From: Podarcis gaigeae
Taxonomy: Eukaryota
DNA length: 64,000 nucleotides
Reading direction: 5' to 3' (one strand)
NCBI GenBank assembly: GCA_964106915.2
Contig: OZ066915.1
Shown: one piece after another, positions 1 through 64,000 of the stretch
How positions within the stretch are numbered: position 1 is the first letter of the stretch
Layout of the letters: each line of letters opens with the position of its first letter
Translations under genes and position numbers: made by a program
The notes under the pieces: generated by a model
What the model was told of the DNA's origin: nothing
Seen by the model: only the letters and a program-made list of their open reading frames with translations
Databases searched by the model: none

Positions 1-412
1 TGTTCATAAACTAAGCTGTTCTTAAACCAAGGTACCACCGTACTGGCTTCAGCTGGCAGGGCTGCCTACCATTGCGCAGGAAGGATCCTGACTTTTGATA
101 TTTCATTGTTATTGATTAATACATTTTCACTGATGTTGCTTATAAGTCACCTGCAAAGGTTATATCCTAGAAGGCAAGATATAAATACATAATATGAATA
201 AACAAATAAACAAAATCATATTCTAAGTATACAATGTTCTACTTGAACACAAAACTATTTGTTTATTATAGAGATTATAGAGACTGGTTGACTAGCAGAT
301 AAAAAGCATAATTTTGAATCAGGGCAAGGACCTTGTAATTATATGATTTGCTAATTTTAAACACACTTTGATTTACACTTGACTACATGAAACATCTTTC
401 TTTTCAGGTTAC

Positions 413-541
413 CTGAACAATGGTGAATCCAGATCTGAGAATTATATCTTCTATTTCTTCTTCTTTGTTGATGATATCTGGTTTAATGATTGCTAGGGTT
501 CTTTCAACATAAATCTGAGGATCGGGCATTAATGCCTGCAT
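413..541 (-). CDS. NME5: NME5 (NDP kinase homolog 5, radial spoke protein), first coding exon; gene continues off the left edge
   Basis: Minus-strand ATG at 541 gives MQALMPDPQIYVERTLAIIKPDIINKEEEIEDIILRSGFTIVQ (129 nt), ending at CAG|GTAA at 413. The acceptor TTTCAG is at 575-580, so the exon spans 413-574. This matches the NME5 N-terminus as recalled (MEISMPPPQIYVEKTLAIIKPDIVDKEEEIQDIILRSGFTIVQ). Confidence 0.93.
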
Positions 542-756
542 CTTGGCAATTAAAATCCAAGTCCTCTTCTCTCACTGAAATGATAACATATGTTAAGGCC
601 ACTACATTTTTCTCTCTAGCCAGGAGGGTGAATTAATATTCATCTGGCCACTTCAGGGTAATTACAGCACTCCCAAAATTACATTCTCCTCCACCAACCA
701 GTCTGAACACAAAACCCAATCCTATGTGTGCATTTTACTTGGAAGTAAGCCCTGCT

Positions 757-1109
757 GGAGGAGACTCTTGAGAGTCCCATGGACTGCAAGAAGATCAAAC
801 CGATCCATTCTGAAGGAAATCAGCCCTGAGTGCTCACTGGAAGGACAGATCCTGAAGCTGAGACTCCAATACTTTGGCCACCTCATGAGAAGAAAAGACT
901 CCCTGGAAAAGACCCTGATGTTGGGAAAGACTGAGGGCACAAGGAGAAGGGGGAGGCAGAGGACGAGATGGTTGGACAGTGTTCTCGAAGCTACGAACAT
1001 GAGTTTGATCAAACTGCGGGAGGCAGTGGAAGACAGAAGTAAGTGCCTGGCGTGCTCTGGTCCATGGGGTCACGAAGAGTCGGACACGACTAAACGACTA
1101 AACAACAAC
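757..1109 (+). mobile_element. 5'-truncated BovB (RTE-clade LINE) 3' end with target-site duplication
   Basis: The translation CWRRLLRVPWTARRSNRSILKEISPECSLEGQILKLRLQYFGHLMRR...GRQRTRWLD is the characteristic BovB ORF C-terminus. The element has a (CAA)n tail and the direct repeat AAGCCCTGCT at 747-756 and 1110-1119. Confidence 0.92.
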
Positions 1110-1405
1110 AAGCCCTGCTCAATCCCAGCAAAATAGGTCTGGGGCTCCTGCCTCAATGCTGCCGCTCTTTTAATAGTTTTGTGAGCAGCTGCTTAACAGC
1201 CAGAGACCACCCGGCTCCCCTTGCCGAGTTACAGAGCTGCAAAAAAAGGGGTCGCCAGCAGTTAACTTGCAATCTTACTCGCCTCTGTGCATAACAAGCT
1301 GCCCATTGTAGATCCAGACCCAATCCTATGCATGCTCACTTGGGAATAAATCCCGCTATATTGGGGGCAGAGCGGGGCTACTTCTTGGTTACCATACGCA
1401 AGATT

Positions 1406-1407
<2 letters not shown>

Positions 1408-1438
<31 letters not shown>
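1408..1438. repeat. (TC)n microsatellite
   Basis: Direct reading of the sequence. Confidence 0.95.
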
Positions 1439-1440
<2 letters not shown>

Positions 1441-1459
1441 TTGTCCCCTCTTCCCCTAG

Positions 1460-1910
1460 CGGTCGTCGCGCCCATCGTTGCTCCTCCAAGCTGCCTGGAC
1501 CCGTCCATTGTGAGAACAAGGTTGCAACCCGCCCCTCCTCTGGTCACCCTGCCCCGAGGGCCAAAATGAGCAAGCTGGATGATCTCACCCCGTTATGAGG
1601 TCCCAGAGTCCCTCCTCCTCCTTCATGCAGACGTCACTCCGACCCGCGAGAAGTCCCCTCTACGCGCTGACTGATTAGCCCAAGGAACCCCAGGCTCGGT
1701 TGCCGGGCAACGGAAGAAACCCAAGCTAAAGCCAGCACCTACGGCGGCCGACAAGGCCAGTTTGCGTCGTTCTCCTTTGACAGGCAAATGTGGTTGGAGC
1801 GACGGGCGGCCGGCCGGCCGTAACGGATGGAAGGTCTGGGCGAGTGGGATCAGTATCTGCTTAGTACGGCCGCGTTTGTAAGAACTCGATCGTTTAGCGT
1901 GGGGGCCCCG
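1460..1910 (-). promoter_or_regulatory. CpG-rich NME5 promoter / non-coding exon 1 with RFX X-box
   Basis: Local CpG enrichment. Near-palindromic X-box GTTGCCGGGCAAC at 1699-1711 followed by ETS-like CGGAAG, a CRE-like GACGTCA at 1630-1636, and a candidate minus-strand donor GTGAG at 1584-1588. Confidence 0.7.
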
Positions 1911-2035
1911 AAATTTTGAAACTCCCTGCCAGGGTTTTTCCAATGTGTTCTTTTTCGAAGCCATCGTTATTTAGACAAGTTTGCACAGATGTTTAGAAAA
2001 TTTGTATGGGTTTTAATTTGTTTTAGCCCATTCTG

Positions 2036-2124
2036 CTGCTCCCTCGGCCAATAAAGCGAGATGAGCGTCGCAACCCCAGAGTCGTCCGCGACTGGACCTA
2101 ATGATCAGGGGTCCCTTTACCTTT
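2036..2124 (+). mobile_element. Sauria SINE 3' fragment
   Basis: Ends in the CAGGGGTCCCTTTACCTTT tail and is the reverse complement of 2226-2315. Confidence 0.8.
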
Positions 2125-2225
2125 AGCTATTGCTTTCTGCATGTTTTAAATTATGGTTGTAGTGATAATTTTTTGGTAAACCACTTGCAGGTAGTCCCCC
2201 CCCCCCCTACAATCAGTCGGTATAC

Positions 2226-2538
2226 AAAGGTAAAGGGACCCCTGACCATTAGGTCCAGTCGTGACCGACTCTGGGATTGCGGAGCTCATCTCGCTTTATT
2301 GGCTGAGGGAGCCAGCATACAGCTTCCGGGTCATGTGGCCAGCATGACTAAGCTGCTTCTGGCGAACCAAAGCAGCGCACAGAAACACCATTTACCTTCC
2401 CAACGGAGCGGTACCTATTTATCTACTTGCACTTTGACGTGCCTTCGAACTGCTAGGTGGGCAGGAGCTGGGACCGAGCTACGGGAGCTCACCCCGTCCC
2501 GGGGATTCAAACCACCGACCTTCTGATCGACAAGTCCT
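2226..2538 (-). mobile_element. Sauria SINE, near full length
   Basis: Shares the core AAGTGCAAGTAGATAAATAGGTACCGC and the ACCTTT tail with the copies at 8529, 24217 and 42475. Confidence 0.88.
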
Positions 2539-2579
2539 TTTTGTGAAATAATAATGAAATAGGTAACCGCAACATCGGT

Positions 2580-2735
2580 ATGCAAAGGTCCTTGCTGTTC
2601 AGACCAAGCAGGGCTGCTGGGAGAGATCCCTGCCTGCAGACCCTGGAGAGGTGCTGCCTTTCAATGTAGACAATATAGCACTGAGCTAGATGGCCCCAAT
2701 GGTCTGATGCGGTATAAGGCAGTTCCTCAGGATCC
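2580..2735 (+). mobile_element. Old tRNA-derived SINE fragment with CR1-like tail
   Basis: CCCTGGAGAG..GCTG...GTAGACAAT...GAGCTAGATGG...GGTATAAGGCAGTTCCT, similar to 3700-3855. Confidence 0.5.
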
Positions 2736-2796
2736 TAACAGCTGCAACAACAATAGTCCATGTACATGGCACTTTATAAACAATGAGAGCATAGAT

Positions 2797-2907
2797 CAGT
2801 CTTCCTCAACCTTTGGCCTACAACTCCCATGATCCCTAGCTAGCAGGTCAGGGATGATGGGAATTGTAGTCTCAAAACATCTGGCGGGCCGAGGTTGAGG
2901 AAGCATG
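2797..2907. mobile_element. hAT-type MITE with 8-bp TSD
   Basis: Termini CAGTCTTCCTCAACCT / AGGTTGAGGAAGCATG, internal CTACAACTCCC..GGGAATTGTAG hairpin, and a perfect TSD GCATAGAT at 2789-2796 and 2908-2915. Confidence 0.85.
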
Positions 2908-3699
2908 GCATAGATCCTTGTCCCTAGTGTGTATGCAGCCTAAGCTTTGTTTTCTTTCTGTCTGTTTAAAGTTTTTTTTTTACCCTGTTCTTCAGCTGAA
3001 AAAAGGCTGCCAGAACAACATATTAATTATATATCACTTTTCATCACCAAGTGACCCCAAAGCAGTTTGCATTTTAAAAACATTCGATACATTTATATGG
3101 GGCTTAATTATTTTATTTGCATTTCTAAGTGGTGCACGTAAAAAAAATAATCCATGGAAAATGGGAAAATAAAGCAGTTAAAATATCATCATCAAATACT
3201 ACCTGTTCATAATATTAGTAATAATATTAGTAATAAGAGTCCCTGCTCTCAGTCTTGCAGTCTGACAGCAAAAGGAAAAGGGAGGAGACACTGGGAGCAG
3301 GGAAGCAAGTTTAGGCACTTTTTTATTACAGAATTATGGTGGCCATGTGTCCTTCAAATGGAGGGCAGTCCTCTATTTGAAGGTGTCTTTTTTTTTGAGG
3401 TGGCGTTCGGTCCAAGCCTAGTGTAATGAGCCATAAAAAGGGAAATTAACAGTTCAACATTTAGCACTTGGACAGCAGAATAAGCTGTCAGATCACCTGG
3501 CACACAGCTCTAATCATAGCCTTCCTCACAATGGTGAGATGTGCTGTATTTATAGTTAAATTAATCATTTCTAAATTTGCATCTATTACTATAAATTAGT
3601 ACTGTATATGCAATTTTAATGCAAACATATGTTCCTCTTTTGTACTTTTTGGTTATTCATTCCTCTTTTTTGGCATTGCATATAAGTGACCACTCTATA

Positions 3700-3855
3700 C
3701 AACACCACAGCTCAGTTGTAGAGCATCTCTCTTACATGCAGGAAGGTCCCAAATTCAATCCCCAGCATCTTCAGGTGGGGCTAGAAAAAGCCTGTGCGCC
3801 AAACCCTGGAGAGATGCTGTCAGTCAGAGTAGACAAGTCAGTGAGATGGACAGTT
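3700..3855 (+). mobile_element. Degenerate tRNA-derived SINE
   Basis: A-box-like AGCTCAGTTGTAGAGC and B-box-like TTCAATCCC, followed by a body matching 2630-2700. Confidence 0.55.
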
Positions 3856-4054
3856 GCTTTTGTAGAGTTCTTGTAGTGACCAGCTGGAATGTAAAGAGCT
3901 CAAGGAAAGGGGGAGCCTAAAGTTGCTGGCCTTTCAGTAGAGCAAATGAAGATGTTCTGCAGTCCCATCTCTGTCTTATAGCTGTGTATAAGTTATCCTG
4001 TTGTGAATACCAGATGCTGATAGTTCTAGCTGAATTATGTTTTATCTGTTTACC

Positions 4055-4305
4055 ATGTTTTGTCCGTGCTCAGGCCTGAGTCCAGGAGCATGCCCAAACT
4101 ATAAACCTGTGACTTCAGGTGGAGTGTTACTCCCATCCAGCACATGCTGGATTCTTTGTTCTGCTTTCCAGCTGACCATAGCACTTCTGTCTTATCTGGA
4201 TTAAGTTGCAGTTTGTTCACCTTCATCCATTCCATTACTGATGTTGGACACCAGTTTAGAACCAAGACAGCTTTCTTGGATTTAGGAGCTGGGTGTCATT
4301 AGCAT
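4055..4305 (-). mobile_element. L2/CR1-group LINE reverse-transcriptase fragment
   Basis: Minus-strand translation contains a degenerate (Y)ADDTQL motif and WMKVNKLQLNPDKTEVLW...VYSLGMLLDSGLS. Confidence 0.75.
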
Positions 4306-5599
4306 TTTCATGTGAATGTTAAATAGTATGGGGACAGAACAGAACCCTGAGGGACCCTGCAGGCCAACAAGCAAGGTGTTGAACATGTCTGTGGGAAGCC
4401 ACAAGCAGGATCTGAGCACAGTATCTCTCTCTCTGCAGTTTCTAGCAACTGGTATTCAGAATTCTACAACTCTGTCTCTAACGGTGGAGGTAGAACATAG
4501 TTATTGTGGCTGGTAGCCACTGATAGCCTTTGTCTCAATCTCTTTTAAAACCAAATAAGGTGATGTTCATTACTGCCTCTTATGGGAGACAATTAGTTTA
4601 ACGAAGTGCTGTGTGTTTATTGTCTACAACATTGTGGTATTACTGGATTGTTGTTTTTTTACTTTGAGATCCATTTCAAGAGTGCTGAGGCTAGAAAGAT
4701 GGATTGATTTTTTGTTTAAATAGCAAACCAAAGGCTGCACACTTGGGCACACTAACTTCAGAACTGAGTTCAATGGGGCTTACTCCCAGGTAAGTGGCAT
4801 AGGACTGCATATTGAGCATGTCATTTGTCTGTTACAGCCCAAAACTTGCACATACTTACCGTACTTGAAAGTAACTTATATAAAGATAAAGGGGAGCTAC
4901 TCCCTAGTAATTGTGCATGAGGGATTGTAGCCTTCAGAATTTTTTGTTTTTGCAAAAAGTAAATCCCAAGTTCAATATACAACTGAACTTGCTTCCAAGT
5001 AAATGTGCATAGGATTGCGGTCTTGCTTACCAGCAATTGAAAATTATCTAAATGTACATCTCATTACAAGAGGGCATATCCTCTAACATTTGGCCCACAA
5101 GGATATTTATACAATTCCTCCTTGCAGCCAGAAGAAACAGGAAGTGGTTGGGACATCTATGTTCCGTACTGATCTGTCAGATGCCTTAATTTATACTAAT
5201 CTAATAAGCAGTTAACTGCATACCATGTATTCCATTGTTTCACAGACTATTCCAAATTATGTTTACTCAGCAGTGATACTGATTTCAGTGGAACGTATTT
5301 CCCAGTAAGTTATTTATTGTCCCATCAGCCACAGATTTTCTCCATAAAAACAAGTATTGACATATTGCATACTACTGGCAAAGTATTTGTCACAATCTGA
5401 AGCTCAATTTTAATTTTGGCCATACAAGTCACAGGGAGACATTGATTTTTGGAGAGAATGTAAAGCCACTGCAGTCAGATGAAAACATTTTGTCCCTTTC
5501 CCCAAAATTGGTATCACTAAAGAACCAGTTGCCTCTTCCCTAGCCAGCTAACCTCAGTTATAATTTGACAGGTTTTTAGAAAAAAGGGCTTGAAGCTAA

Positions 5600-6115
5600 C
5601 ATAGGCGCCGACTCCATGGGGCCTGAGGGGGCCCGAGCCCCCTCAAAAATTCGTTTGGGGGGGCTCTGCCCCCCCAATAATTTAAGAAAATTATTAGTTA
5701 TATTATGCTTTGTAAAATCACAAAATTATGTTGGTATTTTTTATTTTCCTTGTTTGACGATAGTTACCTTTTAAAATACATTCAGTAATGAGTTAAAACA
5801 AAGCCACTCCCGATGTAGAGAGGGGGTGGGGTTGCGGGCTCTCGACCCATCAACAATCTCGTGGGGCTGGCGTCAGCCCCGCAAGAAGCGGGGATTCCCC
5901 CTAGCTCATTAATATTCACCGCCCACGGCGGCAGCCAATCGGCTGCCGCAAAGGGCGGGCCCTCACAGGTTCACTTAAGGTCGGGGCAGCCCGGGGCTCG
6001 CCCCTTTCGTTCCCCCAGCAGCAGCGGTTTGGAGGTCTTGGGCCCCCCCAATATTTTTTATAAGTCGGTATGGGCCCCCGCCCCCCCCAATATTTTTTAT
6101 AAATCGGCGCCCCTG
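5600..6115. mobile_element. 516-bp non-autonomous hAT-like DNA transposon
   Basis: TIRs CATAGGCGCCGA / TCGGCGCCCCTG, perfect 8-bp TSD GAAGCTAA (5592-5599, 6116-6123), and subterminal repeats CCCCCCAATATTTTTTATAA(G/A)TCGG. Confidence 0.85.
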
Positions 6116-6686
6116 GAAGCTAACAAGCAGTTTAACTGAATGAGCTTGCCTTGCACTAACATTCTAATTAATATGCTTACACATATTTCAGAATAGTCTA
6201 ACAGGAATATTTCTTTGAAGTGCTATTCTTTGCATACACACATTCTTCATGTCCATTGTTCTTTGCTTCCTTACCAGTTCTACAGCAAATATAGATTTGC
6301 TCACAGCAGGACACCTACCTGTGAAAAAGTGGGAGACAGGAAAGTCTTGCTGAGTTGATGGCTGCAGATGCTGTTTGCAGCAGAGACACCCCCTCCCCCT
6401 TAGGGCTAAATCAATAGAACCTGGAGTCCTGCGTAGTTTCTGGCTTTGTGGAGACAATATGTTATGAGAAAGATGTTAGGCTGACTGAAGGAAATAAGAG
6501 CAGGAAAGGAGGACAGGGCAGGGCAGGCTATGAGGTGTGAGAAAAATAAAACAGGGATAAGAATGGCTTTTCTGAGGCAGAATAATAATTATTTGTTTAT
6601 TTTCAAAGCGGAGCCCAAGTGCTCTTCAAAATGTTTTATATGGGCTATAAGCATGTTATGTGTGAAAGCATTTTATATATGTAACA

Positions 6687-7145
6687 TTTGACCTACTCAC
6701 GTCAAAAGGACTTCACATTGCTCAACAAGATAGAACGCTCACTTAAGCTTCACAATATGATTGTTTTCTTCAATGAGAACATGTGTGGCACCATCCAATA
6801 TGATGGCTCATCCTCAGATGCCTTGCCTATAAAGAGCAGTGTGAAACAGGGCTGTGTTCTCACCTCAACTCTCTTTGGCATATTCTTCTCCCTGGTGCTC
6901 TCATATGCCTTCACCTTGACTGAAGACGGGGTGTACTTTCAATTAAGGAGCGACGGGGGTCTGCTCAACCTGACATGTCTCCATGCCAATATGAAAGTGT
7001 GGCAGGTCCTTATCCAAGATGTTGTTTGCAGATGACACAGCCTTGACAGCGCACTCCAAGGAAGCTGTACAGAGACTCATCAACCATTTTGCCGAATATT
7101 GCATGAAACCGAAGCCTGATGAAGATCAGCATCCTGGGCCAAGAT
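6687..7145 (+). mobile_element. RTE-clade LINE reverse-transcriptase fragment (degenerate)
   Basis: SSDALPIKSSVKQGCVLTSTLFGIFFS, then a frameshifted LFADDTALTAHS..VQRLI (RT YADD-equivalent). Confidence 0.8.
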
Positions 7146-8431
7146 AAATAGTTGCAGGCTACCTCAGTCTCAGCCAAGCGGTACACAAGATTCCAGAGAT
7201 GCTGGCACTTAACCAGGGTTTATGTTTACTTTAGAAAATTAAAGCACAACCAAGGCTATAGTGTATTATGAATTACGGTTTATTTACACATATTTACAAC
7301 CTGAATCCTTCAATGGAAGGGTGCAGAACATTACACCTCAAGAGTGTCTTTTGTTGCTTCCTCAACTTCAGTAAGCTTGAGTCCATGGCAGAAACCAGCC
7401 ATGCTGGCAGGGAGATACCTGGGGAATGGCTATGTTAGCGCTAAAATCACACCACTCCACTCTGGTTCGGAGTAGCCATGAGTCTGTTTGCCCAACCATG
7501 CACTCCCTGGGCTGTTCCTCCACTGCTCTGAGCAGTCAACATCTCCATGCCAAGGGTGCAAGGGGACAGGGAAAGGGGTGCCAATACAGTTCCTTGCCAA
7601 GCACCTCTGTTCCTGGTCTCCTGGTGCAGCCTATTGCCACCTGTCACTATGGCAACTTCAGTTTCAAAAACCTGCTGCAAAAGGCACTTTTTCCTGTGAT
7701 GACACCACACCCTCTGCAACTGGTTCACAAATTTAGTTATCTTCCCTTGAAGGGCTAGTGACTGGATATCAGCACCATTGTTTCTTCAATGGCCCACCCA
7801 TGGCTAGCTACCACCAACCTGGCCTCATGAGGAAGTTAACTTGCTAAATTAAATAATTTATCAGTTTGCTCACCTTTTACTGAATCTAGGGATTTGGGAG
7901 GTCTTGCCACCCCATCTCCCAACATAGAGAAACATTATTTTATAATAGAGTGACATAGCTGATAATGCTGGCAAAGAAGAAATTCCTAGAATAAAGATAT
8001 GCTTTATTCTGCTCCTTAGAGAGGCAACTGTGCTGAGATAGGATTCCCCAATTCTTTGGATGTATTAATGCTTGTGTTAACCTAAGGGTGCGTGCCTTTA
8101 GGGGTAGTCTGCCCTCTTAGTGGCACAGAATGTAGTGTATGTAAAAAGGAATGGCCCTGTCAGCATGGAAAGGGAAAAGAAGGCACTTCAGGACCCCACT
8201 ACCCCTCTTTATTCGATGTGTTCCTTCACAGGATATAAGCCCGAAAGGCCAAAGAAAGCTAATCCAAGTTGCAGCTACCTCTGTTGCTTGGGCAGCCAAG
8301 TGGCTTGCTAGAATCAGACAGCTGCATCCACTCATTTGCCCCCCGCCCCCATCGTGTCTAGTTCTCAGGTGAGGAGTCTCAATCCCCACAGCGACATGGG
8401 GGGAGGAAGCAGCAGTGGCTCATCCTAGCAG

Positions 8432-9159
8432 CAGACCCTCCAAGTGTCCTTATTTTCCAGGGACATCCCTGATTCAGAGAAGCCGTCCCGGTTTCTGATT
8501 TGATCCCGGAATGCCCCACTTTCCCTTAAAGGTATAGGTAACAGTACCCCTGCCCGTACTGGCCAGTTGTGTCCGACTCTAGGGTTGCGCGCTCATCTCG
8601 CTCAAGAGGCCGGGAGCCGGCGCCGTCCGAAGACACTTCCGGGTCACGTGGCCAGTGTGACGAAGCTGCAGCTGGCGAGCCAGCACCAGCACCGCACACG
8701 GAAATGCCATTTACCTTCCCGCTATAAAGCGGTACCTATTTATCTACTTGCACTTAGGGGTGCTTTCAAACTGCTAGGTGGGCAAGAGCTGGGACCAAAC
8801 GACGGGAGCTCACCCCGCCGCGGGGATTCGAACCGCCGACCTTACGATCAGCAAGTCCTAGGCACTGAGGTTTTACCCACAGTGCCACCCGCGTCCCCCC
8901 ACTTTTCCTTAGCATGTCCCTATTTTCATCGGAGAAATGTTGGAGGGTATGGCATTATCTGACCCCCGATACATTTGAAGGCAATCCTGTATAGGGAAGG
9001 ATTTTTTATGTTTAATGTTTTATTATGTTTTTATATATGTTGGAAGCTGCCCAGAGTGGCTGATGCAAACTCAGTAAGATGTGTGGGGTATAAATAGTTA
9101 AATTATCATTATGGAGTGGGGCGTCCCTGTTTTCATCGGGGAAATGTTGGAGGGTTATG
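8432..9159. mobile_element. TIR element with duplicated right end, interrupted by a Sauria SINE
   Basis: Left end CAGACCCTCCAA, right ends TTGGAGGGTATG (8940-8951) and TTGGAGGGTTATG (9147-9159). Flanked by TAGCAG at 8426-8431 and 9160-9165. Confidence 0.65.
8529..8896 (-). mobile_element. Full-length Sauria SINE
   Basis: tRNA-like head (GGGACGCGGGTGGC...GGTTCGAATCCCC), conserved core and ACCTTT tail. Near-perfect 15-bp TSD CCCCACTTT(C/T)CCTTA at 8514-8528 and 8897-8911. Confidence 0.9.
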
Positions 9160-9169
9160 TAGCAGTGAC

Positions 9170-11020
9170 CTCGTGCTTCTGGGCACTGCAGTGGGCCTCC
9201 CCAATCACCGGGCCATATTCAGAGAGCGAGCACAGCGGAGTGACAGCAGCCGCTCCGATCCCCGTTGCTCCCTTGCGTGGGGGGGGGGGAGAGAACGGGG
9301 GCAGCCGGCGTCTCCATTCCCTCAGGCTTCCGCTCTGGGCGGCGAAGCGGGCGGTTTTGGCCTGCTAGGGAAATGCGGTGGGGAGGCGCCGCTCGGGGCT
9401 GTGGGGGCTGGTTGCTGCCAGTGCCTCAGAGCAACCAACTATGCTTATTCGGGGATATTTGTGTTGAGAGATTAATAGTGCTTCCTCCCATACGGGAATA
9501 GGTGGTCTCAAGGGGAAGGGGGAGGACTCCTTCGCGCTCTCTGCCTTTTTAACTGTAAGGCCTTTAGGTTTCTATTTCGACATTCCCACAGGCTAGCCGC
9601 AGGCCTAGGCCAGGCCGCAGAGCTAGGAGTAGGAGGTGAAGAGAGCGCATGGGCCTACCCGCGACGTATGAGAAATGCCCTTCTATGCGGGTGCCTGCTG
9701 CGCTCGGCCAATGAGCGGGTGGCTTGCTGGAGGGTGCCTGCGCGGCCCCGAGGAGTCTATAAAAGGAAGCGGCGCGGGAACGTGCTTTTCCCCCTTCGGG
9801 TAGCGCCGAACTGCCGTGTCTGCTCGTCCGTCAGGAACTGCGCGGGAGGGGCGGAGCAGCGGCTGACGACTACGGCAGCAAGAGGCTCGTGAAACCGGAT
9901 CGCGGGGTCGCCTGAGATCGTGAGGGGAGCGGCTCTTTAAACGTGAGTTCCTAGAGCCCCCGAGAGGGGAAGGCGGGTGGTTGAGAGGCGGCTTGGGCAC
10001 CCGGAGAGGCGCCTTCCTTCCCCTTGCTAGGCCCCACTGACGGGAGGGCGGGGGACTTCCGTTGTTGTCGCTCGCGCAGGTTCGAGGCAGCGGCAGCATC
10101 GACCATGGCTGAGGTGGAGCACCAGTTCGGCGCCACCCAAAATGGGCACGAGGCTGCGGCGGCGGCGGCAGCAGCGGCCGAGGGTTCCGCCAGCGGCGGC
10201 GATGAGGAGCAGCAGCCGGACCAGCAGCTGGAGGAGGAGGAGGAAGAGGAGCTGGCGGCGGTGGCCGTAGCCGAGGAAGAAGAGGAGGAGGAGGAGGAGG
10301 CGGCGGCGGCGACGGAGGAAGAGGCGGCGGCGGGGCAGTCGGAGGCTTCGGCGGAGGCCGCTGGGAGCCAGAACGGAGCCGAAGGCGACCAGATCAACGC
10401 CAGCAAAAACGAGGAGGATGCGGGGTGAGTAGAGCTGCTTCCTAAATTTATCTTCAACTTTATTTTTCTGGTCGCGTCAGGCGGGCCGGGCCGTAGAAAT
10501 ATGGTCGGGATGACAGGCCCGAGGCCCTGTCGCTTCGCCTCAGCCCTGCGCGCCCTTTTCCTGTTTGGTGCGGGCTTTTGTTTGATTGTGGGTTTTTTTT
10601 GCACAAAGGGTAGCTGTTGCGCTATAGCGGGGCGGGGGCGCGCGCTTCGCTTCCTTCGCGACTTCGCTTTTGGGGCTGAAGCACACAATAAGCCGGGCCT
10701 GGGCTGCGACGGCGGGACCTCCTCCTTTGTTCTGGAGCTGCCTTTTGTTGGCGCCATGTGGTGGTGGGGGAGGGGCTGGGCGCATTTTTTTTTTGCTTTT
10801 CGGAGCTGCGGCGAGTTTTTCCTTGCGCGCTTTTTTTGGCGCGATCTCTTGGCGGTGTGTAGGGCCCGCGTAATAGGGTTGCAGATCTACAAAATTTGAA
10901 GAGATATCTCATCTCCCCCGCCCGCTTGCGTGCTTTCCTCAAATACACTGAGGAAATACGCTTCCTCTTGCCTCTTGACGGAAGTCGACGGTAGTTGGGT
11001 GAACCGCGGGACATTTTCCA
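9170..11020 (+). promoter_or_regulatory. HNRNPAB CpG island promoter (CCAAT 9708-9712, TATAAAA 9758-9764) with non-coding exon 1 and a 5'UTR intron at 9943-10079
   Basis: High CpG density and correctly spaced CCAAT and TATA boxes. Donor AC|GTGAGT at 9943, branch-like CACTGAC at 10035-10041, and acceptor CGCAG|G at 10079, 25 nt upstream of the ATG. Confidence 0.75.
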
Positions 11021-14000
11021 TAGGTGCGTTCTTGTTTAGGAAGTTTGATATCTTAAAAAGTAGCCTCCTTGAAGTGAAACTGAGCAGTTTGCCTTCTATT
11101 CTTGGACCACACTTGACCTTCAGTTCTGCCCCGCGTCCCTCCACCCCCATTTTTTTAAATGTTTCGTTAGCGATTTCAGTTGACACTCTTAAAAAGCAAT
11201 TGAACAAACTAAAACCCCCTGAGTTGACTCCATGCTATTTTATTGGCTTTGCAGCAATGGAGATGCTTTTTAAGCTTTCATACTTAAACGGGCAACGTTT
11301 TTTGTGAAACAGGAGCAGTGAATGTATAAACAACTTGATCAAACAACTAAGCAGTTTCTATATTAATCTTGAGGCTTTTTTAATGCATTTGATAAAAGTA
11401 GGTTGCTTAGAAACATTTATGGTTTAAAAAAGAATCATAGTACTTTTTGCTGCTGCCAGGCAACACTCTTTCTCTCTTTAGGAATAGAATTTCACATGGT
11501 CTCTGAACTGAAGGATAAACACTGACTGTAAACAGTCAGTTGATACTTTTTTAACTTTGTAAGACTATGCTTTTTATTTCTTTTCATTTTATTTTTTTTA
11601 TTATTTGGGACTAACTTGTTTGAGTGACGCTCCTATGATCAGACGCATCTTAGGAACGGTTAAGAAATCTGTTGTGAGTAGTGATTCCCAATATGTGGCT
11701 TAATGAAACTGCTAAGTCTTATTTCTGTTGTATCAGTAACCTAAGACATTCAAATCAACATAAAAAGGTTATGATGACGCTCAAATTTGGTAGGCTTCTT
11801 TTACATGCTTGATTTTTGAAATGTCAGAGGGGTATGCAGCATGTCCATAAATTTCTAAAAGTACTGAGCAATAGAGAATAGTCATAGAAAGTAAAACAGG
11901 TACTCATGTATACCTGTTTTGATGAGACTAGAAATGACAATATGAGTAACAATATTTTCCCCACTTATAATATCAATGTGTAGCATGCATAGTATTTTAA
12001 CCTTGTATTTAGTTTTTGTTACAGACAGCAGAAACCTGAAATAGACTGATTTAGGAGAAAATTGAATTTCTAATATAACACTTTGTACTTATTTACTGGT
12101 AGTTAAATCTAAATACATATTTGGGAAGTGAGATTTAATGTCACAGTTTAAAGGAAATTGACGACATCAGTTGCCTGTTTATGTTGCATGTTAAGATACT
12201 GACTGTCATAATTGTAAGCACCTTAGGCTATACCATGTTGCTTCATTAAAGTTAACATTTAAACATTATTTCAGGAAAATGTTTGTTGGTGGTCTCAGTT
12301 GGGATACAAGCAAAAAAGATTTGAAAGACTACTTTACAAAATTTGGTGAAGTGACTGACTGCACAATAAAGATGGATCCTAACACAGGCAGATCAAGAGG
12401 TTTTGGATTCATTCTGTTCAAAGAGGCAGCAAGCGTTGACAAAGTGAGTTGAAAGGATTTAAACCCTAACATTTTAATACTTTTGTATGTCCTGCCAGTT
12501 TCATTTTGATTTATTAAACTACTTTGTAGGTTTTGGAACAGAAAGAACATAAATTGGATGGTCGAGTGATTGATCCTAAAAAGGCAATGGCAATGAAAAA
12601 GGATCCTGTGAAGAAAATATTTGTTGGTGGACTTAACCCAGAAGCAGCAGAAGACAAAATCAGAGAATATTTTGGAGAGTTTGGAGAGGTGTGTAATCAG
12701 GGGAAGAGTTTAAATAAAACAGGAACTAAGAAAATAAGAATTATGTTGAAACAGACCGAAGGCCCACCTAGTCCAGCATCGTGTTCTTACATAAGAATTT
12801 CAGATTCAGAATTACATAATTGGAAATATTGGGTATACTTTGGGCTCTAGAGCCATATTGACTGCTACATGATACATACACATTCATGCACCTGATATGC
12901 CAGTCTTTCAACCAACCCATAGTTGGGAAAAATATGGGAATTGGAAATGCCCTGATAGTCCTACATAAAACCATGTATCACTGCATACTGTAGTAGCTAG
13001 ATCTGACACTGACTGATACGATCTTAAACGATACTGCTTTTTAGGATCTTAAAACTTTTCCTGATAAAGACTGTTCAGTCTGAGGGATTGAGCCTTGAAT
13101 GTAATAATTTGACAAGTCAGTAGACCAAAGGCCTCCCCCCATTATAGTTTCATAAAGCACTAACCATTTGCTTTTGAGGCCCGGTTGTTGCTTTCTTCCA
13201 AGAAAATCTTAGAACTTAACCATTGAATTCAACTTATTTTAACACTGGGCAATTGTACACTGAAATCTGAGACTTGCAGGATGGGGTTATAAGGTACAGT
13301 AATGCAGTGAAATTTATGAAACTTTGAATGGAAATTATTATGTTTCATTAGATTGAGGCGATTGAACTACCAATGGATCCAAAGACCAATAAAAGAAGGG
13401 GGTTTGTGTTCATCACCTTTAAAGAAGAAGATCCAGTGAAAAAGATTTTGGAGAAAAAATTCCACAATGTCAGTGGTAGCAAGGTGGGTATTCATGTTTT
13501 AATGAACTAACTTTAAGATTTTTTTTAGGGGCTGTTCATACAGTGGTTAATTTGTGTTTATGTGAAAATACAGTTGGAAAAGATTTACTGCTCCATAGCA
13601 TTTATAGTTTGTTTGTTCAGAGCTGAAGACACCCTTGTTCTAAAATACTACCTCTGGGTATATAAGCTTTCAATGTTGGTATTTCCTCAACAACCATGCC
13701 TATTAACTAGGTCCAATAACAACTGAAACCTCATTGTGGTTGATCTAATCTAGTTGTATATGTAGGATCATTATAAGACACATGAGTTTGTTTTTCATTT
13801 TCTCCTCCCTTTCACACAAGTGACACACACACACACACACACACACGTTTGTATAAAGGCCTGCGATGATCCCTGCATGCACCATGCGTTACAGCTGGAT
13901 GAAGAAACAAGGCTGTTCTATGAGCGTCTTTGTGCATGGAAGCTATGCACAGGGACTGAACTGAGCCCATAGGTTTGGAACGTAATAATGCCTACAGTCT

Positions 14001-16708
14001 TTTGCTCATGCAGCCCCCATGCCATCTGTACAATAGAATTACATCTTAAGGGACAGCCAAAGAATTACATGCAATTTGTACACATTTAAGGAACCAGCGT
14101 AAGATCACTCACTTGAAAGTTTAAGGCTGCATTACTACAAGCGCTTATTTGAAAGTTTTCAGAGTCTAGTGTTTCTAGAAACAAGAGTAGTTACTTAATT
14201 ATTCTTCTCTAGGTTACAGAAAATAAAATGGCAATACTGATTTTAGTTGGTAGTGTCCATTGGGGAAATGCCACATTGCTTGAGTAGTTGAAGGACATAA
14301 AATAATGGAAGGACATCCATATGGTTTCCACAAATGTAACATCAAATCATGATTGCAAATACTCTGTCCCTGTACACTTCAAGGAGCATCTTCCTTCTTC
14401 CTTCCTTCCTTCCTTCCTTCCTTCCTTCCTTCCTTCCTTCCGGAACAGCTTCCATGGAAACAAGTTAGATGTTACATTTCAAACTGCCATATAGACTGGG
14501 GAGGGGGGGTGACTTTGGTAATACAGTGCCCTGAGTGAGGACAATATTTGGTGCTCCGCACCCCCCAAAATATTTTTACACTAATTCCTTTTGATAGTCT
14601 TTGATAGATGAAAAATGAAAGATAAGATATTGAAACTATTGGATGTGTTTTAAACTGTTGTTGTTTTGTTATGTTAATTCAATGTTTTAGTGATATTGTT
14701 ATGTAGTGTCTTTGTTTTTGTATTGTATTGTTTTGTTTAACTCTTTTGCTTTCTTCTGTAATCTTTAAACTGTTAATAAATATTTTTTTTAAAAAAACAT
14801 TTCCTTTTGATAGTTAAGAGTAGGTACAAATATAGTGGTTTTATTTTTATTTATTTAGTGCTGCTATAGGTTGTGTGACCCTTTTAGACTACCATTAATT
14901 TTTGATCTTGATTTGCAGAGTTTCATACAACCATAGTTTGTTGGTGTGGATGCAGTGTGAAAGTAACTCAATCGAGCCCGTAGGGAGGGAAGACAGAGCA
15001 TATAATAGCACAGGGTTTTTTGATTTATGTTATGCTGGATAGCATTTCCAATATCTAGCACAGGAGTAGGCAAACTCAGCCTTCCAGATATTTTGGGACT
15101 ACAACTCCCATAACCCCTAGCTAACAGGACCTGTGGTCAGGGATGGGGAGAGTTGTAATCCCAAAACATCTGGAGGGCCGAGTTTGCCTATGCCTGATCT
15201 AGCACCTATCTTGCTAGTCCCTGTGTCTAGTCGAAAAAAATTATTAATAGTTTTTAGCCACAGATGTCAAACCTTAAGATAGAATGGTCACTTTTAAGAG
15301 ACCAGTGTAATTTATGGAGTTTGGGGCTTCCTTTGCAAGTTTTATAGACATTAAACCAATGTTTTTAAAACATCTATTGGATTTTAAGATAAATGATCCA
15401 AGGAAAGTTAAGAAAATAGTTTTGCAATTGCCCTTGTTCCTGAAAAGCTTCTTGAAATCCCAACTCAGGCAACACTTTGTGTGAATGGATCTTCACTCTG
15501 CCCAGTTTTATGTTCCCCACATTGTTCAGGAGTAGCAAACACACCCCTTTCCATTACTCTTGAAAGACTTTTTGGAAGAATTCAGGGACAAAGGGGCAGT
15601 AATCTATTATTTTTTGTAGTTTTACTTATCTTAAGTGCCATGACAACTGGTTAAAAACAGACTTAGGAAAAAAACCTGGCTTAATTTTAAAAATTGATTA
15701 AAATACATAGTCTTACCACCATATTCTTTGTAAGGTGAAGCTTACATTGTTTAAGATGTGCTTTGCCATGCCAAACAAGTCAAAGGAGGTTGCCTAACTG
15801 ATCATAGAGGGGACTGTTTTGAATGGAAGCATTTGATAGAAAACTTTTAAAGGGAAATTGCATGCTGTTGACTTGGAATCCTAGGACAGCAGGTTGACAT
15901 GCATAGCATTGTTATTTGGAGGGCAATTGTGCATGGAATAAATGGACTAAAATAGAGAGGCTGCCATCAACTTTAATCATTATAAATTCTAGTGATTTGA
16001 GTCTTTTTAAGATGCACACTGAAGATAAGTGTTTAAAAGTCCTGCTGTCCTGTCTCTTTCCATCCTGTAGCTAGAGATTCAGATGAAAACTTGAATCTAC
16101 TCTGAGCCTAATGTATGTTAATAACATGTGGGAATTCTATTCAAATTAAAAAATTACATTATTTCAACCATAGATAAATGTTGGAAGGAAGTGTTTGAAA
16201 TACAAACCTTGATTTTTTTTCTCCCCAGTGTGAGATAAAGGTTGCACAACCGAAAGAAGTGTATCAGCAACAACAGTTTGGATCTGGGGGTGGCCGAGGA
16301 AGAGGTGGAAGAAGAGGTACGTATTATGCACAGTACGTTAGTATGGACACATTCTAAAACAAACCTCTATACTAAAATGGGATTTTGTGGATGGTTTTCC
16401 TTTCTATAGCTCAAAGTCAAAATTGGAGTCCAGGTTATGGCAATTACTGGAACCAGGGTTATGGGAGTCAAGGATACGGCTATCAGGAAGGTTATGATGG
16501 CTATGGAGGCTATGATTATTCAGGATATGGGTATTTTGGATATGGACCGGGCTATGATTACAGTAAGTAAAGAGAACTGTATTAGGTATATGCAAGCATA
16601 ACTTAATAGCAGTTTAATGCATTTGATCTCTTGTTTATAGGTCAAGGCAGTTCAAATTATGGGAAAGCTCCAAGACGTGGTCATCAGAATAACTACAAGC
16701 CATATTGA
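10105..16708 (+). CDS. HNRNPAB: Heterogeneous nuclear ribonucleoprotein A/B (two RRMs, Gly/Tyr-rich tail, PY-NLS), 362 aa
   Basis: Coding exons 10105-10424, 12275-12443, 12530-12688, 13352-13483, 16229-16316, 16410-16562, 16641-16708. All junctions are GT-AG and phase-consistent (1089 nt). Motifs: [57 protein letters not shown], and C-terminal HQNNYKPY*. Confidence 0.97.
13823..13846. repeat. (CA)n microsatellite
   Basis: Direct reading. Confidence 0.95.
14390..14442. repeat. (CCTT)n tetranucleotide microsatellite
   Basis: Direct reading. Confidence 0.95.
15061..15196. mobile_element. hAT-type MITE with 8-bp TSD
   Basis: TIRs CAGGAGTAGGCAAACT / AGTTTGCCTATGCCTG and perfect TSD ATCTAGCA (15053-15060, 15197-15204). 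Same internal hairpin family as 2797-2907. Confidence 0.88.
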
Positions 16709-17262
16709 TCAAAAAGGTATTCAGGTATGCAGTGGCACGCTGTAATGCAGAAAACAACTGCATAGGTTTTGTACTCAATGCTGTAGATGGACATTACAAT
16801 TATGTACCAAAATTAACTTTACAATACATTTCTATGGCCTGTTATGTGTATCTGAAGAGCTCCCTGGAAATGTCTTTGTTTAATATTTACAGATAATAGT
16901 TGTCTAGACAGTGTGGTGTGTAAATTTCAGCCTTGCTGAAGATTAATGATTTTATTGATAGGTTAAATTGAAACTGATTTTGATGGTCTGCTTAAAGCTG
17001 CAGCTCTGCATCTAGGGACTGCCTCTTGGAGTTAACTATGAACTACGTTATTCCAGTTGTACAGAATGAGATGCATTTTAGGGAACCAGTGTCACTTTCC
17101 ACCTTTTTATTTTGTATTGGTTTTGTGTCATACATTTCCTCTAACGGAAGTGTTAATTTTACTGTACTTTTTGGTACCTTTTTGGAATCTAATGTATTGT
17201 AAGGTATTTTACATGTGTTCTGATTCACCATGACATGGATATTGATGCTATCTTAGCTTTTG

Positions 17263-17268
17263 AATAAA
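17263..17268 (+). terminator. HNRNPAB polyadenylation signal
   Basis: AATAAA ~555 nt after the stop codon, at the end of a U-rich 3'UTR block. Confidence 0.75.
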
Positions 17269-20143
17269 AAAGCATAATCTAGTATCCTGTGCCATTATTC
17301 CAGCTATCCTATTGTAGCTCAGGGGAAACGCCTACTAGAATTTCAGTAGAAATGATGGTGGCTGGTACATAAATTTCAGGGTTCAGATTTGGAACATGTT
17401 CTAACCCTAAAATTGATGAGTGATCAGTGAGTTTGGTTAAACAGTTATGGATTCAAAGTAGCATGTATTGCAAAGCTAAGAAAAAAATGGTAATCAGAAT
17501 AGGTGTTGAGATGCTTTCAGGCAAATGCATGGACTTGTTGGATAACTGCATCTGATTGGCTTGAGTAGGAATTAGGGGAATAGGAATCTACTTGTACAAT
17601 TAGACATTTAAACCAGTGTGAGGCTCAAGGCTGTATTTACACACGCAAGAAAATGTTAGACACGTTTGCCACATCAAAGTCTGATTTTGTTGTATATTTG
17701 AGCTCTGCTTTTAGAAATTGGGAAACATGCTTAGTACTATATATACAACCCCGCCCTCCAGCATCTCATGTAGTATGTGCATTCTGTCTGAACCACCCAG
17801 TAGGCTCTAGTCGATAAATGACAGACCACACTTAAAACTGTCAACCTGCCTGGCTTTGTGCTCTTGTGTGCTTTATTAACTATTGTTTAGAATTTAAGCA
17901 TTTAATGCTAAAAATGCTAAGATAATATTAAAGATGCCTAAAAAGTTGGATTTTCAGTACTACTTTTGTTTCTACTTTCTATCTTATAGCAGCCTTCAAT
18001 TTTTATTATTTTAACAAAAATTAGATCAACTAGTATTGCCTAGGATTGTAGAGGGAGAACCTTTTCACATTTTACAGCATGCCTCAACTCTCATGGTATT
18101 TAAAATACGCTGTATTGAATGCAAAGCAACATAGCGCTGCTGTAGCCTGCTGCTGAATCATAATTAAGGTAATGGGAAGGCTGCGAGAGATTGTGTTTTC
18201 CTCTTAATACAAATGCTTCCTCTTTCACCATTGAGCATATTTAGTGTTAACTTTGGTTCTGACATTGGCTTTAAATTTTGGTTAGCATTAGCTATGGTTT
18301 AAAAGTATGTTGCCAACTATGATTAAAGATGAGAAGGAAGTGGTTGGTCATGTGACAACTGCACCAATCTGTAAACTGATTTTATTTTTGAAGTGCAGCT
18401 CTTAGGAGACCCAAATTAGGCCTAAATATTACAAGTTCATGGCTGCTGAATGTAGCATAGCTCTAGTTACTTGGTGTTTCTTTTTACCATTTTCATAGAC
18501 CCCATAGTTTGCTTGTCAAAGCATGAGTGGTTGCAGTGAACAGAGCCTGAAAGAAAAGACTGTGATTTAGCCTTTTTATAGCTAAATGTATTCATTTCTA
18601 AATTGTCCCATGCAAAAGCTAAAGGCTCCTATAAGCAAACGCTACTGACCCAAAAGCAGGTTGTCTCAACTATCATGAGGCACTACTCTGGAGTTTTCTT
18701 CTTCCACTTAACCTCCTGTGTGGTGGGGGGCAGTTCTGCTCTCTGTATCATGCAATTATGGTTTGTTCCATACTCTTCCATTCAATGAGTCCTTATGGGG
18801 CAAAATGATGTCAAATTGTTGGCATCCTGTGGTTTTTTTCTCCTATGTTTTCATGTGCAAAGAATGGAAAAGTAGTGCAGATCCATGTGTATTGTAGCTT
18901 TTGCCTTTTTTGAGAGAGAGGTACATGGTCTTGACACATTGGGATGTGAACTTGTTGCCATGCATCTGTGCTTTGGCATGTTTACTGCTGTGGTTCTGGT
19001 CAGCACCATTTTATTGTATTAGTGCAGGTTAAACGATAGCAAGTTGAATTTTAAAACACTTTTTAGCATATTATTTTTAAAGATGGAAATGTGTGTAACT
19101 GTGCATCTAAAGAAAATCTAAAAAGCATGCTCAAAATTGTCCTTCCATACCTGTAGCACTAGGAGCCAGCAGTCTGAAGAGATACTATGAAGTAAGGTCA
19201 CTGCTGATAGGGACACAGTAAAATTTGAACCAGCAAATTAGTTCTAAATAATGTAGGTGGGTAGTTCCTAAATCTATGTCATCAAAAAGTAAAACTTTTT
19301 TTTAAAAAAGAATGAACTATTTTTTATTAGCATAGCCAAATTTGCTATCTGGTTTAATAGTTCTTTAGTACCTCCCTTCGATCCTGAATGAAAAATATAA
19401 CATGGATTTGATGGTAGGTAAACACTTTCCATGTAAAATTGCTTGTTGAAAACATTTGGAAAAAATATTTTTTCTCTGACATGCTCATCCCTACAAAACT
19501 TAGAAAAGATTTCCGCATAATTAAAATGTTGGTATGTTTAGGTATAAACTTTGCTAACTTTAGCCGTTGCTTACTTTATTGTTAGGAAGGAAGAAAACAT
19601 GCCCACAAATGACTGGAAGGTGCTAATTTTATAATATAAACAGAAATGAGTGTAAGTTGTGGTTTAGGTTCTGTAACCAATAAAGCAGTTTGTTTTCTGG
19701 ATAAATCAATTGATTTTTACTCCACTGCATGAAGAGTTGGATCAACAGATAACATCTGTAGAGCTTTGAACTTATGTACTATCAGTATTACAACAAAGAC
19801 AATAAATTTAATAATTGTAGTTGGGAAAAGGTAGTATTTTTGGTATTGTAGCTTAAGTAAAATATATTAGAAACATGGTAGAATTCAGCACCATGTCTGT
19901 AACCTGCAAGAGATGGAATGAAAGAATTAAATATCCACATTTCAAAGCTCAGTGAAAGTTTCCTTAATACTTTGTAATAACATGCTTATTGTAGATTATA
20001 CATTGCTAGGATATAATTGTGTACATTCATTGTGTATTTAGATTAATGAATTGACTGGATTCCTTCATGGAGTAGTTGACTCTTTTTTTATCATCAGATT
20101 ACCTGAATACTTACCATATGAAGGTAGTGGAAGTGAACTTTCT

Positions 20144-30824
<10,681 letters not shown>

Positions 30825-33800
30825 GGCTGCCCAGAAGTGCGGGAAAAGGAACCGTAGAGATAGGATGAAGATGCCACCCTAGGGGCAACCTGGTTTTCCT
30901 GGAGGAAGGCTTTCCGGGTTTCTTTGTGAGGCTCTTCCCCTGCTCGGGGAGGCGGAAGTGGGAGCTGCCTATAGGAGACAGTGGGGGGAGATAGGGCTGG
31001 GCAGCGGTTTCTCCGCCCCGGCAAAGAGAGGAAGCTGAGGCACTTTCTGTTTTTTACTCTCTTGTGTGAAATGTGATCTTATTGCGTTTCCGCCTCGACC
31101 CCCCACAGGCCAGTGCAGCCTGTTATCTAAGAGTCGCAGCTTGGTGGGGGGGTCCATGATAACCGAGAGTTCACCGGCCCGCTCCGTGCATGAACGGAAG
31201 CGAGGAATCCGCTCCCGCGTCAGGCCTGAGCAGCCGGGATTCTGCAACGCCCCCTGGTGGGCGCGCGGTGGAACTTTCTCGGCTGGGCTGCAGGCGGCGA
31301 AGCCTAAAGAGTAGAGTCTGCGGCTCCCGCGAGGGCAGTGTCAGAAGCTGCTGAAGAGCCTCGCAATGAAGCAGTTTAGTAGGTGGGGTTCCCAACCCGG
31401 CGCGATTCAATGGGCGATGCTTTCCCCTCACCAGCATGGGCGTGCCGGGAAGCGCTCCACCCGTTGAATTACTGTGTCCAAGAAGCAGGTGCCCTTGTCC
31501 TTGCAGCGCTTCATCCTCCAGTTAATTTTCTGGCATTTTGGAGCTGGAGTTAACATGGAAGGCTCTTAACATGTTGAGCCGAAAGTTTCAGAGAATATTA
31601 ATGTTTGTCCGCTCATCAAATGTTTATCTGACCTTGTCAAATATATTTTCTGTGCAAAGCTTTCCAGTTCATTCGTGTGTGTGTGTGTGTGTGTGTTTGT
31701 GTATTCTTTATACAATCCAATGTAAATCTGTTTTGGATTATGACAGTTGGCATTCCAAACATGTATTTGAAAGTAAGAGTAAGGTGAGACTATTAGTAAG
31801 AAAATGAATTGGAATAATTCCAGTTTTGTTTTGTTTTTGTAACGGGACTATTTTTAAGTAACTTTTTAAAACTATTGGTCTGATTAATGGAACGACTTAC
31901 TTTAATTTCAAAAAATAATGAAGCTAATTTGAATGCAAATGCTTTGGATGTTTTATAGCTCTGGTTAGGAATGTTGCAGGAATATAATTCACAACATAGT
32001 AAAAACAATCTGTACAAGAAGCAGTTTATTCTAAAATGGTTCAAATATCAAGTCTTACTACAAACCAAAGCACAAAACAATGGGAACACCGCCAAACTGT
32101 GCAGCGCCTGTTGTAAAATTTACAAAACAGATCAGTACAAGTCTATATTTTTATTCAATAATTCATAATACTGTATTAATGCCTTCATTTTAAAAATAGT
32201 TGTTCCCCCATAGTACAACTAAATATAGCAGTTGTTCTGGCTTGTACGTGTTAGAAATTTTACATAAAGTTGTAATCAATGACAACTAAACATGTCGCAT
32301 AAATATTCCCTTCCAACTTTAAGCTATACCGTACATTTTATTCAAGCTCAGAAGAGTTTTTCAATATAAAGCATGTAAAATACATTCCACAAAATTCTTC
32401 ATGAAAGAGGCATAATTCTCAAAGCCCTTTTACTTAGTAGTTACTGAATGAGATTACTTGCATGAAAAGGAGACTTCTATGTGCAGTTTGTAATACCGGA
32501 CACTACCTTGGTAATTATGAGTCTGTTGACCCCTTCATTTGCACATTCATACAGCTTCTATATAGACTTCCTGAATAAGAGTTTTACTGAATATAAAACA
32601 CAAGTTGTATTATGTTGATCTTTGCTTAGAATCTCACTTAAAAAGTAGAAGATACGCAGTCCAACTGCTTTTTTTGGGGATTGTCCTTTGCTCTCACTTG
32701 AAGTCAAGGGCACTTGATTTACTAGGACTCATTCTGATACAGAGTTACTGTAGGTGCTCAGCACACTGTAAAACAGGGGGCAGCAAGTGGAGGCACCTGG
32801 GCCAAATCCAGGCCCCTGACAGATATTGCATTTGTCAATGTAGAGGTGAAAGGGGTATGCAGAAAGTGGCATCTGTGACAACAAAACTTTATAGCCGTTG
32901 CTTCCTTCCCCACTCTTAAGTGGCCTGTAGGGAAACTGCTGACCGGGGCTGTAGAAGCATGCCCTAGTTTTTGCAAGGCAGACAAGCAAGTTAGCAAAAT
33001 CTTCCTGTATATTGAGCAGTGAATTACATTGTTCACTGTAGTTCAGCTTCTGCCTGTGCAATGAGTAGCAGTAATTTGTCTTAAAACTTGAGCAACTTGG
33101 GCACTAGTGAGTTTAATATACTATTACTGCATATGTTTTTTACAGCAAAACATTGAATTAGACAAGAGGCAAAGCCAAACTATATTTATAGTTGCAGCAA
33201 TATATATTCAAAATGCCAATTTAGAAGTTGACAGTGTTGTTTTTCAGTTCTGTGGCACAACATTCTGTTGATATAGCAGATGTGAAATACTTTCAAGCTC
33301 CATCTCTTTAAGTGGAAGAGATTTAAGCCTGTCCATTATGCTTAACTCTACCGTTTAATTTTGATTAGATTATGCCTACTGATTACACTGATTTCAATTA
33401 TAATTTCAACTCGGCAGAAATGTGCACTTCACACCCCACCTAAAATGTAATAATAAAATCAAGGTCAACTACTGAATCTTAGGAATGCTCTCCAATTCAA
33501 CTGTCTGCTTTGCCAAATGAACACTATATGTGAATGCAGTTTATTCAGCATGCAAAAATGCATTGCTTAGGAGGCAATGGTGAATAAATGTTCAATTATT
33601 GTATCCTGATACTGATCAATCACTTTGCTGGATATATCTTTGGAAATCAAACCCACCTAGAAAATGAAAATTAGCCATTTGAAATCAAATTATGGAAGGG
33701 TTTTAGTACCATATAGTGCAAACCTTCACTTTTTTAAGCTATCAAGTTGAAAAATTATAAAATTATCAAAAACTGAAAACAACATGTAGTGAAAATATTG

Positions 33801-34171
33801 AATGCTGGCTATTCTTTATATTTCCATTCAAAATAAGAGTAATTTAAAGCGTAAAACAAAATTATCTTTATTTCACATACTAACCAGATTGGTGCTTTTG
33901 AAAGCATATTAATGTCCTCTTATATAAAGAAGCCATGTTGATAATCTTCAATGTTTTAAAATACTGTGCTGATTAAAAATACCAAATCACTACTATTCTG
34001 ATGGCTAGTAGCGATTTGGTGATCTTAATCGGTACTTATGCACAGTAAATAGAGCATTTCTATTAAAAAGGAATTACCTAATTCCTTTCAGGGCTTTAAA
34101 GCTGTTATTTCCCACAATTCCCAATGCTACAAAAGGTGATGCCGATAAGCATTTTAAATGAGTATCTAAAG

Positions 34172-34307
34172 CAGGAGTTACAGGTTCTTTAGCTTTTCAG
34201 ATGTAGAACTACCACTCCCATCAGCCCTAGTAAGCACTGCCAATGGCTAGTGATGGTGGGAGCTGTAGTTCAGCAACATCTGGAGAGCCAAATGTTCCCC
34301 ACTCCTG
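34172..34307. mobile_element. hAT-type MITE with 8-bp TSD
   Basis: Termini CAGGAGT / ACTCCTG and perfect TSD ATCTAAAG (34164-34171, 34308-34315). Confidence 0.82.
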
Positions 34308-37300
34308 ATCTAAAGTATGCCTTTAACTGAACAGAAATGGATCAAACTACTGTATCTTTGTGCTGGTGTGTAGAAATTTAACGCGGAAGCAAAAGCTTCT
34401 GATTCTTCCTTGCAGCTGTGCTGGAGGACAAAGGGAAGAGAGGGAGGGGAATAGCATGACTTTTGAACCAGGCCAGTACCTGCCACCACCACCAAAATAA
34501 ATGATATGTAGACAAAATACGCAGTTCTGAAGCATCCCATTGCTAATATATTTAGTGAATTCACTCTGACATGCATTCCATGTGGTATAGATTTAGGTTT
34601 GAACTATGAAGCTTAGGAGCAGGTCTTGGGCAACTCACAATCCTTTACCTTACCTCAACAGGAGTGCCAACTTAGCCCCTTGACCCCTGGCACCAAAATT
34701 TGTGGTTGCCCAGCCCCTTTATGGGGAATTTTGTGGGTGCTCCGGCACCCAAGGCCCCAGGGAGTTGGCACCTATGCCTCATAAAATTATGTGGACTGAA
34801 TGAGATAATGCTATGTGTTCTTTTAAATTATTTATCATAGATACTTCCAAATCGCTTACACCTTCTTGGAGGAAGGGAAAGAAAAATAGGAAGTTGCTAA
34901 CAATAGATGATGCGGAGTCACATTTTATAAGGAGTCTCACTTTGGTGCTGTCTGCAATTGAAGAAATAACTGTTACTGAAGGTTGCTCTTTCTTTACAAA
35001 TATGTTATCACTGAACAGTTTGCCAAGGACTCACAAATAAAAATGGGTTTAATGTGCTAACAAACAATGTATCTGTCTCCACTTGTGTGTGCCCACTTCT
35101 TGCATAAATATATTTTATTGTAGCACTAATAAGTTGAGTTCAGAAATGAAAAGTACTTTTAAACATTTCTTCTGGATTTTGTTTTTCCAGTGCTGCCACT
35201 GACAGCTGTTAATAAGAGAGAATGATGAAGAGGTAATTTGTCTATTTTCTCAAAAAAAGAATAGTATAGCCAGTATTAAATTTCATAAGCAGTGATCCAG
35301 AAGGGCATGGATGCATGTGGCCTTTTTTTGAGTGTTCCCTCACAGAAACTTTGCCCCTCCCCACCAAAGCCTGTAAATTAGTAACTGAACTTCCAAAATT
35401 GAAAACAATGAGGGGATTTGGCACGAAAATGGGAATTGGGGGGGGGGGGATTTAAAGCAGCAGGTCCACCTGCATCTGTCTTGACTGGGGCTATAATTGT
35501 GCATTATTACTATTGTCACACTACCACATACATGCTCCAGCCTTTTGCTTCCTTTCCTTCTGCTAAGGATGACATTAATAGAATGGCAATTAGATAGATG
35601 TACAGTATACTCAGCAAACACTACAGACTACAGGGAAATATTTTGCCAGGAGATAAGATTTGGAGGAAATGATATGCTGAAGACTAGGAAGAAGAGAGTT
35701 GATTTTGCTGCCCATGGACTTGCCACTGGTTTTTGCCACCTGTAAAAGAGTATTACATGCAGAAAACGAAGCTATGCACACAGCTGTTTGACTTTCAAGG
35801 AAGCCTTGAAAGCTAGTCCTTTGTTTGGAAGGTTACAGAATTTTAATTGACAATTTAAAGTATCTAATTTCTTTCTTAAGTCAGTGAAGTTTATCTTCAT
35901 TTACACAACAGTCTAATATCAATACCGAGCAAAATGCCATATGGACATCAGAAATAATACAATAAAGCTATCTTATATGTAACCCAAGTAGTTAACAAGT
36001 GAAGCAATGTTAACTTTATAGTCTATTTTTGTGTGTATAGTATGCATCTTCTACCATGTGAAGAATTGTACACTGTTTAAAGCATTAACTGCAGTTTTCC
36101 TAGAAGACTTTACAAGTAGTAATAATAGAAATAATACACATTATTGCTAAAGATTCAGAGGATAGCAATCCAGAACCCCTCTTCTACCTTACACTAACGG
36201 AGAGCACCATGCCATCCTTACACAGGTGAATTCTGATCAGTAACGCGAACCAGCACTTTGGAATAGAATTACACCCCATCTCTGGGAATGAGGGCTTAAA
36301 CTCTGAATTAGGATGAAGCCAATTAGCACCAAAATAAAACGGGATAGGAAAATCCAGGCTTCCTAGGTTTTATTCAAACCGCAAAGTATTATGTCCCTTG
36401 GTTCCTATAAACGTGTGCTTTCATCTTAGTTTTGTGCCTAGTTGATCACTGTCACTGCTTGCTGGTGTTCAAACAAACATGACGCTGAGGAAACTGTCAT
36501 ATAAGGCATTAGCTAAATGTTCAGAGGCGAAAGGGTTCAAATGCTTCCATGAAGCTGAAATCTCTTTCCATGAGTCAACATTGCTCAGTCAGTTCTGCAG
36601 CTGCTCCCAACTATGCTTGCCAACTCATAGAGAACTGCTGTGCTTTTCACAGCCAGAGCCAGGAGCCATTAACTCCACTTCTGCTGCTCTCCCTTTTTAC
36701 CTCAGTACCTTCCAAGCAATATACTTCTACTTAACATGTTCTGTAGCCTTTACTTCTTAGGTAGCATGCCTCCTGGATGCTCCTGGGTCCATCCAGCATC
36801 AAAACATCATTGCCCGAACCTTTCTATACTCATTGTATGCTTGTGAAAACATTTTCGTTAACATGGCCTTTTAAAGAAAAGATTTGAAACCTGGAGCGTG
36901 AAGAGTTTCGCCAGTGTGGTGTTTGGCAGAGGAAGCAAACCGGTGGAAGTTAACCTGTATCCTTCCAGATTCTGTTGGACTCTAGCCCCCATCAGCACCA
37001 ACCTGAGATGACGGGGTTGCAGTCCAGCAACATCTGAATGGCTCCCCATCCCTAAAGTAAACAAACTGTGTGTATGTGATCCCATTGGCAGCACAACAAC
37101 AAGGGGGGTATAGAACATTATATAGTTGCATAAATGGATGAACAGTTTTGGCTGTGCTGCATGAAATGAAATTGCTTATTGCTACAAATATAGGTTCAAG
37201 GTAGGCTATGTGTGGGCATGCTTAGGTTCTTGAAATTAGTAAGCTCTTGTTCAATATACCAATGGTAAATATGCAGGATACTCCACTAGCAGTATTTTCT

Positions 37301-38695
37301 CCTTTGATTTGTGCTCATACCCACAATCCACTGGGACTTAGTTGCATTCCAATCAACTGCTAGAGTTCCATGCTTTTTGTAGCCATTGTGTTTTGATTTG
37401 GACAGAAGTTTCTCAGGCACACGAAAGAAATGTGCCTGTTCTCACTTTATGCTTTGCTATAAGGGGGTCACTGATGTAACACTGGTGCACCTTTGTTTAC
37501 TGCATAAAATATGGAGATTCTCCTAGACACCTTTACTTTGGAGAACTGAAACTGAAAGAGTTGTTTCCATGACCAAGTAAGTGACCAAACAACCACTGAT
37601 GCTATTAATGAACTCCTGTGCTTCTGACCATCGGTAGTTTTATTTGGGAGGTGCTTACACACCAATGAAGATACTCGTCCTTGAGTTATGTACTTGGTTC
37701 TGCATATGGGAATGGGGGAGCAAAGTACAAAAACAGAGCTCCAGTTTATCAGTACTGATCCGGCAAGCCCTGCCAATTCAGGGAAGCAAGCACTGGACTT
37801 CATACAGGAATCCCTTCCCAGTTTGCAAACATGAGCTGGCACTCATGGACTGTGGCTGTGGAAGAGGTTTTAATCAGCACTGGTGTTATGCTGCAAATCT
37901 GTAAAACTGAGATGAATATTGTACTGTTTCCTCTGTGTGTGTTTGTGTGTAATCTGTATGATATGTGAGGCACTACAAGTTTTTCCAATTCCGCAGTAAT
38001 TACAAAAGTTCCCGAAGAGAATCAACCCGCTTTAAGTCACAGATTGTAGAATGATAAGCAGAGGTTCTCCCGGTGACAAAGTTTTCTACATGTGGAAAAA
38101 GCTGCCACAGATGACAGAGGTGATCCTAACGACCAAGAACGTAACTGTTTTCTTCAAGGTGGAGGTATGTAGCAGCATGTGTGGTTACGTTTGTGTTGTA
38201 TTTCCGGGTTGGAGGTTCCTCCGACATTCATCCATAAGCCACCGTTTGTCTCATTTCTATGGCTGCAACTTCTTTTTCTTTTTCATTTTCTCCTCCATTT
38301 CTATCTGTGGCTATGTGCAACAGAATTGCAGAGTTGAAAGCCATCGGTTGAGAAGAGGGGAAGTTCCTTCTCCCATGCAATTAGGCACACAAGGCATAGT
38401 TTCTCAGTGCTGTTATTCCACACGGTAGCGTTAGCAGCAAGTAACAATCATTCCCAATTATTTCAGAGTGTCCAGTTATAAAATAGTTGTTGGTTATGTA
38501 CGCTTGTCCTATGGGCCTTGGAAACGTTTATATCTTTTAAAATCCATACATGAAAGCATCCAGTATAAAAAGGTCAATATATTACTGTTGAAGAGTTATT
38601 GTTTTTTTTGTGACTTCCCCCCTCTTTTTTGTATAAAAATTAGAAAAAGATCAAAATATATCACACTATTATTTACACAGTCCATGCTTGGAGGA

Positions 38696-40437
38696 TCACT
38701 GTAAAAGAACACAAACATGTTTTAAAAAACACACACACGGGCATAGCATGCATCTCACTCATCTACTGCAAGACAGTGTTTGCAACTATTTGTTGACATT
38801 GCTGACTTCAATTTTTTATTATTATTATCATCATATATTGCATGGTTTAAACTCCCTAAGTGCAATCTTAAATGAGGATGTGGAGGCAGTAAAGTAGATG
38901 ACTTATCTACTTTTTCCAAAGCTGTACCAGTGTGTATTATCCAAGGTGGAAGGTAGGCAATGTAATTATTCCATCTAGCAGTGCTGATTCTTTTTCTTCA
39001 ATTCTCGCCATTTTCTTTAATTCTCGCTTTTCGGAAAATTTTTGGAGGGCCTCTTGAGGGAGTTAATGGGCTTTGGATTCAGTCAACTGAAGGCCACCTC
39101 TGCCCTGCTTCTGCTGAGTCCATTCTTTCCCTAAAATGCTCCATTTGGGGGCCTAACACTAGCTACTGCTGGTAGAAATACCACTTGCAATAGGCCTATG
39201 GAAATCTATGCCTGCAATAGATCTATGTCCACATGCTTTCCTTGCAGGTAGAAAGACAGCTCCATTCTATCTTTTCCAGTCAGTAGATCTGAGGGATTGC
39301 TCTGCCCTTGCTTAATAATGCTTGACATGTGTAATGATCTCTAGGTTGCTTGTGCAATCCTCCTGTTGGTTTGGACGGCTTTCCTCTCTACCATAGCTTG
39401 AAACAGAAGCACCACCCAGTCATTTGCTGCCCTTCTTTGTATATGTAGCCCTGAAAACAAAACACTACAGGAGAAAGCTGCAGAGAGACTCTCAGAAAAA
39501 GGTTGGTTGGACATAGGAAGAGTTACAATAATAAAGAAAAAAGGACACTAGGTTGTTTTGTTTTCGCCTCTCACATAAGAGCTGAGCTAAAATGGGGGAA
39601 CTGACTTTTGTACATGGCTTTATGCCCATTGAAAGGTGTCATATAGGTGGGGGAGCATGAAGTATTTGCAGAAAGAGTCTCAGCAGCCATGGCAGAAGAG
39701 CCATTTCCCCCTGTTTAGCTATACTGTATGGAAATCCAAAATCGATGCAGCTCTAGTATTAAAACCTGACTCAGAAAAATAACTTAAGAAGAGGGTGATG
39801 GTGAGGGCCCACTTTCAGCTTCTGCTTCTCATGGAAATTGCTGCCTGCCAGCACAAGTTTAATGCTGTGTGATTGTGGCCTGCATTCAAGGACACTGGTT
39901 TGCCACCATCATGGGCAGCTCTGCCCTAAATTTACACTAATCTAAATGTGATTTAAAAAAAAAAATAGCATAATGCGGACATGAAAGCAAGATGCAAAGT
40001 CAGCATTAAAATGGAAATAAAACCAGATTTATTTGCCAGGCATAGAATCAAAAAGATAGAATCAAGCAGGAATAAGTTGGCATATTTCCTGACCAATTAA
40101 TTTTAGTTATAATTTCATAAGCAAAATGCTGAGTTTCTTGTCTCTTTGGTCTAATCCCTCTATGATGGCTATATTAATATGCGGGTATTTAGCAAAGATA
40201 TCTACATTTGCCTCAGTTCATTTTCTCCCCCTTTCCCCCCTTTTCCTTTACAAAATAGCTCTCTTATGTATTAGTTCCATGCTATTACTCTTGCTAAGCA
40301 ACAATCTTAATTCAAGCCAAAGAGAAAATCTAAGGTAGGGTACGATACCTTGTGCCAACATCCTGGTACTGGTAATCCATCTGGTCCCTGCAAAAAGTAA
40401 GTAACAATTTTGTATTCTTGGAAAGTATCATAACAGC

Positions 40438-40481
<44 letters not shown>

Positions 40482-43400
40482 ATTTATGATGGATGTGCAA
40501 GACCTACCATTACCATAAACGTATTGGAAATCTCCATGCAAAAACCATGTGCTGTGTTTAAAAAGTAGGTATGTAGGAACAAATCACATCCCATGTATTA
40601 ATTTCACAAATAAAACAATTACGCGAATTCATAAACAATTGCTTTAAAAATTCATCAGCTCTGTATTAAAACAAATTTAGTTTTTTGATTTTAAGATGTT
40701 TTGTTTCATGCTGTAATATGAGTTTGATGAAGGGAGGAAAGAGCTATACAAGGATAAACTCAATACCAATATAAGTAAAATTATTTCAGGCAACTCTCAG
40801 ACAGTATCTCTTAGCTTAACTCTGTGACACGGGAGACTGACTGGTGAATGGCTGTCTTTCAAAATGGGAAGTACATTGCCAATGGACAAGCAGAGGCATG
40901 AACATCTTCCCTACCTATCTTAGGTAAAGCATTCTTTGTGTATGATCCATACTGTTTCCAGGTTTAGTTTCTGGCTATCAGTTGTAAAATACTTTCCTTG
41001 CTTGCAAACCATTTTCTTTCTTGCGACTCGGCTACACAGGTCAATTTATAATGTTAAAAATGCATTATAAAAAGTGACACTAGATGGTGCTGTAGAGCAG
41101 AATCTAAAGTCAATGGCAGATACCTTGGGATTGTTGTCCCCCCACCCATAGCATTTTAAGGGCATATTTTTATATCTGTATAGATCCAGCAGTGCTCTTG
41201 AGGGGGGTGGAATAGGCTCGCAACATCAGAATAACTCTAGCCTATGGAATTGGCTGATGTGATAATGTATGCAAGCTGGTCATTCATTCAGAAGTTAACA
41301 AGACAGGGAGAGTGCTTTAGATAATTGAAATGTTAAAATCATTTGTGGCATCAGATACATAAATAGGCATAGCTGCCGATTTCAACCTGTGCGCTCTGAA
41401 ACTACTCAAACTTATTTGCACAAAGAACGTGTTTCAAACCCCATGACATCCAGGAATATGTGGCTGAATGACACACACATACTAAATGTTTGTGCAAATT
41501 CATATCAGTTTAAAAAAGTTTTTCTCCCTCCGCCATTCCAGGTATTTAACTGCCTGGTCCATGCATACAACTTGCTAAGCTTATAGCAGCCAGACTCTAG
41601 AATTAAAAAATACATAAGCATTTAGTTTCACAACGTGGCATGAATCTGGGTGGAATGAACTGGAGCGTGCCCTGGCTTGTGAAACGTCAGTTCTTCCATA
41701 TGTCTGTACAACTTTTGGTCTTTCACAAGTCATACAGACACCTGACAAATTCTGGCCACATTTTCCTATAAAGGAATGGAGGTTCCAGAGGGAAAGGAAG
41801 GGAGGAAGCGGAAAAAGACTATGTTATGCAAGAAAAGGGCTAAGTTATGCAGAAAAAGTCATGCAAAAGAAGAAAGAAAGGGGGGGATACTATACCAAAG
41901 GGCAGAGCATATCCACACCATCCAGTTCAGGTAAACCTGGCTCCCCTTTAAAAATGAACTGTTAATTGAAAATGGGGAAATATACAGAAAAGTTTATAAG
42001 AAAGCAAAAGGAAAGAAGGAACAGAAAAAAGTAAAGAAATAATTCAGAAGCTTACAGAAATGTTAAGCATGGGGGATCTCTGACCTGGAGGGCAAATGTG
42101 GTCCTCCAGGCCTCCCTTATCCGGCCCTTTGTACTCTCCCCAGGCCACCCCCTCACTGGCCCTGTCCCACACCCTCTTGGGCTGCTTTCCTTGTGTCCTT
42201 CAACTGTAAGAATGCCTCTTACTTGCCTGGAGGTAGGGTAGACAGGTGTGTGTAGAACGTCTGACTTTTGCATGGCCAAAATGCAGCCAAATTAAGAGTC
42301 GCAGCCTAATGTAAGAGTCACATCCAGCGCTCCAACAATTTTCGTCTGTGGGCACACCCACTGGCATGTGACTCCCGCATGCCTGTCCATGATATTCAAG
42401 ATATTTAAGGATGCCCCACCCCTTTTGTGATGTTTTTTGGTCACTTCTGGGTTTGGTACTTTGTATGCGGTTGCCTGCCAACCTAGCAGTTCGAAAGCAC
42501 CCTTGGGTGCAAGTAGATAAATAGGGACCGCTTTCTAGCGGGGAGGTAAACGGCGTTTCCGTGTGCAGCTCTGGCTTGCCAGAGCAGCGATGTCACGCTG
42601 GCCACGTGACCCAGAAGTGTCTTCGGACAGCGCTGGCCCCTGGCCTCTTGAGTGAGATGGGCGCACAACCCCAGAGTCTGGCAAGACTGGCCTGTACGGG
42701 CAGGGGTACCTTTACCTTTTACCTTTTATGCGGTTGCGCATATATCGGACACACCAAAAATGGTCACTGCCTGTATACAGGACTGAAATAAATCAAAAGT
42801 GGCTTGAAGAACGAACTATCTGTTTGTGCCTATTGTGTGCTTGGTTTCTGTTCTGTCTTCCTACTGTTAAGCTCAGCAAGCAGTCACATTGTTTTTTCAT
42901 GGGTTTCTTTCTTTGATTGCTGATTTGCATATGAGGTGCCTTTCCCATTTTGTGTCTACCCTAAAACATGTACGCCAAGAAAGTGACGTTCCAGCACCAT
43001 GATAAAAAGAAAGACCAGTGAAATGGAACCATTGGCCTTCTGCCGTTATCCAAGTTCAAAGTCGTCTGCCTCCAGAAACCTTTTTGTGCTTCAGATGTCA
43101 AAAAGCAATGGAGCTAATTTAAAGCAAACCTATATTCCCAGCAATATCAAACCATACCACTGGACAAGGCTGATCCAATCCAGGCGGCCCTGGCTCTCCC
43201 TTTTGCCCTTTTGCTCCTTTTCTACCTGGAAGTCCTCTTTCTCCCTGTGACACAACAGAAAAATCAAAGCTCTTTTATAATATGAAAGATTGGAGTGAGA
43301 GAAATACCACTTGTTAAGTCCTGAATTTAGCGTCCACCTGTTTGCATTGTGTTATAGACTTATATAAGTGGCTTACATATCATGTGACAGCTCAAATATA

Positions 43401-46400
43401 ATGTACAGAAATTAACAGAGAAGCACCGGAAAGAAAGAATAACCTGCTGTGTGAATGCAGTCCATGAGTGGTCACTTAAGAACAAACATGGCTAGCACTC
43501 ATGGTTCATTTGGTGAGCAGCAACCTACTAAGCTGCCTGGGTTTGGATGTAGTGCTTAGCCAGACTATGGTTTTGCTCTTGGCAGCATGGCAGCGGAATC
43601 AAGAGTAGAAGAGAAGCAAAGTGGGACATCAAGAACAAACCTGGTTACTGCTCATAATGCTTTATACTTTTGCCTTGCATATGCATTCACCTACAAAACC
43701 TGGCATATGACCACATACTATTTCTGCAAATTTGAACTAGCTTCAATTGAACAAGATATAGTTGGGCTCCCCTGTCCTCAAAGATTAAAGGTGAAATATA
43801 TGGCCCTGTTCAGATATGCAGTAAATAGATCTCCAGTATTAAAAGACTCTATAATGACAAATCATCTAGTGATATCTAGTACCATTTATGTAGATGAGGG
43901 CCAACATTTATTTTAGGGGATGTTGTCAGTGAGTATGGACTTTTTGTGTGTGTGAACAGATGAATTAGAGGCAGACATTTAGCTCAGTGAATTAGAAGCA
44001 ATACAGACCTTTTCTCCTCTCTCACTTTTTTCTCCTTTTTCTCCTCTTAGGCCTGGGAAACCCTATAACAGCAACATGGAAAAAAAGTATGTGTTTAGTG
44101 CCAAATAGTTCTGGTAATGAGGAAAAGGAAAAACAAGGATGTTGTTGTTGTTTTTTAAAAGCAACCACTCTGAATTGAGGCAATGAAACATTTTCAGAAA
44201 AAAGTATGTGCATGTTTTGTACTAGTACTGTTTGTTTATTTCTTGCACCCCACTCTTCCTCATACAAAGCCCAGAACAGCTTAACACCATTTATCAAGTT
44301 CAGCATTAAAAACAAAGCTAGGCCGTGATTCACTACAAAGTGCAAAAAAAATATCACTTGGGATATTGCTATTAAAACATTTATCCTGATGAAGCACAAG
44401 GATGTTGCAGATCTTATACTACTACTCATATGTGGCCCAGGGACACCCCTTTCACCTTGGTATAAACCAAGGCTGGATCTACATTGACCTTCTAAACGTT
44501 ATTGAACTGAACATTCTCTAAGGTTCAGTGGCAGTTTCCCTTTGTCAGTGGTTCATTGCTCTGCAGCGCGACAAGTGTAGATCCACCCCAAATCAGGCAA
44601 TAGGTCCACCTCAGCAGTACTAGCATCTGTTATGATCGCAAGGGACTCTTTAGGATTGCTGGTAGAAGTTGTTTCTGACAATGCAACCAGAGACCCTTGG
44701 CCAAGAAAGGCGAATCCTAACCTGAGATGAAAGCATTTGCCCTGCTACACAGTCATGACCCCTCCCTCTACTAATCATTTATAACGCATGAAAAAATCTG
44801 TTTAATTGCTTCCTGCATTGTCTGCTGACATACAGATAGTATAGATAGTATACTCATTACTTACATCTAATCCGGGTTCCCCTGGCTTTCCCTAGGGTTA
44901 AGAGAAAGAAACGGAGACAGTTAACTGGTGAGAGTGGGAAACCACAGGATTCAACTAATGGGTCCCGTCAGAGGAAGTCCTGCGCAAGGACTTATGCTTG
45001 TGAAATGGGGCTTCTCCCCTCCTCACCCTGTACAAACAATTTCAGTGCTGCCCTGAAATTGGCTTGCGGGTGGGGGTGGTTGGGATAACGTCCACAACAG
45101 CACACAGAGGGAGGATATCATTCTGTCTGTTAAGCCAAAATGCTTCCCCTGATGGAACAACTGCCTTAGTGCGATGTTGAATTTCTCTCCATGTTAAGTG
45201 GGTTACATTTATGTTAAGCAGATACCTAGCTCCCTCCCATTGAAATCTGTAAGTATTAAAAGTGCTTTGCTGACTGGGTTCTGGCCCCTGTGTACAGCAT
45301 CTGGACAACACACATATTTTTGTTTTAACACAACTTCTGTAATTTTAGTAACACAAAACAACCAAAGAGGAAATACTATTATTGTGTTGTTGTTTTTCCA
45401 TTTTCCATTTTTTCCATTTCCACAGACGAATCGTTTAAAAAACAAAACAAAACAGAAAACTGCAGAATTTCACCACTGACTCAGATATGATGTCTATAGT
45501 TCGGACAAGCTAATCACATGCACTTTTACACTTTTACAGCAGACGATCAGAATTATCACTGCTGCAACTCTCTGCAACACTGATGGGAAGTCTCTGAGAA
45601 AAAGACCACACAATAATTATGAGGTTTCAAAAAGGTGTCTGAAATCTGTTTTAAATTTCCATGTAGGGCTCAATAACTATTCTTATCAAATTCTCTACCA
45701 TTACAATAATACTTAGAAAACAATTTAAGTTTGCCTGTAAGGAACTTTTATGTAACACAGAAGCTTTCTACTTCATTAAAATTTAGTAGTTTCAAATAAA
45801 ATAAAATACAGTTATGAGTCATTTCGTATCCCTTTGGAGGACTGTGGTGGATGAACGCGTTAACCCATTTCCCATAACAGATCCATATGCGTTCTTACCT
45901 TCTCCCCTTTGGTGCCTGGTAAACCGATAAGCCCAGGAGTACCAGCAGGACCCTAGAGAGAAAAGAAAACTACTATAAAAAGGCTTGGAATATTGCTATC
46001 TGCTTTTTGCTTTCTAATGAAGCACAAGGATGTTGCAGATTTTATACTACTACTCACATGTGGGCCAGGGACACCTTTTTCACCTTTATGACCACTTTCA
46101 CCTTTTGCACCCTTTGCACCATCTGAGCCCTGTATAAAAACAAATACATTTATTAGGGTTTCAACTAGTTGGTTTTTTAAAAAATCACTTGCTTTATGCC
46201 CAATTCATTTTTTTCAATTAAGTTAAAATAAAGTTTCATGTTATCAAAATTTCACTCAAGGTATCTTTTAAAAATACTAAAGGAAATGCAAGTCAACATA
46301 CAAATAAAAGCTCCCTATTATAATAATACACCAGATCAAGAGCACGCAGTACCAGCCTTGGCACCTGTTTAGAGGGGAACAAGAGATTGCAGGGTGGGGA

Positions 46401-49400
46401 CAGATAGTAGAACAATGAAACACTGATCTTGGTAACAGCAGCAGCAGCAGCGGATTTTGTGGGAAAGGGCAAGTGCAAACATGCCCTTTATTGGCTTATA
46501 TAAAGTTATACAAGCATTAAAAAAAAAGATTGCATAAGAAAATTTCAAACCAAAGGTATGAGTTATGAACAGTATCATTCCATTCCTGAATTCTTGCTTA
46601 GTTTCTGAAACTCGCATGATCTGAATCAGAAAGGAATTTGACTGGTGGTAGATTGGGAAGTGACTGAAAGATCTCAACCTATATTGGGTTCTTATAACTA
46701 TCTGCCCGAAATAAATCTTTTGTACTGGTGGGCTCTAAGTTGGGGTTGGCCAAAGACATTTTGCTTCCCGAGCTGAAGAACAAGATGGCATCCCACCTCC
46801 CCATTCCATGTACAGATGCTGACTGGACTTGCAGCTTAATCTTACTTCAGTACTGGCAATGAAATAGGCTAAGGGTGTAGGAAAGGCTGCGTGGCACACC
46901 CACCCACCTCTGTCTTCCAACAGAAGGGTAAGGCCAGGGGCCTTGAGTGAAAATAACATGGGAGGCATCCCAGCATCTGCTGAAAGAGCTGGCTGTCTCA
47001 TTCTGCCTAATTGTAGGGCAGGGCTTGCTCTAGGATAAGCTTAGTCTTCAGTGGTCAAAGTGGTTTGTCCTTGTGCTCAGGTCCATAAATGGTGTGCGCA
47101 ATTTTAGTGACCCACCTTGTGTCCTTGAATTCCTTGGGGACCCTGCAAGATATCAATGATGCATATGAGAAAAGAAAATACAAGGGAGGTGGGGGGGGGG
47201 GGAAAGTTGATCTGTAATTCAAGCCTTATCCTCAAATCCTCAATGTCTGTGCCATCATATTTATCTTTCAGACATTTTATTTAGATGTAGAGAAAAACAG
47301 AAGCCACTCGTGCAAATATGCCTGCATAATTCAGGGGATGTGGCTACAGTCTAGAGTAGACAGGCCTAACTGTTTTTCTTTTTTAGAATGCCGTCATCTT
47401 AGTTTGTTACTGGCCAACCTACAGCCTGAAAAGAATAAGGCACAAAGCTAGAACTTTAAATGCACTCATTCTACACCAGGTTTTGATGAATGGTACACGT
47501 CTTAAAGTTATCATTCTAAAAGTATTCTTTAAGATTAAACCATATAACCCATTGCATTTTTCTTTAGAAATCTACATTATATTTCAGCGTGGAAGGAATA
47601 TGTGAGCATGGAAACTTTCCTTTCAGACAGAAATATCAAGTCCCAAAGCCAAGTGAGAAAAACCAGAGGGCAGCCATGTTTGTTCATCTCTAAAGTGAGG
47701 CTGTGTGTTTAATTTTTATATCAAAATAGATTGGTTGGTAAAGGTAGCTCAATCCTGGCCCTGGCATACCCCACTGCTCTGGGGAAAATGGGGATGAGAG
47801 GCAAAGTGGTCCATTTTGTTTATCTTTTCTGAATCGTGTCATAAAAAAATACATCCTACCACTTCCCTTTCTTTAAATATGAACAGGGAAAACAGGTGAA
47901 GAGCAAAACTGGTTGCTTCTGTCATGTCCCATTTGTCTTATAAAATTTAACAGTAAATATATTAAAAATAGTGTCAATAAATGACAACTCTAAAGGGAGT
48001 TTGAACAGCCAGAACGTGACTGACATTCTGAGGACACAGAATCATGGAAGGTCTAGGAAACAGTGAAGCGAAATGTCTCAGCATTTTCTTGATGTTACCT
48101 GTCATTTATTTATTTGTCAACTTTTAGTTTGCCTACCTGTTGAAGTAGGCCATAATGCAGTATTTTGGCTAATATTCAAAAGGATTAACTGATCAATATA
48201 TTACCCCTTAATTTTTTTAAAAGATTCAAAAGAAAGAAATAAAAAAATGTCCAGTAGCACCTTAAAGACCAGCTAAGTTTGTTCTGGGTATAAGCATGCA
48301 CATGAAAGCTTATACCCAGAACAAACTTAGCCGGTCTCTAAGGTACTACTGGACAATAATTACAAGAGAAAATGGTATCAAGGATCATTAATGTACTAAG
48401 GCAGATGTAAAAGTTATTTGCCTTAACATTAGAAATAACTGAAGAAAGAAAGGGAAGGATAACATTCCCCTCCCCAAGAAACCTGTAGGGATAGGCTCAA
48501 TTGTGTATCCTTTGGCAGCAATATAATTAAATAACATGAATAAATTATATCCAGCAAGAAGTAAAATAGCAGAATTTCAAGCAAGGGCACATATTACTAT
48601 GCCATGATCTCAACAAAGATATTTAATGTAGGTTGGAAAAACCACATGGCATTTAGGTAATAGACTCACCTTATGCCCCTGTATTCCTTGAGGACCCTAA
48701 AGAAAGCAATAGTTCATTTGTTAAAGAATCCTAGTAAATCTTTCATTTTGTACACACAGCTATCAGACTTCTTCTCGAGGTAGAATACATTTGTTTGTAT
48801 CCCCCCCCCATTATCATGGGTTAAAAAACCCACCCCGATCTAAACAAAATAAAAGTTTGATCTAACTTTGTGCTTTCTAACTATAATGAAGTTGTCAGGG
48901 ATTCTAAAATTGTAGAAAGGAGCCTACCCTGACTTCACTGTCCCCTGCCAAATATCCATAAATATACTTCCTAAGGCAATGTGCATCCTTTTCTGGAAAA
49001 TGCCTTACCAATCTGTGATCACCAATATGTGTGTCACTACAAATGTCCACATTCAAACAGTTGTAACAAACAGAAATAGATTTTAAGACTGAAAATGTTT
49101 AACAGTGTACATTGTTCACTTTTTATTCAAGCTGGACCCCCAAATTCCCCTTCCCCAGATATGTGCTGAAATTACCACACAGCAGTTCTTACAGTCCACT
49201 TACGTACCTCGTCAATGCTCTGGTATGGGCTTGCCATCTGCTGGAAGGTTTAGGATCTGATCTAATGGCTAATTATATCAAAGGAAACGTTTGACTATCT
49301 GGATCTCTCCTATATATAGTCAGTGGGATCAACCTTCCTGTCAAACAACTAGAGTCAGCAGTAAAATGCCTGCTGAGCATATTGGGATCCAGGCTTACTG

Positions 49401-52400
49401 AAGCTTAGCTGTTCTGGGCATGCTCTCAGCATAGCATCTATCCTTCATGTGTGCAGTGTGGCGTTTGGGTCTTTAGCACTACATTCCATCACAAACATTT
49501 TACTTCACACAAGGAATCATTTCATAGCTGCATGGAAACCCTTGTTATGGGGTTTTGTTTTTTGGCTCCCAACTCTGCCGGGTGTTATTCCATGCTTATC
49601 CCACAGAAAAAGTAGATAAAATATTAGAGATAAAATTATCTCATTTGCTAAAGTTACTAAGTTGATTTTATTGCAACAACTCAGTGGTTAAGTATTTTAG
49701 GTTTGCACACTCATCATCAACGGTTGTTGATCTGCACACAAAATAAACCTCCCTGGATAGGTTAGAGCCACAGAGATTGTAACCTGGTAAATAATCTGAG
49801 TATTAAAACAGAAGACTTACCGTAGGGCCTGGTGGACCTGGTAGACCTGGAACGCCAGGAGGTCCTGGTTCAGCTATAATCTGCACCTATGGATTTTGTT
49901 ACACAGTGAAGTGATTTGACAGAATACAGACTTGTATGGGCATGATAAAAAAAACAACACATTTAGAATGAAAAATAATTATTGGTGAATGAAAATGCTC
50001 TTAAGAAATATAGAGAACAAAGCAATTAATAAAAACTTTTGTAAAGAACATTAAATAAAAAAGTGTTTTTTTAAAGTCATTTTTTTTAAAAAAACATTCT
50101 TTTAAAAAAGCTAACGTAACACATAATGAGTGTGTTCCAGGTTATTATGGGTGCAGTATGCACATGCAACCAATACCCACAGGCTGAATAGTGCTCTGTT
50201 CTCCCCAATGCCTTGCTGATGGGTGTGTGCAAAGATGGCCTGGCAGGCCATTCAGGAGAAGACTGAAATTTAATCTCTTGGCCATTTCTAAGGCTGCTCT
50301 TCTGACCTCATTTCTGTATCTTAGGCAAACAATTTAAATTCGAATCAGATGTGATAGTTTTTCACCCTGGAAAGCCTACCATATATATTTGATTTATACA
50401 CAGGTATTGAGGTACACAGATAGTTCAGGCAGAAAACAGCAGACATATGTAATACTTGTTGTGTTGAAGAAAATTCCTGGCCTGTAGGAAAATTGTTAGC
50501 ATGTGAAGCAGTCTTTAGGTCATGATATTTATTGATAAGTGATTCTCACTGAAATCAACAGGACATATTTCCAAATGAATGCATTTTGACTTGGGTTCTG
50601 AAAACACTATTAAAAGTAAAGACTGTCACAACACGTATTAATTATGTTGCAAAAATTCAGGAACCTGTAATGTGGAGTCTCAGTGAAACAAAAGTCCTGT
50701 TTCATATTAAAAAGTGACTATTGTCCTGCCAGTGTGGAATACCTGAAGTGGGGTGACCCAGTGGAGGGGCCTTCTCAGTGGTGGCACCCTCCATATGGAA
50801 TTTGTCGCCTTTGGAGGAGTGCTATGTGCCACCAAATATTCAGTTTCATCATTTGCTTAAGGAGCACCTCTTCACACAATGTGCCCCTTCTGATAGTGTT
50901 TGGGCATAGGTCTTTTGGATCTTTTGATTTGCTGTACAGCCCACAGGACTTTAATCTTACTGCTGATTTGTACAATGTAACGGATTTGGGAATTTTAAAA
51001 TATGTTTTCCTATTGGCTCTGTGTTACTTTGTATTTGTATTGTGAACATTTCTTAATGGCGATATAAATATAAATGAAATAGAACAGATAAACGGAACAT
51101 ACGTCTCTCTCAGTATGTTTACAACTTACAAGATCCTTCTCACAGGGAGCGCCAGGTTCTCCTTTTGGTCCATCAATGCCCTAAATAGTAAAAAGAAATA
51201 GTCTGGTGTCTGAGGATGTATTTTAAGACATAAAGTTTGTGGAATAAGAAGATTATGGTGGGGATTCTCTTTATCTAAACTAACATACAAGCCTATTAAT
51301 TTTCGGTGGGAGTTTTTTCTTGCAGGGCTGAACTTTTCTTGGCTCTGATATTGTGTCAGTAACAGGCAAATTATTTATTATTATTATTTCCCCTATGCCT
51401 GGCAATTCCAGCTGAGCTGTGCTAGGAAATAGTAGGCAGCATGACAGCACTGTAAATGGCTATATACAATGTGCTTGTTACTCTTCATGTTTCTTGTAGA
51501 AAGTCCCATCTATATAAACTGCTATCAACCACTTCTTCATAGCGAGATCTCATGCGGATGTCTATGCACCTGCAACCCATGTCTGTGAGGCCAGTCACAT
51601 GGCTCCTTCCCACCCAATCACAACCCTCACTCCCAGGAAGGACTCAAAACAATTCACCTCCCTAATTTTACTGCAGGATTCAGGTTCATAACACTTCAGA
51701 AAAATAGTTCCCATCCTGCTAGCATATGAATAAAGCCTCAAATGATTAAGAGACAGTGTTATCTAAAGAGTCACCTGTACCTGCCTGAGCTTGCCAAAGC
51801 ATTGGCTTTGGAGGCAAGAGCCATTAGACTGTCAGGTAACGGGGAAAAGACTCTCTTCCATGCTTTTGGAACTCCCCACTCCAGGGGGCTAAGTATGGTT
51901 TAATAACTGCTAGTCTTTAAAAAACCTCTGAAGACACAATAATAGAAGTCTGTGTGGGTTTAATTGTGCTGCACTTTTTCACGCAACGCACAGATAAAAC
52001 ATGGTAATTGCTCACACAAGAGGCAGTGATGGCCACTAACTCAAATGGCTTTAAAATATGAGTAGAACAACATATGGAGGAAACAGCTATCAACTGCTAC
52101 TAGCTAGTGTATCTATGCTCTTCCTCCACTGTCAGAGGCAGTGTGAGGTGAAGAGATTCACAAGTGGAATTGAGCTGGACACTCAGAGAACAGGATGCTG
52201 GAGTCTGGACTTAGATAGGCCTTTGGCCTGATCGAGCGAGGCTTATGTTTCTCTTTCTTATGCTTATGCTCTTAAGCCCCTGATATATAATACACACAAG
52301 TGAAAATTAACTTTTTTCTGGTAATTAGCATCTATGACAACCGTCTAGTCCCAAATTATGTTGAAGACAGACATACCGGTGGACCAGACAAGCCCATTTC

Positions 52401-55400
52401 TCCTGTCTCTCCTCTCTCTCCCGCTATTCCAGGGTTTCCTTGGTCTCCTTTCAATCCTTTCGGACCCTACAATGTAAAGGAACAGCATGTTTTCCCCCCT
52501 CATCACCAGATAGATTCAGAGTTATGAACACACACATTCTGCACATGCCCACCCAAAGTAGCCCTCCATATTCAGTAGTCTGCGAACTCTGAAAAGGGGT
52601 TGGCAGACTTGGCAAGGGAAAATCAGGTCAGTATTATACACATATACTGACAGACACTTTTCTGTTTCTATAAGGTTTCTATAAGCTAAAATTAATAATT
52701 TCCTAATACAGCCTGCTAGAAAACATCTGTCAGCCCACAAAACATATATAAATGGTAGGTGCTGAATGGAAGCACCAGAAAGCTCTTTTATTAAAAGAAC
52801 TGATACTCACAGCAGACAAGTGGACAACAGAGTCACTTACAGTTACTTTGAAATGTAATTTGCTCAAGTACCAACCTACATCTATCACCCCAGTCCCCTA
52901 ACAAATACCCTTTTCCATTATGAGTGCAGATGCAGCAATAGAAAGAATGCTGTGGGAACACAGAGGGTGGTACTTTACAAGAGCATAACCAATTAAATGA
53001 ATGGACCTAACTCAGCCATGTTCCATAATTTCAATGGGTCTCCTCTGAGTAAACCTTAGTTGAACACCACCCATAAACACAAATGCAGATTTTTAAACTG
53101 AAGGATAGAATTTGAGGGGAGGGAGTTGTTTTGCCAAAAGAAGTCACAGGAACTTTAAAAAGAAAAGAAACCTCAGGCTGCTTGTTACCTATCAGATTGC
53201 ACATCTTGTCCAGATACTCGCTGAGTTAGTGGGATGTGCAAAAACCTGGGGAGCCAAAATAGAACAGAAAGAGGAGACAGGCTGGACACAAATCCTGCTA
53301 GTGAACAGATGCTGAGAACTGCAGCAGCTGATGCCACCCTGACTGAGGGCAAAGTGGCCATTCCAGGCTCCAGCCAAAAAAGGGCCTACTGATCTCTTTA
53401 AAGTGTGGACCATGACTTTCTCAGGGAGCCTCTGTGAGGAGGCTCTATTTAGGAATCTAACCTTGTTTTCCAAGCAGCTTTATGAATTCCTTCAGGAATC
53501 TCCCCACCCCTCAGGTTATCAGAGACGCTACAGCAGGCACTTACACACCCATTTCCCATAGTGTGTGTGTGTGTGTGTGATGCACTTTGTATACCAAACA
53601 ACTGTATCTGTGAAAACAGTATTTAGTGATAGATATTGAAAACAGACATACTGGGAGACCACTCATGCCAACATCTCCTTTCTCTCCTTTTTGTCCGATG
53701 AGTCCGGAGCTTCCTTGGTCTCCTTTCGAACCTTTAGGACCCTGTAATTTTAAGGGGGGGGGTGGAATGTAAGATAATTGGGTTTTAATTAATAGTAGTC
53801 ATTATTTTCCAGTGTTACTCTGTTAGAATATTTTTTATTTTGATTGTGTTAGAGGAACTGCTGACAATCAAACACTGATTAAGAAGTGGAATGGAATTTA
53901 ATAGATCAGGTGGATGTGACAGGAAACATCAATAAAGATGAGGACATGCACACACTCATCCTGCACACAACAATCTTAAGTATTTATTTTGAATTAGATG
54001 TAAATTAAATTACTGACTGCAATAATTTGATCATGTATCATGGAGGGGTGCTTAATAAAGACTCGGATGGAAAGATGCAACATAGGATAATGGCTCTGCC
54101 TTCCCTCTCTGTGCTCAGGAATGATTGGAGGGTGGAGCAGAGCTTTAGTTCCGGTTGCTTGAACACTTTATTTGGGAAATGACAATCAGGTGTGAACCTC
54201 ATAGAGACCAAATCATATCAAAATTAAAAACATTGCAATTAATATATATATATATTTACAATTATTGTCTCTGTATTCCACACACACACACACACACACA
54301 CACACCATGCCATGCAGATTAAAAATTAGTAGGTTGTCAAGGATATGGAATGGTTGGAAAAACTGCAGGATGAAGAGTTTGCAATTTGCCTATATTTGCC
54401 TCTGAAGACTGCATGCATGCCAACCACTTTAGTAACTCTCAAACATTTAATAGGTAGTTTCAGCCTATTACAGAACTTTAGTCACACAACTGAATGCAAA
54501 TTTATTCATAATGCTCCCGGCCACACCTTCTCTCCATCAACTCCAGGCGGGCCAGGCAATCCAAGTTCCCCCTGGAACAAAAAAAACGGGATAAATCAGA
54601 GCAATGACCGCATCATGAATCTAACCAATAAAAATCTTTTTCCCTTCCCCCAAAGAACTACCGTATATATTCCAGTACTCAAAATTTTAAAGGTGCACGA
54701 TTAATGTTACATATTTCAAGGGAAATGTCAAATTTATTTAAGCCAAGACTTGTGACCTGGTGACTTTTCAACAAACCTTCCAAATAGAGAAAAAACAAAA
54801 AAAATTCCTTCCAGTAGCACCTTAAAGACCAACTAAGTCAGTTCTTGGTATGAGCTTTCGTGTGCATGCACACTTCTTCAGATACCAAATAGAGATTAAA
54901 CTAGGTCAGCCCTAGAGGATCTTCAGCCAGCATGTGGGCTAGCTGATCAATCAATTCATGCCTAATGCCATTGCCAACACTGTTTTATCTGGAACCAATA
55001 AAATTGTGGCTTAATTTGAATCCAACACTTGTCTCTTGCTTCCTTTGCCATCCGCACATCCCACCATGGTCTCACTATGCCTGGGCCCACAAACAAGTGA
55101 TTATACACACTTGTTAAAATTCTTCTCCCTTTGCTAATCTTTGAAACTTTGAACACGTTACCCATCACTCTGACTCCCCCAAAGTTATCCAAGGGGATAT
55201 GCCATGAACAGAAGATTCACATATAAACCAAGCTCAGTGTTGCCAAGCAGGTACTGAGTACAGTACAGAACAAAATACATTTTATGTAAAAGGGAGTAAA
55301 ACCCAACCTTTGGTCCTGGAGCTCCTTGGGGGCCTGGGGGCCCTTGGGGACCTGGCGGGCCCTGGAACAAAAGACAGCAAATTATCTGTTAACTGCTGTT

Positions 55401-58400
55401 AATACAAACATTTTGAATTAACAGAGATGAAAAACAACTGGCAACAAAATCTACGGTTAGCAGGTCATTTAGTTTCCAATTTAAATCCATCTTCCATAAT
55501 GCAGATAATTTCCCCAAGAGGCTAGGAAGGGGATGATCAGAAACAATAGAGAAAGGTGGGAAGTGGCTCCATGACCCCCTGCTGCTTTTTCTGCCTGTCT
55601 CCAAAGGAGTCTTCAGAATTCTCAACCATTAGAGCACAGCTACAGTTTCCCCTGCAGATGACTAGAGCAACACCTAGCTGGGACAGAGGACAACTCCCCT
55701 TGGGAGTTCTGCCATCTTAATGTAATGATGATGGGAATAGTGAGCCAAACGTAAGCACTCTTAAAACCCACTGATTTCAACATGAAATGTGAAGCATGTT
55801 TTCAAAATAATGCCTAATGCAATTTTAAAGAAGCAAGCCAGAAACTATGAAACAAAGCAATTAAACACTTATTACTTGATTATCACTGTGTCTGACATCA
55901 TGCTGCCAATGATTCAACCTAAGGGATTATGTCATTATTTTGTTAACAGAAATCAAATGTTTGGTAGAAAATTTCTGAGAACCATGATAAAAAAATCTAA
56001 AGCAGAAAAGCCACATGCTAGGCCATTAAAAAAACACAAATCCACACAGGCATCTGGCACATAACAATTTTACCGTCAATCTGAGTTTCCCTGCAGCCTG
56101 TTATAAAACAGTTAGAATAGTTTTCAAATGTATTAAGAATTAAATATTTATGCTATTCAAATACTTTTCCAATGGAAAAGACCATCATCTAAACATTTTT
56201 TTATTGTTGAGAACATTATTATATAACCCCCCCCCCCCATTTGATCTGAAAGGACAAACTGAAATTCTACCCCAATCAGTCTCCTTGCAGTCATTATGGA
56301 AGTTACAACCCGCTAAGTAACAAAGAGCTGCTTTTTTCATTTGTGAGTCACTCCCACCAGATGTGCCTGAATTTGCCTACAGCTGTTTCTGGTGGTTTCT
56401 AAAAACAGTTTTGATGGTCACCACACTGAACAGCTTAGCTGCTTTTGACCTATTCAGAAACAACATAGATACCACTATAGGCACAAATTATTGCACTAGC
56501 CTAGCATGTATAAAGGATTCCACATTTGATTCTCACTTCCTTCCAGAGCATCCATCCTTGTCATAACATTTCTCTTTCAAGGTCCATTGCCCTTGATTGT
56601 CCCTTGCTTTTGATGACAGATTTGGTGATGGAGTTGTAGCAAAAAGCTCTGGCAACATGGACAGTTTGCTATGGCTTCTGTGGACCATGCCCAAATTCCT
56701 CAAACTGGCTTGTATGTTGGACTTTTGATTCTTATTTGAGTATCAATCTTGCCATCATGTCCTTTGTAGGCTTTCCAAAGGTGGGAAACAGGACACTGAG
56801 CCAAATCACCCTTTGGTCTGATGTATCAGGGCTCTTCTAATGTTACTAAAATTTAGTGCCACTTCATGTTGAAGCAAATTGTATAATTATTACATTATTA
56901 TCATAAAGGTTACCTTGAGAGCTTCCAAGATTCTACCATCGTAGTCAATTACTACTGTATCACCCTGTTCTCCTTTCAGGCCTGGAGGACCCTACAAAGA
57001 AAAGAAAAGGTAATTGTAAACTTTATGGGAATAGAAATAATTTTCTGCTTTTCACATGCTATTAAGAAGTCACAGTAAATTCTAGTTTCATACTTTAATA
57101 CGGTGCTTTAATTGCTACAGTCTAGATAATAACTCTTCACTGGATGAAAGTGGAATAAACCACCTATGCTGTGACAGTCCCATTAAGGCCCATTGGGTAC
57201 TGGAGGTCCTACTCTTAGAACCATCATTAGTTAAGATAACCTTGGCAGATGCTTTTGCAGTAGTAGCAACACAACTATGGAATACCTCCACCAGGGAAAT
57301 CCTCCAAGCACATTCTCAATGTCATGAGCTATGAAAATATTTTTATTCCTCTATGCTTTGGCACAACAATCCTATGCTTGTCTACTCAGAAGTAAATAAG
57401 AAGTCAGATTCCAAAGCAGCTATAGGGCTGCAGCCAAACAGTGCAATTCTCTATGTATGTCTACTCAGTAGTAAATCCCCTTTGAGTTCAATGATGGAAC
57501 CACCCAGTTAAGTGTGTCTAGGGCTGCAGTCTAAATGTTACTGTCTCTTCACACATCTTGCACCCACCTCCATTTCTGTTGGACCTTTTCTCTTAAGCCC
57601 CCAGCCCCCCCCCGGCTCCAGCCTCGCAGGTGGAGCCAAACACCATAAATAACTGCCCCCTCCTCCTGGATCAGTCTCCTGCCCTCTTCTCTCTGCAATC
57701 AGAGAACTGCCTGACAATGATGTATGACGTAGGTCCTGGTGCAAAATGATTCGAATGCACTTCTATATGGAAGGCAGAGATGTCATAGCACATGGAACCT
57801 CCCTTTGAGGTTTTCAATGGCCTATAAAAGTCAAAACTAGTACCCAACCCATTTTATAAGTCCACACACAAATGTCAAAGACTGAAATTCAAGGAAACTA
57901 TTTTCTACTCCAGAATATTTATACTGATTGTATTATTGCCAACGGGGAAAATCCCTAGCTTTTGCATAGTTAATTTATCTTCCACAAATCTCACAGTGTA
58001 TTCTTTCAGCTTGAGTGTTTATTTTAGGGAGCTAAAGAAAGAACAAAAGTAATTCATACCCTTGGCCCAATGTGTCCATCTGCTCCTCTTTCACCAGGTT
58101 CACCCTGAAAATAAATGTTTGTTACTCTAAAATATTGATTCAGAGACAAGATATGTCACATATCTATGTGTCTTGAGGAGCACAGCATAAGCAATAGCAG
58201 GCTTAAAAGACCTTCACACAATCCAGCTGCAAAACAAATCAGCCAAACCAGATACAAGATAATAAAACTGCCCTGCAGGTTTTAGTGTAACAATATGCAT
58301 ACCACACTGCTGCAAAACCAACTAACTTTTGAACAAGAAATTAGCCTGGCATATAAAATTAATCATGTCATGATTATACTTTTGCTTTCACATATTGTAT

Positions 58401-60175
58401 TTTGTGCTTGCATTGTTTACACTGTCAAATATTTCTTCTTGTAATCTCTGTAGGATATGAAAAATTAACATGGCAAGTAGCAAAAAGACACTCTAGCACG
58501 TCAAATCTTTATAAATTAAAATAGTTGCCACATTTACTGTAGGTATTCTGAAACACAACGTTCTTCAGTTTTCCAGCATAAAAAGAGCTATAACCTAATA
58601 AAGAGGAAGCTAAGTTTGATGCAGACTTCATGAAAATACAGATCAGCTCCAAGGATTAGCAACTTGTTTAAATGGATGTAGCACAAACAAATGTTTCCTT
58701 TTCTCCACTTCAAGACGGAGACTCATGAAAAATTACATAATCAATTCTAAAATGTTTTATCTTGGAATGAACAAGGAGGCAATTAAAAGAACACTCTTTT
58801 CCCTTCTTCCTAACTGATCGAACAGAGAAGCATACCAATGAATGTTGCACTGGTTCAAGCCATACATTTTTGCCCCCTCTCTGCTGGCTTCCTCCACTTC
58901 CTCCTTCAGTGGGGAAAAGCTAATAAGTTCGGCTGGGTGGGTGCTTCAGAAAGCAAGAAAGGTCTCACCATTACGGTCATATGTCAGGGGCATCTAGCTC
59001 AATGCAGCTGGCCAGTTTACTGTTTTATCATTTCATATCATACCTATCTTCTTTCCTGGAAGACTGAAAAAGTAGGAGGCTTAAATGAGACCTGCTGTTC
59101 CTACAGTAATGCAGTTCTGTGTGCATCATGGCAGGTTTTTAAAAATGCAAATTGTAATTGCTGGGTGGGCAGGATAATTACCAGAGGCAATATGGAGAGG
59201 GAATTTAAATCTTGCTGTGGTCCAGGGAAAACAATCCTCTTCTGAATCTGGTATTTGATTTCAAAGGAGCTCAGTTGGTTAGAGCCTGGTGCTGATAACG
59301 CCAAGTTTGCAAGTGCAAACCCCGTATGGGACAGCTGCATATTCCTGCATTGCAAGGGGTTGGACTAGATGATCCTTAGGGTCCCTTCCAACTCTACAAT
59401 TCTAGGATTCTATGAATCAAATAGGGATTATCAAAGGTGATTTTCTCAGCCCCTCAGCAGAGGAAGAAAGGGTTAGATTCTTTCTCCATATTAGCTCTGA
59501 CATTACTAATTATCAACAAGCCCCCGAAGCAATTTGCATTGCAAAAAAAATTGCAGGTTAAATGCAAATACACTTTTAACTCGTCTAGACTAGGCATCCT
59601 TCTTAAATGGAGATTATAATTTATTTATATTTCATCTATAGGTCTTCATTTTGCTTTGAGCCTGACATTCAGAATAGAATAGGGGTCACCACCCCTTTTG
59701 GGTTTGTGGGCACAGTTGCAATCTGAAGAAATTTCATTTCCCCCCCTCCAAGGCTATTTTTGGGGGGTGGGCAGTGGAAGCAAGAGCACCCCAGCTGCAA
59801 TCTCCAGAAAGATCCTCCCCACAAAAATCCCTCTATGTTGGACACTGCATTGGTGACCCATGGAACAGAAAATCTTCAGGTAATAAAGAAACCTGCAGCT
59901 CATATGATACAATGCCCTAGAAGAGGCTGATTACAGATACAGTGTGGTGTAGTGGTTAAGAGCGGTGGATTTGTAATCTGGTGAACCGGGTTCACATCTC
60001 GGCTCCTCCACATGCAGCTGCTGGGTGACCTTGGGCCAGTCACACTTCTCTGAAGTCTCTCAGCCCCAATCACCTCACAGAGTGCTTATTGTGGGGGAGG
60101 AAGGGAAAAGGAGATTGTGAGCTGCTTTGAGACTCCTTAGGGTAGTAATAAAGCGGGATATCAAATCCAAACTCT

Positions 60176-60227
<52 letters not shown>

Positions 60228-63200
60228 TTTTTTTTTTTTTGGAAAAGGACTCACAACTCTTGAAAATATTTCAGTTCTCTATTTTCCTTGGGCTAATGTT
60301 ATGCTGATCATGCGAAACAAAGATACTTATGCTATTTTACATTCCATCCTGATTTCATGATACAGTATTTCCAAACTAACCTATTTGCTTCTTCCTGTTA
60401 CCAGAGCAAAATAAACATGCCATCTATGAAATAATGTCATTTGCTGTAGGGACTTATAAAATTTGTAAACTCTGTTGTCATTTCCTGACCTGGTAATCAA
60501 ATTATTGAATTACTATGCATTAAAGTAATTAGCAGATTCGTGTTTGCGTGTGTGTGTTTTTTTTTTTACTTTGCATGTCTTTATGTTAGAGTGATTCTAC
60601 ATTTTTTACCAAAAAAAATTAATGCAGTATTGTTTTTTATCCTATATTAGCAGAGAAAATGAACGTTCTATCTTAATTTGCCTTAATTTGGAAGTTTTTG
60701 TTATAATTAAATGGTGCCTGTTGTGGAGGACAGAGCTTCGTAAGTGCAGGATCAAACATTCAAAGAGCCAGGGTTTGAGGTCACTAGGTATGGGAAGTTG
60801 GATGTGCAGCACCAGAAGCCCTGCTAGCACACTAGCAATTTCTGATAGCTATGTACCAATACCAGCCAAAGCTCATTCCATCGCCATCCTCCCATGTGGA
60901 AATCCAAGTGCATACAGCTCTTTAAACCACACTAGCTGCCCTGCTTTTCAGCATTCACCATCACATATACAAAAGGGCTCAAGCTGTCTCACCAATTCAA
61001 CATGAAACGGAATTTCATGTGAACCTGGACCTCACTATTTCACAGTAAGCATGCAAATACCCTGCTCTGCACCATTCATGTCTTGTGCGTGTTCCAAAAG
61101 TAAAACATACATCAAGAATCATATGGAGAGGAAGAGCCTTGGGAGGGGAAGGAGTTACATGAGAAAAGAAGCAGTTGGGGAGCAGATTAAGCAGGACCCT
61201 CCCAACACCTCTCTGATCCAAAATGGTCATCTTCCTGAAACAAAAATGACCACCTGTGTTTTGATGCATACATTTGATTACCATGTTTCATTTTGCTCTC
61301 CGTTACCAAGCAGGGTTAATACTAGTCTTGGGCTATGATCCAAGGGAAGTCTTCTACATGTAGAATTTTTCAGCTACAAAAGTTTTCTTCAAATGTCTGA
61401 TAAACTGCTCCTGAATGTTGGAGAGCATGGCAGTGAAACGTCCCATTAGATGTGAGGGGATGCTGCTATAAAGGCAAGTTGCAATTTCATTGTGAATGAA
61501 GCATTATGTATGTTTGTATCCAGACCTCTTACTATCCTTCCCATTTGATACTTACCTTTGGCCCTGGTAGACCATTTATTCCATTCACTCCTATTGGGCC
61601 AACACTTCCTGGTTCTCCCTGTAATGTTTGAAGGAGGTGCAATGGGAAACTCTCAGTTTCTAAGCAGGCCAGGTGCTAGTCTCACTATCCTTTCCAATGT
61701 GATACTTACCTTTGACCCTGGAAGGCCATCTGTGCCTTTCTCTCCCATTGGGCCAACACTTCCTGGGTCTCCCTGTAATGTTTGAGAGAGGTGCAATGGA
61801 AAACTCTCGTTTCTAAGCAGGCCAGGTGCTAGTCTTACTATTCTTTCCCACGCGCCACTTACCTTTGGCCCTGGTAGACCATCTACGCCTTTGTCTCCTG
61901 GGCTTCCGGGTTCTCCCTGAAATGTTTGAAAGAGGTGCAATGGAAAACTTCCAGGGCTGGATCCAGATTCTGCTAGCAGAAGCCTGCACAAGGCATTCTA
62001 CTAGCACAATTTCCTTCCCTCTCCTCCCCCTGTGCCCTGCCATTGGCTGGAGTGGGTGGGAGAACCCCCAGATCAGTGGGGAGAGGGTAGGACAGGATAG
62101 ATTGTTTTGTTAAGCAAGCAGATATGCTTGCATTGATATGAGTGATGCCTAACCTCACTATCCTTTTCCATATGCTGCTTACCTTTGGCCCTGGTAGCCC
62201 ATCAATGCATTTGTCTCCTACTGAGCCATTGCCTCCTGGTTCTCCCTGTAATATTTGAAAGAGGTGCAATGGAAAACACAGTTTCTAATCAGGGCATGCG
62301 CTAATCTTACTATCCTTTCCCATGCGCTGCTTACCTTTGGCCCTGGTAGACCATCTATGCCTTTCTCTCCTATTGGACCAGGGCTTCCTGGTTCACCCTG
62401 CAATGTTTGAAAGAGGTGAAATGGAAAAGTCTCAATTTTTAAGCAGGGCAATAAGACCAGTACAAGCAGCTGGACATCTGGGAGGCTGGGTAAGAAGACT
62501 CACCACCACTGCCCTCCTGAGCACTGCCCTCTGTTTCTGTCAGCCTCTTCTGGAGGACAGATGAGGAAGCCAGATGTGAACCATCTAGTTAAAAGACCAT
62601 TCTTCTGCTGTACTGTATTTATTGTCCATTAACTTTCATTTTGCTCTGTACTTAGGCATTAGGTCTAGATTATATTTTTGTAATATTGAAGACAGTATAT
62701 TCTACGTTTGTTGCTGAATTGTTGTTGTCTTTTCAAAACTGCTTTCTCCCCAATCAATGTTTTGCAGTTTAATAGGAAAAAGGGAATTTGTTGCAAGCTG
62801 CTTTAGGAACAGCTCACTGTGCAAAGGTGCCGTATACATAAACTTAAATGAACTAAACAACCTTACAATCTTTCCCGTGCTCTGCTTACCTTCGGCCCTG
62901 CTAGGCCATCTAAGCCTTTCTCTCCCATTGGGCCAATGCTTCCGGGTTCTCCCTATAATGTTCAAAAGAGATGCAGTGGAAAACTCTCAGTTGGTAAGCA
63001 GGGCATATGCTAATCTTAGCATTCTTCTCCATGCACTGCTTACCTTAGGCCCTGGTAGCCCAACTATGCCTCTCTCTCCCACTGAGCCAGCGCTTCCTCG
63101 TTTTCCCTGTGGTGTTTAAGGAAGGGCAATGGAACTCTCAGTTTCTGAGCAGGTATCATCAAGTCTTAGTATATTTTCGGATGTGCTGCTTACCCTTGCT

Positions 63201-64000
63201 CCTGGTTGCCCTTTTATGCCTTTTTCCCCAGTCTGACCAATGCTTCCCGGATTTCCCTGTAGTGTTTGAAAGAGGTGCAATGGAAGACTTTAAGTTTTCA
63301 AGCAGGGCATGTGCTAAATCTTAGCCGTCATTCCCATGCACTGCTTACCTTTGGCCCTGGTAGCCCATCCATGCCTCTCTCCCCTGTTGGGCCAATGCTT
63401 CCCCGGTTTCCCTGTCAATTTTGAAAGAGGGAGAATGGAAAAACTTGGTTTCTTAGCAGGCTATGTGCTTAGGATCTTGTTATCCTTTCCCATGTAATAC
63501 CCACCTTTGGCCCTGGTAGACCACTCATGCCTCTTTTTCCCACAGGGCCAATGTTTCCTGGTTCTCCCTGTATTATTTGAAAGAGGTGCAATAGGAAACT
63601 CTAAGTTTCTAAGCATGGATTGTGCTAATCTTAGCATTCTTTCCCATGCACTGCTTACCTTTGCCCCTGGTAGACCATCTATGCCTCTCTCCCCTACTGG
63701 GCCAGGACTTCCTGGTTCTCCCTATAGTGTTTTAAAAAAGGTGCAATGGAAAACTCTGTTTCTTAACAAGACATGTGCTAGTCTTTTATCAACTCCCACG
63801 TGCTCCTTACCATTGGCCCTGGTAGACCATCTATGCCTCTCTCCCCTACTGGGCCAGGACTTCCTGGTTCTCCCTGTAGTGTTTAAAAGAGGTGCAATGG
63901 ACAACTCTCAGTTGCTCACCAAGGAAAGTGCTAGCCTTTTTATCCTTTCTCATGCACTGCTTACCTTTGGCCCTGGTAGACCATCTATGCCTCTCTCCCC
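38696..64000 (-). CDS. COL23A1: Collagen type XXIII alpha 1 (transmembrane MACIT collagen), 3' portion; 5' part lies beyond the window
   Basis: All exons are phase 0 with GT-AG. Array exons 63965-64000(partial), 63811-63873, 63659-63721, 63505-63567, 63349-63411, 63194-63256, 63044-63106, 62890-62952, 62335-62397, 62183-62245, 61863-61916, 61710-61772, 61556-61618. Then 58060-58104, 56914-56991 (GEQGDTVVIDYDGRILEALK), 56074-56097 (candidate), 55308-55361, 54527-54571, 53652-53741, 52377-52466, 51130-51180, 49821-49886, 48670-48696, 47116-47142, 46058-46129, 45899-45952, 44865-44891, 44009-44062, 43158-43244 (GLDQPCPV), 40349-40387 (GPDGLPVPGCWHK), and stop TGA 38696-38698 as the first bases of the terminal exon. 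Confidence 0.95.
40440..40480. repeat. (CA)n microsatellite
   Basis: Direct reading. Confidence 0.95.
41896..41946 (-). pseudogene. Probable decayed COL23A1 exon (GEPGLPELDGVDMLCPL)
   Basis: Collagen-like reading frame ending at TTG|GTATAG. The acceptor AG overlaps the first codon, giving a 50-nt frameshifting exon, and one Gly position reads Glu. Confidence 0.55.
42475..42726 (+). mobile_element. 5'-truncated Sauria SINE
   Basis: Core and (ACCTTT)n tail present, with a perfect 11-bp TSD TATGCGGTTGC at 42464-42474 and 42727-42737. Confidence 0.9.
44358..44458 (-). pseudogene. Dead partial duplicate of the COL23A1 72-nt exon and its downstream intron
   Basis: Clear similarity to 45985-46086. 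The donor GTGAGT is changed to ATGAGT (44429) and the 5' half of the exon is missing. Confidence 0.8.
48248..48355. repeat. Inverted repeat (48-bp arms, 3 mismatches, 12-nt loop), Penelope-like fragment
   Basis: Arms at 48248-48295 and 48308-48355. The same sequence family appears unpaired at 54810-54885. Confidence 0.8.
50720..51060 (+). mobile_element. L2-type LINE 3' fragment
   Basis: GGCCTTCTCAGTGGTGGCACCCTCCATATGGAAT (RAFSVVAP.LWN-like) followed by a T-rich 3'UTR. Confidence 0.55.
52005..52272 (+). mobile_element. CR1 LINE 3' end
   Basis: GTGATGGCCACTAACT..ATGGCTTTAAAA...AACAGGATGCTGGA...GGCCTTTGGCCTGATC and (TTATG)n-type tail. Related fragments at ~4380-4600, ~12740-12860 and ~27610-27780. 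Confidence 0.65.
54279..54305. repeat. (CA)n microsatellite
   Basis: Direct reading. Confidence 0.95.
54810..54885. mobile_element. Penelope-like fragment
   Basis: CCAGTAGCACCTTAAAGACCAACTAAG...GAGCTTTCGTGTGCATGCACACTTCTTCAGATAC, homologous to the hairpin at 48248. Confidence 0.65.
59266..59416 (+). mobile_element. tRNA-derived SINE with CR1-type tail (Squam2-like)
   Basis: tRNA-like head AGCTCAGTTGGTTAGAGC..GGTGCTGATAACGCCAAG and tail GGTCCCTTCCAACTCTACAATTCTAGGATTCTATGA. Confidence 0.75.
59941..60240 (+). mobile_element. tRNA-derived SINE (Squam3-like) with (CT)n / poly-T tail
   Basis: A-box TGGTGTAGTGGTTAAG, B-box-like GGTTCACATC, core GCTGGGTGACCTTGGGCCAGTCAC, and a CTCTTCTT tail extended into a (CT)n microsatellite. 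Confidence 0.8.
61525..64000 (-). repeat. COL23A1: Tandem exon+intron array (~150-156-bp unit, at least 13 copies) within COL23A1
   Basis: Unit = 63-nt Gly-X-Y exon plus an 87-93-nt intron with a shared consensus (plus strand CTGTA.TGTTTGAAAGAGGTGCAATGGAAAACTCTCAGTTTCTAAGCAGGGCATGTGCTAATCTTA..ATCCTTTCCCATGCACTGCTTAC). Two introns are lengthened by insertions (266 and 492 nt). Confidence 0.97.

Follow-up and report, generated by a model that had tools for sequence, protein, structure and literature searches.

A tandem array of at least thirteen Gly-X-Y exons in COL23A1 of Podarcis gaigeae, with a long mRNA and a probable short one

Introduction

The model of a 54-nt primordial exon derives collagen genes from repeatedly duplicated Gly-X-Y exons whose lengths are multiples of 9 nt. 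COL23A1 belongs, with the genes of collagens XIII and XXV, to the MACIT family, one criterion of which is a conserved C-terminal motif with two cysteines (PMC4678570); the physiological role of its product, collagen XXIII, was called uncharacterised in a 2021 review (PMC7848082). Two related systems are alternatively spliced, namely the COL1/NC2 exons of collagen XIII and C. elegans col-99 (PMC4678570), while a zinc-finger exon of Piccolo b has been amplified 8-16 times in teleosts, an event attributed to unequal crossover and called rare (PMC3484663).

The locus considered here lies in a window of 64,000 nt, the whole stretch of Podarcis gaigeae DNA that was analysed (contig OZ066915.1, assembly GCA_964106915.2), and it resembles each of these systems in part. 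As in the primordial exon model, a phase-0 exon of whole triplets has been duplicated with its intron, but the unit exon is 63 nt rather than 54 nt and the event is recent enough for the introns to be alignable. As in collagen XIII and col-99, the rod length of a MACIT is apparently altered by in-frame skipping of collagenous exons; whereas those genes skip pre-existing, unrelated exons, what varies here is a newly arisen tandem array with the potential to add at least 240 residues. As in Piccolo b, one exon has been amplified in tandem in one lineage, although there the products are globular domains of an intracellular protein and here each unit encodes 21 residues of an uninterrupted triple helix and carries an intron of ~90 nt. 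The underlying process, tandem symmetric-exon amplification, is already known, and the array has its hallmarks: homologous exons with their flanking introns, head to tail, in one phase. Literature searches found no report of an array expansion in COL23A1.

Identity of the gene

We identify the gene as COL23A1 on sequence grounds, because its neighbours are HNRNPAB and a PHYKPL-type gene and because it matches the outgroup loci exon for exon, in agreement with the sequence-only reading; all comparisons were made exon by exon. Exon order, the NC2 motif, the C-terminal two-Cys region and the gene neighbours are those of bird-like and mammal-like COL23A1 loci; the difference is that the window has at least 13 copies of a COL1 exon that is single in those loci, and two copies of each of two further exons. 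HNRNPAB, which we take to adjoin COL23A1, is represented by an RRM1 exon identical to hnRNP A/B at 54 of 57 positions, a better RRM1 score than that of hnRNP D or DL. Between it and COL23A1 sits a class III aminotransferase/phospho-lyase gene, probably PHYKPL, whose sole vertebrate paralog in the protein search is ETNPPL. AGXT2L2 is on the same chromosome as COL23A1 (PMC4678570), and the window is syntenic with the side of the paralogon that has AGXT2L2/PHYKPL and HNRNPAB, as expected of COL23A1 as against COL13A1 or COL25A1. All matches of the protein searches with the NC2 exon were gene calls of one exon each, without names, on genomic contigs.

The collagenous ectodomain is interrupted, a MACIT feature, with Gly-X-Y breaks at the start of NC2 and at 51130/49880, and the two spaced C-terminal cysteines lie in separate exons (Table 1). 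The window ends at 64000, and the N-terminal half of COL23A1, with the transmembrane segment and furin site, lies beyond it. The 90-nt and 27-nt exons are the two further duplicates, and one dead partial copy also occurs.

Table 1. Array units and remaining COL23A1 exons in the window
Feature	Position	Strand	Remarks
Array exon e1, partial (cut at window end)	63965..64000	-	
Array exon e2, 63 nt	63811..63873	-	
Array exon e3, 63 nt	63659..63721	-	joint e3>e4 in three runs
Array exon e4, 63 nt	63505..63567	-	joints in RNA-like runs
Array exon e5, 63 nt	63349..63411	-	joints in RNA-like runs
Array exon e6, 63 nt, most diverged unit	63194..63256	-	joints in RNA-like runs
Array exon e7, 63 nt	63044..63106	-	joints in RNA-like runs
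Array exon e8, 63 nt	62890..62952	-	joints in RNA-like runs
Intron 8, long (492 nt), unit intron with internal insertion	62398..62889	-	
Array exon e9, 63 nt, nearest to ancestral single exon	62335..62397	-	16/21 aa vs bird-like exon
Array exon e10, 63 nt, Gly-to-Cys change and N-G-S sequon	62183..62245	-	
Intron 10, long (266 nt), unit intron with internal insertion	61917..62182	-	
Array exon e11, 54 nt, one Gly-X-Y triplet deleted	61863..61916	-	
Array exon e12, 63 nt	61710..61772	-	
Array exon e13, 63 nt, final unit	61556..61618	-	joint e13>E14 in two runs
E14, next ordinary COL1 exon, 45 nt, single copy as in outgroups	58060..58104	-	outgroups and joints
Exon with end of COL1 and start of NC2 interruption	56914..56991	-	
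COL23A1 exon, 54 nt	55308..55361	-	ortholog in L001
COL23A1 exon, 45 nt	54527..54571	-	ortholog in L001
90-nt exon, copy a of second duplication	53652..53741	-	
90-nt exon, copy b of second duplication, nearer to outgroups	52377..52466	-	
COL23A1 exon, 51 nt, end of COL2	51130..51180	-	
COL23A1 exon, 60 nt, start of COL3	49821..49880	-	
27-nt exon, copy a of third duplication	48670..48696	-	
27-nt exon, copy b, peptide same as copy a, 22/27 nt	47116..47142	-	
COL23A1 exon, 72 nt	46058..46129	-	
COL23A1 exon, 54 nt	45899..45952	-	
COL23A1 exon, 27 nt	44865..44891	-	
COL23A1 exon, 54 nt	44009..44062	-	
COL23A1 exon, 87 nt, first conserved C-terminal Cys	43158..43244	-	
Last visible coding exon, second conserved C-terminal Cys	40349..40387	-	

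Organization and divergence of the array

Thirteen phase-0 Gly-X-Y exons occupy 61556-64000 on the minus strand, twelve of them complete (eleven of 63 nt and one of 54 nt); the array continues past the window end, which cuts e1, so that its length and copy number are lower bounds. All visible acceptors are AG and all visible donors GT, and the window contains no N letters. The repeat unit of ~154 nt comprises exon and intron; Tandem Repeats Finder, one of the tools proposed by the sequence-only reading, returned a period of 154 nt with scores of 1027 and 562, far above chance. Introns measure 87-93 nt apart from introns 8 and 10, both ends of which still match the short unit intron. Gly is kept at 86 of 87 Gly positions, the sole exception being the Cys in e10, and the 261 visible residues exceed the single ancestral exon by 240. 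The exon count and phase, splice sites, listed peptides, Gly count, intron lengths and position of the next ordinary exon were all found on the window sequence as that reading had given them.

Pairwise identity between units is 64-86%, with values up to 97% among the exons of e1-e3; the introns are still alignable at a mean identity of 76% (0.29 changes per site), and the tree of units is star-like. By codon comparison, purifying selection on the Gly codons is strong (dN 0.013, dS 0.38), and the X/Y positions drift almost neutrally (dN/dS about 0.9). Within the Gly codons, a difference is seen in 1 of 154 cells at positions 1-2 and in 15 of 77 at position 3 (Fisher p 3e-7; p 0.003 in a conservative minimum-change binomial). 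The only indel among the array exons is one whole Gly-X-Y triplet, and none of the visible units has decayed or lost a splice site. Run X5 has 9 extra letters over the e11 region relative to the window, and e11 is probably polymorphic in length (54-nt versus full-length).

Copy number in other animals

The array exon is present once in three bird-like loci and one mammal-like locus (L002, L009, L011, L013), and a ruminant-gut contig (L007/L008) carries one degenerate copy of 64 nt with two Gly lost. The exon ahead of the single copy in the outgroups measures 45 nt. The proposal of a lineage-specific amplification holds against birds and mammals, for which non-human outgroup loci were used. Within squamates the expansion could be lacertid-wide or squamate-wide, and the one squamate-like contig L005/L006 (1.9 kb) stops 590 nt upstream of E14, short of the array. 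Neither a protein search with the two-exon open frame 61656-61997, which had no match, nor the ten open frames of the window, which are absent from the protein collection searched, is informative on other squamates, and the splice-junction DNA pattern had no match among metagenome contigs.

Long and short transcripts

Transcript evidence comes from contigs of four RNA-like runs (X5, X7, X8, X13), whose RNA nature is presumed, although exact spliced GT-AG joints at array exons are present, and in which contig depth is not expression level. Consecutive joints from e3 through e4, e5, e6, e7 and e8 to e9 occur in X7, X8 and X13, which are three organisms, and the depths match along the run; mutual exclusion of the exons is therefore contradicted, and the rod is genuinely longer. 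The joint from e13 to E14 is found in X8 and X13, and in X13 the depth of E14 (17.9 x 200/45 = 79.6) is wholly accounted for by the contig carrying it. Many array exons are thus co-included in one long mRNA, the rod of which gains at least 240 residues, about 69-70 nm, as the sequence-only reading had calculated.

Among the joints listed for X5, a single one leads into E14, and it starts from an e9-like exon (depth 54.4, with 45 letters on its shorter side). The depth of e4-e8 is zero in this run. Exons e11-e13 are covered by unspliced contigs and are therefore in the DNA of that animal but skipped. A short mRNA with few units, near the ancestral length, is probably also made, and given this form the inclusion of the array is probably not constitutive. 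The serial inclusion expected by the earlier reading is borne out in X7, X8 and X13; the probable short form is an addition that had not been foreseen. Paralogous or off-window units can be mis-assigned in such joints: e1, e9 and e11 share an identical or almost identical end of 21-27 nt, which makes the skip joints of X7 ambiguous and leaves X5 as the main support for the short form. A full-length e11 allele differs from e9 at only 4 aligned positions, and with such an allele an apparent e1 to e12 skip is best read as e11 to e12, and a backward e10 to e9 joint, which might have indicated circular RNA, as e10 to e11; both candidates were rejected.

A proposed adjustable spacer and its alternatives

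We propose that a 154-nt unit (63-nt phase-0 collagen exon with ~91-nt intron) was amplified in tandem, probably by unequal crossing-over and in a burst, and then diverged. Each unit consists of seven whole Gly-X-Y triplets in phase 0, and hence any number of units keeps both frame and helix register. In the long form, the membrane-proximal COL1 rod of a type II membrane collagen would gain about 70 nm or more. COL2/COL3 and the conserved C-terminus would then lie at a greater distance from the cell, or the ectodomain that is shed would be longer, and splicing may switch this reach between tissues or stages; the array would then be an adjustable spacer rather than a set of new binding sites. 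Taken together, amplification with divergence, a long and a probable short mRNA and a spacer role form an account that we favour with some confidence, counting for it the Gly constraint, the whole-triplet indel, the joints, the skipping in X5, the single-copy outgroups, the star-like tree, the MACIT architecture and the exon-skipping precedent of collagen XIII (PMC4678570). A stricter version is only tentatively put forward: regulated splicing would yield a short rod of near-ancestral length in some tissues and one at least 70 nm longer in other tissues, and the switch would serve a need particular to lizards, for instance the adhesion of epidermal layers in shedding. The expansion may instead have been tolerated without adaptive value, which we regard as possible but doubtful: good splice sites would lead to default inclusion, rod length would be immaterial, selection would purge only those Gly substitutions and frameshifts with a poisoning effect on the trimer, and skipping would be splicing noise or a by-product of short introns. 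The near-neutral X/Y positions and the degenerate ruminant-gut copy, which indicates that the ancestral exon can be dispensable, fit this account as well as they fit a selected expansion, and the tolerated Gly-to-Cys change and the other duplicated exons and dead copy, suggestive of a duplication-prone locus, agree with it; yet at least 13 units are intact despite the divergence of their introns, no visible unit has decayed even though skipping would permit decay, and X5 and X13 contrast in a nearly all-or-none manner.

GFOGER-type integrin sites have a large hydrophobic second residue, and the array might be a multivalent platform on which repeated G-x-x-G-E-R/K hexapeptides weakly bind collagen-binding integrins or other ligands at many sites. 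The motif occurs in 8 of the 12 complete units, where outgroup exons have G-E-N, and integrin alpha2beta1 is reported to have collagen XXIII as a ligand in work cited in PMC8220754 and PMC7465455; against this, the second motif residue is Pro, Ser or Gln, the motif is variable or lost in four units and the X/Y sites are unconserved, which makes such a platform improbable. Inclusion of one unit per mRNA, giving sequence variety without extra length, would agree with the single e9-like exon joined to E14 in X5 and with introns of about 90 nt, but six consecutive unit-to-unit joints at matching depths in three organisms contradict it and leave it very improbable. Least probable of all, to the point of being negligible, is an assembly artefact, as might be suspected of a tandem repeat at the window edge with near-identical exons in e1-e3: the units are diverged overall, two runs (possibly the assembled sample itself) contain 94-96% of sampled words, unspliced contigs cross unit borders, and the joints of three other organisms keep the unit order e3-e9. 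The sequence-only reading had likewise called an artefact unlikely.

Significance

The COL23A1 array is an unusually clear case of collagen helix growth by exon-plus-intron duplication, with introns still alignable, and it reveals the constraints on new helix, strong for the Gly register and hardly any for X/Y identity. As a natural variant with a greatly extended membrane-proximal rod, apparently in long and short forms, it would offer a direct test of reach in MACIT collagens.

Structure of the array and identity of the gene

The tandem array is present as the sequence-only reading had described it: 13 Gly-X-Y exons (e1–e13 in transcription order) lie within 61556–64000 on the minus strand, all in phase 0 and bounded by AG acceptors and GT donors, with glycine at 86 of 87 glycine positions. 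Eleven exons measure 63 nt and e11 measures 54 nt. Ten introns are homologous, at 87–93 nt and a mean identity of 76% (Jukes–Cantor distance 0.29), and the two long ones, of 492 and 266 nt, hold an insertion flanked by both ends of the unit intron; Tandem Repeats Finder returns a 154-nt period across the array. The sole Gly-to-Cys change of the array falls in e10, along with an N-glycosylation sequon, and this unpaired cysteine could form interchain disulfides in a homotrimer. Two highly repeated interspersed elements, over which the contigs of each of the four runs compared below reach very high depth, lie in the intron after e13.

One neighbouring gene encodes an hnRNP whose first RRM exon is identical to hnRNP A/B at 54 of 57 positions, HNRNPAB being a flanking gene of COL23A1. 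The other is a class III aminotransferase/phospho-lyase gene; AGXT2L2 accompanies COL23A1 and AGXT2L1 accompanies COL25A1 (PMC4678570). On the same strand, 3' of the array, the remaining MACIT collagen exons continue up to the C-terminal two-cysteine motif that is among the criteria for this family of membrane collagens (PMC4678570). The first non-collagenous interruption comes 3' of the array, which therefore belongs to COL1, the collagenous domain nearest the membrane in a protein of type II topology. The transmembrane-coding part of the gene falls outside the window.

Coordinates of COL23A1 features in the window and in outgroup contigs
Feature	Position	Strand	Remark
e1	63965-64000	-	partial, cut by window end
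e10	62183-62245	-	Gly-to-Cys
e13	61556-61618	-	last array exon
Interspersed elements	59300-59420; 59940-60170		intron after e13
E14	58060-58104	-	ordinary 45-nt COL1 exon
First interruption	56914-56991
Micro-exon candidate	56074-56097	-	24 nt, phase 0, AG/GT flanks
Micro-exon block, bird-like loci	L001 4293-4409; L009 6216-6321; L011 3005-3115
Second exon duplication	53652-53741; 52377-52466	-	90 nt, 66/90 identical
Third exon duplication	48670-48696; 47116-47142	-	27 nt
Inverted repeat	48248-48355		53 nt, 2-nt spacer
Altered-motif exon	46058-46129	-
Partial duplicate	44386-44458		92% identity
Alternative penultimate exon	~41896-41946	-	bird-like counterpart from L001 11559 onward
Degenerate copy of amplified exon	L007 4364-4427; L008 3343-3406		64 nt

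Long and probable short transcripts

Part of the window sequence is contained in 18 RNA-like runs bearing five organism labels, most of which agree with the share of 0.16 expected from exon-only content. Four runs (X5, X7, X8 and X13) were compared with 58001–64000, the evidence being assembled contigs with all but four of their joints listed. In X7, X8 and X13 (organisms B, C and D; three studies), exact GT-AG joints of matching depth connect e3, e4, e5, e6, e7, e8 and e9 consecutively, which passes the transcript check proposed in the sequence-only reading and rules out use of the units as mutually exclusive exons. The e13–E14 joint is seen in X8 and in X13, where it explains all E14 depth.

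In X5 (organism A), depth is zero across e4–e8, low-depth unspliced contigs cover e1–e3 and e11–e13, and, among the joints listed, one spliced contig of depth 54 leads from an e9-like exon directly to E14, explaining nearly all E14 depth. Whether the e9-like exon is an allele of e9 or a unit from beyond the window, e10–e13 are skipped. Two more apparent skips in X7 are ambiguous, since e1, e9 and e11 have almost the same sequence at their ends and alleles may differ. A short isoform thus probably exists, its support coming mainly from one run, X5. Since the X5 unspliced contig across e11 has 9 letters more than the window, the triplet deletion in e11 is probably polymorphic.

Selection, composition and age

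In the eleven exons of 63 nt, dN is 0.013 and dS 0.38 at glycine codons, compared with a dN of 0.33 and a dS of 0.36 at X and Y codons together. Mismatches to the column majority in glycine codons number 1 of 154 cells at positions 1–2 versus 15 of 77 at position 3 (p = 3e-7; p = 0.003 by minimum-change count), and the array's sole exon indel removed one triplet. Such glycine constraint and a whole-triplet indel are what would be predicted for a translated, folded triple helix. Proline makes up 16.9% of the array versus 20–24% of the 132 outgroup COL1 residues examined, where Gly-Pro-Pro occurs 6–7 times versus 0 in the array. Basic and acidic residues are equal in number, at 29 each, and a Lys-Gly-Asp/Glu triad arises at 8 of the 12 exon joints; such triads stabilise proline-poor helices. 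The unit tree, built on 150 columns with little power, is an unresolved star, consistent with a copying burst followed by drift.

Genomic contigs of non-human vertebrate outgroups were fetched with the NC2 exon (that of the interruption after COL1) as bait, labelled bird-like or mammal-like from their exons, and compared with the window one exon at a time. L002, L009, L011 and L013 each have one 63-nt exon at the array position, followed by the same 45-nt exon; that of L002 matches array units at 10–16 of 21 residues, e9 best. L007 (a gut metagenome, taken for ruminant) and L008 have one degenerate copy with two glycines lost, which suggests loss of the exon in that mammal lineage. The array is therefore not amniote-wide; among the fetched contigs, no other squamate locus extended as far as the array. 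Unspliced pieces of the four runs, all close relatives, differ from the window by 0.5–2.6%, and unit introns differ from one another by 0.29 changes per site, so that the amplification is at least 10 times older than the sample splits, and the array is expected in other lacertids.

Further duplications and candidate cassettes

Two other exon duplications, each single-copy in outgroups, occur in the gene: the 90-nt pair retains glycine positions 1–2 unchanged, and the 27-nt pair encodes an identical peptide with 5 silent differences. The partial duplicate, a copy of exon 46058–46129 that has its 3' half and its donor but lacks the acceptor, looks young and non-functional. That source exon has an altered G-x-S-G-E-R motif lacking Glu-Arg in the lizard; the motif, which may be the collagen XXIII integrin site, is present in L013 and L007 and takes a variant form in bird-like loci. 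The micro-exon candidate in NC2 sits in a block of ~120 nt that is 76–80% identical in three bird-like loci and was not found in the mammal-like loci examined; it is probably a conserved sauropsid cassette exon. A paralogous alternative to the penultimate exon, with open frame and retained cysteine but shorter than its bird-like counterpart, is a possible C-terminal cassette. A short interspersed repeat, present twice, makes up the inverted repeat.

Mechanism and meaning

An exon unit preserving frame and register has been copied in tandem; co-inclusion of units in long mRNAs and glycine constraint are both observed. The visible array adds 240 residues (249 if e1 is complete), which at the triple-helix rise of 0.286 nm per residue would amount to ~69–71 nm, in line with the earlier estimate of at least 240 residues and ~70 nm. 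With this added rod the distal domains would stand farther from the membrane, at a reach that splicing would set. The chief rival to such a spacer is an expansion that is tolerated in a gene prone to duplication, and the near-neutral X and Y sites do not discriminate between the two.

Tandem exon amplification is already known from piccolo b (PMC3484663), the same process as in the COL23A1 array, and exon skipping, as in its probable short form, from collagen XIII and col-99 (PMC4678570). Our literature search found no paper on such an expansion in collagen XXIII or in lizards, and public gene annotation may already include the long protein. The COL23A1 array is well supported as real and as a fresh instance of a known process, and the contrast between long and short forms adds to its interest.
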